Shown piece by piece: positions 1 through 64,000 of a stretch of 64,000 nucleotides of DNA. Made by a program: the position numbers and the translations under genes. This stretch comes from Candidatus Multivoraceae bacterium (GTDB lineage: Bacteria > Acidobacteriota > Thermoanaerobaculia > Multivoradales > Multivoraceae), in NCBI GenBank assembly GCA_965223385.1, contig CBDCWR010000004.1, positions 267,258-331,257 of the forward strand. The letters are read 5' to 3'. The notes below the pieces were generated by a model, which had not been told where the DNA came from, did not search any database, and worked only from the letters and a program-made list of their open reading frames with translations. Position 1 is the first letter of the stretch. Each line of letters starts with the position of its first letter.

Positions 1-999
1 CGGTGTCGCGCCGTCGCGGCTGAGGCGCACGAGGCGCCCTCCGCGGAGCTGGGCCAGCAGCCGCTCCGCGCCCGGGGCCCGCTCGACGGTGAGGGCCACC
101 GCGTCGCGAATGTCCCAGGGTGTCTGCGCTGCGCCGAAACGGAGCTCGAGATCGGCCCCGCCCTGCACGCTCTTGGGGAGGGCGGGCACGAAGTCGAGCT
201 GCGGGAAGAGGAACACCCCGCCCTCGCGTCCCTGCAGCTCGGCGAGACCAACCTGGTAGAGCTCGGTGGGTCGCAGCAGATTCTGCAGAACCTGGGACGG
301 CGGTCGCAGTGCGCCCGCGTCGCCGAGGAAGGCGGCGTCGCGGACCGCGTCGGCGTACTCCGCCTCCTGGTCTTCGAAGCCGTTGAGTCGGTCTTCGATC
401 GCATCGACCGCGTCGCTCGTGGTCTCCGCGAGGCCGGCGCGGCTCGCGTTGAACAGCAGGTCGCTGAGGAGCACCAGATTGTCGGGGCTGTGGCGCACCG
501 CCTCGTGCAGCACCGTGACGGCGTCCTCGTGTCGGCCCCGCTCCTCGAGCGAGCGCGCGCGGAGGAAGTGGGGGCGCGCATCTCCCGGAGCGAGCTGCAC
601 CATGCGCCGGAGGATGCGGTCCCAGGTGCGCCGCGCGTCGACGTCGTCGGCAACCTGCTCGCCGAGGATCCGCGCGAGTGCAAACAGCGCCTGCAGGTTG
701 TCCGGATCGATCTGCTGCGCGCGCTCGATCGTCTCGACCGCGGCGACAGTCTCGCCCAGGCGGAACTGGCAGATGGCGAGGTTGACGTACGGCAGCACGT
801 TGTCCGGCAGCACGGTGGCCAGCTCACGGAGAGACGCGGCCGCGCGGCCGAAGTTCTGTGCCTCCATGTCGGCCAGCGCCGTGGCGTGCAGCGCTACCGC
901 GCGCTGCAGCTGCTCTTCGGTGGGCTCCTGGCTCTCGGCCGGTCCACTCGCGAGCAGCAACAGGGCGAGGCTGGCGGCGGCAGCGCGAAGGGCGCTCAC
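1..999 (-). CDS. TPR-repeat protein with signal peptide (partial; C-terminus beyond the left window edge)
   Basis: Own translation of the minus strand from GTG at 999 gives MSALRAAAASLALLLLASGPAESQEP... TPR-like helices are present (NLAICQFRLGETVAAVETIERAQQIDPDN). The frame stays open to position 1. It is not in the ORF track because it runs off the window. The GTG overlaps the upstream stop (GTGA). Confidence 0.6.
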   Translation of the reverse strand, partial: MSALRAAAASLALLLLASGPAESQEPTEEQLQRAVALHATALADMEAQNFGRAAASLRELATVLPDNVLPYVNLAICQFRLGETVAAVETIERAQQIDPDNLQALFALARILGEQVADDVDARRTWDRILRRMVQLAPGDARPHFLRARSLEERGRHEDAVTVLHEAVRHSPDNLVLLSDLLFNASRAGLAETTSDAVDAIEDRLNGFEDQEAEYADAVRDAAFLGDAGALRPPSQVLQNLLRPTELYQVGLAELQGREGGVFLFPQLDFVPALPKSVQGGADLELRFGAAQTPWDIRDAVALTVERAPGAERLLAQLRGGRLVRLSRDGATP

Positions 1000-3425
1000 G
1001 GAAACGTCCAGAGCACCGTCGCGTCTTCGCGGCCCTGCTCGATGCGCACGGCGCGGCCGGGTTCGAGGCCGCGCACCCGCTGGACCTCCCCTCCGGGCCA
1101 GGTGATCTCGAGGTCGACGGCGGTGGCACTCCCCACACCAAACTCGAGGGGCAGACTGTTCATGCCGAGGTACCCTTCGCCGCCCTGGACGGCGCGCCAC
1201 ACCTGGAGGTCGGGAGGCCCCGCGCCCTCGCTGGCTCGCGCCACGACGGTGGCTCCGATCGCGTCCCGCGGCGTGCCGCGGCCCGGGTCGCCGACGAGGG
1301 CGACGGTGAGTGCCCCGCCGCCGGCCGGCGCGATGTTCTCGAAGAGGCGGAGGCGATCGTGGAAGGTGGTGACCGCGAGGTCGAGGTCGCCGTCGCGGTC
1401 GTAGTCGAGGAGCGCGGCGGAGCGGCTGTTGATGCCGTCGAGCTCCACACCGCTGCCTTCGACCAGCTCCGAGGGCATCCCCTCGCCGCTGCCGCGGAAG
1501 AACAGGTTTGGTGTGCGCGCGTTGCTCGTCGCGTACAGCTGGTTCGGGATCTCGGGATGCTCGCGGTACTGGACGAACGTCATGTAGTCGGTGAAGCCGT
1601 TGCTCACGAACAGGTCGTCGTCGCCGTCATTCTCGACGTCGAAGAAGAGCCCCGCCCAGGCCCAGCTGCTGTCGTGGTCGAGCAGCGCGGCGGCGTCGCT
1701 CTCCCTGTAGGTCACGCCGTCAGCTTCCCGTTGCGACAGCAGAAGCGTGTTCGTCTCGGTCACCTCGCGCCGGGCCGACGCCCAGAACCAGATGTTGGTC
1801 ACGAAGATGTCCGGAAGCAGGTCGCGGTTCAGGTCTGCGAAGGCCACGTTCATGCCGTGGTGACGGTCGTCGCTGCCGGTCCGCTCCCCGGCTGGCGTGA
1901 AGGTGCCCGTGCCGTCGTTCTCCAAGAGCTGGTTGCGGCCGAAGTCGTTGGCGACGTAGAGGTCCTGATCGCCGTCACCGTCGTAGTCGAGGTGCGAGAG
2001 AGCCTGCGCCCAGCCGGTGTCTTCGACTCCCGCCTTCGTCTCCGCGAACCGCAGGCCGCCCTGGTTCACGTACAGGCGGTTGGCCATGCCGTTCTTCGCG
2101 TCCTGCGCCACCCACGCCGACTCGCCGGCGAGGTAGTTGCCGAAGTTGCCGACGTAGAGGTCGAGCCTGCCGTCTCCATCGACGTCGACCGCGCAGGCCG
2201 GACCGCTGATGTCGCCTTCGCGTGCCAGACCGCTCGCCTCGGTGACGTCCCGGAAGCCCTTCCCCGGACCGAGGTTCTCGAAGATGCGGTTGGTGTCGCG
2301 CGCATAGGTGACGAAGAGGTCGAGGTCGCCGTCGTTGTCGAAGTCGGCGAGAACCGGCGCCCGCGCTTCGCCCGCCACGGAGATCGCGCTCCAGGCGGCC
2401 TCCGTCGCGAAGCGTTCGCCCCCCTCGTTGCGCCACGCCTGACACCCACGTCCACCGCAGACCACCAGGTCGTCCCACCCGTCCAGATCGAGGTCTCCCG
2501 CGGCGACCCCGCCGCCGGAGAAGGTCGGCGCGATGGGGCCGAAGCGTCGGAAGCGGCTGATCCACGAGCTGGAGGTGTGCTCGAAGTCGATGCCCAGGGC
2601 ATCCGTCGCGTCGCGGAAGAGCAGGCCGGCCTCTGCTGGCGTCGGCGGCCTGCCGATCGGGCTCGGCTCGCCTTTGGCGCGGGCCGCGATCGTCTTGCCC
2701 GCGTCGCGGAGATGGCTCGTGCGCACGTGCGGGGCGAGCTGTGCCTTCGCGTGTCGACCGGCGAGCCGGAAGACGAGGAGCCCGTAGCGATTCACCTGCT
2801 CGGCGAGAGCCGTGGCGGCGTCGTCGCGGAGCGGAAGTGCTCCGGGGTTGCGCAGAATCTCCGCCTCGGCGAGGTTGCCGAGCGCCTCCCACGCGAGGCC
2901 GGTGTCGAGCAGTGCCTCCAGATCCCAGGTCTCGAGCACGACCGGCTCGGCCTCGGGAAAGAAGACCAACCGGTCCGCCTCGCGGCTCGCTCCGGTCGGC
3001 AGGAGAGATCGTGCGACCGCCTCGACGTGGGCTGGCGTCACGCGGGTGGCTCCGCTGCCCGAAGCTGCCGCCTGTGAGGCGCGGTAGAACAAGCGGGCGG
3101 CCTGTTGCGTCATGCGCTGCGCGGTGCCGAGGACCCGGCGCAGCTCGTCGGCCTCGGGAGGAACGACGTAGGTCGTGAAGTAGCGCGACAGGTTCCGCAT
3201 CAGGATCTCGGAGCGTGCGCGTCGGGTGCCCTCGCGCGCTTCGAGCTCACCGAGCTTCTCCAGGGCGACGCGGTACGGTGCCGACGTCTCCGCGCGCTGC
3301 CGGTCTGCCGCGGTCGGCTCCGGCGCCTGCGCGGCCGTGGTCGCGGCGCAGAGTGCTGCGGCCACGAGGCTCGGGGCGAGGCGACGGCCCCGGCCTGGAG
3401 CGGGTCTGCGAGGGGAGGGCAGCAT
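996..3425 (-). CDS. CRTAC1 / ASPIC-UnbV family protein with FG-GAP/VCBS repeats, secreted
   Basis: Internal ATG (residue 127 of the 935-aa ORF) gives the signal peptide MLPSPRRPAPGRGRRLAPSLVAAALCAATTAAQA. FG-GAP-like motifs repeat (DFDNDGDLDLFV, DVDGDGRLDLYV, DYDGDGDQDLYV, DVENDGDDDLFV, DYDRDGDLDLAV). The C-terminus is UnbV/ASPIC-like (GGEGYLGMNSLPLEFGVG...ITWPGG). Confidence 0.8.
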   Translation of the reverse strand: MLPSPRRPAPGRGRRLAPSLVAAALCAATTAAQAPEPTAADRQRAETSAPYRVALEKLGELEAREGTRRARSEILMRNLSRYFTTYVVPPEADELRRVLGTAQRMTQQAARLFYRASQAAASGSGATRVTPAHVEAVARSLLPTGASREADRLVFFPEAEPVVLETWDLEALLDTGLAWEALGNLAEAEILRNPGALPLRDDAATALAEQVNRYGLLVFRLAGRHAKAQLAPHVRTSHLRDAGKTIAARAKGEPSPIGRPPTPAEAGLLFRDATDALGIDFEHTSSSWISRFRRFGPIAPTFSGGGVAAGDLDLDGWDDLVVCGGRGCQAWRNEGGERFATEAAWSAISVAGEARAPVLADFDNDGDLDLFVTYARDTNRIFENLGPGKGFRDVTEASGLAREGDISGPACAVDVDGDGRLDLYVGNFGNYLAGESAWVAQDAKNGMANRLYVNQGGLRFAETKAGVEDTGWAQALSHLDYDGDGDQDLYVANDFGRNQLLENDGTGTFTPAGERTGSDDRHHGMNVAFADLNRDLLPDIFVTNIWFWASARREVTETNTLLLSQREADGVTYRESDAAALLDHDSSWAWAGLFFDVENDGDDDLFVSNGFTDYMTFVQYREHPEIPNQLYATSNARTPNLFFRGSGEGMPSELVEGSGVELDGINSRSAALLDYDRDGDLDLAVTTFHDRLRLFENIAPAGGGALTVALVGDPGRGTPRDAIGATVVARASEGAGPPDLQVWRAVQGGEGYLGMNSLPLEFGVGSATAVDLEITWPGGEVQRVRGLEPGRAVRIEQGREDATVLWTFP

Positions 3426-3660
3426 GGGGTCACGAGGCGCTTGCCGGCGCCGGCGGGGCACCGGAACGAGGGCTCTCGGAGCGCGTTGAAGGAGGTGCGA
3501 GTCTACCAGAGCCCTCGTCCTGATCCGGGGCGTCGAAGGCTCGTACGGGAACGAGATTTGCCGCCGTCTCGGGGCCGCCTCCCTCGGTACACTGAGCGCC
3601 ATCCGTTGACCTCTGCGGGCTGCTCCGAGTGGGCTGCCCGGCCGGAAAAGGAGCCTCCCG

Positions 3661-4989
3661 ATGCTTCGAACTCCAACGTCACAGCGGCTTCTCGTGGCCC
3701 TCCTGCTCGTGGTCTGTGCGCCGGCCTCGGCGCAGGACATGGCGCTCGTGGGAGGCCGGCTGATCGACGGCTTCGGCGGTGCGCCGCGCGAGAACAGCAT
3801 CATCCTGGTGCGCGATGGCGTGATTCAGGCCATTGGCACGGTGGGCCAGCTGGACGTGCCCGCAGGCATGGAGGTGGTCTCGACCGAAGGCATGAGCGTG
3901 CTGCCCGGGCTCTGGGACATGCACGTGCACCTCATGCTGGTCGGCCATTCGGACTACGACCACTGGGACCTGACGTACCCCGAGCGCTTCGGGCCCGACA
4001 TCATGCCGGCCGCCGCACGGCAGCTCCTGCTGGCCGGAGTGACGAGCGCTCGCGATCTCGGAGCCCCCCTCGAGGAGTCGCTCGAGATCCGCGAGCGGAT
4101 CCGCAGCGGTGAGATTCCCGGTCCCAACCTCTACGTCTCCGGGCCGTTCATCCAGCACGAGCCTTATCCCGGCACCGAGGCCTTTCGCTGGGGCGTGTCC
4201 GGCGCCGAGGACGCGCGGCAGAAGGTGGCCCGCCTCGCCGACGCCGGGGTCGACTGGATCAAGCTGATCGACCAGGACCAGATGACGATGGAGGAGGTCG
4301 AGGCGGTCGTCGACGAAGCCCACCGCCGGGGGCTGCCCGTGGTTGCCCACTCCCACCGCCCCGAGGAGATCCGGCGCGGCATCGCCGTGGGTGTCGACGG
4401 CTTCGAGCACACGGGTCTCGGCACGATGCCGGCCTACCCGGACGACGTGTTCGAGCTGATGAAGGGGCGGGCCAACACGCTCTTCTGGACGCCGACCATC
4501 ACGCCGCTTTTCCTGTACGAGTACACCCGCGACAACCCGGAGCGCATCGACGACCCGCGCTGGCGCGTCGGCCTTCCGGGCGACATCGCGGAAGATGTTC
4601 GCCAGTCACTCGACCACCTGGAGCGTCTCGACTACTACCAGCTCATGCCGAAGCGTCGGCCGACCCTGCAGAAGAAGTTCTCGCAGCTACTCGAGTCGGG
4701 CATCGTCCTCCTCATCGGAACCGACAGCGGCGTACCGCTGACGTTCCACAGCGACTCGACCTGGCGCGAGCTCGATCTCTGGGTCCGGGAGTTCGGTGTG
4801 GAGCCGATGGCGGCGATCCAGGCGGCGACCTACTGGCCTGCCGTGCACCAGAAGGTGAGTGACCGCTTCGGCACCGTGGCCGAAGGCAAGGTCGCCGACA
4901 TCATCGCGGTGCGCGGCAACGTGCTGGCCGACATCTCGCTGCTGCGCGACGTCGACATCGTGGTGAAGGGCGGCAAGCGTTACAAGTAA
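3661..4989 (+). CDS. Amidohydrolase-family metal-dependent hydrolase, secreted
   Basis: Signal peptide MLRTPTSQRLLVALLLVVCAPASAQD. N-terminal fold (LIDGFGG...ILVRDGVIQAIG). HxH metal motif (LWDMHVHL). Later motifs VVAHSH and GTDSG. Confidence 0.85.
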   Translation: MLRTPTSQRLLVALLLVVCAPASAQDMALVGGRLIDGFGGAPRENSIILVRDGVIQAIGTVGQLDVPAGMEVVSTEGMSVLPGLWDMHVHLMLVGHSDYDHWDLTYPERFGPDIMPAAARQLLLAGVTSARDLGAPLEESLEIRERIRSGEIPGPNLYVSGPFIQHEPYPGTEAFRWGVSGAEDARQKVARLADAGVDWIKLIDQDQMTMEEVEAVVDEAHRRGLPVVAHSHRPEEIRRGIAVGVDGFEHTGLGTMPAYPDDVFELMKGRANTLFWTPTITPLFLYEYTRDNPERIDDPRWRVGLPGDIAEDVRQSLDHLERLDYYQLMPKRRPTLQKKFSQLLESGIVLLIGTDSGVPLTFHSDSTWRELDLWVREFGVEPMAAIQAATYWPAVHQKVSDRFGTVAEGKVADIIAVRGNVLADISLLRDVDIVVKGGKRYK

Positions 4990-5031
4990 CGCAGACCGTT
5001 CCAAGGAACGCAGAAGAACCCTCGCGTCGCC

Positions 5032-6618
5032 TCAGCTGGCGAGCAGCTCTTCCACCCCGTCGGCGTCGACCGGCACCTGCAGGAAAAACCCCTGGGCGGC
5101 CGGGCAGTTCTGCGCCTCGAGAAAACGGAGCTGTGCCGGGGTCTCGACACCCTCGGCGACGACGTCGAGCCCGAGGTGGCGTCCGAGACCGATGATGCAG
5201 CTCGCGATGGGCGACTCGCTCGAGGAGTCGTTCACGGGCGCGATGAAGCTGCGGTCGATCTTGAGCTTGTCCACCGTGAGCTCTTGCAGGTAGGCGAGCG
5301 ACGACGTGCCCTTGCCGAAGTCGTCGACGGCGATGCGTACGCCGTGCCCGCGGAGGTCGTCGAGCCGCGCGCGGGACTGCCGGCAGTTCGAGAGCAGAGA
5401 GTCTTCGGTGAGCTCCACCTCGAGCGCCCCGCGGGAGAGGCGGCCTTCGTCGAGGGCGCGCCGGGCCGCGTCGTAGACCAGATCGCTGGCGAGCTGAGCG
5501 GGGGAGACGTTGACCGCGATGCGGAGGTCGCGGTGTGACTTCCGGCGCCACAGCGTGAGGCGATCGGTCGCCTCTTCGATCGCCCAGGCGCCGAGGCGGT
5601 CCATCCACCCGACGCTCTCGATCCGCGGCAGGAGCTCTCGCGGGAGGACCATGTCGCCGGGCCCGCGGTTCCAGCGGATGAGCGCTTCCAGTGCCGTCAG
5701 CCGGCGGTCGAGCACGGAGAACTGGGGCTGGAAGAAGAGCTCGATCTCGCCGCGCGCGAAGGCCCGCTCGATCTCGTCGGCGGACGGGCCGTCGTGTGCG
5801 GCGGGGCGCGACATGTCTGCATGGGCGAACCGGAAGCTGCCACCCCCTTCCCGCTTGGCCTGGTACATCGCCGCGTCGGCGCTGCGGAGCAGTCCGTCGA
5901 TGCCGGTGCCGTCCTCCGGGAAGAAGGCGATGCCGATGCTGGAACGGACGCGCAGCGCACTGGAGCCGTGCGGGATGGGCTCGTCCACCGCGCGCGCGAT
6001 CCGGTGCGCGACCGTCGCCGCCGCGCCGCGCTCCTGGACGTTCTCCAGAAGCACGGCGAACTCGTCGCCACCGAGGCGGGCCACGGAGTCGGGCTCGCGC
6101 ACGGCGTGACGGATGCGATTTGCGACCTCCTTGAGCACGGCGTCGCCCGCGGCGTGCCCGTGGAGGTCGTTGACCTCCTTGAAGCCGTCGAGGTCGAGGT
6201 ACAACACGGAGAAGCGCTGACTCTCGCGACCGAAGCGGGCCACCGCGTGCGCGACCCTGCTGTTGAACTGGTTGCGGTTGCCGAGCTCGGTCAGGGGGTC
6301 GTAGTGCGCCATGAACGAGAGCCGCATCTCCGCCTGCTTGCGCTCCACGGCGTGACGCACCGTCCGTTGGAGGCCCTTCGGCTCCAGCTCGCTCTTGAGC
6401 AGGTAGTCCTGCGCACCAAGGGCCAGAGCGTGCCGCGCGATCTCGTCGTCCTGCAGGCCGGTGAGTACGATGATCGGCACCTTGGGGCTCGCCGCCTGGA
6501 GCCGGGTGACGGCGTCGAGGCCGCGCGCGTCCGGCAGGGTGAGGTCCGCGAGGATGATCTGGAAGTCGTCGAGGTGGACGGCATCCAGCGCCTCTTCGAG
6601 GCGGGAGACGGTGGTCAC
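5032..6618 (-). CDS. REC-GGDEF-EAL c-di-GMP signalling protein (minimal ORF from GTG; the receiver domain actually continues upstream to 6741 without a start codon)
   Basis: GGDEF motif (RLGGDEFAVLL). EAL motifs (EALIRW, DDFGKGTSSLAYL, KIDRSFI, EGVET). Upstream in the same frame I read THVLLIEDNRADAHLVQLFLRETSAVQ, the true N-terminus of the receiver domain, preceded by TGA at 6742-6744 with no ATG/GTG/TTG in between. Confidence 0.85.
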   Translation of the reverse strand: MTTVSRLEEALDAVHLDDFQIILADLTLPDARGLDAVTRLQAASPKVPIIVLTGLQDDEIARHALALGAQDYLLKSELEPKGLQRTVRHAVERKQAEMRLSFMAHYDPLTELGNRNQFNSRVAHAVARFGRESQRFSVLYLDLDGFKEVNDLHGHAAGDAVLKEVANRIRHAVREPDSVARLGGDEFAVLLENVQERGAAATVAHRIARAVDEPIPHGSSALRVRSSIGIAFFPEDGTGIDGLLRSADAAMYQAKREGGGSFRFAHADMSRPAAHDGPSADEIERAFARGEIELFFQPQFSVLDRRLTALEALIRWNRGPGDMVLPRELLPRIESVGWMDRLGAWAIEEATDRLTLWRRKSHRDLRIAVNVSPAQLASDLVYDAARRALDEGRLSRGALEVELTEDSLLSNCRQSRARLDDLRGHGVRIAVDDFGKGTSSLAYLQELTVDKLKIDRSFIAPVNDSSSESPIASCIIGLGRHLGLDVVAEGVETPAQLRFLEAQNCPAAQGFFLQVPVDADGVEELLAS

Positions 6619-6741
6619 CTGAACCGCCGACGTCTCGCGGAGGAACAGCTGGACGAGGTGCGCGTCGGCGCGGTTGTCCTCGATGAGGAGGACGTGGGTC
6701 TCGTTGTGCCCCGAGAGTGCGCACCGTCGACGCCCGCCGGG

Positions 6742-7135
6742 TCATCTCCACCGCGCGGCGCACCGTCTGCTCGAGCTCCTCGGGGCTACACGGTTTGGCG
6801 ACCACCGAGACGATCGAGGAGTCGCCGAGCTGGTCGGACGGCAGCTGGAGGTCTTCGGCCCCCGTGATCAGCACCGACGAGCAGGTGTCGTCGATCGCAT
6901 GAAGGCGCTGGATCAGGATGAGCCCGTCGATCCCCGGCATGAGCAGGTCGGTGATCAGCGCGTCGTAGGCCTGGTGTCTGGCCATTTCGAGCGCCGCAAC
7001 CCCGTTCGCGGCGACGTCGACGTCGTAGCCGACGCGGCGCAGCATGCCGCTGAACGACTGGCGCACGCCTCGGTCGTCATCCACGAAGAGGAGCCTGCCG
7101 ATGGGCGCGGCAGCGTCTGGCGGAGGTTGGCTCAT
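6742..7135 (-). CDS. Response-regulator receiver domain; likely the N-terminal module of the downstream REC-GGDEF-EAL protein, separated by a 1-nt frameshift
   Basis: The first 130 aa of ORF 4901..7135 form a clean REC domain (RLLFVDDDRGVRQSF...ALITDLLMPGIDG...VVAKPCSPEELEQTVRRAVE). After that the same frame becomes Arg/Pro-rich junk with no stop until 4901. Confidence 0.7.
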
Positions 7136-7276
7136 GAGGGTGTCCGGCTTCGTCGGCGGGGGGGCGCGAAGACGTCTGCCCAGGGCAGGCTACGCAAAGG
7201 CGAAGTCGCCGGGGGTCGGCCGGAGGGCCGTTCTGGTGTCGGACGATTCCTACGCGGAGTCCGACGGGCGATGCCG

Positions 7277-8281
7277 CTAGAGCAGCCCTTGCTCCCGCAT
7301 CCAGTCGTCGCTGTAGATGGTGCTCAGGTAGCGGCTGCCGGAGTCGGGAAAGATCGTCACGACGCGCGCGTCGGGCGGAAGGGTCGGCAGGACCTGCCGC
7401 ACTCCCCAGAGCGCCGCCCCGGCCGAGCCGCCGACGAGCATGGCCTCTCGGCGCGCGAGCTCGCGCGCCGCGAGCAGAGCTTCGCGGTTGGGCGCCTGGA
7501 CCATGGCGTCGAAGAGCTCGAACTCCGGGCAGCCGATGATCTCCTCGTCGCCGAGGCCTTCGACCACGTAGGTGCCTGGTGGCCCGTGCTCGCCCGTGTC
7601 GTAGAACTCCTTGAACACGCTGCCTTCGATGTCGACCGCCACGATGTGCACGCGCTCGTCCTGCTCTTTGAGGTAGCGCGCGACCCCGGACAACGTGCCG
7701 CCGGTGCCGATCCCGGCGACGACGGCGTCGATGTGCCCCCCCATCTGCTCCCAGATCTCCGGGCCGGTGCTTTCGTAGTGCGCCTGGTTGTTGAGCCGGT
7801 TGTTGTGCTGGTCCGGGAAGTAGGCGCCCTCCAGCTCCTCCAGCAGCGCGTGGGCGCGACGGTTGTAGCTTGCGGGGTGTTCGGGCCCGAGGGTGCCGTC
7901 GACCAGATCGAGCTCGACCCCGAGCGCGCGCAGGCAGTCGAGCTTCTCGGGGCTCGTCTGCTCGCGCACGACCGCCCGGAAGTCGAAGCCGCGGAGGGTC
8001 GCCATCATGCCGAGCCCCATGGCGGTGTTTCCGGACGAAGACTCGATCACCGTGCCACCCTCCTCGAGCTCGCCGGAGGCCAGGGCGTGGTCGACGACGA
8101 AGCGCGCCAGACGGTCTTTGATGGAGCCCATCGGGTTGAGGTACTCGAGCTTCGCGAAGACCTCCTGCGGGGCCTGATCGAGCACCCGCCCTAGCCGCAC
8201 CAGGGGAGTCCAGCCGACGGCCTCACAGAGGCTGTCGAAGACGCGGAGATCTCGGGCGGCGCGAGGGGGTGGGGCTGTCAT
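7277..8281 (-). CDS. PLP-dependent cysteine synthase / cystathionine beta-synthase family enzyme
   Basis: PLP-lysine motif NPMGSIKDRLA. Further motifs SSGNTAMGL and GIGTGGTLSG (phosphate loop). Confidence 0.85.
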   Translation of the reverse strand: MTAPPPRAARDLRVFDSLCEAVGWTPLVRLGRVLDQAPQEVFAKLEYLNPMGSIKDRLARFVVDHALASGELEEGGTVIESSSGNTAMGLGMMATLRGFDFRAVVREQTSPEKLDCLRALGVELDLVDGTLGPEHPASYNRRAHALLEELEGAYFPDQHNNRLNNQAHYESTGPEIWEQMGGHIDAVVAGIGTGGTLSGVARYLKEQDERVHIVAVDIEGSVFKEFYDTGEHGPPGTYVVEGLGDEEIIGCPEFELFDAMVQAPNREALLAARELARREAMLVGGSAGAALWGVRQVLPTLPPDARVVTIFPDSGSRYLSTIYSDDWMREQGLL

Positions 8282-8360
8282 GGGCGGATCGTATCCGCCT
8301 CATGTGCAGATCTCGTGGCGATGGCGCGGCGTTCCTGCGCCGGCCTCACGCCGGGCGACG

Positions 8361-9311
8361 CTACCGGCTGTCGGCGTCGCCGCGAGCCTGGCCCGATGCG
8401 GAGCCGGCGAGCCGTGCCTGGCGCGCGCGCTCGGCCGCCGCGGTCTCGCGGGTGACCTCGGCCAGGTCGTAGAGCACCCCTTCGTCGCCGCGCTCTGCGA
8501 GGAGCTGGCCAAAGCGCTTCACGAGCAGACGCTTGCGCTTGATGACGGCGTCCGACTCGAGGCGATTGAGGTACGGCTCCAGAACGTCGCGCATGGCCTT
8601 CTCGTCGACGTTGCGGAGCGTCTCCAGCAGCTCTCCGTCGACCACCGCGAGCCGTCCGCGGGACGGTAGCTCGGGGCGGCCGCGGAAGGCGCGCGTGTGG
8701 TCGATGAACCACAGGCGGCCGTTCGAGTCGTAGAGCATGTTGTTCTGGTGGCGGTCGAAGTTGTAGATCAGGTTGTCGAAGACCAGCATGACCTGCTTCT
8801 GCAGGTGGCGCAGACCGGCGTTGCCGAGCTTGCCCTCTTCGATGAGCCCGGCTTCGGTGTTCGACTTCTCCATCCACAGCTGCAGCGTGCCGCGGGCGCC
8901 GTCGTGCTCGCGTACCACGGTCGGCGGAATCCGATCGAGGCCGAGGAAGCGACTCAGCTCGTAGGCGGCCACTTCGAAGATGTACGAATCGCGGAAGGTG
9001 TCGCGCGAGAGGTGGCTCTTCGACGCCGTGCGCTTCTGCTCGAACTCGGCGCTCCGGAAGACGCCGTGCGCCCGCACCCCGTCCTTCTCGAGCGTCACCT
9101 TCAGGCTCTTGTTGATGCCCTGCGAGAGAGTCTTCGTGCGCGTCACTTCGGCGTTGCGCAGGAAGTCGAGAACCTGGTCTTCGTCGGTGAACGGCAGCGG
9201 CGTCTTGTCGGCTCCGAGCCAAGGTCCGGTGCTGGCCAGAGCGGGCAGGGTCGTGGCGAGGAGAGCCAGACAGACGACGAGGAGGAGGCGGTGCGAGCGT
9301 GTGGACGTCAT
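8361..9311 (-). CDS. Secreted protein with an atypical (PI3/PI4-kinase-like) kinase catalytic signature
   Basis: Signal peptide MTSTRSHRLLLVVCLALLATTLPALAS. Catalytic-loop-like FDNLIYNFDRHQNNML followed by WFIDHTRAF (a DRHxxN ... IDH arrangement). Confidence 0.55.
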   Translation of the reverse strand: MTSTRSHRLLLVVCLALLATTLPALASTGPWLGADKTPLPFTDEDQVLDFLRNAEVTRTKTLSQGINKSLKVTLEKDGVRAHGVFRSAEFEQKRTASKSHLSRDTFRDSYIFEVAAYELSRFLGLDRIPPTVVREHDGARGTLQLWMEKSNTEAGLIEEGKLGNAGLRHLQKQVMLVFDNLIYNFDRHQNNMLYDSNGRLWFIDHTRAFRGRPELPSRGRLAVVDGELLETLRNVDEKAMRDVLEPYLNRLESDAVIKRKRLLVKRFGQLLAERGDEGVLYDLAEVTRETAAAERARQARLAGSASGQARGDADSR

Positions 9312-9814
9312 GGGAGTCGGGGCCTTCGAGAGAGTTCTTGCGGAGAAGCTGGGCGGGAGGTCCGTGGCGTTCTTCCTCTCTACGCGCCAGCATGGGTCGC
9401 GTTGGCGCTCGGAAGCGAACTTCTACTGGTCGGTCGGCCAGCTCTGCGGTTACAGCGACGACGTTCGTTTGGGACGAACCGCGGCTCGGTGCTGATCAGA
9501 CGGCCGAGGGAGGATGCGAGGTGGGTGGTGAGGGGCGCAGCCCGAGCGGGCGGCCCGGAAGGTACCGGGTGAGAGTTGTGATGAAACGCCGCCGGCGACC
9601 GGAGGCGGACCGCAACCCCCACAGCCGGGTCGGGCGAGCGGGTCGTGCGGACCTCGTGCGGGGCGCCGAGATCTGGCGTCGAGAAGGTTGTCTGCGACGG
9701 CGTCCTCGGTGGGCCCACGCTGAAGGTGGGGACGCGAGGGGAGCGGCCTGGGTGCTGCGGTGGCAGCCGCGGCGGGCCGGATTCTACGACTGGTTTTTGG
9801 TGCCGCCAACCCCT

Positions 9815-11269
9815 TCAGATGTAGCCGAGGTTGTCGAGAACGTCGACCGTGCGGTGACCCTGGATCAGCCGCGCTTCCAGGGACTCATCGCGCTCTTCGA
9901 GGAGCAGTTCGGCCGCCTCGGGGAGGACACAGTGCTTGCTTCCACGGACCCCGCCGAGCATCTCCTGGTAGGCGCCCACGAAGAAGAAGCCGACGTGGAG
10001 GTCGTCTGCTGCGTCGACCTGCGGAAGCAACAGGCGGGCTTGGCTCGAGCGCTGCGGATAGATGTCGTCGCTGTCGCACGTGATGCCGCCCAGACGGACC
10101 TCGTGAAAGGGCCGGTCGAGATGGTTGAGCGGGAGCACGGCAAAGTGCTCGCCCAGGGCCCAGATGTCCGGGAAGGAGGTCATGATCGATCCGTCGATCA
10201 GGTACCAGGGTTGCGGCGAGAGATTGTCTTTGGTGGCGACCACGCGGAAGAGGTGCGCCGCGTGCGACGCAGTGGTGTACCGGCCCAACTCCCCCACCAG
10301 GTGCGGCGGCTCGAGTCCGTGGCGCGCGGCGACGCCGAGGGCCGTCTCGACGATGGCGCGCGCGATCCCACGGACGTCCGCTCCGTTGTCGAGCGTGAGC
10401 TGGCCGGGGAGTCCGCCGCCGAAGTCGAAGAGGTCGAGCGTCGGGTGCTCCCGATGCAGCGCGGCCCAGTCTTCGAGCGCGGGCTCGAGACCCGCTCCGA
10501 AGCTCGCAGGCGCGGTCATCTGGCTTCCCAGCATCGCGTGATGCAGACGAAGCGTCAGGTGATCGTTGCGCCCGATCCGTCGCGCCGCCTCCTGCAGCTC
10601 CTCGCGTGACATTCCGAAACGGGAGTCCACGCCGTCGGGGTCGGTTCCGGACTCCTTGTGGAGCCCGTAGGTCTTCTGACGGAGACCGACGCTCAGGGCA
10701 ACGCCGGCCTCGATGAACGGCTCGAGCTCGTCGAGTGCGTCGAAGATCGGCAGCACGCGCGCGCCGCTCCTTGCCAGCTCGATCAGGTTCTCGCTGTAGC
10801 GCGATCCGGGCGGCTTGAAACCGTTCGCGAAGATCCATCGATCTTGCGGAAGGTGGCCCCGTTCGATCATGAGCCGCGCGATGTCGACGTCGACATCGGA
10901 GGACATCTCGTGATGGGCGCCGGCGCGCAGCGTCGTCCGCACGATCTCCTCGGCCGTGTTCGCCTTCGACGCGTACGCGTAGAGGAAGTCGCCTCCGTAG
11001 CGGAGCTCCGCCCGAAGCTCGTCGAACGTCTGCACGAGCTCCCGGATCTGGCGCGTGATCGCGGGGAGGTAGGCGATCTCGAGCGGGCTCGGCAGCGGCA
11101 GGTCGAGCCCGAGCGCATGGCCGGGCTGGAACAGGGACGCGAGATCGATCCCCTCCCAGAGGAGGTGGCCGCCGCGGTGCACCAGGCTTGGCCCCAGCGT
11201 CGCTCCGTCGGCGGGTGGCGCGTGGCTCGTCCAGCCGATCTGCGGGGTGAGGGGCGAGGTTGCAGGCAT
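9815..11269 (-). CDS. Fold-type III PLP-dependent decarboxylase (arginine/ornithine/DAP decarboxylase family)
   Basis: PLP-lysine region YAYASKANTAEEIV. Glycine loop FDFGGGLPG. Further motifs GELGRYT and GGITCDSDDIY, typical of Orn/DAP/Arg decarboxylases. Confidence 0.8.
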   Translation of the reverse strand: MPATSPLTPQIGWTSHAPPADGATLGPSLVHRGGHLLWEGIDLASLFQPGHALGLDLPLPSPLEIAYLPAITRQIRELVQTFDELRAELRYGGDFLYAYASKANTAEEIVRTTLRAGAHHEMSSDVDVDIARLMIERGHLPQDRWIFANGFKPPGSRYSENLIELARSGARVLPIFDALDELEPFIEAGVALSVGLRQKTYGLHKESGTDPDGVDSRFGMSREELQEAARRIGRNDHLTLRLHHAMLGSQMTAPASFGAGLEPALEDWAALHREHPTLDLFDFGGGLPGQLTLDNGADVRGIARAIVETALGVAARHGLEPPHLVGELGRYTTASHAAHLFRVVATKDNLSPQPWYLIDGSIMTSFPDIWALGEHFAVLPLNHLDRPFHEVRLGGITCDSDDIYPQRSSQARLLLPQVDAADDLHVGFFFVGAYQEMLGGVRGSKHCVLPEAAELLLEERDESLEARLIQGHRTVDVLDNLGYI

Positions 11270-11286
11270 GGCGGCGAGTCTAGGCC

Positions 11287-12366
11287 ATGTCGCAGAATAG
11301 CGAGGTGTGCTGCAGAGTCCGCCTCCCCGAGCGTCGACCGATCGCCCGAGCCTTCGGGATTGCCGCCCTGTGCGGCGCGGCCGCCTTGGGCCAGGGCGCG
11401 CGGGAGGCTCGGCCAGAGCCAGGAGCCGAGAGCTTCGAACAGGTGCGGGGCATCACGTTGTCGACGCACCGGGGCAACCGTGAGTGGAGCTCTGACGCCC
11501 TGGCGCCGACGTTCGAGCGGATTCGCGGCGTGGGTGCGAACTGGGTGGCCATCCACCCGTACGCGAGCGTCTCCGACGACGGCACCGTGCGTCGCTGGGA
11601 AGAGGAGGCGGGCGTCCCCACCTGGCTGTCGAAGCCCATTGCGCAGGCGCATCGTCTCGGCCTGCGGATTCTCATCAAACCGCACCTGGCGTACTGGCGG
11701 TCGCGCTTTGCGTGGCGCGGCGAGATCGAGTTCGAGTCGGACGAGCAGTGGCAGCGCTTCTGGGCGGGCTACGAAGCCTGGATCGTCGACCTTGCGCGTC
11801 TGAGTCGGTCTGCCGACGCCTTTGTCGTGGGCACCGAGCTCGACCGCACGCTGCATCAGGAGGCTCGCTGGCGTCGCGTGATCGACCGCGTGCGCGACGT
11901 GAGTGACGTGCCGTTGACGTACGCGTCCAACTGGACCGACTACGAGCGCGTCCCCTTCTGGGACTCTCTGGACATGGTGGGTGTCCAGGCGTACTTCCCG
12001 CTGACCGACAGCGAGGCTCCGACGCGGGGCGAGCTCGAGGCCTCCTGGGCTCGTCTGTCGCGCCGGCTCTCCGAGTTCGGCGCGGCGCGCGGCAAGCGGG
12101 TCCTCCTGACGGAGCTCGGCTACAACCGATCCTTCGCGGCCGCGCGCGAGCCGTGGTCCAACGTGACCGACGGTGAGGAGGCCGAAGCCCTGCAGGCCCT
12201 CTGCCTCGAAGTGGCGCTCGCCGCAGTGGAGCGCGAGCCGCGCATCGCCGGCGCGTTCCTGTGGAAGTGGTTTCTCGAGCCGCGGAGCGTTGGCCGCGAC
12301 TTCCAGATGGCGAGCCCGACGATGCGGCGTGTGATCGGAGCGGCGTGGCAGTCCACCCGCCGCTGA
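11287..12366 (+). CDS. Putative clan GH-A (TIM-barrel) glycoside hydrolase, secreted
   Basis: Signal-like N-terminus. Candidate acid/base and nucleophile glutamates lie in VVGTELD and LLTELGY at the spacing expected for (beta/alpha)8 GH-A enzymes. Confidence 0.6.
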   Translation: MSQNSEVCCRVRLPERRPIARAFGIAALCGAAALGQGAREARPEPGAESFEQVRGITLSTHRGNREWSSDALAPTFERIRGVGANWVAIHPYASVSDDGTVRRWEEEAGVPTWLSKPIAQAHRLGLRILIKPHLAYWRSRFAWRGEIEFESDEQWQRFWAGYEAWIVDLARLSRSADAFVVGTELDRTLHQEARWRRVIDRVRDVSDVPLTYASNWTDYERVPFWDSLDMVGVQAYFPLTDSEAPTRGELEASWARLSRRLSEFGAARGKRVLLTELGYNRSFAAAREPWSNVTDGEEAEALQALCLEVALAAVEREPRIAGAFLWKWFLEPRSVGRDFQMASPTMRRVIGAAWQSTRR

Positions 12367-12426
12367 GGTCGCCGTGGCCGAAGACAGCAGCCGGACGAGG
12401 CTCCGACGCATGAAAGGCTACCCGGG

Positions 12427-13776
12427 ATGAACGGGGGCCCAGAGGATCACCGCACCGAGCGGGCGCGCGATCGCCTGGCCGCCCTGCGCGATCAGGCACT
12501 CGATGCGTTCCGTGCCGGGATCCATGCAGCCAACCCCGCGCGGGTGGTGGCGACGTCTCTTCGCAAGAGGCCGCCTGAGCGGCCGTTCGAGGCTGTCCTG
12601 GCGATCGGCAAAGCCTCGCTCGGCATGCTGGAAGGGGCGGCCCCGTGGCTCCCGGACGAAATGGACGGTGTCGTCGTGACGACGTCGGCACAGGCCTCCG
12701 GTCGGGCCGCAGTCTTCGGAGTGGAGGTTTTTGGCGCCTCCCACCCGGTTCCCGACACGGTGGGCGAGCTGGCTGCGAGCGCCGCTCTCGAGCTCGCGAG
12801 CCTCGGCCCGCGCCACGTGCTCGTGCTGCTCTCCGGAGGCGCGTCGGCGCTGTTGCCGGCCCCCGTGGAGGGCGTTTCGTTGAGTGACAAGGTGGCGGCG
12901 ACGGAAGCGCTTCTCGCATGCGGAGCGACCATTCACGAGATCAACGCCGTGCGCAAGCACCTGTCGCGCATCAAAGGAGGGGGTCTTGCGCGGGCCCTCG
13001 CCGACTCCGGCTCCGAGGCCACGGTGCTCGTTCTGAGCGACGTTCCCGGCGACGACCTGAGTGTGGTGGGGAGCGGGCCCACCGTGGGAGATCCGTCCAC
13101 ATTCCAGGACTGTTGGGACGTGCTGGTCGCGCACGGACTCGACGGCGCGGGCGGACGACGTCCCTCGCTGCCCGCAGCCGTCTTGGAGCATCTGCGCCGA
13201 GGGGTCGCGGGTGAGGTGCCGGAGACCCTGTCGCCCTCTTCGCCTGCGCTGCGCCGGGTGCGCAATCGCCTGGTCGGCTCCAACCGAGCCAGCGTCCTGG
13301 CTGCTGCGGAGTCGCTTCGTTGGAGCCTGAGCGCCGATTCTGCGGCGATCGACGTTCACGAGGAGCCTGTGGTCGGCGAGGCGCGAGAGGTCGGTGCAGC
13401 GTTGGTCTCCCGACTCGGTGTCCGCTCCACGGCCATGGTCTCGGGAGGAGAGACCACGGTGACGTTGCGCGGCGACGGGCGCGGCGGGCGCTCCCAGGAG
13501 CTGGCCCTCGCGTGCGCCATCGCGGCCTCGGAGCGAGGCGTCACCTCGCCGTGGTGCCTCCTGAGCGCCGGCACCGACGGTCGCGACGGGCCCACCGACG
13601 CGGCGGGCGCGCTGGTCGACGCGGGTACGGTCGCTCGGGGCGGAGGGCTCGAGGAGGCCCGCGCAGCCCTCGAGCGCAACGACTCCTACCGTTTCCTCAG
13701 TGCGGCCGGGGATCTCGTCCGCACCGGAGAGACCGGCACCAACGTCGCCGATCTGCAGATCCTGCTCGTACCGTGA
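12427..13776 (+). CDS. gckA: Glycerate 2-kinase / hydroxypyruvate reductase (MOFRL family)
   Basis: Motifs LLSGGASALL, SGGETTV, GGRSQELAL, SAGTDGRDGPTDAAGA and TGETGTNVADL are characteristic of the DUF4147-MOFRL glycerate kinase family. Confidence 0.85.
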   Translation: MNGGPEDHRTERARDRLAALRDQALDAFRAGIHAANPARVVATSLRKRPPERPFEAVLAIGKASLGMLEGAAPWLPDEMDGVVVTTSAQASGRAAVFGVEVFGASHPVPDTVGELAASAALELASLGPRHVLVLLSGGASALLPAPVEGVSLSDKVAATEALLACGATIHEINAVRKHLSRIKGGGLARALADSGSEATVLVLSDVPGDDLSVVGSGPTVGDPSTFQDCWDVLVAHGLDGAGGRRPSLPAAVLEHLRRGVAGEVPETLSPSSPALRRVRNRLVGSNRASVLAAAESLRWSLSADSAAIDVHEEPVVGEAREVGAALVSRLGVRSTAMVSGGETTVTLRGDGRGGRSQELALACAIAASERGVTSPWCLLSAGTDGRDGPTDAAGALVDAGTVARGGGLEEARAALERNDSYRFLSAAGDLVRTGETGTNVADLQILLVP

Positions 13777-13946
13777 GGCGCTGCCCGCGGTCGGTCGCCG
13801 CAACTTCGGCGTTATGATGGGTCGTCCTCCGAATCTCCGGCTCGACGTCGTGCCAGCACGCCCTCGAGCCCCTGTCACTCGACCGTCGTGCCCGCCTCGT
13901 CGCAGAGGATGAGGGTCGAGGACGCCCCCTTCGAGGAGACCCCTCC

Positions 13947-15701
13947 ATGCGACAGACGCGTTCGAAGAACAAACCGAACTGGCTCCTGCTGCGCCTTGCA
14001 CTCCTTGCGCTCCTCCTCGTGGGGCTTGCGCTCGTCACCGGCGCGCTCGCCAGCCCAGCGTCGGCGCAGGTGACGGTGCCGCCGACGCCCGCGCCCGAGG
14101 GGGCCGAGGAGGACGACGGCGAAGAAGAGCAGCAGGTGCTGCCGGCGCCGGATCGGGCCGAGGGAGAGGGCCCCTTCGAGAAGCTGATCATTCGGGGCGT
14201 CAACGTCATCGACGGCACCGGCTCCCCTCCCATGGGACCGGTCGACGTCGTGATCGAGAACAACCGCATCGCCGACATCAAGGTCGTCGGCACGCCGGGC
14301 GTCGGCATCGACGAGAAGAAGCGGCCGCGCGGTGCGACCCGCGAGATCGACGCCCAGGGCATGTACCTGCTGCCCGGCATCGTCGACCTGCACGTGCACA
14401 CCGGTGGCGTGCCCAAGGCACCCGAGGCCGAGTACGTCTACAAGCTCTGGCTCGCGCACGGCATCACCACCGTCCGGGGCGTCCCCACCAACCCGCTCGA
14501 GTGGGATCTCAGCGAGCGGGAGCGCTCGGCCAAGAACGAGATCACGGCTCCGCGCATCGTCTCCTACCAGCGCCCGGGCTCGGGCAAGGAGTGGAAAGAG
14601 CGCGACATCCTCACGCCCGAGGACGCCCGGGAGTGGGTGCGCTACGCCCACGAGAAGGGAGTCGAAGGACTGAAGCTGGGTGCCTACCCGCCGGCGATCA
14701 TGGAGGCGCTCCTCGACGAGGCCGGGCAGCACGGCATGGGCTCCACGGCCCACCTGGCGCAGAACGGTGTGGCGCAGATGAACGCCCTCGACGCGGCCCG
14801 GCTCGGGCTCGGCAGCATGACCCACTTCTACGGTCTCTTCGAGTCGATGTACAAGGACCACGACGTGCAGCCGTGGCCGACCGACATGAACTACATGGAC
14901 GAGCAGTTCCGCTTCGGTCAGGTGGCGCGGCAGTGGAACCTCATCCATCCGCGCGGGAGCGAGGGCTGGAACGCGCTGCTCGAGGAGCTCCTCGAGCTCG
15001 ACTTCTACCTGAACCCCACGATGACGATCTACTCGGCCGGCCGGGACGTCATGCGCGCCCGCAACGCCGACTGGCACGCTGAGTACACCCTGCCGTCGCT
15101 GGCGGAGTTCTACGTTCCGAACCGCGAAGATCACGGCTCCTACTGGTTCGACTGGACCACCGAGGACGAGGTCGCCTGGAAGAAGTACTACCAGGTGTGG
15201 ATGAGCTTCCTGAACGACTACAAGAATCTCGGCGGCAAGGTCACCGTGGGCTCCGACTCGGGCTTCATCTACCAGACCTACGGCTTCGGCACGATCCTCG
15301 AGCTCGAGATGTTGCAAGAGGCGGGCTTTCACCCGCTCGAGGTGATCCGCGCGGCCACCATGCACGGCGCGATGGAGCTCAACAAGAAGAACGGCAAACC
15401 CATCGAGCGCGGCATCATCCGCAAGGGTTTCCTCGCCGACATGTTCCTGGTGGACGAGAATCCGCTGCAGAACATGAAGGTGCTCTACGGCACCGGCGCC
15501 GTGCGGCTCAACGACGACACCGGTCGGCCGGAGCGCGTCGGCGGCATCGAGATCACGATCAAGGACGGCATCGTGTTCGACGCCAAGCAGCTCCTCGCGG
15601 ACGTCGCGGCCATGGTCGACACGCAGGAGCAGCAGAGCACGACCGACCTGCAGACCAGCGCGGGAGGCGAGGCGACCGACCGGCGTTCGGCGGAGCCCTA
15701 G
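13947..15701 (+). CDS. Amidohydrolase-family protein, membrane-anchored or secreted
   Basis: N-terminal hydrophobic segment, then an acidic linker. Motifs IIRGVNVIDGTG...VVIENNRIADI and HxH in PGIVDLHVHTGG. Confidence 0.8.
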   Translation: MRQTRSKNKPNWLLLRLALLALLLVGLALVTGALASPASAQVTVPPTPAPEGAEEDDGEEEQQVLPAPDRAEGEGPFEKLIIRGVNVIDGTGSPPMGPVDVVIENNRIADIKVVGTPGVGIDEKKRPRGATREIDAQGMYLLPGIVDLHVHTGGVPKAPEAEYVYKLWLAHGITTVRGVPTNPLEWDLSERERSAKNEITAPRIVSYQRPGSGKEWKERDILTPEDAREWVRYAHEKGVEGLKLGAYPPAIMEALLDEAGQHGMGSTAHLAQNGVAQMNALDAARLGLGSMTHFYGLFESMYKDHDVQPWPTDMNYMDEQFRFGQVARQWNLIHPRGSEGWNALLEELLELDFYLNPTMTIYSAGRDVMRARNADWHAEYTLPSLAEFYVPNREDHGSYWFDWTTEDEVAWKKYYQVWMSFLNDYKNLGGKVTVGSDSGFIYQTYGFGTILELEMLQEAGFHPLEVIRAATMHGAMELNKKNGKPIERGIIRKGFLADMFLVDENPLQNMKVLYGTGAVRLNDDTGRPERVGGIEITIKDGIVFDAKQLLADVAAMVDTQEQQSTTDLQTSAGGEATDRRSAEP

Positions 15702-16063
15702 CGGATCTGCCGGACCTGCTCGTCTTCACCCCAGGCACTGTCGGCCGTCCACACCACGGCCTCGAGCCGAGCTCCCAGCGCCAGGCACAGGCGATCGGCC
15801 AGGGAGAGGCCTTCGCCTGGACGCCAGCGCGCAGCGGCCCATTCGGCGTCGTCTGTGGTGACGGGTGCGACCTCGAGGCGGTAGCTCAGGAGGAGCGCTC
15901 GTGAGAGCTGCCAGTCGCGCTCCGCCGCGCGGACCTTCTGGGCCGTTTCGGACCAGTTTGCCGCCGAGCAGATCGAAGACTCCTCGAGGAGCTCCTCGAC
16001 CCGGTCGCTGCCGGGCTCTCCCTGGAGGAAGCAGAGGAGGGCCGAAGCGTCGAGGACGTTCAA
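15698..16063 (-). CDS. vapC: PIN-domain toxin VapC (TTG start)
   Basis: Residue 106 onward of ORF 15698..16378 reads LNVLDASALLCFLQGEPGSDRVEELLEES...TADSAW, carrying the PIN acidic residues. The TTG start overlaps the vapB stop (TTGA). Length is 121 aa. Confidence 0.75.
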   Translation of the reverse strand: MNVLDASALLCFLQGEPGSDRVEELLEESSICSAANWSETAQKVRAAERDWQLSRALLLSYRLEVAPVTTDDAEWAAARWRPGEGLSLADRLCLALGARLEAVVWTADSAWGEDEQVRQIR

Positions 16064-16323
16064 GCTCTGTCCTCGGACTCGGCTGCGCGCCTCCGGTCCT
16101 CGAGGAGAGACTCCAAGAGGTCGACGCCGGCGAGGTCTTTGCGAACACGCTCGCGAAGCTGGGCCCGGGTGAGGAGGACGAGCCCGTTGGGCGTCTCCAG
16201 AAGGCAGAGCTTGGTGCCGACCTCCAGCCCAGCCCTCTGGCGTACCGCGGCCGGAAGGACGATGCGGCCCCGGTCTCCCACCGTGATGTCTGTTGGCCCA
16301 CTCATGTGTGCATTGTGGCACAT
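16060..16323 (-). CDS. vapB: AbrB/SpoVT-type antitoxin VapB
   Basis: ITVGDRGRIVLPAAVRQRAGLEVGTKLCLLETPNGLVLL is a swapped-hairpin AbrB/MazE fold signature. An alternative start is ATG at 16305 (MSGPTD...). A TGTGC-N6-GCACA inverted repeat at 16307-16322 overlaps the start region. Confidence 0.75.
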   Translation of the reverse strand: MCHNAHMSGPTDITVGDRGRIVLPAAVRQRAGLEVGTKLCLLETPNGLVLLTRAQLRERVRKDLAGVDLLESLLEDRRRAAESEDRA

Positions 16324-16445
16324 CGTGTTGGTGTGTGGGTCGCGCCTTGGAGAGCCGGGGCCATGAGGCGTGGCACACTGGCCAGAATGCGATTCATCGA
16401 CCGGACAGCTGAGGGATCTGAGGCGCGAGCTCGAGGGTGGTCCTC

Positions 16446-17617
16446 ATGAGCGCCGTGTCCTACGACCACATCGTTCTGGGCGTCGGCGGCATGGGCTCCG
16501 CGACGCTCTTCGAGCTGGCACGGCGCGGGCACCGCGTGCTCGGGCTCGAGCGCTTCGACGTTCCCCATGCAATGGGCTCGAGCCACGGGCAGACGCGCAT
16601 CATCCGGCTCGCGTACAACGAGCACTCGAACTACGTTCCGCTCCTGCAGCGCGCCTACGAGCTCTGGGACGAGCTCGAGACTCGAGCCGGAGAAGAGCTG
16701 CTCGTGCGGACCGGCGGCCTCGACGTCGGGCCACGGGACGGGCGGATCGTCTCTGGCTCCCTCGCTGCCTGCCGCGAGCATGGTCTGGACCACGAGCTCA
16801 TGGACGCGGAGGAAGCTCGAAGGCGCTACCCGGGGCTTGCGGTCGACGACACATTCTCGGCCGTTTTCCAGCCCGACGCGGGCTACCTGCGGCCGGAGCG
16901 CTGTGTGGTCTCCTACGCGGCGGCCGCGCTCGAGCGCGGAGCGACGATTCACGCGCGCGAGCCTGTTGTCTCCTGGAGCCACGATGGCGACGTCTACCGT
17001 GTCGACACGACCAAGGGGCAGTACGAAACGCCCTCGTTGGTCGTCACCGCTGGGCCATGGGCCGCGCAGATGATCGCGGAGCTGGGCCCCTGGGCCCGCC
17101 CCCAGCGGCAGGTCGTCGGCTGGTTCCAGCCGCATCGACCCGAGCTGTTCGCGAGGGACCACCTTCCCGTCTTCATCCTCGATCTCGAGGAGGGGGAGTA
17201 CTACGGCTTTCCGATCGACTCCCAGATGCCGGGGTTCAAGATCGGGCGCTTCTACCATCGCGAGCAGTGGGTCGATCCGGACGAGCCGCGGGCTGAGGCA
17301 GACCTGCCGAAGACGAAGAGATCCTGCGGCAGGCCGTGCGCCGTTGTTTCCCGCAGGCTGATGGTCCGACGCTCGCGCTTCAGACCTGCACCTTCACTCT
17401 CACGCCCGACCACCACTTCATTCTCGATCTCCCGAAGTCGTGCAACGGAGAAGCGAGCCCGGGCCTCGTTCTCGGAGCCGGCTTCTCGGGCCACGGCTTC
17501 AAGTTCGCGAGCGTGATCGGAGAGATCCTGGCCGATCTCGCCGAAGCGGGGAGCACCTCGCACGACGTCGAGATGTTCTCCCTCGCGCGCTTCGAAGCGG
17601 CGTGCTCGGCGCGGTAG
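16446..17617 (+). pseudogene. solA: Monomeric sarcosine / N-methyltryptophan oxidase-like FAD enzyme, interrupted by a 1-nt frameshift near 17303-17311
   Basis: N-terminal FAD motif (YDHIVLGVGGMGSA...GLERF) lies in the frame of ORF 16437..17516. The C-terminal part (EDEEILRQAVRRCFPQADGPTLALQTCTFTLTPDHHFILD...GFSGHGFKF) lies in the frame of ORF 17336..17617. The first frame turns to junk after DPDEPRAEADLP. Confidence 0.8.
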
Positions 17618-17690
17618 AATACCACGCCTGCGCTCGCCCATCATTCGCAGACCGCTCCAAGCGCAGCTTCGCTGCGCGTCGCTTCGTCTG
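17609..17690. repeat. Single dispersed copy of the structured repeat family seen in the array at 40040-40683
   Basis: ACCACGCCTGCGC...CCGCTCCAAGC-GCAGC-TTC-GCTGC-GCGTCGCTTCG aligns to copy 4 of the array (ACCACGCCTGCGC...CGCTCCAAGC...GCGTCGCTTGG), and the inner stem covaries. It sits between convergent stops and overlaps the 3' tail of the gene at 17641. Confidence 0.6.
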
Positions 17691-18300
17691 CTCGCTGCGC
17701 TCGCGGACGGTCGGGCGCCGGAGGCGCCCTTCTCGTCGAGCTCGGCGCGGCTGAGTACCCGCGCCTGCGCTCGTCAGCGCTCGCCGGCGGCGTCGACGAC
17801 GTGTGGCCGGCGCGCACGCACCAGCTGGTGTCGGTCCGCTCCATGAGGCCGGTCATCACGCCGCTGAACTGGAAGCCACCCTGCTCCGGGTCGCCGAATG
17901 CGTTGGTGAACGCGGCGCTCCACCAGGCCTGTTTCGAGCTCGTGGGGGTGACGAACAGATCGCGGAAGTCGAAGCGCACCGTCCCGAAGCTGGCCGCCTG
18001 CTCGAGCCCTCGGGCGATGTCGGCGCGCGACGTGTACGCGAGGCGCCCCTCCTCGAACCAGCGCAGGTCGCCTTCGCAGTAGAACGTGAGTGCGTCCTCC
18101 GAGCCGTTCTGGAGGTGGTCTCGATACGCGTCGAACGCCGTTTCGATGCCGGCTCGGATCTCGCCGAGGTCCGGCGCTTCGGCGATCGAGGGAGTCGACT
18201 CCCCGGCGCAAGCGAGGAGGGGGAGGAGTGTCGCGGCCCAGAGCACGGAGATCGTCGCAAGAGCGCGGCGACGCGCGATGGCGGAGGGGTGGCGTTGCAT
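17641..18300 (-). CDS. Putative lipoprotein with an NTF2/SnoaL-like (DUF4440-like) domain and a low-complexity C-terminal tail
   Basis: Internal ATG (residue 89 of the ORF) gives MQRHPSAIARRRALATISVLWAATLLPLLACAG (lipobox LLAC). The roughly 130-aa domain ends at ...TSWCVRAGH. The remaining roughly 50 aa are Arg/Pro/Ala-rich and read into the repeat element. Confidence 0.5.
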   Translation of the reverse strand: MQRHPSAIARRRALATISVLWAATLLPLLACAGESTPSIAEAPDLGEIRAGIETAFDAYRDHLQNGSEDALTFYCEGDLRWFEEGRLAYTSRADIARGLEQAASFGTVRFDFRDLFVTPTSSKQAWWSAAFTNAFGDPEQGGFQFSGVMTGLMERTDTSWCVRAGHTSSTPPASADERRRGYSAAPSSTRRAPPAPDRPRAQRADEATRSEAALGAVCE

Positions 18301-18439
18301 GGGCGTCTCCAGGGGGCGCGGGCCGGGTCGCCCGGTGCGCACATCCTTCCACACGGATCCCGGAGCAGAGCGGCCCGCTCTATCGAAGGCGTCGCCACCG
18401 TGAAGTCGATAACATCGACTGTTCGAGCACGCAGGTCGC

Positions 18440-20170
18440 GTGCGGGGGGATGGCATCAACGCCGAGTTTCGGGCCGACGTCCGGTCTTGGAGCTGGTTGG
18501 TCGGAGCGGCCTTGCTGATTGCAGCTTGCGTTCGCATCTGGGGTCTGGGGGATCGTGGAATCACCCACCCGGAGATCTACGTCCCGGGCATCGCACTCCC
18601 CGCCGACATCTCCGAGCCGCCGCCGCGCCTCGATCTGAAGTCGGCGATCTGGTGGCACTACCACGACGAGCCCCATCCCATGGGCTGGTACCTCGGCATG
18701 TTCGCCTGGACCACCGTCGCGGGGACCAGCGAGTGGGCGCTCCGGCTCCCGTCGGTGCTTTTTGCCCTGGCGGCTATCCCCTGCATCTGGTGGCTCGGCA
18801 GGTCGGTCTACTCCGCGGCCGTCGGCGGCCTGGCAGCGGCTCTGCTGGCTCTGCACGGGTTCCACGTCTTCTGGAGTCAGACGGCACGCATGTACTCGGC
18901 AGGCGTCTTCCTGGCGCTCCTGTCGACCTGCCTCGTCCTCCGGCTGGCGGACTCGGATGGTCCGCGCCCGCGTCTCGAGCTCGCCTATGTCGCGAGCGTG
19001 TTGATGGGCATCCAGACGGTGGAGCTCTTCTGGCCCGTCCTCCTGATGCACGCGGCGTGGGTCGCGCTCGCCGCCCCGGACGTTTCCGATCGGTTGACGG
19101 CCTCGTCGATCCACTGGCGTCCTCCGGGGCCCCGCCTCTTGCAGCTCGTGTCGGTCGCCCTCATCTTTGCTGCCCCGGCGCTCGTGCACTCGGTCTATCG
19201 CGCGCGGGGCGGCGCCGCGGCGTACCCGAGGCCGGAGTTCTTGGCCGACTACTTCGCCTTCGGCTTTCTGTTCGCGGACGACCGGCACCAAATCCCCATG
19301 CTGTCGGTTCCGGCTCCCTGGCACTGGGTGCTGCTGATGGTCGGCCTGTGTCTGCTCGCGATTGCCCTGCGCGCGACGGTGCGAGGCAAGGCGCCTGAGT
19401 CGCCGGACGAGCCGCTGCCGGCCTGGCTCCTGCTGGCCGCTGCCGTGTCGTCTTCTGTGGTCATTCTCGGTCTCGGCGCCATCGCATTCCGTCGGCGGGC
19501 CGTGCTCATGGCGCTGGTGGTCCTTCCCTGGATGGCGTTTGCGCTCCCGGCCCTCGCGGCCGTGCTCCGATCCGCTCTCACCTCCCTGCGGCTGGACCAG
19601 GTGCGCAAGGCCATCGCGTCTCGAGCGCTGCTCCTGTGGCTGCTCGCAGTGGTGGCCCCCCTGGCACTCTTCGTCGTGTCGTACCGCATCTCGGTTCTGG
19701 CTCCCCGGGCCTTTCTCGTCTTCCTCCCGGCCCTGCTGGTCGTGAGTGCTGCGGGAGCACTACGCATCGCCTCCAGTCGGAAGGCTTCCCTGGCGATCGG
19801 TGGTGCGCTCTGCCTCCTCTTCGCGCTCAGCCTTCCGTACGCGGCGCAGAAGCCTGGATCGCCGCGCGACTACAAGACGCTGGCCGCGCAGATGATCCCT
19901 GCCATGGAGGACGGAGACGTCGTCTTCGTGACGCGGCGCGACTGGACCGACACCCCGTTCTTCTACTACGTGCCCGACGCACGCTACGTGGTGGAGGAGT
20001 GGAGCTCCGCGCTCGAGACGGCAGAGCGTGTGTGGCTCGTGACCTGGCCCTACGAGGACATGCCGGTCATCCACGACGAGCGTCGCGACGCGCTGGCGCA
20101 GTGGCAGCGGGTGGAGCACTTCGAGGCGCTGCGCGCGTCGGCAGAGCTCTTCGTCCCCGCCGCGCCCTGA
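18440..20170 (+). CDS. GT-C fold membrane glycosyltransferase (ArnT/PMT_2-like)
   Basis: Multi-pass membrane protein. The N-terminus (WLVGAALLIAACVRIWGLGDRGITHPE) and first-loop pattern are typical of ArnT/dolichyl-phosphate-mannose transferase-like enzymes. There is a soluble C-terminal domain. Confidence 0.6.
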   Translation: MRGDGINAEFRADVRSWSWLVGAALLIAACVRIWGLGDRGITHPEIYVPGIALPADISEPPPRLDLKSAIWWHYHDEPHPMGWYLGMFAWTTVAGTSEWALRLPSVLFALAAIPCIWWLGRSVYSAAVGGLAAALLALHGFHVFWSQTARMYSAGVFLALLSTCLVLRLADSDGPRPRLELAYVASVLMGIQTVELFWPVLLMHAAWVALAAPDVSDRLTASSIHWRPPGPRLLQLVSVALIFAAPALVHSVYRARGGAAAYPRPEFLADYFAFGFLFADDRHQIPMLSVPAPWHWVLLMVGLCLLAIALRATVRGKAPESPDEPLPAWLLLAAAVSSSVVILGLGAIAFRRRAVLMALVVLPWMAFALPALAAVLRSALTSLRLDQVRKAIASRALLLWLLAVVAPLALFVVSYRISVLAPRAFLVFLPALLVVSAAGALRIASSRKASLAIGGALCLLFALSLPYAAQKPGSPRDYKTLAAQMIPAMEDGDVVFVTRRDWTDTPFFYYVPDARYVVEEWSSALETAERVWLVTWPYEDMPVIHDERRDALAQWQRVEHFEALRASAELFVPAAP

Positions 20171-20178
20171 GCAGCCCC

Positions 20179-21912
20179 CTAGGGGTCGTCGTGCAGGTCG
20201 AGGCCCTGGCCAGTGGTGTCGTAGAGCGGATCCGTGTTCGGCACCGCGTCAGCCCAGAGGAATCCATCGCTCCAGAGGAGGCCGTCGGCCCAGAGGAACC
20301 CGTCAGCCCACAGGAACCCGTCGCTCCAGAGGAAGCCGTCGGCCCAGAGGAACCCGTCAGCCCAGAGGAACCCGTCGCTCCAGAGAAAGCCGTCCGACCA
20401 GAGGAACCCATCAGCCCACAGGAAGCCCGCGCTCCACTCCTCGTCACCCCAGAGCTGTGCCGTGTCTTCGACGTAGATGACGTTGGCTTCGTCGGAGCGC
20501 CCCATTTTCGGGGACAGAGCCGCCGTGACGCTTCCGGTCTCGTCGAGCGCGGCTTGGATGTCGAGCACCCCGGCACCGGTCGCGGTGGGCGAGCCGGAGA
20601 TCTTGCGCGCAGAGCGCATGAGCCGTGCTTTGACCGTTGCCGGCGTGAGGCTCGGGTCCTGCTCGACCATCAGAGCAGCTGCGCCTGACACCATGGCGGC
20701 GGCCATGCTCGTGCCCGACAGCTCGAGGTAGGCCTGGTTGTTGGGCATGAGGCGCTGGGGGAGCAGGTTCTTCAATGCGCCCTCGTACGACACCGGCTCC
20801 ACCACCCGGTTGCCGGGGGCGACCAGATCGGGCTTGAGCACGTGATCGAAGGCGGTCGGCCCCTGGGAGGAGTAGGTCGAAATGTAGTCGTCGCTGGTGT
20901 CGGCGGTGCCGCTGTCGGTCACCGAACCGACGGTGACGACCTTGCGCGAGTTGCCGGGGCTCGTGATGGTGAAGTTGCCGTCGCGGCCGTGGTTGCCGGC
21001 GGATACGACCACCACGACGCCGGCGTCCCACACCGCTTCGACGGCGGCCACCAAGGGATCGTCGGCCGCGGCCTCTTCGATGGCCTTGCCCAATGACAGG
21101 TTCGCCACGCGGACGTTGTACGCGCTGGCGTTGCCGACGAGCCAGTCGAGCGCCGCGATGACGTCGGACGTCGTTCCTCGACCCTGGGAGTCCAGGACCC
21201 GCAGGGACAGGATGTCGACGTAGGGGGCGACGCCACGAAGCTGGCCGCCGTTGGAGTAGCCGTCGCCGGCGATCAGGCCGGCGACGTGCGTACCGTGGCC
21301 CCAGGGGTCGCCGGGCCCGGAGGTGTTCGAAGAGGGGTTGCCGACGAAGTCGAACTGCATGTGTGTGGGCCAGAGATCGGTGTGGAAGCCCACGCCGGAG
21401 TCGAGGACGGCGACGCGCAAGCCGTTGCTTGTGATGCTCCAGTCGATCGGGTAGAGCGGGTGGTTGGCGGTTGCGAGGGCTGATTCGGACAGATCTTCGA
21501 CTGCATCGTCGTGCGAGACGAGCTCCACGTTGGGTGCCTTCGCGAGCTGAGTGAGACGCTTCGCGGGAATGCGAAGTGCGGCCATCCGCAGGTTGGAGAA
21601 AGGTCGGACGTCGGTCGCGCCCAGTGCTTCGAGTCGAGCGAGGTCGGCCGCGATGGGACTGGAGCGATAGGTCACGATCGCATGGAGTGTGGACTCGGGT
21701 GACTGCGTGGCAACGAGATGGGCCTTGGCGCTGACGCGGGCGTGGGAGCGTGGCGTGCTTTCGACGGACCGCTTCGTGAGTTGGCTCAGGAGAGGCGCGG
21801 AGCACAGCTGGAGAGCGGCGAGGACGATCGCTACGAATGGGAGAAACCGCCAGCTCGAGGTTCGCGAAGCAGGGTCGCAGTGGATGGAATGAGAGTGAAG
21901 AATGTAGGGCAT
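20179..21912 (-). CDS. Subtilisin-like S8 serine peptidase with a C-terminal GFLW(A/S)D hexapeptide repeat region
   Basis: Catalytic triad motifs VAVLDSGV, GHGTHVAG and SGTSMAAAMVSG. The N-terminal hydrophobic signal is followed by an inhibitor_I9-like propeptide. Start is ATG at 21912 (GGAG 6 nt upstream) or 21924 (MELT...). The rest of the 1449-aa ORF is antisense read-through. Confidence 0.85.
   Translation of the reverse strand: MPYILHSHSIHCDPASRTSSWRFLPFVAIVLAALQLCSAPLLSQLTKRSVESTPRSHARVSAKAHLVATQSPESTLHAIVTYRSSPIAADLARLEALGATDVRPFSNLRMAALRIPAKRLTQLAKAPNVELVSHDDAVEDLSESALATANHPLYPIDWSITSNGLRVAVLDSGVGFHTDLWPTHMQFDFVGNPSSNTSGPGDPWGHGTHVAGLIAGDGYSNGGQLRGVAPYVDILSLRVLDSQGRGTTSDVIAALDWLVGNASAYNVRVANLSLGKAIEEAAADDPLVAAVEAVWDAGVVVVVSAGNHGRDGNFTITSPGNSRKVVTVGSVTDSGTADTSDDYISTYSSQGPTAFDHVLKPDLVAPGNRVVEPVSYEGALKNLLPQRLMPNNQAYLELSGTSMAAAMVSGAAALMVEQDPSLTPATVKARLMRSARKISGSPTATGAGVLDIQAALDETGSVTAALSPKMGRSDEANVIYVEDTAQLWGDEEWSAGFLWADGFLWSDGFLWSDGFLWADGFLWADGFLWSDGFLWADGFLWADGLLWSDGFLWADAVPNTDPLYDTTGQGLDLHDDP
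20248..20430 (-). repeat. Ten tandem 18-bp coding repeats (GFLWAD/GFLWSD) inside the S8 peptidase gene
   Basis: Protein reads AGFLWADGFLWSDGFLWSDGFLWADGFLWADGFLWSDGFLWADGFLWADGLLWSDGFLWAD. The DNA units differ at synonymous positions. Confidence 0.9.
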
Positions 21913-22272
21913 GGTCAACTCCATCGAGGTTCGTCGCCGGGCGGCGACGTGGACACCTACAGGGTGCGCCGAGTCGAAGAGCAAGTGGTGTGCCAGCAAA
22001 AACGGTGACTCTGGCCCGAGATTTACGAGTTGTTGTCGTCGGCCGCTGCACTCGAGGCCCCTTGGAGTCGCCGGAACGGAGAGAACGGTGCGCCGGGGAA
22101 AAAAGTGGCGCTCGATCTCGAACCGGTTCTGTGCGAGCGACAGCGCCTGTGGTCTGGCCCGGCGCTTGGAGGACCGAGCGCACTCGGCTGACAGACCGCG
22201 GTGTCGAAGAGACCTGGCACTGGGAGTAGAGTCGAACCACGATTCTGATTTGCAGCGGCACGGGGGAGCACG

Positions 22273-23241
22273 ATGAGGTACACGAAACTCGGCAGGACGG
22301 GGCTCGAGGTCTCGCGCATCTGCCTGGGCTGCATGAGCTACGGCAAGGAGACGCCGGGCGTGCACGACTGGGCCCTGCTCGAGGACGAGGCGCGGCCGTT
22401 CCTGCAGAAGGCTCTGGAAGAGGGGATCACCTTCTTCGACACCGCCAACGCATACTCGGTGGGCACGAGCGAGGAGGTCCTCGGCCGCGCGCTCCGCGAC
22501 ATGGCGCACCGCGACGAGGTGGTGATCGCCACCAAGGTCTACTTCCCCGTGCGGAAGGGAAAAAACGCCCGCGGGCTCTCCCGCAAGTCCATCCTGGCGG
22601 AGCTCGACAACAGCCTGCGTCGCCTGGGCACAGACTACGTCGACCTCTACCAGATCCATCGTTGGGACGATCGCACGCCGATCGAAGAGACGATGCGCGC
22701 CCTCCACGATGCGGTGGAGTCGGGGAAGGTCCGGTACATCGGCGCCTCCTCGATGTACGCCTGGCAGTTCAGCAAGGCGCAGTACACCAGCGAGCTGCGC
22801 GGCTGGCACAAGTTCGTGAGCATGCAGAACCACTACAACCTGCTGCATCGCGAGGAGGAGCGGGAGATGATGCCGCTGTGCGTCGACCAGGGCGTCGGGG
22901 TCATTCCGTGGAGCCCGCTCGCGCGCGGCAAGCTCACCCGCGACTGGGAGACGCAGACCAAGCGCACGGAGACCGACCACAACCGCGACGAGATCTACCT
23001 GCAGGCCGGCGGGCGCGGCGTGGTGGAGCGTGTCGCCGAGATTGCCGAGGAGCGCGGCATCTCGCGGGCCCAGGTTGCGCTCGCCTGGATGTTGTCCAAG
23101 TCGTTCGTGACGGCGCCGATCGTGGGCGCGACCAAGATGCACCACCTCGAAGACGCGCTGGCCGTAGTCGATGTCGAGCTGAGCGCAGAGGAGATCGAGC
23201 GTCTGGAGGAGCCGTACGAGATGCGGCATCGAGGCTTCTAG
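22273..23241 (+). CDS. Aldo/keto reductase
   Basis: MRYTKLGRTGLEVSRICLGCMSYG. AKR motifs FFDTANAYS, DLYQIHRWD and IGASS. SD GGGGGAG lies upstream. Confidence 0.9.
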   Translation: MRYTKLGRTGLEVSRICLGCMSYGKETPGVHDWALLEDEARPFLQKALEEGITFFDTANAYSVGTSEEVLGRALRDMAHRDEVVIATKVYFPVRKGKNARGLSRKSILAELDNSLRRLGTDYVDLYQIHRWDDRTPIEETMRALHDAVESGKVRYIGASSMYAWQFSKAQYTSELRGWHKFVSMQNHYNLLHREEEREMMPLCVDQGVGVIPWSPLARGKLTRDWETQTKRTETDHNRDEIYLQAGGRGVVERVAEIAEERGISRAQVALAWMLSKSFVTAPIVGATKMHHLEDALAVVDVELSAEEIERLEEPYEMRHRGF

Positions 23242-23247
23242 GGGCTC

Positions 23248-24039
23248 ATGACGCTCAACGCGCGAGGGCGCTTCGAGGCCCTGGACGAGGAGCTGCGCGA
23301 ACGTGGGTTCGGGCCGGGGGTCTGCCGCTCCGGATCGAAGTCGCTGCACATGTGGTGGTGGGGCCGGCTCGGGGGTCGGGACGCGACGTTGCGCATCGAG
23401 TCGACGGGCACCGGCTGGGAGACCGACACCCTCGGTCCGGAGCAGTGGGCCGGCTACGTCTTCGAGCTCGGTCTGGAGACGCCGGTCGCCGTGCGACTCC
23501 GGCTGCCTGAGGCACGCTGGGCACGCTCGATCTGGGCGAGCTTCGCGCGCGGGCGGGGCTATGTCTTCCTGCGCCCGCTGACCGGCATCGAGGGGCGAGT
23601 GGTGCAGACGACGCACGAGACCTGGGCCGAGCGCATGGCCGCCAGCGAGCGGGCGGTGGGTGCGCTGAGGGAGCTGCTCGAAGGGGAGCCGCGCGGAGAC
23701 GGTCCATCGCAGTGGCCGGAGGAGCCGACCGTCTCCATGGGACCGACGCCGAAGGGTGGCGCGTTCGTCTATCGCAGCCGGCGGCTCCCGGGCCGCGCTC
23801 TCGGGCCCGATCTTCTCGTTGACCTCGCCCGGCGGATGTCCGCGTTTCTCGAGGTCGTCGAGGAGCTTCCCGAACCGGAGCGGCCCGCGCGTCCCTCGGT
23901 TCTCAGCTGGATCGAGAGCCGGGCGCACGTCCTGACACGGGTACGCAACGTCGTCTTCGTCGCGCTCTCCGTGCTCGCAGTCGTGGCGATCGTCTACATG
24001 CTGGCCATCCAGATGCTGTTCGAGGGGATGACCCGCTAG
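23248..24039 (+). CDS. Hypothetical protein with a C-terminal transmembrane anchor
   Basis: Non-repetitive composition. Single C-terminal TM (VVFVALSVLAVVAIVYMLAIQML). Starts 6 nt after the AKR stop. No recognisable motifs. Confidence 0.5.
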   Translation: MTLNARGRFEALDEELRERGFGPGVCRSGSKSLHMWWWGRLGGRDATLRIESTGTGWETDTLGPEQWAGYVFELGLETPVAVRLRLPEARWARSIWASFARGRGYVFLRPLTGIEGRVVQTTHETWAERMAASERAVGALRELLEGEPRGDGPSQWPEEPTVSMGPTPKGGAFVYRSRRLPGRALGPDLLVDLARRMSAFLEVVEELPEPERPARPSVLSWIESRAHVLTRVRNVVFVALSVLAVVAIVYMLAIQMLFEGMTR

Positions 24040-24046
24040 TGGAGCT

Positions 24047-25399
24047 TCAGCTGCAGCTCGAGTACAGGCGGAAGCCAGCCCAGTAGAGCGGCTCTCGTGC
24101 GTCGAGCCGCACGGCTCCGCCCACGTCGATGGGCCCGGAGATGAGCTCCAGCTGGCCGTGCCGGAGCGCCTCCGCCGCCGAAGCGCCCTCGGCCAGTGCG
24201 GCGTAGACGTGGCCGAAGAGGATGGGTGACGCGTCGTCCGGCGCGAGCCACAGGGTGAGGAGGGCCTGGTCGAAGCCGGCGGGCGCCATGCGTGCGGCGA
24301 GCTCGGTGGGTGTGCCGAGCGCGCTCTCCGCGCTGGCCGCCGGCGTGAGGAAGTTGCGCGCGTTCTCTTCGCCCGCCTCCCGGCCACTGCGGTCGGGCTG
24401 GAGACCCGACAGCACGAGCAGCGCGGACTCGCCCTGCACCAGCTCAGGAAGCTCGCGCAGCGGCAGGAGGTCGGGGCGGGCGGACGCATCGCCGGCACTG
24501 AGCTCGAGCGTCGCCACCGAGAGCGCATGGCCTTCCACGACGTTCGCGCCGAGGTGAAGCAGGCGCACGGGAGAACGAGCGCGGAGCGCGGCGCGTCCAG
24601 CCTCGGTCCCCACGAGCATGGCGGTGTGGTCGAAGGCGCTCTCCAGGGCCTGCGCCTCCTGACGCCGGGCGGCGCTGCGGCGCCACGAGACGCCGGCGTC
24701 GCTCATCGAAGCCCCGAGGGGGCGCGACGTGAGCCGGAACTCCGGATCGACGAGCGCGACGAGCGTGCCCTGGGGATCGAAGGCCGCGCCGCGGCCCAGA
24801 TCGCCGAGCTCGGACAGGTGGCAGACGGCCGCGTGCTCCACGAGGTGGCCACGCCGGCGGTCGACGGATCGGGGCACGCGCAGGGTGGCGAACGGCAGAT
24901 CGTCCAGCACCGGATCGGCGTGGATCACGACCCGCGTCGACGCAGCCAGGATCTCCGCGACCGGGCCGAGCAGCTCGTCGCCCAGGTCGTCCGTGAGTCG
25001 GAGCAGCTGGCCGCGTGCGGGCCGCGAGCCGCTGCCGAGGAGCCGGTAGACCTCGCGCACCGCGCCTGCGAGCTGCTCGGGGGTGCGTCCGAGCACTCGA
25101 GGGTGGGTGATTTCGTCGCCCGTCACCGCGAGGACGGCGATGCGCGTTGGAGGAGTCGGCAGGGCCCCGAAGACGAGGAGCGTCTCACCCGGCTCCAGTG
25201 CCGCCTGGATCTCGCCGGGCGTCGAGCGGTCGCTCGGCGTTCCGAGCAGTCGCGCTCGGGCCGCTTGGACCGACGTGAGGAACGCCTGCGCGTCGACGTC
25301 AGGCGCGTCCTGCGCTTGGGCGGATGCCGCCAACGTCAGCGCCAGCGCCGCCGCGATCGCGCGGCTCCGGCCTTTGACCGTTCTCACGGGGCGACGCAC
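24047..25399 (-). CDS. Secreted CHAT-domain-like protein lacking the canonical catalytic His/Cys
   Basis: GTG at 25399 or 25387 gives VRRPVRTVKGRSRAIAAALALTLAASAQAQ (signal peptide). The C-terminal half matches the CHAT layout (LLHLGANVVEGH ... ALLVLSGLQPD ... ALLTLWLAPDDASPILFGHVYAAL...AEALR). The positions normally HG and C read N and G. Confidence 0.55.
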   Translation of the reverse strand: MRRPVRTVKGRSRAIAAALALTLAASAQAQDAPDVDAQAFLTSVQAARARLLGTPSDRSTPGEIQAALEPGETLLVFGALPTPPTRIAVLAVTGDEITHPRVLGRTPEQLAGAVREVYRLLGSGSRPARGQLLRLTDDLGDELLGPVAEILAASTRVVIHADPVLDDLPFATLRVPRSVDRRRGHLVEHAAVCHLSELGDLGRGAAFDPQGTLVALVDPEFRLTSRPLGASMSDAGVSWRRSAARRQEAQALESAFDHTAMLVGTEAGRAALRARSPVRLLHLGANVVEGHALSVATLELSAGDASARPDLLPLRELPELVQGESALLVLSGLQPDRSGREAGEENARNFLTPAASAESALGTPTELAARMAPAGFDQALLTLWLAPDDASPILFGHVYAALAEGASAAEALRHGQLELISGPIDVGGAVRLDAREPLYWAGFRLYSSCS

Positions 25400-25409
25400 G
25401 TCCGGGTCG

Positions 25410-26417
25410 CTAGTCGAGACGGTAGATGCGCGCCGCCGTGCCATGGAACATGGCGTGCTTCTCGTCGTCGGAGAAGTCGCGCACCATCTTCTTGAAACCG
25501 TTCCACAGGACCGGGTAGGAGATGGAGAGACGATCGACGGGGAAGTTGCTCTCGAACATGCAGCGCTCCGGGCCGAAGCACTCGATCGTGTGCAGGTAGT
25601 AGCGTCTCTGTGCGGCGACGAACTCGTCCGACGTCGGGGGCCGCTCGGCGTTGTCCCAACCGAAGCCGTTGTCGGGCATGGCCATGCCGCCGAGCTTGGC
25701 CACCACGTTCGGACACGTGGCGATCGCCGCGATGTCCGCCTTCCACTGCTCGAAGATCTCGTCCTGCCGTCCGGCATAAGCCCCCACTCCGAGGGGTGTC
25801 CCGAAGTGATCGAGGATCATCTGGGTCTCGGGCGCGGCGCGCGCGAGCTCGAGGTAGTCGCGGTTCTGGTGGTAGAAGTGCCACGTGTCGTAGGTGTAAG
25901 AGAGCCTGCCGAGTGTCTGCAGGCCCTCACGAAAGCTCGGATCCCCGTACGGGCTCTCTCGGTTGCGCCCGGCATTGGTCAGCGTGCCGGTCGTGTCGCA
26001 GGGGCCTGCGTGCCGGATGCCTCGGAAGAGCCCGCGTCCTGCCTCCTCGTGCGCCGCCAGAACCTCCTCGACCGCCGCTCCGAGCTTCAGGTTGGCGTGG
26101 CTCACGATGGCCGCGATCGTCGCCTTTCGCTTCGCCTTCGCGGACTCTGCCGCGACGCCGGCGACGTACTCGGTCTCCCCGACCGGGCGCAGATGCTCGG
26201 GTCCGTCGTCGCGATAGCTGGAGCGACAGTCGATGAAGACCGTCTTCTCGACGTTGTGGCCGGTCTCCGTGTCGCTCCAGAGGTCCTCGAGCTCGTAGCG
26301 GCCCCAGAAGGAGCTGTCCTTCCAGAGGTGGTGATGCGGGTCGACGATGGGTCGTTCTGGCTCCAGGATGTCCTCCTGGACCGAGCCCAGCCATTCGGCG
26401 CTCTTCTGTTCGGGCAT
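25410..26417 (-). CDS. Amidohydrolase_2 family protein (metal-dependent hydrolase/lactonase/decarboxylase type)
   Basis: N-terminal IVDPHHHLW motif. Later motifs ILDHFG and the terminal GTAARIYRL are typical of the amidohydrolase-2 (TIM barrel) family. Confidence 0.85.
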   Translation of the reverse strand: MPEQKSAEWLGSVQEDILEPERPIVDPHHHLWKDSSFWGRYELEDLWSDTETGHNVEKTVFIDCRSSYRDDGPEHLRPVGETEYVAGVAAESAKAKRKATIAAIVSHANLKLGAAVEEVLAAHEEAGRGLFRGIRHAGPCDTTGTLTNAGRNRESPYGDPSFREGLQTLGRLSYTYDTWHFYHQNRDYLELARAAPETQMILDHFGTPLGVGAYAGRQDEIFEQWKADIAAIATCPNVVAKLGGMAMPDNGFGWDNAERPPTSDEFVAAQRRYYLHTIECFGPERCMFESNFPVDRLSISYPVLWNGFKKMVRDFSDDEKHAMFHGTAARIYRLD

Positions 26418-26439
26418 GTCGATCCTCCCTGGCGGGAGG

Positions 26440-26664
26440 TCAGTCTTTCATGCCCGGCTCGCGGTGCGCCTCCTGCGGCGGCGGTTCGGCGAGGAGGGCC
26501 CACAGATACAGGCCGACGCCCAGAACCACGAGCCCGCCACCGCCGACGAGCATGAGGCTGAAGCCGATCGGATGGGACCAGCGGAACGTCAGCAGCTCGA
26601 TCAGCAGGCCTGCGGCCGTGAGTGCCCCGGCGAGGCGGGTGCGGGTCGGGTGGGGGACACTCAT
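26440..26664 (-). CDS. Small two-TM membrane protein, translationally coupled to the NapC-like cytochrome
   Basis: Residue 164 onward of ORF 26440..27153: MSVPHPTRTRLAGALTAAGLLIELLTFRWSHPIGFSLMLVGGGGLVVLGVGLYLWALLAEPP... The ATG overlaps the upstream TGA (ATGA). Confidence 0.5.
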   Translation of the reverse strand: MSVPHPTRTRLAGALTAAGLLIELLTFRWSHPIGFSLMLVGGGGLVVLGVGLYLWALLAEPPPQEAHREPGMKD

Positions 26665-27302
26665 GGTGAGCTCCCCGCACCGAGCACGTCGCGGTCGCTC
26701 GCGTCCCAGCGAGGAAGTGCGTCGAGGTCCGGAATCGCGTGCACGGCCGAGTGGCAGTCGAGGCACGAGGTCTCGCCCTGCACCAGCGACTCGAGGTCGA
26801 GCGTGTGGAGCTCGTTGTCGAGGAAGCTCCGCGACTCCTGGTGGCAGTGAAGACAGTCGCGGTTGGCATACGGCTCGTACAGCTCCAACTGGTCCGGAAT
26901 CTGGCCAAAGTAGTTCACGAGGACGTGCTGGACTCCCTTCATCTTGGCCTCGATGTCGCCGTACATGGTGTAGCTGGTGTGGCAGTCGAAGCACGCCGTC
27001 TCCCGCGGCACGCGATGGTTCTGGTAGTGCGCGGCGGGGAGGAACTCCCCGCCGTCGAGGTCCAGGCTCTCGCCGTAGGGCTCCATGACGTGGCACGACA
27101 GGCAGAAATTGGTGGTCTTCGAGTGCTCGAGCTGGCTGGCGGTCCCGGCCCACAGGCCCACGATTGGCACGAAGACGAAGGCGAACAGCGCCAGCGCGCG
27201 ACCGGCCGGCTGCTCGACGACCGAGGGTCGCGCGAGCACCACCGCGATCAGTGCGATGCCGAGCACCAGGAAGCCGGCCAGGGCTGCGTCGAACGTCAAC
27301 AT
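26661..27302 (-). CDS. NapC/NirT (CymA-like) membrane tetraheme cytochrome c
   Basis: Four CXXCH motifs (CLSCH, CFDCH, CLHCH, CLDCH) with NapC-like context (TTNFCLSCHVM, ETSCLDCHSAVHA). Two N-terminal hydrophobic helices. Confidence 0.85.
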   Translation of the reverse strand: MLTFDAALAGFLVLGIALIAVVLARPSVVEQPAGRALALFAFVFVPIVGLWAGTASQLEHSKTTNFCLSCHVMEPYGESLDLDGGEFLPAAHYQNHRVPRETACFDCHTSYTMYGDIEAKMKGVQHVLVNYFGQIPDQLELYEPYANRDCLHCHQESRSFLDNELHTLDLESLVQGETSCLDCHSAVHAIPDLDALPRWDASDRDVLGAGSSP

Positions 27303-27316
27303 GGTCGCACTGGCGG

Positions 27317-29170
27317 TCAGAAGCGGACCCCGACTCCCAGCTCCATGATCTCAGCCGCGTAGTCGTTCAGGCCAAACCTGGTCTCGCTGTAGTCGAGGTC
27401 GCGGTAGGCCGCGCGAAGGAGGTAGCGCTCGCTCAGCTCCACGTCGGCGAATGCCCGCAGGTCCTGCTGATCGTGAGAGAACGAGCCGCCGTTGTCGTAC
27501 ACGCGAGCCTCCGCCCCGAGGCGCAGACGGTCGCTCGCGCGCACCTGCACCCGAAGGTCGAAGAAATCGGCGTCGCTCACGAAGAGGATCGGCAGGGACA
27601 GCTCCAGGCCGCCGAGGAAGCCGGGCAGGGTGGTCACGGTCTGGTCGATCGCCCGCTCCACCTCGATCCGCGAGTAGCCGCCCGAAATCTCGACCTTCCC
27701 GCGACGAACGCCGGCGCGCAGCGTCAGCGAGTCGTAGTCGACCTGCCAGTCGGAATTGTCGTTGTCGGTCTCCTGGACCAGATAGGTGCCCTGCGCATAG
27801 ACCCCCTGGGGACCCTGGTACCGCGCGTTGAGGCGCATGCGTTGCCGGTCGGTGGGGGAAGCCAGCGTGAACGGATCATCGGAGGAGCTGTCTTCGAGGG
27901 TGGCGCCGACCTTCAGCTGTTTGGTCGGACGCCAGTTCGCTGTCAGGAAGCCGCCGGTGTGCCGGGTCGAGACGTCGTGCCTCGAGGCGTCCACGAGTGC
28001 CTGCGCGTCCCGTTCCTCCTGGCGGAGGCCTACCGTGACCGTGAGCTTGCGAGTGGCCGCCATCTCGAGGCCCACGTCCGCTGCGGTCGTCTCGATCTCC
28101 CACGCGCTCGTGGCCCCGGACGACTCCACGGCCACCCGGCCGTCCTGATCGAGGTCGTGGTGGCGGACGCCCCCGATCAGGGCCAGGCGATCCGTGAGCA
28201 GCCAGGAGATCTCGACGTCCGCCAGAGTGAAGTCGCGCCTCACGTCCCCCTGCCCCTGGTCGTCGAACGCGAGAGGCTCGCCGCGGAACGAAGTGCCCTG
28301 CCCCCGCTCCGAGGTGCGGAAGTCGAGGTCGAGAGTCTCCACCTGGGCCGTGGCGTGCACCAGCAGGTCGTCCGTGGGCCGCGCGTTGACCCTGAGACTG
28401 TGGCGGTTCGAGGTGGAGTCGATCGGCTGGTCGAAGAAGTAGAGATCGAGAATCGCCGGACCGGGATTCTCCCCCTCCGACCTGCCAGGAAGGAAGATCT
28501 CCTGCGTGTTCTCGAAGGTCCGGTAGGTCTCTTCGAAGACGACCGTCGTGCGCTGCCAGCTGTGCTGGAGCGCGACGGAGATCTGATCCATCGTCTCGGA
28601 GAGGGGTTGGTCGAGCTCGAACTCGTCGCGCGAGACGTCGAAGACCGTCGTACTCTCCCCCTCTTTGGTGAACCGGTCGAAGCGGACGTCGAGCTTCGTC
28701 CTCGGTCGCAGCTGGAGCTCGAGCGAGGCGAAGTCGCGGACGCGCTGGAAATCGAAGTGATGGAAGTCACCGCCGTTCGAGAGTCGCGGGTCGACGCGTT
28801 CCGGGGGAAGGAGCAGGTCTTCGTAGAAGCGCTGCGAAGAGCGCCGACCGAAGTCGAACCGGTAGCGCCCGAGCTTGCGGGCGGAGATGTCGATCTGTTC
28901 GAACGGCTCGCCGCCCAGGCTGTCCACGCGGACCTCGAACAGGTCGAGTGCCTCGCTCGAGGGGCGGTAGTCGAAGTTCAGCTTGAAGAGCCGCGCTCCC
29001 TCGCCGAGGTTGATGTGCTGCCGGTACTTCCCCTCGGCACCTTCGACGTCGACAAAGCGCCAGCCGACCACGACCTCGCCGCCGAATGCCTCCTCCTGGC
29101 CCGTGGCCGCGGTCGTGAGGCTGCCCAACAGCGCCGCAAGGAGAACCGCCAGCGTGGGTCGTTCGAACAT
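27317..29170 (-). CDS. Large outer-membrane beta-barrel protein, MtrB/PioB/MtoB-like by context
   Basis: Signal peptide MFERPTLAVLLAALLGSLTTAATGQ. Amphipathic strand pattern throughout. C-terminal OMP beta-signal ...MELGVGVRF. Starts 7 nt after the decaheme cytochrome gene. Confidence 0.7.
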   Translation of the reverse strand: MFERPTLAVLLAALLGSLTTAATGQEEAFGGEVVVGWRFVDVEGAEGKYRQHINLGEGARLFKLNFDYRPSSEALDLFEVRVDSLGGEPFEQIDISARKLGRYRFDFGRRSSQRFYEDLLLPPERVDPRLSNGGDFHHFDFQRVRDFASLELQLRPRTKLDVRFDRFTKEGESTTVFDVSRDEFELDQPLSETMDQISVALQHSWQRTTVVFEETYRTFENTQEIFLPGRSEGENPGPAILDLYFFDQPIDSTSNRHSLRVNARPTDDLLVHATAQVETLDLDFRTSERGQGTSFRGEPLAFDDQGQGDVRRDFTLADVEISWLLTDRLALIGGVRHHDLDQDGRVAVESSGATSAWEIETTAADVGLEMAATRKLTVTVGLRQEERDAQALVDASRHDVSTRHTGGFLTANWRPTKQLKVGATLEDSSSDDPFTLASPTDRQRMRLNARYQGPQGVYAQGTYLVQETDNDNSDWQVDYDSLTLRAGVRRGKVEISGGYSRIEVERAIDQTVTTLPGFLGGLELSLPILFVSDADFFDLRVQVRASDRLRLGAEARVYDNGGSFSHDQQDLRAFADVELSERYLLRAAYRDLDYSETRFGLNDYAAEIMELGVGVRF

Positions 29171-29176
29171 CGCGCT

Positions 29177-30100
29177 CTACCTCAGAAAGCCCGGGTCCAG
29201 GTTGGACCCGTGGATCGTGACGTGGCAGCTCGTGCACTGCGTCTCTGCGGTGAAGCGTGAGTGGAAGCCGGGGACAAAGGCGTGGCAGCTGTAGCACTGC
29301 TCGGCGACGCGCTGAAACCGCAGCATGTGCCGATTGGGCGACCCGTGCGCCTCATGGCACGAGGTGCAGCCCTCGACGCGCTGGGCGCCATGCTCGAAGA
29401 CGAAAGGCCCCCCTTTGTCCGCATGGCAGGAGACGCACGACTCCTGCTTGAAGCCGGCGAGCATCGTGCGCGCCGACGGCGCATGGGGATCGTGACAGGA
29501 GGTGCACTCCAGGTCACCCTCCTCGAGGCGATGGTGCGTGGTGAAGGAGAACTGCGCGAACGAGGCCTCGTGGCAGCCCGCACAGCTCTCCGACGGGCGA
29601 CCTGCCGGGTCCATCGAGGCGATCGCGGGAGGGGGCGGCGCCTCGGCCGGAGGATGGCTGGCGTGGCAGGCCGAGCAGTCGAGGCCGCTGCGGCCGTGCT
29701 CGCTGCGGTCGTAGCGCGGGTGCTCGTCCGCGTGGCAGGAGAGGCAGCGGCGGGAGTTCTCGGCAGGTGCCTCGTCGAAGCCGAACAGGTCGGTGCCGCC
29801 CAGGTTGTCCAGGTGCGCGCTCGGATCGCCGTGGCAGCCACCGCAGCTGCGGGCCGCGCCGAGCACCGCTGCAAGGCCGTCGCGATCGAGGGCCACGTGG
29901 CCCGTGCGCGTGACCGACTCCACCGCGTCTGCATGGCAGGTCGCACAGTCGGCGAGCTCCCACGAAGGCTCCGTGTGGGGGGCCCTGGCCTTCTCTTCGC
30001 TCTGCCCCTCCAGGACGGCCCAACCGAGCAGCCCGCCAAGGCAGAACGTCGAGGCGGCGAACCACCCCAACGTGCGCTGCCTCCAAGCCGATCGCTGCAT
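29177..30100 (-). CDS. Periplasmic decaheme c-type cytochrome, MtrA/DmsE/MtoA/PioA family
   Basis: Ten CXXCH motifs (CATCH, CGGCH, CLSCH, CSACH, CAGCH, CTSCH, CVSCH, CTSCH, CYSCH, CTSCH). C-terminal CHVTIHGSN. Internal ATG at 30100 (MQRSAWRQRTLGWFAASTFCLGGLLGWAV) has AGGAGGGGGAG upstream. Confidence 0.85.
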   Translation of the reverse strand: MQRSAWRQRTLGWFAASTFCLGGLLGWAVLEGQSEEKARAPHTEPSWELADCATCHADAVESVTRTGHVALDRDGLAAVLGAARSCGGCHGDPSAHLDNLGGTDLFGFDEAPAENSRRCLSCHADEHPRYDRSEHGRSGLDCSACHASHPPAEAPPPPAIASMDPAGRPSESCAGCHEASFAQFSFTTHHRLEEGDLECTSCHDPHAPSARTMLAGFKQESCVSCHADKGGPFVFEHGAQRVEGCTSCHEAHGSPNRHMLRFQRVAEQCYSCHAFVPGFHSRFTAETQCTSCHVTIHGSNLDPGFLR

Positions 30101-30284
30101 GATTTGCTCCCCCTCCTGGGCACGTCTGCGCGGTTCTCTCGCCCGGGCTGCGAGGCCGCGCGTGGTCTCGCCTCGAAGCTGCGCAGAGCTTGGCCCTGGG
30201 CACGAGGTGCGGCCAATCGTGGCTTTCACGGATGCACCGGGGGGCACTTCTACGCGAGACTCCCGGCTCGAGGGAGGTGAGGCG

Positions 30285-30638
30285 ATGAATGGGATCTGGA
30301 TTCCTGCCGCGCTCGCGGGCCTGGCTCTTGCGCTCGGCGGTGCAGAAGAGAAGAACGAGCAGGCCGAACGGGGGCGCGAGCTCTTCGTGTCTCAGAAGTG
30401 TTCGCGCTGCCACACCGTGACACGCCACGGCATCGAGGCGCAGGTCTCGGGCGCGATGCGTGGTCCGGAGCTGGGCTCGGGACCGGAGCGCACCGCATCG
30501 TGGCTCCGCGGCTACGTGCTCCGGGAGGAGAAGATCGACGGCAAGGCCCACCCCCTGCCCTGGAAGGGCACGGAGTCGCAGCTGGACCAGGTCGTGGCGT
30601 TCCTCCTGTCTCTCCGCGACGAGGCTCCGGAAGGCTGA
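30285..30638 (+). CDS. Small periplasmic monoheme cytochrome c
   Basis: MNGIWIPAALAGLALALGGAEE signal. A single CSRCH motif. SD GGGAGG lies upstream. Divergent from the decaheme operon. Confidence 0.75.
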   Translation: MNGIWIPAALAGLALALGGAEEKNEQAERGRELFVSQKCSRCHTVTRHGIEAQVSGAMRGPELGSGPERTASWLRGYVLREEKIDGKAHPLPWKGTESQLDQVVAFLLSLRDEAPEG

Positions 30639-30674
30639 CGCGCCGCCTTCGGGCGGGCACCGTTCCGACCGGCG

Positions 30675-31163
30675 TCAGCGGCCGTCGGCCTCGTCGGACG
30701 CGTCGTCCGCACACTCCGACCGAACGCGGAAGAACGAGACGAGCCGCCAGATGTCTTCGTCGGGCAGCTGACCGCCAAACGACTGCATCTGCGTGTCGGG
30801 AACCCCGTTGTAGATGACGTCGAAGATCTCCTGGTCGGAGCCGCCGTGCGTGTTCTCGCAGTCGAAGAGGAACGGAGCTTCCTTCTTCACCTTGTCGCTC
30901 GTGGAGTGGCAGTAGCCGGTGCACACGGCGCGGAACACGTTGAGGGCGCGCGTCTGCGCCGCCTCGTCGTCGTCGTACTGCGCGCTCGGCGAGGGCTCTT
31001 CCTCGACGGACGTACCCGCCGCTCCGGCGGGCGTACCGACCCAGGCGATCCACTGCGCGACCTGATGCGTCGGTGCGGTTGCGGAGGCCTGCGCGCTCGG
31101 CTCGGTCGCAGCCGCGGGGCTCGCGAGGAGGAGAAGGAGGGGGAGGGGGGCAAGGAGCTTCAT
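30675..31163 (-). CDS. Class I-like monoheme cytochrome c with a CX3CH motif (XoxG position)
   Basis: Signal MKLLAPLPLLLLLASPAAA. Heme site VCTGYCHS. Distal Met region DTQMQSFGGQLPDEDIWRLVSFF is typical of class I cytochrome c. Lies downstream of the xoxF and xoxJ-like genes. Confidence 0.7.
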   Translation of the reverse strand: MKLLAPLPLLLLLASPAAATEPSAQASATAPTHQVAQWIAWVGTPAGAAGTSVEEEPSPSAQYDDDEAAQTRALNVFRAVCTGYCHSTSDKVKKEAPFLFDCENTHGGSDQEIFDVIYNGVPDTQMQSFGGQLPDEDIWRLVSFFRVRSECADDASDEADGR

Positions 31164-31278
31164 GGCGACTTCCTCTGACGGCGGAACGATGGCGGTCGAG
31201 CAGCGCACGCGCTCGACGGGCGTAGGGCAAGAGCGAGCCGAAGGATACCGGACCTCGACCTGCGAGCTGCTCGCGGTC

Positions 31279-32139
31279 TCATCGCTCGCGCGTACCAAAT
31301 CGGCGCGGGCCGCCTCCGACTCCGGCGTCGAAGAGTGCGTCGCGGTCGGAGACCGAGTCCCAGGGGGCCCGGGTGAGTCCATAGCGGGCTGCGAGCTCGG
31401 CGATGGCTCCGTCGTGGCCGAGGGCTGCCAGCGCCTCTTCGAACTGGGCACGCAGGGCGTCGTCCCGCAGCGCGAAGTGCTCATTGAAGCGCAGTGCCGG
31501 GTGCGGCTCGAAGCCGGTCTGGGTCGCCTTCCCGAGCTTGGCCAGGGCCGGCCCCCAGAGGAGCGCGACATCGGCCTCACCGGCGTCGACGAGGGCGATC
31601 GCCTCGCCCGGGGTCGGTCGGGCCTGCCAGGTCTCGGAGCGCGCGTTGATGACGTAGTGTCCGAGCGTCTGCAGCTGCACGGCCACCCGCAGCTGCGCGA
31701 GGTCCTCGAGACCCGAGACGGGAGTTTCGCCGTAGACCTCGAAGGCCGCTCCGTAGTAGGGCTGCGTGAGGCGAAGTCCATCGGCGTCGGCGAGCGCGGC
31801 TTCTCCGGGCACCGATGCGGCGACGTCACAGGCGCCGCTCTCGACCTGGTCGAGCGGTAGATCGGAGTCTTCGATCTCGGCGAAGGCCGGGGCGCTGGGC
31901 GACCACACGGGCACGAGTCTGCGCCCCAGCCGGTCGGCGATCAGCTGGAGCAGGTCGAGGTCGAAACCGCGCCCTTCCGCCTTGCTGGCGCGCGGCAGAT
32001 CGTCGTCGAGCAGGCAGGCACGCAGAGGCTCCTGGGCCGAGGCGGAGCCCGCCACCAGGGTGGTGAGAAGCAGGGCCGGGGTCAGCGCTGCCGGGCACGT
32101 TGCCCTCGCTGGGTGACGGAGGCGTTCAGGCACGGTCAT
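31279..32139 (-). CDS. xoxJ: MoxJ/XoxJ-like periplasmic substrate-binding protein (SBP family 3), quinoprotein dehydrogenase-associated
   Basis: Signal peptide. SBP_bac_3-like layout (LRACLLDDDLP...FDLDLLQLIADRLG...DVAAS...YYGAAF...DVALLWGP). Located immediately after the PQQ dehydrogenase. Confidence 0.7.
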   Translation of the reverse strand: MTVPERLRHPARATCPAALTPALLLTTLVAGSASAQEPLRACLLDDDLPRASKAEGRGFDLDLLQLIADRLGRRLVPVWSPSAPAFAEIEDSDLPLDQVESGACDVAASVPGEAALADADGLRLTQPYYGAAFEVYGETPVSGLEDLAQLRVAVQLQTLGHYVINARSETWQARPTPGEAIALVDAGEADVALLWGPALAKLGKATQTGFEPHPALRFNEHFALRDDALRAQFEEALAALGHDGAIAELAARYGLTRAPWDSVSDRDALFDAGVGGGPRRFGTRER

Positions 32140-32152
32140 GGGCAGCCACCCG

Positions 32153-33925
32153 CTACGAGCTCGGCAGCTCGAAGACGAGAAGGACCGAGCCTTCCGGTAG
32201 CTTCACCGGGCTGCCGGTCGACGTCTGCACGATGCCGCCGCCGCCGGAACCGACCGCGAGGAAGGTTCGCCCGTCGATCTCGTAGGCGGTCGGATGGCTG
32301 CGGATGCCGGACCCGGTGCTGAAGCGCCAGACCTCTTCGCCCGACTCTGCGTCGAAAGCGAGGATGTGGCCATCCGCGTTGCCTGTGATCACCAGGCCGC
32401 CGGCCGTGGTCAGGACGCCCGCCATCATGGGGTGCTCGTCCTGATACCGCCACTTGATCTCCCCGGTCACCGAGTCGATCGCCGTCAGGTGGCCGTAGGA
32501 GCGCCCGTCGACCATGTCGACCGGAATTGGCTCGCCGCCGAAGTAGGGGACACCCTCGATGAAGATGACGAGCCCCTTCTTGAACATCATGCAGCTCTCG
32601 ATGGTCGGGATGTAGACCATGCCGGTCTTCGGGCTGTAGGCGCCGTTGTAGGCGCCGTTGTTGCCGCCGGCCAGACCGGGGCAGATGCGCTCTTTCGGGT
32701 CGTCGCTCGGTACCATGACCGGGTCGACCACGGGCCGCCCGTTCTCGCCGATCGTGCCCCAGTTGAGCTGCTCGACGTACTGGCTCGCCTGGATGAACGA
32801 GCCGTCGGTGCGGTTGAGAAGGTAGTAGTAGCCGTTGCGGTTCGCCTGCGCGATGAGCGGCGTCATGGTGCCGTTGATCTCGGCGTCGAACACGTAGAGC
32901 TCGGTGTTGCCGTCGTAGTCCCAGACGTCGTGCGGCGTGAACTGGAAGTACCACTTGCGCTCACCGGTCTTCGGATCGAGGGCGAGCACCGAGTCGCTGT
33001 AGAGGTTGTCGCCCTCGCGCACGTCGCCGTTCCAGTCGGGGCTCGGGTTTCCGGTGGCCCAGAAGAGGGTGTCCGACGACGGGTCGTAGCTGCCCGTCAC
33101 CCAGGACGCGGCGCCGCCGGTCTTGTACGAGTCGCCGGCCCAGGTCTCGACCCCGGCCTCCCCTTCGTCGGGAACGGTGTAGTGCCGCCAGGCGAGCTTG
33201 CCGGTCTCGACTTCGTAGGCGTCGAAGAAGCCGCGCACGCCGTACTCACCGCCGGCGATTCCGACGATTGCGAGATCGTGCACGATGAGGGGAGCCGAGG
33301 TGGCCGAGAAGCCCTTCTTGTAGTCGGCGATCTCGGTCGTCCACGCGATCGCGCCCGTGCGGCGGTGCAGCGCCACCAGCTTGGCGTCGAGCGTGGCCAT
33401 GAGCACGAGGTCGCCCGAGATCGCCACGCCGCGGTTGGCCGGACCGCAGCAGATGCGGAGGTCGCCGGGGTTCTGGTGGTCGTAGCGCCAGTAGAGCTCG
33501 CCGGTGACGGCATCGTGCGCGAAGACACGGTTGCCGCTGGAGGTGAGGTAGAGGATGCCGTCGTACACGATCGGTGCCGCCTCGAGCTGGCTGTTGTAGC
33601 CGGTCTGTGCGGTCCACGCGACGCGCAGGTTCTTCACCGCGCCCGGAGTCAGGGCTTCGAGGGGGCTGTAGCGCCACGACTGGTAGTTGCCGCCGAAGTG
33701 CAGCCACTCGCCGTTCGGCGAAGCCTCGAGATCGCTCGCTTTCACCGGGCCTTGGCCACGACCGATGTCGCGGTCGGTGGTCCAGTGGGTGTCGTTGAGG
33801 CCGAGCGCCTCGGCCTGCTCGTCCGACACGCCCTCCTGCTGAGCCGCGAGGGGCATGGCGAGGATCCAGATCAGGAGGCCGAGCCCAGCGCGGAGGGCTG
33901 GCGTGGCCGGGGAGGACTTGCTCAT
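32153..33925 (-). CDS. xoxF: PQQ-dependent alcohol (methanol/ethanol family) dehydrogenase, XoxF-type with a lanthanide-signature Asp
   Basis: Signal peptide. Motifs GGNYQSWRYSPL, vicinal Cys RICCGPANRG, GGEYGVRGF, GDNLYSDS, and catalytic/metal motif HDVWDYDGNTE (D-Y-D). Eight W-motif propeller pattern. Confidence 0.9.
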   Translation of the reverse strand: MSKSSPATPALRAGLGLLIWILAMPLAAQQEGVSDEQAEALGLNDTHWTTDRDIGRGQGPVKASDLEASPNGEWLHFGGNYQSWRYSPLEALTPGAVKNLRVAWTAQTGYNSQLEAAPIVYDGILYLTSSGNRVFAHDAVTGELYWRYDHQNPGDLRICCGPANRGVAISGDLVLMATLDAKLVALHRRTGAIAWTTEIADYKKGFSATSAPLIVHDLAIVGIAGGEYGVRGFFDAYEVETGKLAWRHYTVPDEGEAGVETWAGDSYKTGGAASWVTGSYDPSSDTLFWATGNPSPDWNGDVREGDNLYSDSVLALDPKTGERKWYFQFTPHDVWDYDGNTELYVFDAEINGTMTPLIAQANRNGYYYLLNRTDGSFIQASQYVEQLNWGTIGENGRPVVDPVMVPSDDPKERICPGLAGGNNGAYNGAYSPKTGMVYIPTIESCMMFKKGLVIFIEGVPYFGGEPIPVDMVDGRSYGHLTAIDSVTGEIKWRYQDEHPMMAGVLTTAGGLVITGNADGHILAFDAESGEEVWRFSTGSGIRSHPTAYEIDGRTFLAVGSGGGGIVQTSTGSPVKLPEGSVLLVFELPSS

Positions 33926-34126
33926 GGTCGAAGGTCTCCTTCGAAGGGGTGGGGCTCGTGCGGGAGCCCGACAGTGCTGACGCGAACGCGAGGGATCTGC
34001 GGGGATCGTACACCCCCGGAACGAGGAATCGTGCGGGCAGGCGGCGTCCGCGCTGGGCGATTCCAGAAACTTAGGTTCTGAACCAGGTGAGGTCTACCGG
34101 AAGGCCTTCGCGGCCCAGCTGACCGT

Positions 34127-34435
34127 CTAGTCCTGGTCGTACGACACGAGGTGGGCCGAGACGAAGACCGTCGCGCCGGAGAGAGCGGCGGCTTGGTCGT
34201 CGGCCAGGGCCGTGCGTCTCGGGTCGTCGCGGAAGCTCGCGAACTCGTCTTCGCTCGGGAACTCGAGCACGTGGACCTCGTCGGGAATCCCAGGCGTCCC
34301 GCGTCCCGCGGGCTCGAACGCCGTGATCAGGCGGCCACCATGGTTCGCCACCAGAGGAAGCACACGCCGCTCGTAGGTGCGGAGAGCGTCGAGGTCGCCG
34401 TCGCGCGCCTCGAGCAGCGCCACGACCTGGATCAA
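34127..34435 (-). CDS. DUF1330-like small protein
   Basis: MIQVVALLEARDGDLDALRTYERRVLPLVANHGGRLI...VLEFPSEDEFASFRDDP, the dimeric alpha-beta barrel pattern typical of DUF1330. Confidence 0.65.
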   Translation of the reverse strand: MIQVVALLEARDGDLDALRTYERRVLPLVANHGGRLITAFEPAGRGTPGIPDEVHVLEFPSEDEFASFRDDPRRTALADDQAAALSGATVFVSAHLVSYDQD

Positions 34436-34465
34436 CAGACTGCGACCCGCCTTCCTCGTGCACCA

Positions 34466-37093
<2,628 letters not shown>

Positions 37094-37117
37094 CGAGTAG
37101 CTTCGAGGCCGGGCCGC

Positions 37118-38575
37118 TCAGCTCGTGAAGGCGTCTCCGGGCACCCACTCCGCGTGGAAGCCGTACGGCACCCGCTGCGGCAGGATGACGCGCGCGACCG
37201 GCTCCGACTCCATGTGCTGGGCGTCGGCGACCAGCAGCTCCGACTGGCCGGCGGCCTCGTCCCGAAGGATGGTGATGACCCAGCCCTCGTCCTCGGACTG
37301 AGCTCCCGGCTTCGGCGCGAAGACCGCCTCACCGCCGAAACGGTGAGCGCCGAAGTGGTGCGTCTGGGTGGAGCGGGCGGCATGGTCGTACTTGACCACC
37401 GCGTCGAACACGGGTGGGGTTCCCGGAAGGGTCGGGCAGAAGCGCGCGGCGTAGCCGTAGCGCGAGGGGCGCCCGATGTGCCCGGCGTGCAGACGTGGGA
37501 AGTCGGTCGGCGCGTCGTCGAGCGGGGTCTCTTTCATCTCACCGGTCGCGAGGTTGAAGCGCCACTCGTGCAGGCGGCCGAGCTCCGCGTCCTCCTGCGC
37601 CAGCGTCACGTGATGCGAGTGACCGCCGTCCTGGTCGGAGTGGCCCGGCGGGGTCGCGATGGTCGTGTGGTCTGTACGGCAGCCGACGAGCACGACCTCG
37701 TCACCCTCTTCCCACGCGTTGAGGCAGTGGAACATGTAGCAGGCGGGCCCTTCGAACCAGCGCACGTCGCCGTTGTCTCCGTGGCGCGGCACGATGCCCC
37801 AGCGCGACGGCAGCTCGGCATCGAAGTGAAACGGCAGCTCCCCGTTCATGATGCGCATCGGCTCGAAGACGAGGGGCAGGTCGAAGAAGATCGTGTGGTT
37901 CGCCGTGATGGCGAAGTCGTGCATCATGACGCCGCGCGGGATGTCGATCGGCACGATGCGGACGGTCTGTCCGTCTGGGCTCACGGTGCCGTAGTGCAGG
38001 TGCTGCGGCCCCATGGGGTTGTAGCCGAAGAAAAGCATCTCGCCGGTCTCCGGGTCGACCTTGGGGTGCGCGGTGAACGGGCAGCTCAGCTGGCCGTCCC
38101 AGGTCTTGGGGCCGACCGTCTCGAGGTCGGGCAACGAGATCTCGTGCGGCTCGCCGGCCTCCCAGAGGGCGAGCAGGCTGCCGTCGTGGTGCACCAGCGC
38201 CGTGTTCGCGACGTTCTTGCGCAACAGGCCGTGGGGAGGGTTCTCGAACTGGGGCATCTCGCCGAAGCCGCTCCACAGCTTCTTCCCGGCTTCGCGCTCG
38301 TACCCGAAGCCGACGGTGCGCACCCAGCGGTTGCGGTAGGAGGCGGCGCCGTCCTCGAGCAGCACGCCGTGGAGCATGCCGTCGCCGTCGAACCAGTGGT
38401 AGGCGTCTCCCGGCTCGAACTGCGGGTTCGGACCGGTGCGCAGAAACATGCCGTGCAGCTCGCGCGGGAGCTCGCCGATCACCTCGAGGTGGTCGGCGAA
38501 CACCTCGTCGTGCACAGGCGCGAAGTTGCCGCTGAGGAAGGGGTGCGATGTGGGCTTGGATTCGGCGACGCTCAT
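37118..38575 (-). CDS. Carotenoid/apocarotenoid cleavage oxygenase family (CCD/lignostilbene dioxygenase-like)
   Basis: N-terminus FLSGNFAPVHDEV...GELPRELHGMFLRTGPNP. Family-typical His-containing blades (HWFDGDGM, ANTALVHH, AHPKVDP, HDFAIT, FHCLNAWEE, GFHAEWVP). Confidence 0.9.
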   Translation of the reverse strand: MSVAESKPTSHPFLSGNFAPVHDEVFADHLEVIGELPRELHGMFLRTGPNPQFEPGDAYHWFDGDGMLHGVLLEDGAASYRNRWVRTVGFGYEREAGKKLWSGFGEMPQFENPPHGLLRKNVANTALVHHDGSLLALWEAGEPHEISLPDLETVGPKTWDGQLSCPFTAHPKVDPETGEMLFFGYNPMGPQHLHYGTVSPDGQTVRIVPIDIPRGVMMHDFAITANHTIFFDLPLVFEPMRIMNGELPFHFDAELPSRWGIVPRHGDNGDVRWFEGPACYMFHCLNAWEEGDEVVLVGCRTDHTTIATPPGHSDQDGGHSHHVTLAQEDAELGRLHEWRFNLATGEMKETPLDDAPTDFPRLHAGHIGRPSRYGYAARFCPTLPGTPPVFDAVVKYDHAARSTQTHHFGAHRFGGEAVFAPKPGAQSEDEGWVITILRDEAAGQSELLVADAQHMESEPVARVILPQRVPYGFHAEWVPGDAFTS

Positions 38576-38653
38576 GTCGGTTCTCCGGGGTCTGAGGGTG
38601 GGGAAGGGGGCCGAAGGCGGGTTCGTCGGGCGCGTGGCCCCGGATGGTGTCTG

Positions 38654-39184
38654 CTAGTCGGTCGACGGGTCGAAGCCGAGCGCCCAGAGGTCGACACGCT
38701 CCGGAGATTCGAGGGTCGTGCGCGCGGCACTGCTCTCGGTGACGCGGAGCGTGCTCCCCGGGTGCAGCGCACGGTTGGAGGTGGTGGCCGAGAAGTCGAG
38801 GGAGCGGTCGATGCGCGTCCAGGAGCTGACGCGGCCCTCGTGGCTGCAGGCGAACACGTGGAAGCTGTCGCTGCCTTCGAGGCCAAGCGCGGAGAACGTG
38901 GGCCAGGAGGCGTGCAGGATGGCCTCTGCCTGCACGCGCGTCGTGTACGGCGCGAGCGCCGCACACCGATCCCACGCGACGCCGGCGGCGCGCATGATCT
39001 CGTCGAGGGCGACTTCGTGACCGACCGGTCCTCCCGCGAGTGCGCTCCGCAGCTGCCCGCCGAGGTCGTCGTCGGAGGCGCAGGCGACGCCTGTGGCGAG
39101 CAGGAGGAGGAGGAGGCTCACGGCGGCGCCGGGGGCGGCGCTCGGATGGGCAGGGTGGGTCGAAGCACGTGCGCGCGGAGTCAC
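38654..39184 (-). CDS. Hypothetical secreted protein / lipoprotein
   Basis: N-terminal AAVSLLLLLLATGVACASDDD (signal with Cys). No recognisable catalytic motifs. Confidence 0.45.
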   Translation of the reverse strand: MTPRARASTHPAHPSAAPGAAVSLLLLLLATGVACASDDDLGGQLRSALAGGPVGHEVALDEIMRAAGVAWDRCAALAPYTTRVQAEAILHASWPTFSALGLEGSDSFHVFACSHEGRVSSWTRIDRSLDFSATTSNRALHPGSTLRVTESSAARTTLESPERVDLWALGFDPSTD

Positions 39185-39583
39185 GGCTCGGATCGTACCG
39201 GACCACCAGAGCCTTGCTCGAAGGTGCTCCGCCCACGAGCACGAAAAGTGCTCGCCGGGCGGTGACGTTGCACCGACCCGGCGAGCTCCCCCTTCGTTGT
39301 TCCCCCCGGGGGTGTTCGTTGCCGCCGTCTCGTATCGACGCTCCTCGCGCGGTGCGGGGTCTCGAAGCGTCGCGGCGGGCTTCCAAGGCTCCGGAGAGCC
39401 TTCGTTTGAACCTCTCTGGCCCTATAGACGACAACGCGCGACAAAAGCGGCCAAAAAAGTCCGTGAGGAGCAAAATTCTCGGGAATCGGAGCGTCGGCTC
39501 ATGCGTTTCTATGCCGTAGCGCCATGCGGCGCGGGATGTTATTGTTCGAGTTCGATGGAGCGGATCCGCCCTGGAGCACCCTC

Positions 39584-40039
39584 ATGAAGCACGTTTCGAT
39601 CGTTCTGGCCCTCGCACTCGCCGGTCTCGTTCTCGCCCCGATCGGTGGGTCCGTGCTCGGTGACTCCTCGTCCGCCCTGCTGGCGCAGGGAACGTGTGCG
39701 ACGAACGCGACCACGCTGTGCGTGAACAACGATCGCTTCGAGATCACCATCTCGTTCACCACGAACAACGGGGACAGCGGTGTCGGACAGGCGCAGAAGC
39801 TCACCGACGACACGGGCTACTTCTGGTTCTTCGACCAGGCGAACGTCGAGGTGGTCGTGAAGGTGCTCGACGGCTGTGTCATCAACGGCAAGTTCTGGGT
39901 CTTTGCGGGCGGCCTGACCGACGTCGAGGTCACCATGACCATTCGCGACACGCAGAGCGGGGCGGTGAAGACCTTCGTCAACCCGCAGAAGACGCCGTTC
40001 GATCCCGTCCAGGACACCAGCGCGTTCATGACCTGTTAG
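39584..40039 (+). CDS. Small secreted protein with a conserved uncharacterised domain (TLCVNNDRFEI...TGYFWFF...VKVLDGC..NGKFWVFAGGLTDVE)
   Basis: ATG at residue 21 with GGAG upstream. Signal MKHVSIVLALALAGLVLAP. I recall this motif pattern as recurrent in environmental bacterial proteins but cannot name a family. Confidence 0.6.
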   Translation: MKHVSIVLALALAGLVLAPIGGSVLGDSSSALLAQGTCATNATTLCVNNDRFEITISFTTNNGDSGVGQAQKLTDDTGYFWFFDQANVEVVVKVLDGCVINGKFWVFAGGLTDVEVTMTIRDTQSGAVKTFVNPQKTPFDPVQDTSAFMTC

Positions 40040-40683
40040 AGCTGGTGGATACCAGCTCCAACAGGTCCGGAGTCGATGCTCCTGCCGCTTCGCGGCATCC
40101 GCGCTCCAAGCCGCCTTCGGCGGCGTCGCTTGGCAGCTGAGGCTGATCGCTATCAGCTCCAACAGGTCTGGAGTCGATGCTCCGTTCCCTGACGGGAACT
40201 CCGCGCTCCAAGCCGCCTTCGGCGGCGTCGCTTGGCGTGGCTAGAGCTTGGTAGTGCGTAGAGTCTCTGGTGCCAAGCGCGCCCGTAGGGCGCTGCGCGG
40301 AAGCGGCGTGAGCCGCTGGAGTGTCGACCAGGGCGGAGCGGAGGCTGGTACGCACCAGCCGAGCACCGCCGGCGCTCCAAGCCGCCCTCCGGGCGTGCCC
40401 TGTGAGCACGCGTGCCCTGCGGGCACGTTGCAGTTTGGCAGACCAAACGTGCTGCGCGTCGCTGACGTGCTCGGCGTGGTCACTACCACGCCTGCGCGCG
40501 TCCTGTTCGATGCTCCTGCCGCTGCGCGGCATCCGCGCTCCAAGCTCGCTGACGCTCGCGTCGCTTGGCGGCCAGAGCTGACGCTTTGTCGGCTCCAGCA
40601 GGTCCGCGTTGATGCCCCTGTCGCTTTGCGGCATCTTGACGGGCTCCTCGCTTCGCTCCCAGCCGTCGGCGGTCGCGCCTGGG
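40040..40683 (+). repeat. Tandem array of five roughly 100-bp structured repeat units (hairpin1 - CCAACAGGTCYGGAGTCGATGCTCC - hairpin2 - TCCGCGCTCCAAGC - hairpin3 - GCGTCGCTTGG)
   Basis: Copies lie at about 40040-40134, 40135-40236, 40237-40470 (expanded and divergent), 40473-40570 and 40575-40683. Stems differ in sequence but stay complementary. Hairpin1: AGCTGGT/ACCAGCT, GCTGAT/ATCAGC, GCTGGT/ACCAGC, GGCGTGGT/ACCACGCC. Hairpin2: TGCCGC/GCGGCA versus GTTCCC/GGGAAC. Confidence 0.8.
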
Positions 40684-40750
40684 GCCGCTCCGGCGGCGTC
40701 TTGTCGCGGCTAGACTGGCTGCATGACGAGTCGAGTCGACGGGTGCGGGC

Positions 40751-41623
40751 ATGCGGACGCGTGACTTCGGGACGACCGGCTGGCGCCTGAGCGCGATCGG
40801 CTTCGGTGGGGTTCCGCTTTCGTTCGGTCAGCGGCCTGCGGAGGCGGATGCGGTCGCTCTGCTCCATCTGGCCTTCGACTGCGGCATCAACGTGGTGGAC
40901 ACCGCCAACGCCTACTGTCGCGACTCCTCGGAGGAGGGGCACAACGAGCGGCTGATCGGCCGCGCGTTGGCAAAGCTTCCCGCCGCCGAGCGCAACCGCA
41001 TCAAGGTGTTCACCAAGGGCGGATACACGCGGCCGGGCGGGGCATGGCGGCCGGACGGTCGGCCGGAGCATCTGCGGGCTGCGTGTGAGGGCTCTCTCCG
41101 CGCACTGGGCACGGAGCGCATCGACCTCTACCAGCACCACACTCCAGACCCCGACGTGCCGGTCGCCGAGACGGTCGGAGAGATGGCCCGTCTCCAGGAC
41201 GAGGGGAAGATCGAGCACATCGGCGTGAGCAACTACTCGGTCGAGCAGATCGAGGCTGCGGCGGCGATCACGACGATCCAGAGCGTGCAGAACGAGTACT
41301 CTCCCCGGCACCGGGCGCCCGAGGAGGACGGGACGCTCGCGCACACGGCGGAGAAGGGGATGGCGTTCGTGCCGTGGAGTCCCCTCGGTGGCCTCGGAGC
41401 GGCGCAGTCTCTGGCCCAGAGGCGCGGTGCGCTCGCCGAGATCTCCGCCCGGCTCGGCGTCAGCCCCCAGCGGCTCGCGCTCGCGTGGCTGCTGCACCAG
41501 GGTGAGCACGTCTTCCCCATTCCGGGCGCGAGTCGCCCAGCGACGCTGCAGGATTCAGCGCAAGCCGCCGACCTCGACCTCGAGCCCGCGGTGGTCGAGC
41601 GGCTCGCCCGCGAGCTCCGCTGA
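40751..41623 (+). CDS. Aldo/keto reductase
   Basis: MRTRDFGTTGWRLSAIGFGG. Motifs VVDTANAY, DLYQHH, IGVSNY, PIPGASR. Confidence 0.9.
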   Translation: MRTRDFGTTGWRLSAIGFGGVPLSFGQRPAEADAVALLHLAFDCGINVVDTANAYCRDSSEEGHNERLIGRALAKLPAAERNRIKVFTKGGYTRPGGAWRPDGRPEHLRAACEGSLRALGTERIDLYQHHTPDPDVPVAETVGEMARLQDEGKIEHIGVSNYSVEQIEAAAAITTIQSVQNEYSPRHRAPEEDGTLAHTAEKGMAFVPWSPLGGLGAAQSLAQRRGALAEISARLGVSPQRLALAWLLHQGEHVFPIPGASRPATLQDSAQAADLDLEPAVVERLARELR

Positions 41624-41644
41624 CTCCAGCTCCGCTCTCCCGCC

Positions 41645-42053
41645 TCACACGCTGTCGGGCGCGAGGTCCTTCACGGTCCTGCGCAGATGGTCCAGGGCAG
41701 GGGCAAGGCGGTGCCCTCGGCCGGGGAGCCTGGAGCGCGACGCGTGATGGAGAGCGACGCCGAGGGAAAAGAGGGCTGCGTCGGTCTCGAGCTGGCGCCG
41801 GCGCGCGGGGTCGTTCGTGTCGCCCGACAGTACGGCCCCGAGACCAACGGCGGATCTCGATCTCGGTCGGGAGATCGGTCCGGTTCGGACGACCGTTGAG
41901 GACCCGCAGAACGTAGCTGCCGTGGCGTGTCCTGAGCAGCCAGGCCTCGCCGCTCGCTCCCCTGCCTAGAAGTCGAGCTGGTGTGACGGCCTCGCCGATC
42001 GCCGAGGCCAACATCGCAATGAGCTGGATGTCCGGTTCGGCGCGAGCGGCCAT
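41645..42053 (-). pseudogene. Remnant of an aminoglycoside/choline-kinase-like phosphotransferase gene (N-terminal lobe, then a frame change and truncation)
   Basis: The first roughly 65 aa (LLGRGASGEAWLLRTRHGSYVLRVLNG) resemble a kinase Gly-loop and beta3 region. The frame then degenerates. The +1 frame gives a clean roughly 70-aa tail (AVGLGAVLSGDTNDPARRRQLETDAALFSLGVALHHA...LDHLRRTVKDLAPDSV*). The total is far shorter than a full APH domain. Confidence 0.3.
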
Positions 42054-42072
42054 GGGGAGCGTTCGTCCGCCT

Positions 42073-43458
42073 TCAGTTCTCCTGCAGGGCCGTGACCATG
42101 TCGATCACGGCCTGCTTGCCGTCGGCGAACAGCATCAGAGAGTTGTCGGCGGCGAAGAGTGGGTTGGGGATCCCGGCGAAGCCGGGTGAGAGAGAGCGCT
42201 TCACCACCACCACGGTGCGCGCCTTGTCCACGTCGATGATGGGCATGCCGGCGATCGGGCTGCTGGGATCCTCGCGGGCGATCGGGTTCACGACGTCGTT
42301 GGCGCCGAGCACGATCGCCACGTCCACCTGACTCATGGTGGGGTTGATGGCGTCCATCTCCACGAGCTTGTCGTAGGGGATCTCCGCCTCGGCGAGCAGC
42401 ACGTTCATGTGGCCCGGCATGCGCCCGGCGACCGGATGAATCGCAAATTCCACCTGAGAGCCTCTGTCTTCGAGCGTGTCCGTCAGGTCGCGCACGGCAT
42501 GCTGTGCCTGCGCCACCGCCAATCCGTAGCCGGGCACGATCACGACCCGCTGGGCGCCGTCGAGGAGCATCGCCACCTCGTCGGCGGAGGAGCTCTTGAC
42601 CTTGCCCGCGTAGACCTCGTCCGCGGAGGCGCCTTCGCCGGCCGCCACCGTGCCACCGCCGACCAGGACGTTGGCGAGGGAGCGGTTCATCGCCTTGCAC
42701 ATGATCTGCGTGAGGATCAGGCCGCTGGCGCCGACGAGGGAGCCGGCGATGATCAGCAGGCTGTTGTCCAGAACGAAGCCGGTGGCTGCGGCTGCGAGGC
42801 CGGAGTAGGAGTTGAGCAGCGCGATCACGACCGGCATGTCGGCACCGCCGACCGGGAGCACGACGAGCAGCCCGAGGACGCAGGAGACCCCCACCAGGAT
42901 CCAGAGGAGCTGGGTGTTGGCAGGGTCCATCGCGATCGCGGCGCACAGACCGAGCGCACCCAGGAGCAGGAGGACGTTGATCACCTGGCCACCCGGGAAC
43001 GAGATCGAGTTGCCGGTCATGACCTCCTTGAGCTTGGCCCACGCGATGATCGAGCCCGTGAGCGTGACGCCGCCGATGAGCACGGTCGCGCCGGCGGCGA
43101 TCGTGGTCTGGAGCCCCGGGTCACCTTGGGACGCGGCCTGCAGGAAGCTCGCGGTGGCGACGAGAACCGATGCAGCGCCGCCGAAGCCGTTGAAGAGCGC
43201 GACGAGCTCTGGCATGCCGGTCATCTGCACGCGGAGCGCGAGGAACGCGCCGATCGCGGTACCGACGACGAGGCCCGCGAGGATGACCCGGTAGTCGACG
43301 ATGCTCTGGTCGAGCAGAGTGACGAGAACCGCAACCAGCATGCCGCAGGAGCCGAGCAGGTTGCCGCGCACGGCCGTGCGCGGGTGCGAGAGGCCCTTGA
43401 GGCCGAGGATGAAGAGAGCGGCTGCGATCAGGTAGCCGATCTGGGCGAGCTGGCTCAT
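42073..43458 (-). CDS. pntB: NAD(P) transhydrogenase subunit beta
   Basis: MSQLAQIGYLIAAALFILGLKGLSHPRTA... Multi-TM N-terminus plus a dIII NADP(H) domain (VVIVPGYGLAVAQAQH, GANDVVNP). Confidence 0.95.
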   Translation of the reverse strand: MSQLAQIGYLIAAALFILGLKGLSHPRTAVRGNLLGSCGMLVAVLVTLLDQSIVDYRVILAGLVVGTAIGAFLALRVQMTGMPELVALFNGFGGAASVLVATASFLQAASQGDPGLQTTIAAGATVLIGGVTLTGSIIAWAKLKEVMTGNSISFPGGQVINVLLLLGALGLCAAIAMDPANTQLLWILVGVSCVLGLLVVLPVGGADMPVVIALLNSYSGLAAAATGFVLDNSLLIIAGSLVGASGLILTQIMCKAMNRSLANVLVGGGTVAAGEGASADEVYAGKVKSSSADEVAMLLDGAQRVVIVPGYGLAVAQAQHAVRDLTDTLEDRGSQVEFAIHPVAGRMPGHMNVLLAEAEIPYDKLVEMDAINPTMSQVDVAIVLGANDVVNPIAREDPSSPIAGMPIIDVDKARTVVVVKRSLSPGFAGIPNPLFAADNSLMLFADGKQAVIDMVTALQEN

Positions 43459-43737
43459 CTACTTCTTCTTCCGGAACATCGAGAGCATGCGGTTGGTGAC
43501 CAGGAAGCCGCCGACCACGTTGATCATCGCGAAGGTCACCGCGGCGAACGCAAGCGCCGTGGTCAGCTGGGAGTGCTGCGCGCCCGCGGCCAGGACGGCA
43601 CCCACGAGCGTGATGCCGGAGATGGCATTCGATCCGGACATGAGGGGCGTGTGGAGCGTCGGCGGGACCTTCGTGATCAGCTCGAAGCCGAGGAAGATCG
43701 CCATCACGAAGAGTGTGAGGGTCGTCAGGAAATCCAT
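43459..43737 (-). CDS. pntAB: NAD(P) transhydrogenase subunit alpha part 2
   Basis: 92-aa membrane protein with motifs FLGFELITKVPPTLHTPLMSGSNAISGI. Its stop abuts the pntB start. Confidence 0.9.
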   Translation of the reverse strand: MDFLTTLTLFVMAIFLGFELITKVPPTLHTPLMSGSNAISGITLVGAVLAAGAQHSQLTTALAFAAVTFAMINVVGGFLVTNRMLSMFRKKK

Positions 43738-43739
43738 GC

Positions 43740-44951
43740 TCAGGCCTTGGCTGCAGCGGGTTCGGGGGAGGAGTCCTGCGGCGGGTCCGCAGACTCGGCT
43801 TCGAGGCCGAGCTTCTCGCGCATCAACGGGTGCCGCACTTCGCCGTCTTTGGCGACGACGACGTCGTGGGTGATCTCGTCTTCGAAGTCGAACACCATCT
43901 CTCCCTCGGGCGCGAGGTGCGCGAGCAGGGTGGTCACGTTGTTCGAGAACATCTGGCTCGCGTGCCGGGCGACGGTCGACGGCAGGTCGGTCGGTCCGAA
44001 GACGGTGACGCCCTCGTGCTCGACGACCTCGTCGGCCTTCGTCACCGCGCAGTTGCCGCCGCGCTCGGCAGCGAGGTCGACGATGACGGTGCCGGGCCGC
44101 ATGCCGGCCACCATGTCGGCTTCGATCAGCAACGGCGACTGACGGCCGGGGATCGCCGCCGTGGTGATGACCACGTCCTTCTCGGCGATCACCTCGGTGA
44201 GGAACTCACGCTGACGGCGGTTGAAGTCCTCTCCCTGCGCCCGGGCGTAGCCGCCCGCGTCCTCGGCCCCTTCGGCTTCGAGTGGCAGCTGCACCGCCTT
44301 GGCGCCCAGACTTTCGATCTGCTCGCTGGCGGCGGGGCGGATGTCGTATCCCTCCACCACGGCGCCGAGCCGACGGGAGGTCGCGATGGCCTGCAGGCCA
44401 GCCACGCCAGCGCCGAGCACGAAGACCTTGGCGGCGCGGACGGTTCCGGCCGCCGTCATCATCATCGGGAACATCTGCGGAAGATGACCGGCCGCGAGCA
44501 GGACCGCCTTGTAGCCTGCGAGGGTCGCCATGGACGACAGGACGTCCATGCTCTGCGCGCGCGAGATGCGGGGGATGGTCTCGAGGGCGAGCACGTCGAC
44601 ACCCAGGCCGGCGAGCTCCGCGGTGTGCTCGGGCGTCCAGAGGGGTTCTTGAAGGCCGAGAACCGCCTGGCCTCGCTGCAGGAGCGCCAGGTCGGCGCGT
44701 CCCGCCTCGGGGTTCGCGCCCAGACCGCGCACCTGGGTGACGAGCTCTGCCGCGCCCAGGAGATCGGCGCGGCTGCCGACGATCGAGGCGCCGGCTTCTT
44801 CGAAGTCCGCATCGGGGTAGCCGGCGGGTGTCCCCGCGCCGCTCTCGACGGCGACCGTGTGTCCGGCTTGAATGAGCTTGGCCACGCTCGGCGGAGTGAG
44901 CGCGACGCGCTGTTCTCCCGGAGCGGACTCGACGGGTACTGCGATCTTCAA
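43740..44951 (-). CDS. pntAA: NAD(P) transhydrogenase subunit alpha part 1 (dI, alanine dehydrogenase-like)
   Basis: MKIAVPVESAPGEQRVALTP... Rossmann loop VLGAGVAGLQAI. Motif RISRAQSMDVLSS. Confidence 0.9.
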   Translation of the reverse strand: MKIAVPVESAPGEQRVALTPPSVAKLIQAGHTVAVESGAGTPAGYPDADFEEAGASIVGSRADLLGAAELVTQVRGLGANPEAGRADLALLQRGQAVLGLQEPLWTPEHTAELAGLGVDVLALETIPRISRAQSMDVLSSMATLAGYKAVLLAAGHLPQMFPMMMTAAGTVRAAKVFVLGAGVAGLQAIATSRRLGAVVEGYDIRPAASEQIESLGAKAVQLPLEAEGAEDAGGYARAQGEDFNRRQREFLTEVIAEKDVVITTAAIPGRQSPLLIEADMVAGMRPGTVIVDLAAERGGNCAVTKADEVVEHEGVTVFGPTDLPSTVARHASQMFSNNVTTLLAHLAPEGEMVFDFEDEITHDVVVAKDGEVRHPLMREKLGLEAESADPPQDSSPEPAAAKA

Positions 44952-45374
44952 GTGTCTGCCTCGGTGGTGTTTCGGAGATTTCGGCTCGGTGTCTCCGGGC
45001 GCTTCCGAGCCGCGTGCGGTGGAAGCGATCTCAGCTCAGGACGCGCGGCGCGCGCCTAGTGCGACTGCGGGCTCTCGGTCCGGCCGCGCATCCGCGCGGC
45101 GGGGAGGCCTTCTGCAACTCGCGGTCTGGAGATCTGGGTGGAGAAGCGTCGAGGCGGTGGCTTCCAGTCCGGAGACCAGAAGATCGGAGGCGGAACGGAG
45201 TGGTGCCGGTAGGCGCTCCGCCCAGGTGTGGGCCAGATCAGATCAGCGGCTGCTGAGGGAACGTGCAAATTCTCAGTGTAGAGCCTCGGAGCGTCAATCG
45301 CTCGGTCCCAGTTCCAACCGACCGGTCGGTTGAGAACGGGCGCGACGAGACGCGAGCGGCGCGGCCGCCTCGGC

Positions 45375-46655
45375 TCAGTCGAGTGGTGGTTGAAGCCCTT
45401 TCGGCAGGAGGAGGTAGAGGCGACCCTCGTTCTGCATCCTGCCGGCGATCTCCTCGGCCTCGGCACCGGCTCCCCAGAAGACGTCACCCCGCACCGGCCC
45501 GCGGATCGCTCCGCCGGTGTCCTGCGCGATCAACAGCTGTTGGAGGACCTGGTCTTCCGATCCATCGGCGGCCGGGCTCGATGTGTCCAGCCAGACCGGG
45601 GCGCCGAGCGGCAGGAAGCGACGATCGACCGCCAGCGACCTGCGCGGGGTGAGCGCGACACCTTGGCTTCCGATGGGGCCGTCACCGCGGATCTCCCGGA
45701 AGAACACGAAAGAGCGGTTCGTCGACATCACGGCCTCGGCCTCGTCCGGGTTGTCGTTGAGCCAGTCGCGGATGGACTGCAGCGAGACGGTCTCGCGCGT
45801 GAGCTCACCCCGCTCGATCAGCTCGCGGCCGATGGCGTAGTAGGGGTGCCCGTTCTGGCCGGCGTAGCCCACGCGGGCACGAGAACCGTCCGGTAGGGCG
45901 ACCTGGCCCGAGCCCTGGATCTGCAGAAAGAAGGCGGAGACCGGATCGTCGACCCAGAGCAGCTCGAGACCTCGGCCGCCGAGGGCGCCTCCCCGGATCT
46001 GCTCGCGGTTCCAGTAGGGAAGCAGCTCGCGACCGCGGAGGCGGCCGGCGACGGACCGCCCGGCGAGGTCGTCACGGAAGTCGCCCAGATCCACCGAGAC
46101 GATGTCGTTCGGACGCCGCAGGAGCGGAGTCTGGAACGGGCCGCCCCGGGTCCGGCTGCCGCGGAGCAGCGGCTCGTAGTAGCCGGTGAACAGCCCGGTC
46201 TCGCGGGTGCGGTTCAGAACCTGGAAGGGGCGGAACTCCGCCTCGAGGAAGGCGCGCGCCGCCGCCGCATCGTTCGACGACGGCGTCCGCTCGCAGGCGC
46301 CCAGCCAGTCGGCGATCGTGCCCCCGACCTCCGTCGGCTGTACGGGCCGCTCTTTGCCCAGGAAGCGGTAGCGGGCGCACGTGCGACGCCAGGCCGGCAG
46401 CGCTTCGCCGACGTCGTCTTCCTGCCAACCGGGCAGCTCGTCGAACGACACTTCCCGGAGAGTGCGGTGGTCGGGCTGGGGCCGCGGCATGTTCGCCTGC
46501 GCGGGCGACACCGGAAAGGCCTGCTCGTCGAGCTGGAGCCAGAGGCGCAACCCCAGTGCGCCCGCGACCAGGGTCGTGAGCAGGAAGAAGAGCGCCACCG
46601 CGCGCCACGGGGACGTGCCGTCTGGAGACGTCTGGCTGCCGGTTCGGGCGGGCAT
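45375..46655 (-). CDS. mltA: Membrane-bound lytic murein transglycosylase A
   Basis: N-terminal TM. MltA-domain motifs (FTGYYEP..LRGS, VGYAGQNGHPYYAIGR) and 3D-domain end (AQDTGGAIRGPVRGDVFWGAG). Confidence 0.85.
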   Translation of the reverse strand: MPARTGSQTSPDGTSPWRAVALFFLLTTLVAGALGLRLWLQLDEQAFPVSPAQANMPRPQPDHRTLREVSFDELPGWQEDDVGEALPAWRRTCARYRFLGKERPVQPTEVGGTIADWLGACERTPSSNDAAAARAFLEAEFRPFQVLNRTRETGLFTGYYEPLLRGSRTRGGPFQTPLLRRPNDIVSVDLGDFRDDLAGRSVAGRLRGRELLPYWNREQIRGGALGGRGLELLWVDDPVSAFFLQIQGSGQVALPDGSRARVGYAGQNGHPYYAIGRELIERGELTRETVSLQSIRDWLNDNPDEAEAVMSTNRSFVFFREIRGDGPIGSQGVALTPRRSLAVDRRFLPLGAPVWLDTSSPAADGSEDQVLQQLLIAQDTGGAIRGPVRGDVFWGAGAEAEEIAGRMQNEGRLYLLLPKGLQPPLD

Positions 46656-46678
46656 GATGCGCGTGCGGGCCCGATCGA

Positions 46679-48661
46679 TCAGTTGCTGGGCCCGAGCCAG
46701 CTCCTACGAGCTGCAACCTGCTCGGGTGTCAGATCGCGCCCGAGTGCTTCGAAGGTCACGATCTCGAGCGTCGGGTCCGCCACCAGCTCGACAGTCACCG
46801 ACCTGGTGGTGCCGCGACTGAGGACCTCGATCTCGACCTCGTCCCCGGGGCGCTTCTGCTTCAGCAGATTCTCCACGCCGGCCCTCGTCCGGAGCGGCTT
46901 TCCATCGGCGCGCACCAGGAGGTCCCTGCGGGTGATGCCGGCGCGGTAGAGCGGACTTCCGACAGGAGTGGTGCCACGCACCCGCACACCCTCGTCTCCG
47001 AACGAGAACCGTGCGTTGCCCCAACTCGCCCGCTCGGGTGTAGCCGTGCGCAGAACGAACCCCGCGGCGGCCAGCGGCTCGGTCAGGTCCGGCACCTCGG
47101 ACGCCTCCACGTGACGCGCGAAGAAGGCGCGCGCGAAATCCGCGTCGCCGACCGTCTGGGCGAGCGCGCGCTCCAGATCCGCCAGATCGTAGGGCTTCTC
47201 GCTCCGACCGTGTGCTCGCCAGGCCGTGCGCATGAAGTCGTCGAGGCTCTTGCCCGGGAAGTGGTGCCGGATCTGCAGATCGAGCGCCAGACCCAGGAAT
47301 GCACCGTACGAGTAGTACGACAGGAACGTGTTGCGGTCGTTCGTCGGGTCGAGCCAGGAGGCGGCATCGACGAACGGTGCTCGGCGGCTCATCTCCACCG
47401 GGTTGCGGTACCCGCGCGCCGGGGAGTTGACGATGAAGTGAGTGAGCCCGCCGAAGCGGCCCGCAATCGCCTCCGCATCGAGGATTCCGGCCCGCGCCAG
47501 CACGACGTCGTCGTAGTACGAGGTGAAGCCTTCGCCGAACCAGAGCTCGTCGCTCATGTTGGCCCGCTCGAAGTCGAACGGCTCGAGAGAAGCGGGGCGG
47601 AGCCGCTCGATGCTCCAGGCGTGGACGAACTCGTGTGCGACAGTACCCAGCAGCCCGGCGTTCGTGCGCCCCAGGCCACTGCGACTCGAAAGGACCGTCG
47701 AGTTGCGGTGCTCCATGCCGTCGCCGTCGGCCCACGGCAGGTAGTCCGCGAGGAACGTGTAGGAGCCGCCCTCGAATCGCGGTAGCTCCCCGAAGACGCC
47801 GGTCAGCACCTCGACGATGCGCGCGACATCGCCCACATAGCTGCGCGCGTCCTCCTCGCTGCCCAGGTGGTGGAGCGCGACGCGGATCTGCTGCTGGCCC
47901 GTCGGCAGAGAGCTCGGCTGCCGCGGCGTGCCCCGCTCGATGTCGCCGACGCGGGCGCCCGCCGCGTCGATCGCCCAGGAGTACATTTCCGGGTTGCCGA
48001 TCTCGAGTGGAGAGTCGAGGAGATACTGCAGGTCCGGTGCCTCGAAGACGTGGGCCGCGGCTTCGGCGTTTTCGGCGGCCGCCGGAAACAGCTGGGTGGC
48101 GACGTGGGCCCAGCCCTCCGGCAGGTGGACGCGCACGCGCCACGGCCGGCTCTGCAGCCCGCGTGCCCAGGCGAACGACGCGGGCGCGTTCAAGTGCGCG
48201 TGCGTCCGGTCGATGGCCGCATAGGTGCCGTCGATGCGGTCACCAAAGAGCGTGTAGCGGAACGTCACCTCGCCGTCGTGGTCCGACACGTCCCACTGGT
48301 GCGGGCTCGGACGCTCGACTCTAACTGCGCGACCCTCACGCCCTTCGACGCGCACCGAGTACACGTTCTTGGCGAACTCGTGCAGCGCGTAACGGCCAGG
48401 GCTGCTGCGGCTCATCCGGATCTCGAGCGATTCTGCCTCCACAGCCTGGAACGTGACCTTCACCTCCATCTCGTGATGGACGCGGTTGGGGAACGACAGA
48501 TCGAGGAGGATCGGTGCCGGTGGATCGGTCGCGGCTCCAGGTGCAGCGCAGGCAGTCGCCGCGGCCGCGACGAAAACGGCCGCCTCGAGCCGGCGGCGCC
48601 TACGGGAGGGCGTGGTGGGTCGGCCGTCGCGACCGCGTTTCGGGAGGAACGAGAGGATCAT
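46679..48661 (-). CDS. M61 family (glycyl aminopeptidase-like) metallopeptidase with a C-terminal PDZ domain
   Basis: ATG at residue 188 of the ORF (MILSFLPKRG...). HEXXH in GTVAHEFVHAW. M61-type N-terminal beta domain. PDZ-like tail (GSPLYRAGITRRDLLVRADGKPL). Confidence 0.85.
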   Translation of the reverse strand: MILSFLPKRGRDGRPTTPSRRRRRLEAAVFVAAAATACAAPGAATDPPAPILLDLSFPNRVHHEMEVKVTFQAVEAESLEIRMSRSSPGRYALHEFAKNVYSVRVEGREGRAVRVERPSPHQWDVSDHDGEVTFRYTLFGDRIDGTYAAIDRTHAHLNAPASFAWARGLQSRPWRVRVHLPEGWAHVATQLFPAAAENAEAAAHVFEAPDLQYLLDSPLEIGNPEMYSWAIDAAGARVGDIERGTPRQPSSLPTGQQQIRVALHHLGSEEDARSYVGDVARIVEVLTGVFGELPRFEGGSYTFLADYLPWADGDGMEHRNSTVLSSRSGLGRTNAGLLGTVAHEFVHAWSIERLRPASLEPFDFERANMSDELWFGEGFTSYYDDVVLARAGILDAEAIAGRFGGLTHFIVNSPARGYRNPVEMSRRAPFVDAASWLDPTNDRNTFLSYYSYGAFLGLALDLQIRHHFPGKSLDDFMRTAWRAHGRSEKPYDLADLERALAQTVGDADFARAFFARHVEASEVPDLTEPLAAAGFVLRTATPERASWGNARFSFGDEGVRVRGTTPVGSPLYRAGITRRDLLVRADGKPLRTRAGVENLLKQKRPGDEVEIEVLSRGTTRSVTVELVADPTLEIVTFEALGRDLTPEQVAARRSWLGPSN

Positions 48662-48844
48662 GCAGTGTGCTCGGCCGGTGGAGGTCGAGTCTGGCCTTTC
48701 GACCAGGGCGAGTCTACTCGTGGCTGCGCGCCGAGATCCGCGGTCGAGATCCGGGACCGGACGCTGCCGGTCGCTCGCGCTTTCTCTGGGACGGTGGATC
48801 GAGCGGCGGGCCCCGACCTGCGCCTGCTGTACGCTGGAGGATCG

Positions 48845-49159
48845 ATGGACCTCCTGAACCAGACCTCGACCTTGTTTCTCGTCGGCCTCGTCGTGGGGGT
48901 CGGAAGCGCGAGCCTCGGTGCCATCCTCGACCGCCGACGGGCGAGGAAGCGAGACGGTGAGCCGATGCGTGGGCTGCCCCCGCTTCTCCTGGTGTTCGTC
49001 GGAATCCTGGCCCTCGTCGGCGCCGTCGTGGGCGCCCTCTCTCTCTTCCTCGCCGGGAGCCTGCGGCCGGCATGGATCGTCGGTCTCGGGGTGGGCGTCG
49101 GCTTCTTTCTGGGCTTCCTCATTTCCTTTCTCGGCGCGATCCTCGTCGGGGGCGACTGA
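48845..49159 (+). CDS. Small integral membrane protein (3 TM)
   Basis: MDLLNQTSTLFLVGLVVGVGSASLGAIL...LLLVFVGILALVGAVVGALSLFLAG...GVGVGFFLGFLISFLGAILVGG. GGAGG lies 4 nt upstream. Confidence 0.5.
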   Translation: MDLLNQTSTLFLVGLVVGVGSASLGAILDRRRARKRDGEPMRGLPPLLLVFVGILALVGAVVGALSLFLAGSLRPAWIVGLGVGVGFFLGFLISFLGAILVGGD

Positions 49160-49239
49160 CCCGAAGGACTTTCCCCTGCGAAGCCGGGGAGACTCTCCGA
49201 AGGTCGGACGCGACCCATTCACCGCTGCCCGGAGACGCC

Positions 49240-50391
49240 ATGTACAGAGAGCTCGCGAGCCCCCATTCCACCCCCGAGCGCACCGCGTTCCGCGACAACG
49301 TGCGGCGCTTCGTCGCCCAGGAGGTGACGCCTTTCATCGACGCGTGGGACGAGGCCGAGACCTTCCCGCGCGAGCTCTACGAGAAGGCCGGCGAGGTCGA
49401 CCTCTTCGGACTGGGCATCGGCGAGGAGTACGGCGGCCTCGGCTTCTACGATGCGTTCATGGCGGCGGCGCTCAGCGAGGAGTTCGCGCGCTGCGGCTCC
49501 GGCGGCCTGCAGGCCAGTCTCTTCAGCTGCTACATCTCGCAGGGGCTCATCCACAAGCTCGGGCGGGAAGAGGTCAAGAAGCGCACCCTGCCGCGGGTCA
49601 TGACGGGCGAGAAGATCGCGGCGTTGGCCGTGACAGAGCCCTCGGGTGGCAGCGACGTCGCCCGGCTGCAGACGCGTGCGGTGCGCGACGGCGACGACTG
49701 GGTGCTGAACGGCAGCAAGACGTTCATCACCTCGGGCATGCGGGCCGACTACTACGTGGTCGCCGCGCGCACGGGTGGTGAGGGCATGCGAGGCATCTCG
49801 CTGTTCCTGGTCGAGAAGGGGATGGAGGGATTCACGCAGACCGAGCTCAAGAAGCAGGGGTGGTGGTGCTCCGACACGGCGACCCTCTACTTCCAGGACG
49901 TCCGCGTTCCGGCCGAGAACCTCCTCGGGGAGGAGAACCACGGCTTCATCGAGGCGATGAACAACTTCAACCTCGAGCGGATGACCATGGCCGCCAACGC
50001 CGTCGGCTCGTGCAAGACGTTGCGCGACGCCGCCTGGGAGTACGCCGCGCAGCGCGAGACCTTCGGCACGACGCTCCTCTCCCACCAGGCGATCCGCCAC
50101 AAGCTGGTCGAGATGACCGCGCGCACGAACTGCGTGGAGGCCTACCTCGAACGTGTCTGCTGGCGCCTCAACGAGGGGGACATGCCGGCGGGGGACATCG
50201 CCATGCTCAAGGTGCAGGCGACCACCACCCTCGAGTTCTGCGCGCGCGAGGCGAGTCAGATCCTCGGAGGTGCGAGCTACCTGCGCGGCAACCCGGTCGA
50301 GCGCATCTACCGCGAGGTTCGGGTCATGGCGATCGGCGGCGGGTCGGAAGAGGTGATGCGCGACCTGGCCGCCCGCCAGATGCAGATGTAG
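49240..50391 (+). CDS. Acyl-CoA dehydrogenase
   Basis: MYRELASPHSTPERTAFRDNVRRFV... Motifs ALAVTEPSGGSD, GSKTFITSG and QILGGASYLRGNPVERIYREVR. Confidence 0.9.
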   Translation: MYRELASPHSTPERTAFRDNVRRFVAQEVTPFIDAWDEAETFPRELYEKAGEVDLFGLGIGEEYGGLGFYDAFMAAALSEEFARCGSGGLQASLFSCYISQGLIHKLGREEVKKRTLPRVMTGEKIAALAVTEPSGGSDVARLQTRAVRDGDDWVLNGSKTFITSGMRADYYVVAARTGGEGMRGISLFLVEKGMEGFTQTELKKQGWWCSDTATLYFQDVRVPAENLLGEENHGFIEAMNNFNLERMTMAANAVGSCKTLRDAAWEYAAQRETFGTTLLSHQAIRHKLVEMTARTNCVEAYLERVCWRLNEGDMPAGDIAMLKVQATTTLEFCAREASQILGGASYLRGNPVERIYREVRVMAIGGGSEEVMRDLAARQMQM

Positions 50392-50817
50392 CTACTCTCC
50401 GCGATCGCGCAGCCGGAGGTGCGCCACGGTCCCCACCGCGATCGGCAGGAGTGCGACCAGGTCCACGGCCACGACACGCTCGAGCTCCGCGTGGAGGTCC
50501 CCTACCTGGCGCGACAGGAGCACGAACGTGCCCACCGTGATCCAGGCAGCCGCGAGCGCGGCGCCATGCAGCTCGCGCTTCCAGGCTGCGGCCAGAAAGA
50601 AGAGCCCGACCAGGCCGAAGAGAACCGCGCGGTGTCGCATCAGCAGCACGAGGTTCGGGTCTTCGAGGGTGACGCCGTACAGCGCCTGGAGCTGGCTTGC
50701 TCCGAGCGCGCCGGACAGCGGCGGCAGATGCACGAGCGCGAGCAGGAACAGGAGGCCGCTGACGGCGCGCCGCGCGTTGGAGCTGGGCCGGGTCGAGGTT
50801 TCGCGCGAGTGGGTCAT
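50392..50817 (-). CDS. Hypothetical 4-TM membrane protein
   Basis: ATG at residue 221 of the ORF. Hydrophobic segments (LLFLLALVHLPPL, AVLFGLVGLFFLAAAW, AALAAAWITVGTFVLL, VALLPIAVGTVA). Confidence 0.45.
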   Translation of the reverse strand: MTHSRETSTRPSSNARRAVSGLLFLLALVHLPPLSGALGASQLQALYGVTLEDPNLVLLMRHRAVLFGLVGLFFLAAAWKRELHGAALAAAWITVGTFVLLSRQVGDLHAELERVVAVDLVALLPIAVGTVAHLRLRDRGE

Positions 50818-50852
50818 GCCACGAGCTTCGCGGCCGCGCCTGACGGGGGCAA

Positions 50853-51953
50853 CTACCTGGCAGGTAACTCCGGAAGCTCTTTCATGAGGGCGCGGAGCCC
50901 GGCGCGCCTCGCGTCGGTGTCGCCCCGTTCGCTCCCCAGCAGGTAGGGCTCCCAGCCTTTGCGGATCGCCGGCAGGAAACGTCCGCTCCCGCGCTCCCAG
51001 ATGCCGAAGCGCTCCGCGTAGGGAACGTGATCCGCAACGGCAGCGCGCACGGCCTCGCCGGCCGTGAAGAAGAGGATCGCGTGCGACAGTCCGCGAGGGA
51101 AGCGCACGCCCTCGGCCCTGGCCGCGTCGACCATCTCGTCGAAGAAGCTCCCATCCCACTGGTGCATCGCCTCGTGAAACGTGATCTCCAGGCCCACGAG
51201 CGTGCCGCGCAGGCGCGTGTCCAGGCTCGAGACGACGAGCAGTTGGCCGGTCGTCGAGTACGCGCCGGCCCAATTGCAGTAGCCGGACAGCTGCACCGGG
51301 TAGCCGCCCTCCGTCCAGCGCTCGCCGTAGGCCTCCTCGACGAAGCGCTGGACCTGCGCACCGTGCTGCGCGAGGAGAGGCAGGGCCTCGCTCTCGAACC
51401 GACGGTTGGCCGCCCGGTGCTCCGGCCACCAGACTCTGGAGTAGAGCGGAGCTGCCGCGCCGAGAGCCTCGGCCCATTCAGACACGACCACGTCCCCAGC
51501 CGCCGCGCGGAGCGCCTCCGGCCCTGCGTCCGGCGCGACGTCGCCCTCGGTGAGCGATGCGAGCGCTCCCGTGGCTGCAGAGAGCTCGTCGTCGAAGACC
51601 GTGTCGAGCTGGCTGACCGTCTCGGCGTAGGCGGTCACCGCCGCCTGCCACGCCGACCGCTCCGCGTCGGTTGCGCCCTCCAGGCCGCGCTCCTGGTCGC
51701 CGGGGGCGCGGACCACCGCGGCCCGGGTCGAGTCGCGAGTGTTCGCCTCCGCGCGGCCGAGCACGTAGAGGAAGTGGTGCAGGTTGAGCCAGAAGCCTTC
51801 GGTCTCGAAACGGAAGATGGGTGCGTCGCCCTGGGTCTGCGCGAAGGCCGGGTGCGAAGCCCTCGTCAGGGCGCCGCTTCCGGTGAGCGCCAGGGTCCAG
51901 AGGAGGGCCTCTCTGCGCGAGATCGGGCACGAAGACTTGATATGTGGGTGCAT
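50853..51953 (-). CDS. Tat-signal periplasmic protein with an HEXXH motif (putative metallo-hydrolase)
   Basis: ATG at residue 55 (AAGGAG upstream). Twin-arginine signal SRREALLWTLALTGSGAL. HEAMH in LEITFHEAMHQWD. Confidence 0.55.
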   Translation of the reverse strand: MHPHIKSSCPISRREALLWTLALTGSGALTRASHPAFAQTQGDAPIFRFETEGFWLNLHHFLYVLGRAEANTRDSTRAAVVRAPGDQERGLEGATDAERSAWQAAVTAYAETVSQLDTVFDDELSAATGALASLTEGDVAPDAGPEALRAAAGDVVVSEWAEALGAAAPLYSRVWWPEHRAANRRFESEALPLLAQHGAQVQRFVEEAYGERWTEGGYPVQLSGYCNWAGAYSTTGQLLVVSSLDTRLRGTLVGLEITFHEAMHQWDGSFFDEMVDAARAEGVRFPRGLSHAILFFTAGEAVRAAVADHVPYAERFGIWERGSGRFLPAIRKGWEPYLLGSERGDTDARRAGLRALMKELPELPAR

Positions 51954-52146
51954 GGCGCTCCTTGCTGTGCGACGTGCAGACGCCGCATTCGGAGGGATCT
52001 TGTCCTTGGTACGGGCGCCAGGCCTCGTCGTTTGGTCCCACCCAGTAAGATCGTACAAAGGTCTCGAGACGAACAGGGCCGAGTTGGTGCGGTCTCCGTC
52101 GTTTTTTCGACACACCTTCTCAATGGGCGGCCGTTGCGCTCCGACC

Positions 52147-54834
52147 CTAGTCGTCCTGCCGCAGGGTCCTCGCCGGGTCGATCCGCGCCGCTCGCTGCGC
52201 TGGGATCCAGCTTGCGAGCAGGGCGACCAACGTCAGCAGGCCTGGGACCCCGAGCAGGGTCCAGGGGTCGCTACGCTCGACGCCGTAGAGCTGGCTCGCC
52301 AGGGCGCCGGAAAGGCCCGCACCTCCCAGAACACCCAGCGCGCAGCCGAGGCCGACCAGGAGCAGGCCTTTTCGAATCACCTGGCCCGTGACCTGGGACG
52401 CGTTGGCGCCGAGAGCGATGCGCACGCCGATCTCACGGCTGCGACGCTGAACGGAGAAGGCGAGCATGCCGTAGGTTCCGAGCGCCGAGAGGAGGAGTGC
52501 GACGGCTGCAAAGGCCGTCAGCAGGGATGTGGTGAAGCGGCGCTGCGCGAGCGTGTGGTCGAGTAGTGCGTCCATGGGCAGAACGCGGTCGAGCGGCATT
52601 TCGGGGTCCACCCCCCAGATCGCCTCTCGGACGAGAGGCAGGAGCGCGTCGAGCGGGCCCGTGTGGCGCACCAGGAGGTTCATCTCCACGATCGGCTGCT
52701 GGGCGTGGGCGAAGTACAGAGCCGGGCGTGGCTCCGTGTCGCTGCGCCCCTCGAACCGGACGTCTGCGACCACGCCGACGATCTCGTAGTCGTCGGGACC
52801 GGCGTTCCACCAGTGGGTGTAGTCGATTCTCTCGCCGAGCACGGTCTGCTCGGGCTCGAAGTAGGTCCGGACGAAGCTCTCGTTCACCACGACGGCACCT
52901 GGAGCCGACGCCACGTCGCGGGCGTCGATGGCGCGGCCCTCGAGCAGGGTGGCTCCGACGGTCGTGAAGTACCCGGGCGTGACGGGTCGGAATCGCGCGT
53001 CCGGCTCATTGCCGGGAGCCGGCTCCGGGCGGCTCTGGAATCGGAAGGTGGTTCCCCATCCGGCGTCGAGCGGATGGCGGTAGGCGGCGGCGGTCCCCAC
53101 CACGCCGGGGAGGGCGCGGACGCGCTCGGCCACGTCTGCGTAGAAGGTGACCGCGCGCGGCCACTCGGGCGACACGTAGGGCAGGTCGAGCTCCATCGAG
53201 ACGGCGACCAGACCGTCGTCCCGAAAGCCCGGGTCCACGTTCAGCGCGGCCCAGAAGCTCCGCAGCAGGAGCCCCGCCCCCAGCAGCAAGACGACTGCCA
53301 TAGCCACCTGAGCGACCACGAGTGCCTGACGCAAGGTCGGCCGCTCGTCGAACGTGCGTGCCTTAATTCCGGAGCGCGTTCCGCGGCGGGCTGCGCGGAG
53401 CGCTGGAGCGGTACCGAAGACCAGTGCGGAGACAGTGGCGAGACCGAGGCAGTACGCCATGACGTGCGGCTGAAGTCCGGCCTCGCCGAGGCGAGGAATG
53501 GAGCTCGGGGCGAGCACCAGTGCGACGCGGAGAAGGCCCCAGGCGACCGCAATCCCGGCCAGACCGCCGGCCACCGCCAGAACGAGACTCTCGGTGAACA
53601 GCTGCCGAAAGAGCCTGGAGAGTCCCGCCCCGAGCGCAGAGCGCACGGCAAGCTCGCTCTGGCGTGCGACGGATCGGCCGAGGAGGAGGCTCGAGACGTT
53701 GGTGCACACCAGGAGCAGGACGAGACCCACGGCTCCGAACAGGAGGTTGAGCGTGGACCGCACGTTGTGGACCATGGAGTCCCGCGCCGGCTCCACCCAC
53801 ATCCCCTGCTCGGCGTTCGAGTCCGGAAAGCTCTGAGCTAGGTCACGGGCGATGCTCCGGGTCTCGTCGAGCGCAGCCGCAAGATTGGCGCCCGGTGCAA
53901 GTCGCGCCACGACGCGGGCGCGGTGGATGCCGCGCAGGTTGCTCACCTCTCCGGAGGGGCTTGTCTCCCAGGGGATCCAGAGCTGTGCTCGCGCGTCGGG
54001 GAGCATGTCGCCGCCGCCCGAGCGCTCGAGGCTCGCCGGCAGCACGCCGACCACCTCGTACGGCTGACCGTTGAGACGCAGGCTGGTCCCGAGGACGTCC
54101 GGAGACGCATCAAAGCGCCGTCGCCAGAATCCGTGCGAGAGCACAGCCACCCTGGGTGCGCCGGGGGTGTCTTCCTCGGCAGTGAAACCGCGTCCCAGCG
54201 GCAGCTGCAGCCCGAGCGTGTCGAACATGGATGCGGTGACCGAGTTCGCAACGAGACGCGTCGGCTCGACATCCTGCCCGGTGAAGCTCGGACCGGTGGG
54301 TTCCCACGCGGCCAGATGGGAGAACTGCGTCGTGCGCTCGGCGAGATCGCGGTAATCGGGAATGGAGATCTGGTTGCGATCGTGAGGCGCGTCGAGCTCG
54401 TGGTTGTGTACCAGAACGAGCTGCTCCGCTTGGGGGAACGGCAGAGGCCTCAGAATCACGGCGTCGAGGATGCTGAAGATGGCACCGTTGGCCCCGACGC
54501 CGAGGGCGAGCGTGGACACCGCGACCAGCGCGAAGCCCGGAGTCTGACGGAGGGCGCGGGCGCTCTGCCGGAGGTCGAGGAGGAAGGCTTGGAGCATGGA
54601 GTCACCCTGCGCGCGGGTGTCGTTTCGGGACCGGCTGAAGCGGTGTCGCGCGAGCGAGGGGAGCGAGCGAAGGACCTGTCGGCGGTACCACCTCCGGGCT
54701 GCCGCCGGCCCGTTATCGAGCGCCCGACGGTGGAACTCCTCGTCGAGGTCGCCGAGCACGAACTCCGAGGCCTCGTCGGTTGCGACCCACTCGAGGAGAC
54801 GTTGCCAGCGCGCGGGAGGTGCCGGCAGGCTCAT
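52147..54834 (-). CDS. Duplicated FtsX/MacB-type ABC permease (ADOP-like duplicated orphan permease)
   Basis: ATG at residue 139 overlaps the padR stop (ATGA). There are two MacB_PCD + FtsX 4-TM modules (LRQTPGFALVAVSTLALGVGANGAIFS ... second module ending RTLRQDD). Confidence 0.85.
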   Translation of the reverse strand: MSLPAPPARWQRLLEWVATDEASEFVLGDLDEEFHRRALDNGPAAARRWYRRQVLRSLPSLARHRFSRSRNDTRAQGDSMLQAFLLDLRQSARALRQTPGFALVAVSTLALGVGANGAIFSILDAVILRPLPFPQAEQLVLVHNHELDAPHDRNQISIPDYRDLAERTTQFSHLAAWEPTGPSFTGQDVEPTRLVANSVTASMFDTLGLQLPLGRGFTAEEDTPGAPRVAVLSHGFWRRRFDASPDVLGTSLRLNGQPYEVVGVLPASLERSGGGDMLPDARAQLWIPWETSPSGEVSNLRGIHRARVVARLAPGANLAAALDETRSIARDLAQSFPDSNAEQGMWVEPARDSMVHNVRSTLNLLFGAVGLVLLLVCTNVSSLLLGRSVARQSELAVRSALGAGLSRLFRQLFTESLVLAVAGGLAGIAVAWGLLRVALVLAPSSIPRLGEAGLQPHVMAYCLGLATVSALVFGTAPALRAARRGTRSGIKARTFDERPTLRQALVVAQVAMAVVLLLGAGLLLRSFWAALNVDPGFRDDGLVAVSMELDLPYVSPEWPRAVTFYADVAERVRALPGVVGTAAAYRHPLDAGWGTTFRFQSRPEPAPGNEPDARFRPVTPGYFTTVGATLLEGRAIDARDVASAPGAVVVNESFVRTYFEPEQTVLGERIDYTHWWNAGPDDYEIVGVVADVRFEGRSDTEPRPALYFAHAQQPIVEMNLLVRHTGPLDALLPLVREAIWGVDPEMPLDRVLPMDALLDHTLAQRRFTTSLLTAFAAVALLLSALGTYGMLAFSVQRRSREIGVRIALGANASQVTGQVIRKGLLLVGLGCALGVLGGAGLSGALASQLYGVERSDPWTLLGVPGLLTLVALLASWIPAQRAARIDPARTLRQDD

Positions 54835-55169
54835 CGCGACACCTCGGCCAGTGTCTCGAGCTCGTCTTCCAGTCCTGCAGCCATGTCTCGCAGGGCACGA
54901 TGCGACTGCCCGAGCGCCCGCGCTCCCAGCGGCTCCATTCGATAGTGCTTCTTGCGCCGGCCGCCGCGCTCCGGGGTCGGCTCCCCGACCCTCGAGCTCA
55001 CGAAGCCCTTCTGCTCGAGGCGCGCGAGGATCGTGTAGAGCGCCCCGGCTGCTATGTTGCGCCCCGCGCGATCGTTGATCTCCTGCCGAATCGATGCCCC
55101 GTACGCGGTGTCGCCCAACCGGATCAGCGCCAGCAGGATCAGGTGCTCGAGCTCGCCGATGTTCTTCAT
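54831..55169 (-). CDS. PadR-family transcriptional regulator
   Basis: ELEHLILLALIRLGDTAYGASIRQEI...GALYTILARLEQKGFVSS...RRKKHYRM, a winged-HTH PadR signature. Confidence 0.9.
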   Translation of the reverse strand: MKNIGELEHLILLALIRLGDTAYGASIRQEINDRAGRNIAAGALYTILARLEQKGFVSSRVGEPTPERGGRRKKHYRMEPLGARALGQSHRALRDMAAGLEDELETLAEVSR

Positions 55170-55179
55170 GTCTTATTTG

Positions 55180-55191
55180 TACTTCAAAGTA
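55180..55191. promoter_or_regulatory. Candidate operator/promoter palindrome TACTTCAAAGTA in the AT-rich padR / aminotransferase divergent intergenic region
   Basis: This is the only AT-rich patch (TCTTATTTGTACTTCAAAGTAGTTGTTATG) in the 96-bp divergent region. It is an imperfect 5+2+5 inverted repeat. Confidence 0.25.
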
Positions 55192-55265
55192 GTTGTTATG
55201 GGCAAGCCGCCGCGGGCGAAGTGCAGTATCTTGAGCGCGCCGTCGCACCCAGAGCGGAGAATCCG

Positions 55266-56555
55266 ATGACCGACACTTCCGACCTCCTCCGGCGCTACCG
55301 CGCCTCGCTGCCCTCCTTCGTGAGCCCGATGTTCGCCGAGCCGATCTCCATCGATCGGGGAGAGGGGGGCGTCGTCTGGGATCTCGAGGGGAACCGCTAT
55401 CTCGACTGGTTCGGCGGGGTGCTCACCACGATGATCGGCCACAACCATCCGCGGGTGGTCGCGGCGGTGCAGGAGCAGGCGGCCAAGGTGATGCACACCT
55501 CGACCCTCTACCTTTCCGAGCCGATGATCGAGCTGGCCGAGAAGATCTGTGAGCTCTCGGGGATCCCCGACGCGCGCGTCTTCTTCACGACCTCGGGCAC
55601 CGAGGCGAACGACACGGCCCTGCTCCTGGCCACGAGCTACCGGAGCTCCAACCAGGTGCTGGCCGTGCGCAACGGCTACCACGGGCGGTCGTTCACGGCG
55701 CAGGCGATCACGTCGCACCGGAGCTGGTCGTCCACGAGCATCTCGGGCCTCGACGTGCACTTCGTCCAAGGGGGCTACAAGCTGCGCAGCCCGTTCTGCG
55801 ATCTCGACGACGAGGCGTACACGCAGGCCTGCGCACGAGACCTGCAGCAGACGCTCGACATGGCGAGTGCGGGAACGATGGCCTGCCTGATCGCCGAGCC
55901 GATCCAGGGTGTCGGCGGTTTTGCGACCCCTCCGGACGGATTCTTCGGTGCGCTGCACGAGGTACTGCAGCCCGACGGGGTGCTTTTCATCAGCGACGAG
56001 GTGCAGACCGGTTGGGGGCGGACCGGAGAGCACTTCTGGGGCTACGAGGCGCACGGGCTCGTGCCGGACATGCTGACCTTCGCCAAGGGTGTGGGCAACG
56101 GCCTCAGTCTCGCTGGCGTGGTCGCGCGCGCAGAGATCATGGACACGATCCAAGCCACGTCGTTCTCGACCTTTGGCGGCAACCCGCTGTCGACCGCCGG
56201 CGGGCTCGCCACCGTCCAGGCGGTCCTCGACGAGGACATGCAGGCCAACGCCCTGCGCATGGGCCGGCGCATCGTCGATCGCCTCGGGCCGCTCGTCGCA
56301 GAGACGCCGTGGGTCGCCGAGCTGCGAGGGAAGGGGCTCATGCAGGCGCTCGAGACGGTTGGTGCGGACGGTCTCGACCCCGACCCCGGGAAGGCCGGCG
56401 AGCTGCTCGAGGGGTGCAAAGAGCGGGGCCTCCTCATCGGCAAGGGTGGCCTCTACGGCAACGTGCTGCGCATCGCTCCCATGCTGAACGTGCCGGAGAC
56501 CGAGATCGACGAGGGGCTCCATGCTCTGGAGGATGCCGTCCGCGCGATCGGCTAG
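55266..56555 (+). CDS. Class III (omega) aminotransferase, PLP-dependent
   Basis: GNRYLDWFGGVLTTMIGHNHPRV, FFTTSGTEANDTAL, ISDEVQTGWGRTG, and PLP lysine in TFAKGVGNG. Confidence 0.9.
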   Translation: MTDTSDLLRRYRASLPSFVSPMFAEPISIDRGEGGVVWDLEGNRYLDWFGGVLTTMIGHNHPRVVAAVQEQAAKVMHTSTLYLSEPMIELAEKICELSGIPDARVFFTTSGTEANDTALLLATSYRSSNQVLAVRNGYHGRSFTAQAITSHRSWSSTSISGLDVHFVQGGYKLRSPFCDLDDEAYTQACARDLQQTLDMASAGTMACLIAEPIQGVGGFATPPDGFFGALHEVLQPDGVLFISDEVQTGWGRTGEHFWGYEAHGLVPDMLTFAKGVGNGLSLAGVVARAEIMDTIQATSFSTFGGNPLSTAGGLATVQAVLDEDMQANALRMGRRIVDRLGPLVAETPWVAELRGKGLMQALETVGADGLDPDPGKAGELLEGCKERGLLIGKGGLYGNVLRIAPMLNVPETEIDEGLHALEDAVRAIG

Positions 56556-56628
56556 CTCGCAGAGCGTGGCCCCTGCGGTCTCGGTTTCTACGGATAGCTT
56601 GACCCCACAGCCACAGCGAGCATCCGGC

Positions 56629-58383
56629 ATGCTCCTTGCTCGGTGGGTTCCGCTCCTCGTGGCTGTGACGTTGCCCCTCCTGGGCTGCAGCTGGAACCGG
56701 AGTGTCCCCCGCGAGGAACCTGTCCCCCGACACGAGTGGTCCCCATGGAGGCCCGATGTCGACAAGCCGGAGAACGCGGACGACCCGGCTGCCCTCCTCC
56801 CGGCTCCCGAGGTCGGGCCCCCTGGGGAGCTCCCTTCCCTCGAGAACGCGTTCCAGTTGGTCCGCGGCCCCGAAGCTCCAGGGGCACCCGGGGAGGCGCA
56901 GGTTTTTGCGGTCGACCTGAAGCGCCTCAACGCGGCGTGGTCCGGTCCGTGGATCCGCACCGTCGAGGACGCGTTCCAGGTGGAGGTGGAGACTTCCGTC
57001 GGGCATGTCCTGGCCCCGACGCACCTCTTCGGCGAGCGCCTCGTGGTGCTGCCGTACCACGACGAAGACGGCCGTCTCGACGCGGCCGGCGAGCCGGTCG
57101 CGCGCGGCGACGCCATCCTCGCGGAGGTGTTCCGCCCAGGCGACATCGGCATCGCCCTGCGGCACCGCCGCGTGCAGCGTCGGCGGCTCGGGGCATCTCT
57201 CAGCCCACCGCTCGCGCAGTCCGCGCTCCAGCTCGAGGACGGCCACCTCCAGGTCGTGCTTGGTGTGGAGCGCGACGGTGCCCCCGGTGTCATCACGATG
57301 TCGAGCCCCCAGAACTACGAAGGAGGCCGCTTCGGAGACGCCGACTACCCGTTGATCTTCTTCCGGGTCAGGCTGCCCGACTACCTGTCAGAGGACCAGA
57401 ACGCCGCGTTCGTGCGCAACGTGCGCACGATGCTCGTTGGGCTCAATGCGGTGACGCGCTTCTCGGTGAACTTCGGCAGCGGTGACCGGCTCAGCGCCGT
57501 GAGCCCCACGGAAGCGATCCACTTCGCGGCGCTCATGGTGCGTGCCGTGACGGGCGACGAGGCCGCAAGGGCCGAGTTGATGGAGCGGCGGAACCACGTC
57601 TACTGCTCGGAGCTCGCCTACCTCGCCCTGAGCGCAGGACTCCACGCTCCCTTGAATGCGAAGACCTTCGTGCCCCTCGTGGGTGAGGACACGTGGCGTG
57701 CCTTCGAGTCCGAGGTGCTGGCCCAGCGTGCCGGCGAGCGCGGTGCGCTGGCGAGAAATCGAAACCCCCTCGTCGGCCTGGTCGATGTCGGCCTGGCTCC
57801 TGAGGATCTCGACCCCGTTGCGCTCTACGCACCGCCGCAACAGCGCCAGTCCGTGCTCCAGAGGATGGCCGTGCCACCGCTGGGGCTCGCGGACCTCGTC
57901 GACCTGGCCGTGCGAGCGCTCGTGCCGCGCGAGATCGAAGGTGAAGCCCTGGGCGCACTGCAGGCCGAGCTGCTGCAGATGGTCGGGCCTGCGCTGCTCG
58001 ACTTCGCCGCCCGCGACAGCCAGTGGCCCGATGCGGCGCGAAGGGAAGCCGACGCGCTCTTCGCGCGCATCGTCGACCTCGTGGCGGCGGAGCATGGCGA
58101 CTACGACGCGTTCCGGAAACGGCTCGAGCCGCTGCTCCGTGAAGCGCGCGCTCAGCTCGACGATCACGCGGCGAGCGCGGAGGTGCGTCACGTGCCGCCC
58201 GCGACCTTCCATTTCATGGCCCTGGGCCTCCTCGAAGGAGGCCTGATCCACGTCGAGTACGCGGGCCACGGGATTCACTACTCGCTCGTGCGGCAGCCGC
58301 CCCCGAGCGAAGCTCCGCACAGCAAGGGAGTGCTTTCATGGCAACCAAGTACAGCATCGCGCGCGACTGCCTCCTCCAGGTGA
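56629..58383 (+). CDS. Hypothetical lipoprotein, 585 aa
   Basis: MLLARWVPLLVAVTLPLLGCS (lipobox LLGC). An internal NHVYCSELAYLAL resembles the Cys motif of permuted papain-like (YiiX/NlpC-P60-type) enzymes; that assignment is weak. Confidence 0.55.
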   Translation: MLLARWVPLLVAVTLPLLGCSWNRSVPREEPVPRHEWSPWRPDVDKPENADDPAALLPAPEVGPPGELPSLENAFQLVRGPEAPGAPGEAQVFAVDLKRLNAAWSGPWIRTVEDAFQVEVETSVGHVLAPTHLFGERLVVLPYHDEDGRLDAAGEPVARGDAILAEVFRPGDIGIALRHRRVQRRRLGASLSPPLAQSALQLEDGHLQVVLGVERDGAPGVITMSSPQNYEGGRFGDADYPLIFFRVRLPDYLSEDQNAAFVRNVRTMLVGLNAVTRFSVNFGSGDRLSAVSPTEAIHFAALMVRAVTGDEAARAELMERRNHVYCSELAYLALSAGLHAPLNAKTFVPLVGEDTWRAFESEVLAQRAGERGALARNRNPLVGLVDVGLAPEDLDPVALYAPPQQRQSVLQRMAVPPLGLADLVDLAVRALVPREIEGEALGALQAELLQMVGPALLDFAARDSQWPDAARREADALFARIVDLVAAEHGDYDAFRKRLEPLLREARAQLDDHAASAEVRHVPPATFHFMALGLLEGGLIHVEYAGHGIHYSLVRQPPPSEAPHSKGVLSWQPSTASRATASSR

Positions 58384-58559
58384 AGGAGGCGGCCGTGGCC
58401 GGCGGTCTCGACCCCAGCGAATGTCTCGAGGCCCTCCTCGTGCTCGGTGTGCTCGAGCACGCCGAGTTGGCCGGGGGTGCTGCCACGCAGGCGCTGCTCG
58501 CGTACGAGCTGGCTCAGATCGAGGGGCGCCTCGATCTCGACTTCATCCGCTCGCGCTGA
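58338..58559 (+). CDS. Small hypothetical protein (73 aa)
   Basis: ATG with AAGGGAG 8 nt upstream. Helical, non-repetitive sequence. Overlaps the tail of the upstream lipoprotein ORF by 46 nt. Confidence 0.4.
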   Translation: MATKYSIARDCLLQVKEAAVAGGLDPSECLEALLVLGVLEHAELAGGAATQALLAYELAQIEGRLDLDFIRSR

Positions 58560-58616
58560 GCGCGAGACATCCGCTCGCGCTGAGCGCGAGACATCCGCTC
58601 GCGCGAGCCGCGAGGC
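58544..58616. repeat. 2.5 tandem copies of a 24-bp hairpin unit (CATCCGCTCGCGCTGAGCGCGAGA) between convergent genes; likely a bidirectional terminator or REP-like element
   Basis: Each unit has a 7-bp stem CTCGCGC/GCGCGAG with loop TGA. The first loop is the stop codon of the 73-aa ORF. Confidence 0.7.
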
Positions 58617-58619
58617 TCC

Positions 58620-59573
58620 CTAGCGCGGCATCACGGAGTAGCCGTAGCGCCCGAGTAGAGGCCAGGTGAAGGCGGAGACGATGGCCTTGCGTGCCCACGG
58701 CAGCTTGGTCTGCCACTCGTCGTCGAGGCGGAGCTTGACCGGGCCCTGCGTATGGCGCGCGACGTTCCCGGCGACCGCGTGGGTGGGGCCCATCTGAACG
58801 GTCGATGCATCGACGAACGGAAGCTCGCGGTCGCCGAGACCGACGAGCTCGACGGCCTTCTGCATCATGGTCTCGGGCTCGCGGATGAACTGCTCGTACG
58901 GGAAGAAGAGGTAGTTCGCGTCCGGTCGGTTCCAGAGACGTGTGATCGCCGGATTCCACATGAGCCAGTAGAAGTTGTTTTTCACGAGCCCCTGCTGGGG
59001 CAGGTAGAGCCCCGGGTCGTACTCCTTCTTGCGGCTCCAGGAGTACGCGGTGGCGCGCGGGTCGCGTACGAGGTGGAGGACATACAGCTCGACGTTGGGG
59101 AGGAGGTCGAGCATGTACGCGTACATGGGCCACTTCGAGGCGTCGACGATCACCTCGCAGCCGGTGACCTTCGGAATGGCCGCGTAGAGCTTCTCCAGCG
59201 TGGCGAGGTAGTCGAGACGCATTTCACCCTTCGGTCTGGCGTGGCGCCCGCGCAACACCATCCCCGGCAGATGTTTGGTCTGCGTCATGCGCTCCCGGTA
59301 GCCCACCAGCTTCTGGGGGTCGATGGCGTCCATGCCGCCAAACGCCTCGTCGAAGATGGCATTCCAGGTGGGGCACTCGAGGAACGGGGCGCCACAGCCG
59401 CAGGGGCGGTTCTCGATGAAGCCGCGGTCCCAGATGCGGCGGAGCTCGCCAACGGCGAAGGTGCCCTCGACCTGGCCGAGAAGGACGTCGAGCAGCGTGC
59501 TGCCGCTGCGCCCGTTGCCGGCGATGTAGAGGACCTTGGTCTTGGAATCAGTCATGGGCATGGGATCCGTCAT
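58620..59573 (-). CDS. Sulfotransferase family protein
   Basis: PAPS-binding 5'-PSB loop VLYIAGNGRSGSTLL. CxC/Cys cluster NRPCGCGAPFLECP. Start uncertain (ATGs at 59603, 59573, 59561, 59555). Confidence 0.7.
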   Translation of the reverse strand: MTDPMPMTDSKTKVLYIAGNGRSGSTLLDVLLGQVEGTFAVGELRRIWDRGFIENRPCGCGAPFLECPTWNAIFDEAFGGMDAIDPQKLVGYRERMTQTKHLPGMVLRGRHARPKGEMRLDYLATLEKLYAAIPKVTGCEVIVDASKWPMYAYMLDLLPNVELYVLHLVRDPRATAYSWSRKKEYDPGLYLPQQGLVKNNFYWLMWNPAITRLWNRPDANYLFFPYEQFIREPETMMQKAVELVGLGDRELPFVDASTVQMGPTHAVAGNVARHTQGPVKLRLDDEWQTKLPWARKAIVSAFTWPLLGRYGYSVMPR

Positions 59574-59621
59574 TGGAAGAGAAGAGAAGAACCGACAGAC
59601 CAAAGGGAATGGTATCGCGCC

Positions 59622-61043
59622 TCAGACCGAAAGGGTGGGTCGGCGCCCTCGCAGCCGAATGCCGCCTGTGAGCGTCAGGCACGCCGCGTACACGGCAGCT
59701 CCGAGGGGGACGGCGCTCCAGACGGCGGGGTCCTCCATGGCGCGGAGCGCGGCGACCATGACGGCAGTGGCGAGCGCGGCGCGCCAGACTCGTCGCGGGC
59801 CGAGGAGCGGGAAGCGCACGGAGCGTACGAAGACGAGGACCAGCCCCCACCGCGCGACCTCGGTGGCCAGTGTGGACACGGCCGCACCGGTCATTCCGAG
59901 CGTCGGAATCAACGTCGCGTTGAGCGCCAGGTTGAGGATCACGGCGGCGACCGTGGAGCGCAGGATGAGGCGTTGCTGGTCGTGCACGATCAGTCCCTGC
60001 TGCAACACCCCGCGCAGAAGGAGAAAAGGAACCGACAGGACCAGAATCTGCAGCACGGGGCCGGCCGCTCCGAACTGCTCGCCGAAGCTGACGCCCATCA
60101 CGCCCGTTGCCACGAGAAAGCCGCCCGCCGCAATGGGCAAGGTCGCCGCGGCCACCTGCGCCTGGGCCGTGAGGAAAAGCTCTCGCTGCTCCTCTTCGCC
60201 ACGCTTGCGCTCGCGTGTGAGCGTGGGCAGGAGGCTGGCGTTGTAGTTGGCCCCGAGGTTCGCGAGAAACGTGATGAGCGTGAAGGCGGCGAGGTAGAGC
60301 CCCACCTCGCCCGTGTCGTGGAGCACTCGCAGGAACAGCAGGTCGGAGTTGTAAATCACGAGGCCGAGCAGGGTGGTCAGCACGAGCGGAGCGGCGCGGT
60401 GGAAGACGGGGCGGGCCAGGTCCCAGTCGAGGTGCAGGCGAAAGGCGGCACGCTCGTGGTGCCTCAGCCACACGAGCAGGACGCCGGCAGTGAGGAAGTC
60501 GCCGACGACTTGCGCGACGGGAACAAGGAGAAGGTCTCCCGGGTCGCGCACGAGCAGCAGCACGAGGGCGACACGGAGGAGCTCGCCGAGCACGCGGGCG
60601 AGTGCCACGCGGTGAGCCTGCTCGAGGCCGATGTGGATCCAGCGCGTCGATGCGCCGACTGCCAGCAGGGTGAGCCCGTACAGGGCGAGTGCATGCCCGT
60701 CCGGCTGCTCGAGGACAAAGGTCCCCGCCAAGGCGAGCGCGGCCGTGAGGAGGAGCGACACCAGAGCCCTCACGGCGAGCAGGGAAGGCGCCACGCGCAC
60801 GAGGAAACCTTCGTCGCTCGCGATGTCGCGGGGCCCCAGCGCCTCGATGCCGAAGTCGGCCAGCCGAACGAAGTAGAGGAGCACCGCGGAGGCGAAGCCG
60901 ACCACGCCGTAGCCCTCGGCGCCGAGCACGCGCCCGACCCAGATCATGCTGAGAAAGACCAGGACCCGCGCGAGAATCTCGCCGGCTCCGAGCAGCATGA
61001 AGTTGCGGGCGACGACCTGGTCGCCCGAAGCGCTGGGCTTCAT
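59622..61043 (-). CDS. Wzx-like polysaccharide flippase (MOP superfamily)
   Basis: About 12-14 TM helices. N-terminus ARNFMLLGAGEILARVLVFLSMIWVGRVLGAEGYG is typical of polysaccharide biosynthesis / oligosaccharide flippase proteins. Confidence 0.75.
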   Translation of the reverse strand: MKPSASGDQVVARNFMLLGAGEILARVLVFLSMIWVGRVLGAEGYGVVGFASAVLLYFVRLADFGIEALGPRDIASDEGFLVRVAPSLLAVRALVSLLLTAALALAGTFVLEQPDGHALALYGLTLLAVGASTRWIHIGLEQAHRVALARVLGELLRVALVLLLVRDPGDLLLVPVAQVVGDFLTAGVLLVWLRHHERAAFRLHLDWDLARPVFHRAAPLVLTTLLGLVIYNSDLLFLRVLHDTGEVGLYLAAFTLITFLANLGANYNASLLPTLTRERKRGEEEQRELFLTAQAQVAAATLPIAAGGFLVATGVMGVSFGEQFGAAGPVLQILVLSVPFLLLRGVLQQGLIVHDQQRLILRSTVAAVILNLALNATLIPTLGMTGAAVSTLATEVARWGLVLVFVRSVRFPLLGPRRVWRAALATAVMVAALRAMEDPAVWSAVPLGAAVYAACLTLTGGIRLRGRRPTLSV

Positions 61044-61197
61044 GGCAGAAGACAGGGAAGTGAATCGGAAGGAATGCGCGACAGCCCGACGCGCGGCGGG
61101 CCAAGGCTATCCCGTTTCGGCGGCCAGCTCGTCGAGGGCGATTGGCTGGCTTGAACGAGATATGCTCTGAAAGCATGAAGTCTCGGAGGGAGGCGCA

Positions 61198-64000
61198 GTG
61201 AAGCGAGAAGGGGGAGGGCGCCAATGGCAAGCCGCGGCGCACCGTGCGTCGCGCCCGCAGGGGGCTGCGGCGCGCGTGACCCGCCCGCAGGGGGCTGCGG
61301 CGCGCGTGACCCGCCTCGTGGGCCTGGCTGCTTCCTTCGTGGTCGCGCTTTCACTGTCGACTCCTGGGCTCGGGCAGACAGCGACGCCGCGCCTCCTGCA
61401 CGACATCCAGTCGGTGCCGTTCAACGGCCCCCTGAGGTCGGCTGTCAGGACCACGGTGGCCTTCGAGGGCGCCTTCTTCTACCCGGCCGACGACGGCATC
61501 CATGGCCGCGAGCTGTGGCGCAGCGACGGCACTCCTGCAGGCACCCACATGGTGCGCGACATCTGTCCGGGCGTCTGCTCCGGCCTGCCGGAGCGGCTTA
61601 CGGTGGCGGGCGGCCAGATCTTCTTCACGGCGCAGGACGGCGAGACGGGCGTGGAGCTCTGGCGGAGCGACGGCACGAAATCCGGCACGGCTCGGGTGGC
61701 AGACATCGTGCCGGGCCCGGACTCGTCGTGGCCGCTGAGTTTCACAGCCCTCGGACACCTCGTGCTCTTCGCCGCGGCGACGGCCGATCCCGGGTATGAG
61801 CTGTGGCGCTCCGATGGCTCGGCCTCGGGGACGTTTCGACTGGCCGGTATGCCGCCCAGTTGGGAAGGTGGTGATCCCTCTCAGACAGTGGTCGTCGGAG
61901 AAGTCGCGGTCTTCACAGCGAGGACAGCGGCATACGGTAGCTCTACGACCCTGTTTCGCACCGACGGCACTGTCGAGGGCACGAGGGAGCTGGTCGACTT
62001 TGCGCCGAGCAGGGTGAGCGGCGCCTTCGACAATCGGCGAGAGTCTGAGTGGCCTGTCGTGGGCAACACCGCGTATTTCTCGGTCGACTCCCGGCCGGGT
62101 GGCCGAGTCTGGAGGACGGACGGCACCGTCTCGGGCACCTTTCCGGTAGGTCCAGCCTTCTCGAGCCGCGTTCCCCGCGAGCTGCAGGCGTCGCAGGACC
62201 TCGTGGGGTTTCTGGCTCCCAGCACACCGACCGGCAACGACCGGAGCGTGTGGGTCTCGGATGGCAGTGTGGCAGGGAGCCTGGAGATCTCGTCGACGCT
62301 TTGCGACTTCCCCCTCCGTCTGAATGGCACGGAGGTTGGCCTCTTCTTCAAGTGCTACAACACCGCGAGCGGCGGAGAGGTCTGGTTCACAGATGGCACG
62401 ATCGCTGGGACGCGGCAGCTCGCCGATTTGGCTCCCGGACCGGCGCACTTCGGACTGCAGGGGCGGATGCAGCCGCTGCCCGGAGGAGTGATCTTCAGCG
62501 GCGATCGAAGTGGCGGCCAGCCGGCGTCGGTCGAGACCTGGTTCAGCAATGGAACGCCGCAAGGCACGGTTCTCTTGCCCATCACGGGGGCCGAACAGAC
62601 GCGGCAGTCTTCGCAGGTGCTGGGCGGTCGCGTCCTTTTGTGGGGCAGTGGCTTTGCGCAGCCAGTCCTCCACGTGACCGATGGCTCTCCCTCCGGAACG
62701 ATGGTCGTGGGTCCAGAGCACGCTCAGTCTTCCAGCTTCCCCCGGCAGCTCTCGGCGTTCGCCGACTCGCGGTGGTTCTTCCAGACGCTCGGCCTGGGTG
62801 GTCGGACGCCGTTCTTCCCCGACGTCTTGGAGTGGGTCGCGACGGACGGCTCCGGCCTTTCGCCGGCTTCACTTGCTCCGTACCCCGAGTGGCTCGTCCA
62901 ACCCCCATTTGCTGAGAGTGCCGGGCGTGTCTTCTTCAACTCCCGGCCCCGCTTCGCTGATCCTGCAGGAGGACCTCCCGGAGCTCTGTTTTCGGTGAGC
63001 GACCAGCTCACGGACCTCCGCATCGCGACGGGGCCGGCGGGGAACCGGCTGCAGGAGTTCCATGGCCAGGTCTACATGGGGGCGTCTCGAAGCACTCCGA
63101 CGGGAAGGGGGCTCGTGGTCGTCGATCCGGTCACCGAGCAGGTTGGCTTGATCCCGGGACCTTCACCTGCACGGGAGTATCCGTTCCTTGGGCTCGATGC
63201 GTGGCTCGAGACCGAGCAGCGGCTCTTCTTTCCGTCGGTGACGGGTTTCTGGTCCATCGACGGGCAAGGTAGTCCGCTGGACCACCTTCCTGGTGTGACG
63301 GCCAGTCATGGCCTGGCGCACTCGAGCTCCGGATACGTCTTCTTCACGGCCGAGACCCCCTCGACTGGCCGCGAGGTGTGGAGCGTGGACCCGAGCTCAG
63401 GCGCGAGCACGCTGCTCGAGATGCGTCCCGGCGTGGAGCCCGGGGTCTTCCGGGCCGATCGACTGACGGGAGACAACACCCCCTTTGTCGGTGTCGCGCT
63501 CGGCGACCTCTACCTGTTCACCGGCGACGACGGGATCACGGGCCCCGAGCTCTGGGCGACACCACCCGAGGGGCCGCCGGTGCTGCTCGCCGACATCGCA
63601 CCGGGCGCGCAGGGCTCGTACCCGCAAGCGCTGACGGTCGTGGGCGACCGGGCGCTCTTTCGGGCCAACGACGGCGCGCACGGCAGTGAGCTCTGGGTGA
63701 CGGATGGCACCGCGGACGGCACGCTCATGCTCTGCGACATTCGCGCCGGCCCGGATTCGTCCCTGCCTCTGGATCTCCAGCTGGTGGACGGCGTCCTCCT
63801 GTTCTCGGCACTGGACGAGGGTTCCGGCAGGGAGCTCTGGGTGAGTGACGGCACGGTCACTGGCACCCACCTTCTGCACGACATCGCGCCTGGAGCACAT
63901 TCGTCGAGCCCGAGCGGCTTCCTGGTGCGGTCGGACGTCGTGCTGTTCTCGGCCAACGACGCCCAGCACGGGTTCGAGCTGTGGGCGCTCGACCGACCCG
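61198..64000 (+). CDS. Large secreted ELWxxDGT-repeat protein (partial; continues beyond the right window edge)
   Basis: Own translation of frame 1, not in the ORF track because it has no stop. Signal RLVGLAASFVVALSLSTPGLGQTA. About 15 repeats at 50-60 aa spacing (GRELWRSDGTPAGT, VELWRSDGTKSGT, YELWRSDGSASGT, RVWRTDGTVSGT, EVWFTDGTIAGT, SELWVTDGTADGT, RELWVSDGTVTGT, FELWALD). GTG 61198 has GGAGG 8 nt upstream; alternative GTG starts at 61276 and 61306. Confidence 0.75.
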   Translation, partial: MKREGGGRQWQAAAHRASRPQGAAARVTRPQGAAARVTRLVGLAASFVVALSLSTPGLGQTATPRLLHDIQSVPFNGPLRSAVRTTVAFEGAFFYPADDGIHGRELWRSDGTPAGTHMVRDICPGVCSGLPERLTVAGGQIFFTAQDGETGVELWRSDGTKSGTARVADIVPGPDSSWPLSFTALGHLVLFAAATADPGYELWRSDGSASGTFRLAGMPPSWEGGDPSQTVVVGEVAVFTARTAAYGSSTTLFRTDGTVEGTRELVDFAPSRVSGAFDNRRESEWPVVGNTAYFSVDSRPGGRVWRTDGTVSGTFPVGPAFSSRVPRELQASQDLVGFLAPSTPTGNDRSVWVSDGSVAGSLEISSTLCDFPLRLNGTEVGLFFKCYNTASGGEVWFTDGTIAGTRQLADLAPGPAHFGLQGRMQPLPGGVIFSGDRSGGQPASVETWFSNGTPQGTVLLPITGAEQTRQSSQVLGGRVLLWGSGFAQPVLHVTDGSPSGTMVVGPEHAQSSSFPRQLSAFADSRWFFQTLGLGGRTPFFPDVLEWVATDGSGLSPASLAPYPEWLVQPPFAESAGRVFFNSRPRFADPAGGPPGALFSVSDQLTDLRIATGPAGNRLQEFHGQVYMGASRSTPTGRGLVVVDPVTEQVGLIPGPSPAREYPFLGLDAWLETEQRLFFPSVTGFWSIDGQGSPLDHLPGVTASHGLAHSSSGYVFFTAETPSTGREVWSVDPSSGASTLLEMRPGVEPGVFRADRLTGDNTPFVGVALGDLYLFTGDDGITGPELWATPPEGPPVLLADIAPGAQGSYPQALTVVGDRALFRANDGAHGSELWVTDGTADGTLMLCDIRAGPDSSLPLDLQLVDGVLLFSALDEGSGRELWVSDGTVTGTHLLHDIAPGAHSSSPSGFLVRSDVVLFSANDAQHGFELWALDRP
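61252..61311 (+). repeat. Perfect 30-bp tandem duplication (CGCCCGCAGGGGGCTGCGGCGCGCGTGACC x2) in the 5' end of the ELWxxDGT gene
   Basis: Read directly from the sequence. It is in frame (RPQGAAARVT x2). Each copy carries an in-frame GTG and an AGGGGG purine tract. Confidence 0.9.

Follow-up and report, generated by a model that had tools for sequence, protein, structure and literature searches.

The closest described relatives of the locus reported here are the MtoA-MtoB-MtoD-CymA system of Sideroxydans lithotrophicus ES-1 and the PioAB system of Rhodopseudomonas palustris TIE-1. In both, the gene encoding a decaheme cytochrome lies immediately upstream of a gene encoding an outer membrane barrel of about 26 strands; the clusters also contain a small monoheme cytochrome c and a tetraheme cytochrome of the NapC/NirT family (PMC10654088), and MtrC/OmcA surface cytochromes are absent. 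CymA homologs were found only in Proteobacteria in one survey (PMC6295460). The Shewanella MtrCAB complex (6R2Q) has an extracellular decaheme cytochrome, and its quinol dehydrogenase is encoded elsewhere in the genome.

The locus described here lies in a 64-kb window, which is the whole stretch of DNA that was analyzed. It shares all of the Mto/Pio features listed above. The product of its five genes is very probably an MtrAB/MtoAB/PioAB-type porin-cytochrome electron conduit, a judgment that concerns the identity of the system and not the direction in which electrons flow. The conduit type is a known one, and this member comes from an uncultured Thermoanaerobaculia (Acidobacteriota) bacterium and belongs to a distinct clade. 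The host thus differs from those of Mto and Pio. A non-proteobacterial host was part of the original prediction, and the closest homologs are indeed named Thermoanaerobaculia.

Organization of the locus

Four co-directional genes on the minus strand and one divergent gene make up the cluster, as had been described. The decaheme c-type cytochrome (MtrA/MtoA/PioA/DmsE-like, 307 aa, 29177-30100) has a GGAGG Shine-Dalgarno sequence about 11 nt upstream of its ATG at 30100. It is followed by the outer membrane β-barrel (MtrB/MtoB/PioB-like, 617 aa, 27317-29170), whose ATG lies 6 nt past the decaheme stop codon, by a NapC/NirT-family tetraheme cytochrome (213 aa, 26661-27302), and by a small membrane protein (74 aa, 26440-26664) whose start codon shares an ATGA with the tetraheme stop codon TGA, a coupling noted from the start. 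On the plus strand is a monoheme class I cytochrome c with a signal peptide (117 aa, 30285-30638); its ATG at 30285 is preceded by GGAGG. The 184 bp that separate the decaheme operon from the divergent monoheme gene (30101-30284) are presumably a regulatory region shared by both. No sigma-70-like promoter was found in it, and its short repeats, CCTGGGCACG twice and GGGCAC three times, are not clearly above chance.

An ORF scan of the window revealed no ORF outside the cluster with more than one CXXCH, and dozens of distantly related genomes carry the same set of genes. The cluster is therefore far beyond what chance would produce.

Decaheme cytochrome and outer membrane barrel

The decaheme has exactly ten CXXCH motifs and a C-terminus of CTSCHVTIHGSN... 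As a single sequence it matches MtrA (6R2Q_A) with E=1.4e-22 over residues 51-304, which include all ten hemes, and its family profile matches MtrA with E=6.7e-38. Identity is 29% over 255 aligned columns, and MtrA is by far the closest solved relative. The protein is homologous to MtrA and is not an unrelated periplasmic reductase subunit. The ten CXXCH histidines and 11 more invariant histidines are conserved in 52 decaheme homologs, so there are enough distal histidines for ten bis-His hemes. The decaheme modeled poorly when its hemes were left out (pLDDT 70, pTM 0.46), and the resulting structure resembles MtrA only weakly (TM 0.23).

The AlphaFold (AF2) model of the barrel (pLDDT 90.5, pTM 0.82) has 27 DSSP strand segments, corresponding to about 26 strands, a count equal to that of MtrB. 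In Foldseek, MtrB from the Shewanella Mtr complex stands well ahead of all other PDB entries (6R2Q_B, E=1.8e-16, TM 0.73/0.70); next come 22-strand TonB-dependent transporters with TM ≤0.5. The barrel is thus not a small porin of fewer than 18 strands, and with the decaheme related to MtrA the conduit reading of the original prediction stands. In sequence, the barrel and MtrB are only 12% identical, and MtrB was not retrieved from the PDB by sequence with the barrel family profile. The N-terminus of the barrel is a hydrophobic signal segment, and its C-terminus is ...GVGVRF. The barrel is shorter than those of Mto and Pio.

Matches to curated DmsE and MtrB/PioB-type profiles had been anticipated. 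Two of these profiles do score, both below their cut-offs: TIGR03508 (DmsE family) gives the decaheme 170 bits (cut-off 192) and PF11854 gives the barrel 17.3 bits (cut-off 23). TIGR03509 does not match the barrel and is still not reached with its most distant relatives. PF11854 is matched by 36 of 65 members of the barrel family, and some barrel relatives are labeled "MtrB/PioB family" by NCBI PGAP. Since both core proteins fall under the curated DmsE and MtrB/PioB cut-offs, they form a clade of their own.

With the models for the Geobacter sulfurreducens GSU2203/GSU2204 pair (NCBIfam NF041028/NF041027), the decaheme scores 133 bits against GSU2203 (cut-off 325), and the barrel gives a local match to GSU2204 (E=2.6e-8, 33 bits, cut-off 350). 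GSU2204 carries CXXCH/selenocysteine, whereas an ORF scan for CXXCH found no heme motif in the barrel described here. The metal-reduction cluster proposed for Thermoanaerobaculum, which consists of NHL, barrel, and cytochrome proteins, is a different system.

Inner membrane module and monoheme cytochrome

The tetraheme, with four CXXCH motifs and two N-terminal transmembrane segments, is a member of the NapC/NirT family (PF03264, 56 bits, cut-off 24). The NrfH, TorC, and NapC models are equally distant from it (50-56 bits, far below their cut-offs), and there is a weak match to NrfH in the PDB. Its first heme motif, CLSCHVMEPYG, is of the NrfH type, CXXCHxM. This motif and both hydrophobic segments are kept in 17 homologs. 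Sideroxydans CymA has the same heme 1 motif but a single predicted N-terminal transmembrane helix (PMC10654088). Because it has two such segments and a dedicated small partner, the tetraheme represents a distinct NapC/NirT subfamily and is not a CymA ortholog.

The 74-aa protein has no match in Pfam or NCBIfam. Of the 16 Acidobacteriota-type loci with a tetraheme gene, 14 have the gene for this protein right after it. The protein has a strong hydrophobic segment and a weaker one, and the conserved hairpin motif is GLLVE..TL.W.HP.AF...GG.

PF00034 scores 31.5 bits on the monoheme cytochrome. In its family, a His about 50 residues past the CXXCH is fully conserved and a Met is semi-conserved. 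Searches of the PDB returned no match to MtoD; with solved cytochromes the protein shares nothing detectable except the heme-binding motif. The locus had been said to have the same parts list as mtoA-mtoB-mtoD-cymA. This is correct by protein class and does not extend to orthology, given the different tetraheme subfamily and a monoheme without detectable similarity to MtoD.

Conservation in related loci

The decaheme-barrel pair hardly varies across the comparison set, 63 related genome loci that all come from MAGs, with the decaheme directly upstream of the barrel in 37 of 38 Acidobacteriota-type and 15 of 15 proteobacterial-type loci. Thirty-four Acidobacteriota-type loci have enough flanking sequence for linkage to be counted. 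The monoheme is linked to the pair in 26 of these, the NapC-type tetraheme in 16, and the small protein in 14, and linkage of the monoheme holds whichever inner membrane module is present. The conduit genes occur in at least four orders.

In 10 of the 34 loci, a CbcL/MtoC-like 11-heme protein that includes a cytochrome b561 domain takes the place of the NapC module, usually beside a 5-heme NapC/NirT protein with multiple transmembrane segments (ImcH-like); these labels denote domain architecture only. Such proteins are shared with the MtoC/CbcL- and ImcH-linked mtoAB/mtrAB clusters of Gallionella, Dechloromonas, and Rhodoferax and with Geobacter CbcL/ImcH. The swap between 11-heme protein and tetraheme is the cymA-versus-mtoC alternation of proteobacterial mto/mtr clusters (PMC6295460). 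The window itself differs from the CbcL-linked clusters in having the NapC-type module.

Apart from cytochromes, the only neighbor that recurs in related loci is the nqr operon, in Proteobacteria. Members of the conduit family are also present in sediment Gammaproteobacteria such as Woeseia. No MtrC/OmcA-type cytochrome was found in the 64-kb window or in the 63 related loci, which bears out the predicted lack of an outer-surface decaheme. Relative to Shewanella MtrCAB, the locus therefore lacks an MtrC/OmcA/UndA-type extracellular decaheme, and it has its quinol dehydrogenase gene inside the cluster.

Proposed function

In the proposed conduit the decaheme would be threaded in the lumen of the 26-strand barrel, and its chain of bis-His hemes would cross the outer membrane with the last heme open to the cell surface. 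Since no MtrC/OmcA-type cytochrome is involved, the decaheme itself would be the surface redox site. At the inner membrane the NapC/NirT-type tetraheme would trade electrons with the quinone/quinol pool, held by its two helices and presumably partnered by the 74-aa protein as a subunit of the module. The soluble monoheme cytochrome may ferry electrons through the periplasm between tetraheme and decaheme.

That both core proteins score under curated cut-offs, and that the barrel family profile has no sequence match to MtrB, would also be expected if the decaheme were a soluble periplasmic carrier or reductase subunit and the barrel an unrelated large porin, co-transcribed by chance. This is very improbable, since the two genes are adjacent almost universally in about 50 species from several phyla, MtrB is the only close structural match of the barrel, and the decaheme is homologous to MtrA from end to end. 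Another arrangement is exemplified by Shewanella DmsEF, which serves the extracellular DMSO reductase DmsAB. The pair would then feed a dedicated non-heme surface terminal reductase or oxidase and not minerals. TIGR03508, the best curated family of the decaheme, bears the DmsE name, and Shewanella has MtrC-less MtrAB-type pairs for such enzymes (PMC9732548). However, neither a molybdoenzyme nor any other candidate surface enzyme adjoins the pair in the window, and none recurs in related loci, which makes this role unlikely.

Direction of electron flow

A heme chain is reversible in principle, and the sequence of the porin-cytochrome conduit does not settle its direction. There is a slight and tentative lean toward outward flow, in which a facultatively anaerobic heterotroph would oxidize quinol and reduce extracellular Fe(III), Mn(IV), or humics. 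Sister loci carry CbcL-like and ImcH-like architectures, and CbcL and ImcH are quinol oxidases of Geobacter metal reduction (PMC6295460), but MtoC of Fe(II) oxidizers is also CbcL-like (PMC10654088). The NrfH-type motif at heme 1 of the tetraheme points the same way, although it is shared with Sideroxydans CymA (PMC10654088). Only one member of the class is in culture, and it reduces Fe/Mn oxides, as cited in PMC8528874; that the cluster proposed for metal reduction in Thermoanaerobaculum is a different system counts against the reading.

Inward flow, as in MtoAB and PioAB, is possible but somewhat more doubtful. The surface decaheme would take electrons from Fe(II), reduced minerals, a cathode, or a partner cell, and the monoheme would hand them on to a terminal oxidase or to the NapC-type tetraheme, which would then work as a quinone reductase. 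The fully conserved second His of the monoheme is compatible with the bis-His ligation of MtoD, the conduit family is present in sediment Gammaproteobacteria, and MtrC/OmcA is absent from the window and the 63 related loci, just as Fe(II) oxidizers lack MtrC. The parts list equals the Sideroxydans set by class (PMC10654088), and FeGenie files MtoAB under "probable oxidation, possible reduction", with the score "probable iron oxidation" (PMC7005843). The absence of MtrC, from which a Mto/Pio-like function had been argued, is nevertheless not diagnostic and does not establish Fe(II) oxidation: an MtrAB-only Magnetospirillum is an iron reducer, and MtoA restores Fe(III) reduction to a Shewanella mtrA mutant (PMC7005843). 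Also against inward flow are the ImcH-like and CbcL-like modules of sister loci, typical of Geobacter reducers (PMC6295460), the lack of detected sequence similarity between the monoheme and MtoD, and the absence of an autotrophy or Fe(II)-oxidizer marker, such as Cyc2, within the 64-kb window.

Neighboring genes

The span originally assigned to the cluster ended at 31163 and thereby took in another monoheme cytochrome c (30675-31163, minus strand). This gene is co-directional with the four-gene operon and not divergent, and no linkage to conduit genes was seen in the other related loci examined. It sits with upstream MoxJ-like and PQQ-dehydrogenase genes and belongs to the adjoining PQQ-alcohol-dehydrogenase cluster. 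A flanking ADOP gene had been named originally; none of the ten large ORFs scanned matched an ADOP model. Besides the PQQ-ADH cluster, the conduit genes have genes for an amidohydrolase and a CHAT protein as neighbors in the window.

Gene organization of the locus

The genes of this locus very probably specify an electron conduit in which a decaheme cytochrome is the heme wire within a barrel, a monoheme cytochrome is the shuttle, and a NapC/NirT-type cytochrome is the module at the quinone pool. All the genes of the predicted cluster are present: four minus-strand genes lie head to tail across 26440-30100, and a divergent monoheme cytochrome c gene occupies 30285-30638. The decaheme gene (29177-30100, minus strand) encodes 307 aa with exactly ten CXXCH motifs and a C-terminus that reads ...CTSCHVTIHGSN. 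The barrel gene (27317-29170, minus strand) starts 6 nt past the decaheme stop codon, and its 617-aa product ends in GVGVRF. The tetraheme gene (26661-27302, minus strand; 213 aa, four CXXCH) lies 14 nt beyond the barrel gene, and its TGA overlaps, as ATGA, the ATG of the gene for a 74-aa small membrane protein (26440-26664, minus strand). Upstream of the decaheme gene, across 184 bp of intergenic DNA, lies the plus-strand gene for the 117-aa monoheme cytochrome c; GGAGG ribosome-binding sites precede both of these divergent genes. The G+C content is ~69% across the whole window, and real genes are marked by their third-position GC.

The original prediction extended the cluster to 31163. That span includes the conduit genes, but 30675-31163 (minus strand) encodes a second cytochrome c of 162 aa, whose sole heme motif, CTGYCH, is of the CX3CH and not the CXXCH form, and which is co-directional with the four conduit genes rather than divergent and lies beside genes for a MoxJ-like protein and a PQQ dehydrogenase.

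Within the divergent intergenic region, 30115-30265 contains two copies of CCTGGGCACG (at 30115 and 30195); GGGCAC occurs a third time at 30242, inside a 24-nt imperfect direct repeat. The spacing of the GGGCAC repeats is unlike that of a sigma-54 -24/-12 promoter, and they are not clearly above chance. Promoter and terminator scans performed no better than on shuffles, and Rfam has no match in the window.

The decaheme cytochrome

The decaheme is by its sequence a clear homolog of the DmsE family (TIGR03508) that falls outside the curated core. It aligns with 254 of the 258 model positions (E=6.2e-50), but its score of 170.1 bits lies below the cut-off of 192.2. Among all PDB sequences its sole significant match is 6R2Q_A (E=1.4e-22), which is MtrA of the Shewanella baltica Mtr complex, although the molecule is mislabeled in the table of matches. 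The match runs end to end (residues 51-304) and marks the protein as MtrA-like rather than as a relative of periplasmic reductase subunits. A profile of 52 decaheme homologs retrieves the same chain at E=6.7e-38, with the runner-up at 1.5e-10.

All ten CXXCH motifs are invariant across the 52 homologs, and the alignment contains eleven more invariant histidines besides those of the motifs. These residues would be enough for bis-histidine ligation of ten hemes under a putative pairing of histidine to heme. The N-terminus is moderately hydrophobic, as judged by eye. The heme-free AlphaFold model of the decaheme is poor (pLDDT 70, pTM 0.46); a fold search with this model places MtrA at the top with a TM score of only 0.23, and the result is not used as evidence.

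The outer membrane barrel

Profile matches to the barrel itself are weak. It scores 17.3 bits against PF11854 (MtrB_PioB; cut-off 23), TIGR03509 is absent from its matches at E≤0.01, and there is a local 33-bit match to the Geobacter GSU2204 model. PF11854 is matched at E≤0.01 by 36 of 65 sampled members of the barrel family (best 1.2e-15), and NCBI names some relatives 'MtrB/PioB family outer membrane beta-barrel protein'. The family is populous: a word-indexed search finds 199 matches, and an exhaustive profile search over 1.8 billion representatives finds 1193 clusters. Ten of its distant members with longer sequences (680-740 aa) were scanned; all score far below TIGR03509 and so provide no sequence bridge from this family to bona fide MtrB/PioB. 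A profile of 65 barrel homologs did not retrieve MtrB from the PDB sequences.

The AlphaFold (AF2) model of the barrel, calculated from a 65-sequence alignment, has a pLDDT of 90.5 and a pTM of 0.82. It contains 27 DSSP strand segments; with 240-247 and 250-266 counted as a single kinked strand, the total is ~26 strands. Foldseek comparison of the model with the PDB places MtrB (6R2Q_B) first (E=1.8e-16, TM 0.73/0.70), and all the remaining matches are 22-strand TonB-dependent transporters with TM scores ≤0.5. The predicted protein is therefore a large barrel, roomy enough to enclose a decaheme, as originally proposed, and not a small porin of fewer than 18 strands. By simple barrel geometry 26 strands would correspond to a backbone diameter of ~48 Å, which agrees with the ~50 Å of MtrB/MtoB/PioB models (PMC10654088). 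The link between the barrel and MtrB is one of predicted structure and not of sequence.

Inner membrane and periplasmic components

The tetraheme matches PF03264 (NapC/NirT) with 56 bits (cut-off 24) and is equally far from the NrfH, TorC, and NapC/NirT NCBIfam equivalogs (50-56 bits). Its 697 relatives are annotated merely as 'NapC/NirT family cytochrome c'. It has hydrophobic segments at residues 6-24 and 36-54 (Kyte-Doolittle 2.8 and 2.1), and two such N-terminal segments together with the heme-1 motif CLSCHVMEPYG are common to 17 barrel-linked tetraheme homologs. The motif has the NrfH-type CXXCHxM form, a form described for heme 1 of Sideroxydans CymA (PMC10654088). The tetraheme resembles CymA in its NapC/NirT family, four CXXCH, and conserved CLSCHVM; unlike CymA, it has two hydrophobic segments instead of a single transmembrane segment, and it is translationally coupled to a conserved small membrane partner instead of standing alone. 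A survey found CymA homologs only in Proteobacteria and none in Acidobacteria (PMC6295460).

The 74-aa protein has no family match in Pfam or NCBIfam. Of the 16 Acidobacteriota-type loci (one of two groups of related loci, described below) that have a tetraheme gene, 14 have the gene for the small protein next after it. The protein has a conserved hairpin motif and is, by inference, a tetraheme subunit.

The monoheme is a generic class-I cytochrome c by family match. Its relatives have an invariant histidine ~50 residues past the CXXCH, plus a less conserved methionine, so that either residue could be the axial ligand. Searched against the PDB sequences at E≤10, it matches generic class-I cytochromes through the heme motif only, with no MtoD chain among them; a structure of MtoD is presumably deposited there. 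By this search the monoheme has no detectable similarity to MtoD or, beyond the heme motif, to any solved cytochrome. The mto-like parts list of the original prediction is thus correct as to protein classes, but it does not extend to the stand-alone, single-span form of CymA or to similarity with MtoD.

Related loci in other genomes

The barrel alignment was scanned against one genome per species (GTDB r232), giving 63 loci, all from MAGs. Most are from Thermoanaerobaculia (including 'Ca. Multivoradales') and other Acidobacteriota; one is from Vicinamibacterales, one from Gemmatimonadota, and two are from Aminicenantes. A separate group is from Gammaproteobacteria (Woeseia, Pseudomonadales, Marinicella) and Rhodospirillaceae. 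The closest barrel among the 63 loci is 48% identical to that of the window, indicating that the window's species is absent from the GTDB r232 representatives. Two metagenome contigs with barrels of 72% and 60% identity have exactly the gene order of the window. A rough neighbor-joining tree, calculated without support values, separates proteobacterial from acidobacterial barrels and places the window in a subclade with NapC-type loci.

Linkage was counted from our own ORF calls and phmmer. The decaheme gene is directly upstream of the barrel gene in 37 of 38 Acidobacteriota-type and 15 of 15 proteobacterial-type loci (52 of the 53 with enough upstream sequence). The remaining genes are less constant, and at least four arrangements are found among the Acidobacteriota-type loci. 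In the 34 of these with ≥3.5 kb of flank, the pair is linked to the monoheme in 26, to a NapC-type tetraheme in 16, and to the small protein in 14. In ten of the 34 (L013, L014, L015, L023, L025, L033, L037, L040, L043, and L049) the place of the tetraheme and of the small protein is taken by a CbcL/MtoC-like 11-heme protein that has a cytochrome b561 domain at its C-terminus. Most of these loci also have a ~500-aa, 5-heme, multi-TM NapC/NirT protein of ImcH-like architecture. The CbcL/MtoC-like module is placed upstream of the decaheme (at about 5000) in these ten loci, and L014 additionally has a 15-heme version.

The large multihemes of these sister loci were considered as MtrC/UndA candidates and rejected. 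Pfam assigns them cytochrome b561 or NapC/NirT membrane domains, which identify them as inner-membrane modules, and no MtrC/OmcA domains above noise were found in the large multiheme neighbors of the related loci.

Proteobacterial loci have the decaheme-barrel pair alone, without a linked monoheme or quinol-dehydrogenase gene. In L034 (1887-4948), L041 (3772-5043), and ~10 more proteobacterial loci the pair is divergent beside an Na+-NQR (nqrA-F) operon. In L002, a related locus on the 12.2-Mb record OZ375331.1, a gene for a 576-aa PQQ_2 beta-propeller protein (5184-6914) is directly upstream of the pair, with neither a NapC nor a monoheme gene in the vicinity.

Comparison with known conduits

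The architecture of the conduit is Mto/Pio-like: it has two outer-membrane components and no MtrC, and its quinone-pool module is encoded inside the cluster. By membership it forms a distinct, though homologous, clade, and both core proteins miss the curated cut-offs. It differs from Shewanella MtrCAB in that an adjacent extracellular decaheme of the MtrC/OmcA family is missing from the 64-kb window; in an ORF scan of the window, ORFs outside the conduit cluster have at most one CXXCH each. The exchange of NapC and CbcL modules among Acidobacteriota subclades resembles that in Proteobacteria.

Homologs of PioA/PioB have already been reported to be widespread in Acidobacteria (PMC10654088), and literature searches found no paper on this Thermoanaerobaculia five-gene module. 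A multiheme/beta-barrel cluster of marine Thermoanaerobaculia and of Thermoanaerobaculum has been put forward as a metal-reduction system (PMC8528874). It was considered as the same system and rejected, as its parts differ: it has an NHL-repeat protein, barrels of another kind, and cytochromes that are extracellular; it is therefore no evidence for the conduit locus. Three points are modestly new here: a tetraheme with two transmembrane segments that is conserved together with a small partner, a monoheme that is constant across Acidobacteriota-type loci, and the NapC-versus-CbcL exchange within Acidobacteriota. Relatives already carry the automated annotations 'DmsE family decaheme' and 'MtrB/PioB family barrel', and the finding, though well founded and useful for the genomics of the sediment iron cycle, is for this reason incremental and not surprising to a specialist.

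Thermoanaerobaculia rank among the most abundant Acidobacteriota of marine sediments (PMC8528874), and the class has a single cultured representative. To our knowledge, work on conduits of the MtrAB/MtoAB type has been confined almost entirely to Proteobacteria. The locus and its ~40 Acidobacteriota-type relatives indicate that a self-contained conduit, complete with a quinone-pool module, is conserved in the class; in none of these loci does a surface cytochrome partner accompany it. These loci provide a genetic handle on the question of metal-oxide reduction versus electron uptake from reduced minerals.

Proposed mechanism and direction of electron flow

The conduit mechanism is based on the MtrA homology of the decaheme, the MtrB-like fold and strand count of the barrel, the near-invariant pairing of the two genes, and the linked, swappable modules. 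The decaheme, sheathed by the barrel into which it would insert, would carry electrons across the outer membrane. The monoheme would shuttle them between the decaheme and the inner membrane, where the tetraheme may act as a quinol dehydrogenase or quinone reductase.

Electrons could pass inward, in an Mto/Pio-like oxidation, or outward to extracellular acceptors. The original prediction argued for the inward direction from the lack of MtrC, and indeed neither the window nor any relative has one; electron uptake is a real possibility, though we would not call it probable. The absence of MtrC is not decisive, however, since an MtrAB-only Magnetospirillum reduces iron, a Shewanella mtrA mutant regains Fe(III) reduction with MtoA, and the authors of FeGenie class MtoAB as 'probable oxidation, possible reduction' (PMC7005843). 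We lean slightly toward outward flow, with a confidence somewhat short of an even chance. Sister loci carry CbcL- and ImcH-like modules, and in Geobacter CbcL and ImcH serve metal reduction as the quinol oxidases (PMC6295460); this points weakly outward, but the MtoC of Fe(II) oxidizers is likewise CbcL-like. The sole cultured member of the class is an Fe/Mn-oxide reducer, according to work cited in PMC8528874, which is also weakly suggestive, but the cluster put forward for metal reduction in Thermoanaerobaculum is another system. The other neighbors in the window are solely heterotrophic or housekeeping genes (amidohydrolase, CHAT protein, aldo-keto reductase, subtilase, enolase, and phosphofructokinase) and lend a further weak hint of outward flow.

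It is very improbable that the conduit is the outlet of a periplasmic alcohol-oxidizing chain and that, independently, the tetraheme and its small partner are an undescribed two-subunit quinone-pool entry module specific to Acidobacteriota conduits. A lanthanide-type PQQ dehydrogenase, the MoxJ-like protein, and a cytochrome c are encoded immediately upstream on the same strand. The dehydrogenase (32153-33925, minus strand; methanol/ethanol family TIGR03075, 546 bits) has the WDYDG motif, which marks lanthanide dependence in XoxF/ExaF enzymes, and the MoxJ-like protein is encoded at 31279-32139 (minus strand), upstream of the conduit. Electrons from XoxF-type alcohol oxidation would pass through c-type cytochromes to the decaheme and then to extracellular acceptors, which, if true, would make alcohol oxidation without oxygen possible. 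The link was rejected as the principal reading: only 2 of ~65 other loci have a PQQ-type gene near the pair, and in L069, a relative of 60% identity, that position holds an unrelated gene.

Flanking genes

An Amidohydro_2 gene (25410-26417, minus strand) lies 22 nt past the gene for the 74-aa protein. It is kept at the same position in the 72%-identical relative L068, for which reason it may be co-transcribed with the conduit, and it is not kept in more distant loci. The ADOP predicted in the flanks was not reproduced among the ORFs scanned. The 'ELWxxDGT' gene of the original prediction is probably the S8 subtilase gene (20179-22101, minus strand), whose product ends with about ten tandem copies of the six-residue unit DGFLWS/A, seen at 20247-20436 as an 18/54-nt tandem repeat with 76-91% matches. 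An RPE65-type carotenoid oxygenase (37118-38575, minus strand; 488 bits) and the proton-translocating transhydrogenase PntAB (42073-44951, minus strand) are ordinary chromosomal genes, consistent with a location of the conduit in the core genome and not on an island.

Follow-up and report, generated by a model that had tools for sequence, protein, structure and literature searches.

Small interspersed palindromic repeats have been described mostly in Proteobacteria, Firmicutes and Cyanobacteria, and the mycobacterial MIRU elements consist of head-to-tail units of 50–100 bp that take up the spacer between two genes of like orientation, beginning at the stop codon. REP palindromes, one end of which bears an unpaired tetranucleotide (GTAG or CGTC), sit mainly downstream of ORFs, and head-to-tail REP dimers are rare (PMC3733652). 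Compensatory changes are common in the hairpins of mobile REPINs, near-identical copies of which also form tandem clusters (Bertels and Rainey, PMC3116915), and template switching during replication can both give rise to perfect stems and preserve them (Mönttinen and Löytynoja, PMC8794818). The BOX repeats of Streptococcus pneumoniae were judged more likely to be parasitic, though they are transcribed and structured (PMC3049150). The intergenic spacer described here, for which an earlier reading of the sequence alone had offered either a novel ncRNA array or a REP/BIME-like element, is probably a BIME-like cluster belonging to a dispersed family of non-coding, mosaic palindromic DNA repeats in a narrow clade of uncultured Acidobacteriota.

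The spacer lies in the 64-kb stretch of DNA that was analyzed as a whole (hereafter the window), the G+C content of which is 68.8%. It extends from the TAG stop codon (40037–40039) of the + strand gene P0001 (39584–40039), which encodes a hypothetical protein of 151 aa for which no Pfam family was matched in a Pfam scan, to the start codon (ATG, 40751) of an aldo/keto reductase gene on the same strand (40751–41623; PF00248, E=2.5e-62). Orthologues of P0001 were found in L002 (78% identity) and L003 (69% identity), and hairpin repeats are located 3′ of both. The relatives of P0001 are proteins of Acidobacteriota MAGs, some of the matches being annotated as Thermoanaerobaculia or Holophagales, and the gene order enolase, PFK, 151-aa gene, transhydrogenase genes, MltA and M61 peptidase is common to the window and its Acidobacteriota relatives. 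Judged by codon-position G+C, no convincing ORF is present in the 711-base spacer, and the + strand ORFs listed around the first two repeat units are broken (39694–40140, then 40248–40790).

The 711 bp between the stop codon and the ATG are occupied by units of ~95–105 nt at spacings of 101 and 102 nt. Tandem Repeats Finder (TRF) identified a period of 102 nt at 40053–40236 (1.8 copies, 89% matches, score 299), and a 25-nt block, CCAACAGGTCYGGAGTCGATGCTCC, occurs twice against an expectation of 0. A layout of four direct units, one full inverted unit and one partial rearranged fragment was agreed upon by sensitive blastn, an nhmmer profile and a covariance model. Unit 1 (40030–40141, + strand; cmsearch 110 bits, in the seed alignment) contains the A-type linker CCAACAGGTCCGGAGTCGATGCTCC, hairpin 1 GAGCTGGT/ACCAGCTC, hairpin 2 TGCCGC/GCGGCA and hairpin 3 CCAAGC-CGCC-TTC-GGCG-GCGTC-GCTTGG; its extended hairpin 1 stem contains the stop codon of P0001, which is taken in by a 17-nt inverted repeat (I4, 40030–40046/40051–40067, 94% complementary). 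Unit 2 (40142–40239, + strand; TRF period 102, cmsearch 68.5 bits) is also of the A-type and is identical to unit 1 in its linkers and hairpin 3, but its hairpin 2 is wholly different (GTTCCC/GGGAAC), that of unit 1 being the same as that of unit 4. On reading the sequence, unit 2 (+) and unit 3 (−) were seen to meet tail-to-tail at 40240–40264; together with the adjoining unit ends, this junction makes up an imperfect palindrome (GCTTGGTA...TGCCAAGC) that spans roughly 40249–40280, and a distinct but related inverted repeat pair (I5) has its arms at 40127–40144 (assigned to unit 2) and 40262–40279 (unit 3). Unit 3 (40265–40370; cmsearch 61 bits, nhmmer E=1e-14) is a complete unit on the − strand with a B-type linker, matches unit 1 on the minus strand in blastn (69.6% over 102 nt), and has the stems GGCTGGT/ACCAGCC (hairpin 1), AGCGGC/GCCGCT (hairpin 2) and GCCC/GGGC (inner stem of hairpin 3). 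It is followed by the partial rearranged fragment (40371–40463, + strand; TRF and the direct and inverted repeats D3, D9 and I7), a hairpin 3 piece with extra palindromes that includes GCGCTCCAAGC-CGCCC-TCC-GGGCG, a GTTTGG-CAGA-CCAAAC hairpin, a 17-nt tandem palindrome (40393–40427, TRF) and the unit 3′ end GCGTCGCTGAC. Unit 4 (40464–40576, + strand; cmsearch 112.8 bits) has the B-type linker CTGCGCGCGTCCTGTTCGATGCTCC, hairpin 1 GGCGTGGT/ACCACGCC and hairpin 2 TGCCGC/GCGGCA, and unit 5 (40582–40677, + strand; cmsearch 38.9 bits, nhmmer E=5e-16) is a degenerate A-type unit with hairpin 1 GAGCTGAC/GTCGGCTC (one G.T) and hairpin 2 TGTCGC/GCGGCA (one T.G), in which linker B and hairpin 3 have decayed. 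The inverted unit thus gives rise to head-to-head and tail-to-tail junctions (40240–40370), and most other neighbors are arranged head-to-tail.

The sequence-only reading had described this spacer as a 710-bp gap filled by five head-to-tail units, of which the filling by units holds but the arrangement does not: its third unit was a mis-parse, since the GCTGGT/ACCAGC stem attributed to it is hairpin 1 of the minus-strand unit at 40265–40370, and a perfect hairpin is identical on both strands. The recurring 25-nt sequence is a block that it had quoted, all of the hairpin 1 and hairpin 2 stems that it named are present as written, and the first hairpin does begin right after the stop codon, the inverted repeat there even reaching over the stop codon itself.

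The consensus and structure of the unit were derived from an alignment of 14 units from three genomes. A unit of ~95–105 nt comprises, in order, (T)G(A/G)C-GTGCTCG, hairpin 1, linker A, hairpin 2, TCCGCGCTCCAAGC, an inner hairpin and GCGTCGCTTGGC, and its consensus 5′ start across the 14 units is GCGTGCTCG. Hairpin 1, which is ~20 nt overall, has 8 bp in the pattern G-NNN-TGGT/ACCA-NNN-C with a loop of 3–5 nt and is flanked by GTGCTCG on its 5′ side and CTGCGC on its 3′ side, and hairpin 2 has 6–7 bp and usually a TTC loop (~15–17 nt overall). Two subtypes of linker A were recognized, the A-type CCAACAGGTCYGGAGTCGATGCTCC and the B-type CTGCGCTCGCCCTGTTCGATGCTC.

In the 14-unit alignment, the three-hairpin structure leaves 85% of cells paired, compared with 30–44% when the partners are slid by 1–3 columns, and the covariation claimed by the sequence-only reading was confirmed, with changes on both sides in 14 of 24 pairs and a covariation score that 0 of 500 shuffles reached. 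Hairpins 1 and 2 were recovered independently by RNAalifold, which did not predict hairpin 3. The CCAAGC/GCTTGG pairing that had been put forward for hairpin 3 is present, but this outer stem is invariant and half of the positions in the most frequent inner variant (TCGC/GCTC) are mismatched, and hairpin 3 is therefore weakly supported as a conserved structure. The stems were also tabulated in 19 hand-curated units, with hairpin 1 scored in 17 and hairpin 2 in 16; 14 distinct sequences were found for each. Pairing within a copy amounts to 97% and falls to 72% (hairpin 1) and 68% (hairpin 2) when arms are swapped between copies, and identity between units is ~90% in linker B and the 3′ block as against 50–63% in the stem arms. 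Among the stem mismatches, G.T (4) and A.C (5) are about equally frequent, so that neither strand is favored as a transcribed RNA. Folding of single units gave z-scores of −1.1 to −2.2 on both strands alike (+0.3 for unit 5), values that are uninformative at 69% GC. The sequence-only reading had taken the covariation between copies as the product of structure-level selection, an argument that does not discriminate: mobile hairpin DNA shares this covariation, as REPINs show (PMC3116915), and template switching acts likewise (PMC8794818). Selection for propagation or arm-to-arm copying leaves a signature like that of RNA selection, and covariation hence does not decide between the RNA and the DNA reading.

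A search of the 64-kb window with the covariance model, filters off, returned only two matches besides the array. At 17599–17694 (+ strand; cmsearch 33.4 bits, outside the seed alignment; also found by blastn), the copy that the sequence-only reading had placed at 17.6 kb was found to exist but to be partial: it contains hairpin 1, GGCGCGGT/ACCACGCC (one C.A), which encloses the TAG stop codon (17615–17617) of a DAO-family gene, and the hairpin 3 module CGCTCCAAGC-GCAGC-TTC-GCTGC-GCGTCGCTT, but not hairpin 2. A weak fragment of the same locus, GCTCGGCGCGG-loop-CCGCGCCTGCGCTCG, lies at 17735–17814 (+ strand; cmsearch 22 bits, E=0.008). In L003 (GCA_038748275.1), the orthologous stop codon of P0001 is followed directly by a unit (TGA-CGTGCTCGG...), with which unit 4 can be aligned end to end, although its stems, GGGCTGGT/ACCAGCCT and GGCTGG/CCAGCC, are unlike those in the window; a second, degenerate A-type-like unit lies 3′ of the first, and the pair aligns with window units 4 and 5, to which it looks orthologous from this alignment.

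An exact 21-base pattern taken from the conserved blocks matched 15 places in 185,579 species genomes (GTDB representatives). Nine of these are single matches in unrelated taxa, by estimate about as many as chance would yield, and the remaining six each fall on a different contig of a single MAG, Acidobacteriota bacterium P01_C01_bin.24 (GCA_039026915.1), the transhydrogenase beta subunit (PNTB) of which is 87% identical to that of the window. A profile made from the window units and L003 alone matched contigs of this MAG at E=1e-13 to 1e-7, and at least 12 units are present on 6 of its contigs, in either orientation and in truncated, mosaic and nested forms. They include three head-to-tail units with a period of 101 (L017, 208–520), a minus-strand array (L010, 7373–6890) and single units in L016, L005 and L009. 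Independent copies found by cmsearch are L010 6974–7061 (73 bits), L017 886–1046 (66 bits) and window 17599–17694 (33 bits). A 52-nt hairpin module is set inside the hairpin 2 loop of the unit at L017 886–1046, and the units of L010 and L009 carry an insert of ~120 nt, made up of other hairpin modules, between hairpins 2 and 3. In five of the six pattern matches in GCA_039026915.1, a contig end is <1 kb away, a position typical of assembly-breaking repeats. L006 and L017 share an exact overlap of 112 nt and probably represent one collapsed array, which leaves at least five independent loci in this fragmented bin, in addition to the two in the 64-kb window; all are extragenic.

Beyond these genomes, no repeats were found after PNTB in a more distant relative, L020 (78% PNTB identity). 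The stricter exact pattern TCGATGCTCC-N10-22-TCCGCGCTCCAAGC had no match in the GTDB species genomes and one in the JGI metagenomes, which falls inside a ferredoxin-like ORF and is attributable to chance; a relaxed pattern had no match in viral contigs, and a 'distant' blastn search with the array had none in plasmids. Given the lack of repeats at this site in L020 and of matches elsewhere, the family appears to be limited to a narrow clade within the uncultured Acidobacteriota. Other small hairpin tandem repeats, unrelated to this family, occur at 58538–58614 and 61252–61315 of the window and as an L002 family and an L003/L019 family, and two repeat families seen in the relatives, the L002 type and 'GGCGAATGAA', do not occur in the window.

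The genes that flank the copies are housekeeping genes unrelated to one another and include those for acyl-CoA dehydrogenase, metallo-beta-lactamase, pheT, altronate dehydratase, acyl-CoA carboxylase, DUF481 and an IF-3-like protein. A unit starts 0–8 nt past a co-oriented stop codon in window unit 1, the 17.6-kb copy, L003, L010 and L017 886–1046, and co-orientation with the abutting upstream gene is seen in 5 of 7–8 scorable loci, a bias that is not significant; this abutment of co-oriented stop codons hints at an RNA-level or translation-linked role. The L016 unit, between pheT and an altronate dehydratase gene, and the L009 cluster, between a MerR-TPR gene and the IF-3-like gene, are antisense to both of their neighbors. 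Rfam, a comparison already proposed with the sequence-only reading, returned noise only (miRNA and snoRNA models, E ~0.7–8), whether the whole window was searched at the gathering threshold or 39950–40800 at E<=10; no sigma-70-like promoter and no intrinsic terminator emerged from a scan for such signals, and a tRNA/tmRNA scan found neither type of gene. A sigma-54-type reading of the TTGGCGTGCTCG junction, made by eye, was rejected on account of its spacing, which does not fit. That the element supplies the stop codon at this locus (TGAC-GTGCTCG) was likewise discarded, as all three orthologues share the C-terminus ...FMTC*.

That the units are functional structured RNAs, either host-selected cis elements of the 3′-UTR (a stabilizer, terminator or insulator) or multicopy small RNA genes, is an unlikely reading of these observations. 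A protein would then bind the conserved single-stranded motifs and leave the stems free to covary, in keeping with the strong covariation of hairpins 1 and 2, the ~90% conservation of linker B and the 3′ block, the five loci at which a unit begins 0–8 nt after a co-oriented stop codon, and the apparent retention of the unit 4/5 pair after the orthologous gene in a genome with an 87% identical PNTB. Several properties of the copies speak against it, however: one unit of the array is inverted and those of L016 and L009 run antisense to both neighbors; the co-orientation at 5 of about 7 loci falls short of significance; some copies are truncated, mosaic or carry an insertion in a loop; no gene association is conserved; the stems contain G.T and A.C mismatches in nearly equal numbers (4 vs 5); folding energies are just 1.1–2.2 sd below those of shuffled sequences and the same on both strands; and promoter, terminator and Rfam matches are missing. 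The novel ncRNA array of the sequence-only reading is not favored on these grounds (inverted and antisense units, unrelated neighbors, about equal mismatches, no Rfam hit, promoter or terminator), and its other suggestion, a REP/BIME-like element, proved right in kind, the family being dispersed, present in both orientations and represented by mosaic, truncated and nested copies. A functional element nevertheless stays alive as a small minority possibility through the linkers, the 97%-paired stems and the retention in two species; the near-intact linkers and differing stems of units 4 and 5 relative to L003, for instance, would also fit long-term purifying selection. Two further variants, which could both hold and are regarded as quite unlikely even when taken jointly, would make the family more than a passive analogue of REPs: a host-recruited, protein-bound element at stop codons, which the conserved linkers, the freely covarying stems and the retention after an orthologous gene in two species would support, and a new kind of modular hairpin mobile DNA with a non-RAYT enzyme, in which single modules would enter the loops and linkers of others.

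An origin without any mobility, in which local replication errors (template switches for the palindromes, slippage for the tandem repeats) and gene conversion between sites would make the family a by-product of replication and repair in this lineage rather than a transposable entity, is improbable. It draws on the presence of other, unrelated small hairpin tandem repeats in the window and related loci, on hairpin 1 of unit 1, which extends to a 17-nt palindrome built from the gene's own last codons, on the identical linkers and wholly replaced hairpin 2 of units 1 and 2, and on the documented ability of template switching to create and maintain stems (PMC8794818). Near-identical units of ~100 nt are nevertheless found on separate contigs, beside genes that have no relation to one another, and in two species, so that some means of moving sequence between distant sites is needed, and ectopic gene conversion presupposes a homologous copy at each site. 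The size of ~100 nt, the intergenic position and the secondary structure would also suit classical MITEs (deletion derivatives of insertion sequences) or integron attC and gene-cassette sites, but this is highly improbable. The ends of the unit, GTGCTCG... and ...GCGTCGCTTGGC, do not form terminal inverted repeats, and no duplication of a target site can be discerned. The core sites of attC are RYYYAAC and GTTRRRY; no attC-type core sites were seen on reading the units, nor was an integrase among the window ORFs scanned or any cassette ORF between units.

The repeats are most likely a new family of interspersed repeats of the REP/BIME/REPIN and BOX kind rather than an array of novel RNA genes. 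We infer a non-autonomous element that would be spread or homogenized at the DNA level by a trans-acting enzyme requiring the hairpins and the conserved linkers, for which an HUH/Y1 single-strand DNA transposase, like that of REPs and REPINs, is the most plausible candidate, with arrays built up by local duplication and inversion. The mobility of the units is suggested by their dispersal and by the forms that the copies take; neither empty sites nor target duplications nor excision products were observed. Pfam scans of ~45 ORFs of the window revealed housekeeping genes only and no transposase of any kind, Y1_Tnp included, and tblastn over 236 kb with RAYT and IS608 TnpA queries found neither; both are weak negatives. 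Stem pairing would survive if only hairpin-intact copies propagate and/or if one arm serves as the template for the other during template switching, and in neither case would the complementarity of the stems require host selection on an RNA. Where transcription reads through from the upstream gene, the stable stem-loops would form a structured 3′-UTR, the first stem burying the stop codon, which could protect the 3′ end of the upstream mRNA or dampen read-through into the aldo/keto reductase gene. Protection of 3′ ends and dampening of read-through have been reported for REP, BOX and ERIC-type repeats.

The scientific value of the family is modest. It has no counterpart outside one narrow Acidobacteriota clade in Rfam, the GTDB representatives, the JGI metagenomes, viral contigs or plasmids, and it accounts for the breaks at such sites in the assemblies of these MAGs. 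The covariance model could be used to mask these elements in ncRNA screens, in which they would otherwise be read as 'covarying novel RNAs'. With its extreme stem turnover, 97% pairing and ~90% identical linkers, the family offers a test case for RNA-level selection versus maintenance of hairpins at the DNA level, whether by selection on the element itself or by template switching. The combination of conserved linkers, hypervariable stems that remain 97% paired and apparent retention at the same gene in two species is a residual puzzle.

Among known systems, the multicopy structured ncRNAs collected in Rfam resemble the family in having conserved unpaired blocks separated by covarying stems, but the repeats have no match there even at E<=10, occur in both orientations, include truncated and mosaic copies, and lack a promoter and terminator. 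The mycobacterial MIRU elements are similar in that head-to-tail units occupy the spacer of co-oriented genes and start at the stop codon; the units described here differ in having a period of 101–102 nt with no open frame running through them, whereas coding-coupled MIRU-like repeats have a unit length divisible by 3 and a frame that stays open from one flanking gene to the other, in the inversion of one unit, and in the antisense copies found elsewhere. Like the present family, the BOX repeats of Streptococcus pneumoniae and the rhizobial RIME-type elements (PMC3049150) are mosaics of distinct modules that vary in number and make-up, are predicted to be extensively structured, are limited to a narrow clade, lie between genes, are co-transcribed with their neighbors and have no transposase of their own. 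There is, however, no sequence similarity to them, the host phylum and base composition are different, and in the present family modules are nested in hairpin loops and the stems of hairpins 1 and 2 vary much more than the linkers. With REP, BIME and REPIN sequences (PMC3733652, PMC3116915), the family has in common short GC-rich extragenic hairpins lying mostly just downstream of ORFs, dispersed copies together with clusters containing inverted copies, variant stems that are still complementary, and near-identical units in tandem clusters. It departs from them in that the unit is a ~100-nt composite of three hairpins rather than a single 20–40-nt palindrome, to which hairpins 1 and 2 taken singly would conform, or a symmetric doublet; that no GTAG/CGTC tag is present at the hairpin foot, CGTC being confined to hairpin 3 (GCGTCGCTTGG); that head-to-tail order predominates (window, L017 and L010); and that the linkers, not the stems of hairpins 1 and 2, are most conserved, and no RAYT, the Y1/HUH transposase whose gene is bracketed by REP sequences, was found in the window ORFs scanned or in the 236-kb tblastn search. 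The family is accordingly filed under the small interspersed palindromic or mosaic repeats, and not as REP in the strict sense.

The array of ~100-nt three-hairpin units begins within the gene that precedes it, which encodes a 151-aa protein (39584–40039). A 17-nt inverted repeat with 94% complementarity (40030–40067), which spans the stop codon and the final 7 coding bases of this gene, lengthens hairpin 1 of unit 1 (40030–40141). The A-type linker, one of the two linker subtypes between hairpins 1 and 2, opens with a sequence that is reverse-complementary to the 3′-end of the gene itself (AACAGGTC vs. GACCTGTT). The C-terminus of the protein (...FMTC) is identical across the three orthologues compared, namely those of the window and of the related-genome contigs L002 and L003 (the latter from GCA_038748275.1). 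A direct scan of the 151-aa protein against Pfam gave no match; the protein belongs to a large, mostly environmental family (443 hits), in many members of which the matching region is embedded in a longer protein, and PF27099, FN3 or Calx-beta domains are present in a few of its relatives.

The partial unit at the second locus in the window (17599–17694), consisting of hairpin 1 and the hairpin 3 module, overlaps the end of a gene for a DAO-family FAD oxidoreductase (16437–17617), which is divided between two frames (16437–17516 and 17336–17617), each matching PF01266; either a frameshift, a pseudogene or an error in sequencing accounts for this arrangement. The stop codon of the split gene sits within hairpin 1 of the partial unit.

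Other tandem repeats were identified elsewhere in the window. An ORF of 1449 aa containing a subtilase S8 domain (20179–24528, minus strand) has at its 3′-end a 54-nt repeat with an 18-nt sub-period (20247–20436; 3.5 copies, 91% matches), which probably forms part of the coding sequence. Two others lie between ORFs defined by codon-position G+C: a 24-nt unit with the hairpin TCGCGC-TGA-GCGCGA, repeated in tandem three times (58538–58614), is located in a 237-bp gap separating two convergent ORFs, and a perfect 30-nt tandem duplication (61252–61315; 2.1 copies) contains the hairpin CCGCAG-GGGG-CTGCGG.

In the Acidobacteriota MAG GCA_039026915.1, one main-family unit (L017, 886–1046, minus strand) is positioned directly 3′ of the DUF481 gene's stop codon, and its hairpin 2 accommodates a nested 52-nt hairpin module within the loop. 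The contig ends L006 1–200 and L017 1–320 overlap exactly over 112 nt, have similar flanking sequences and probably represent a single longer array collapsed by the assembler; the repeat count in this MAG is therefore uncertain. Two further contigs of this MAG (L009 and L010) contain main-family units into which modules of a third repeat family are inserted. This family, which is not present in the window, is found downstream of the gene for the transhydrogenase beta subunit (PNTB) in two MAGs (L003, 2660–3130; L019, 8927–9214) and forms the long stems GGCGAATGAA...TTCATTCGCC and GGGGCAAACGCAG...CTGCGTTTGCCCC. Its copies in L003 and L019 are 92–94% identical, suggesting that these two MAGs are very closely related.

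A different repeat is located at the orthologous position 3′ of the 151-aa gene in L002, whose orthologue shows 78% protein identity to that of the window. This region (10457–11030) comprises approximately five copies of a distinct ~125-nt hairpin repeat, which is flanked by a 15-nt inverted repeat (GAGCTGTCCGGGGGC...GCCCCCGGACAGCTC); what this repeat has in common with the window family is confined to the short motifs GCGTGCTC and GCGTCGCT.
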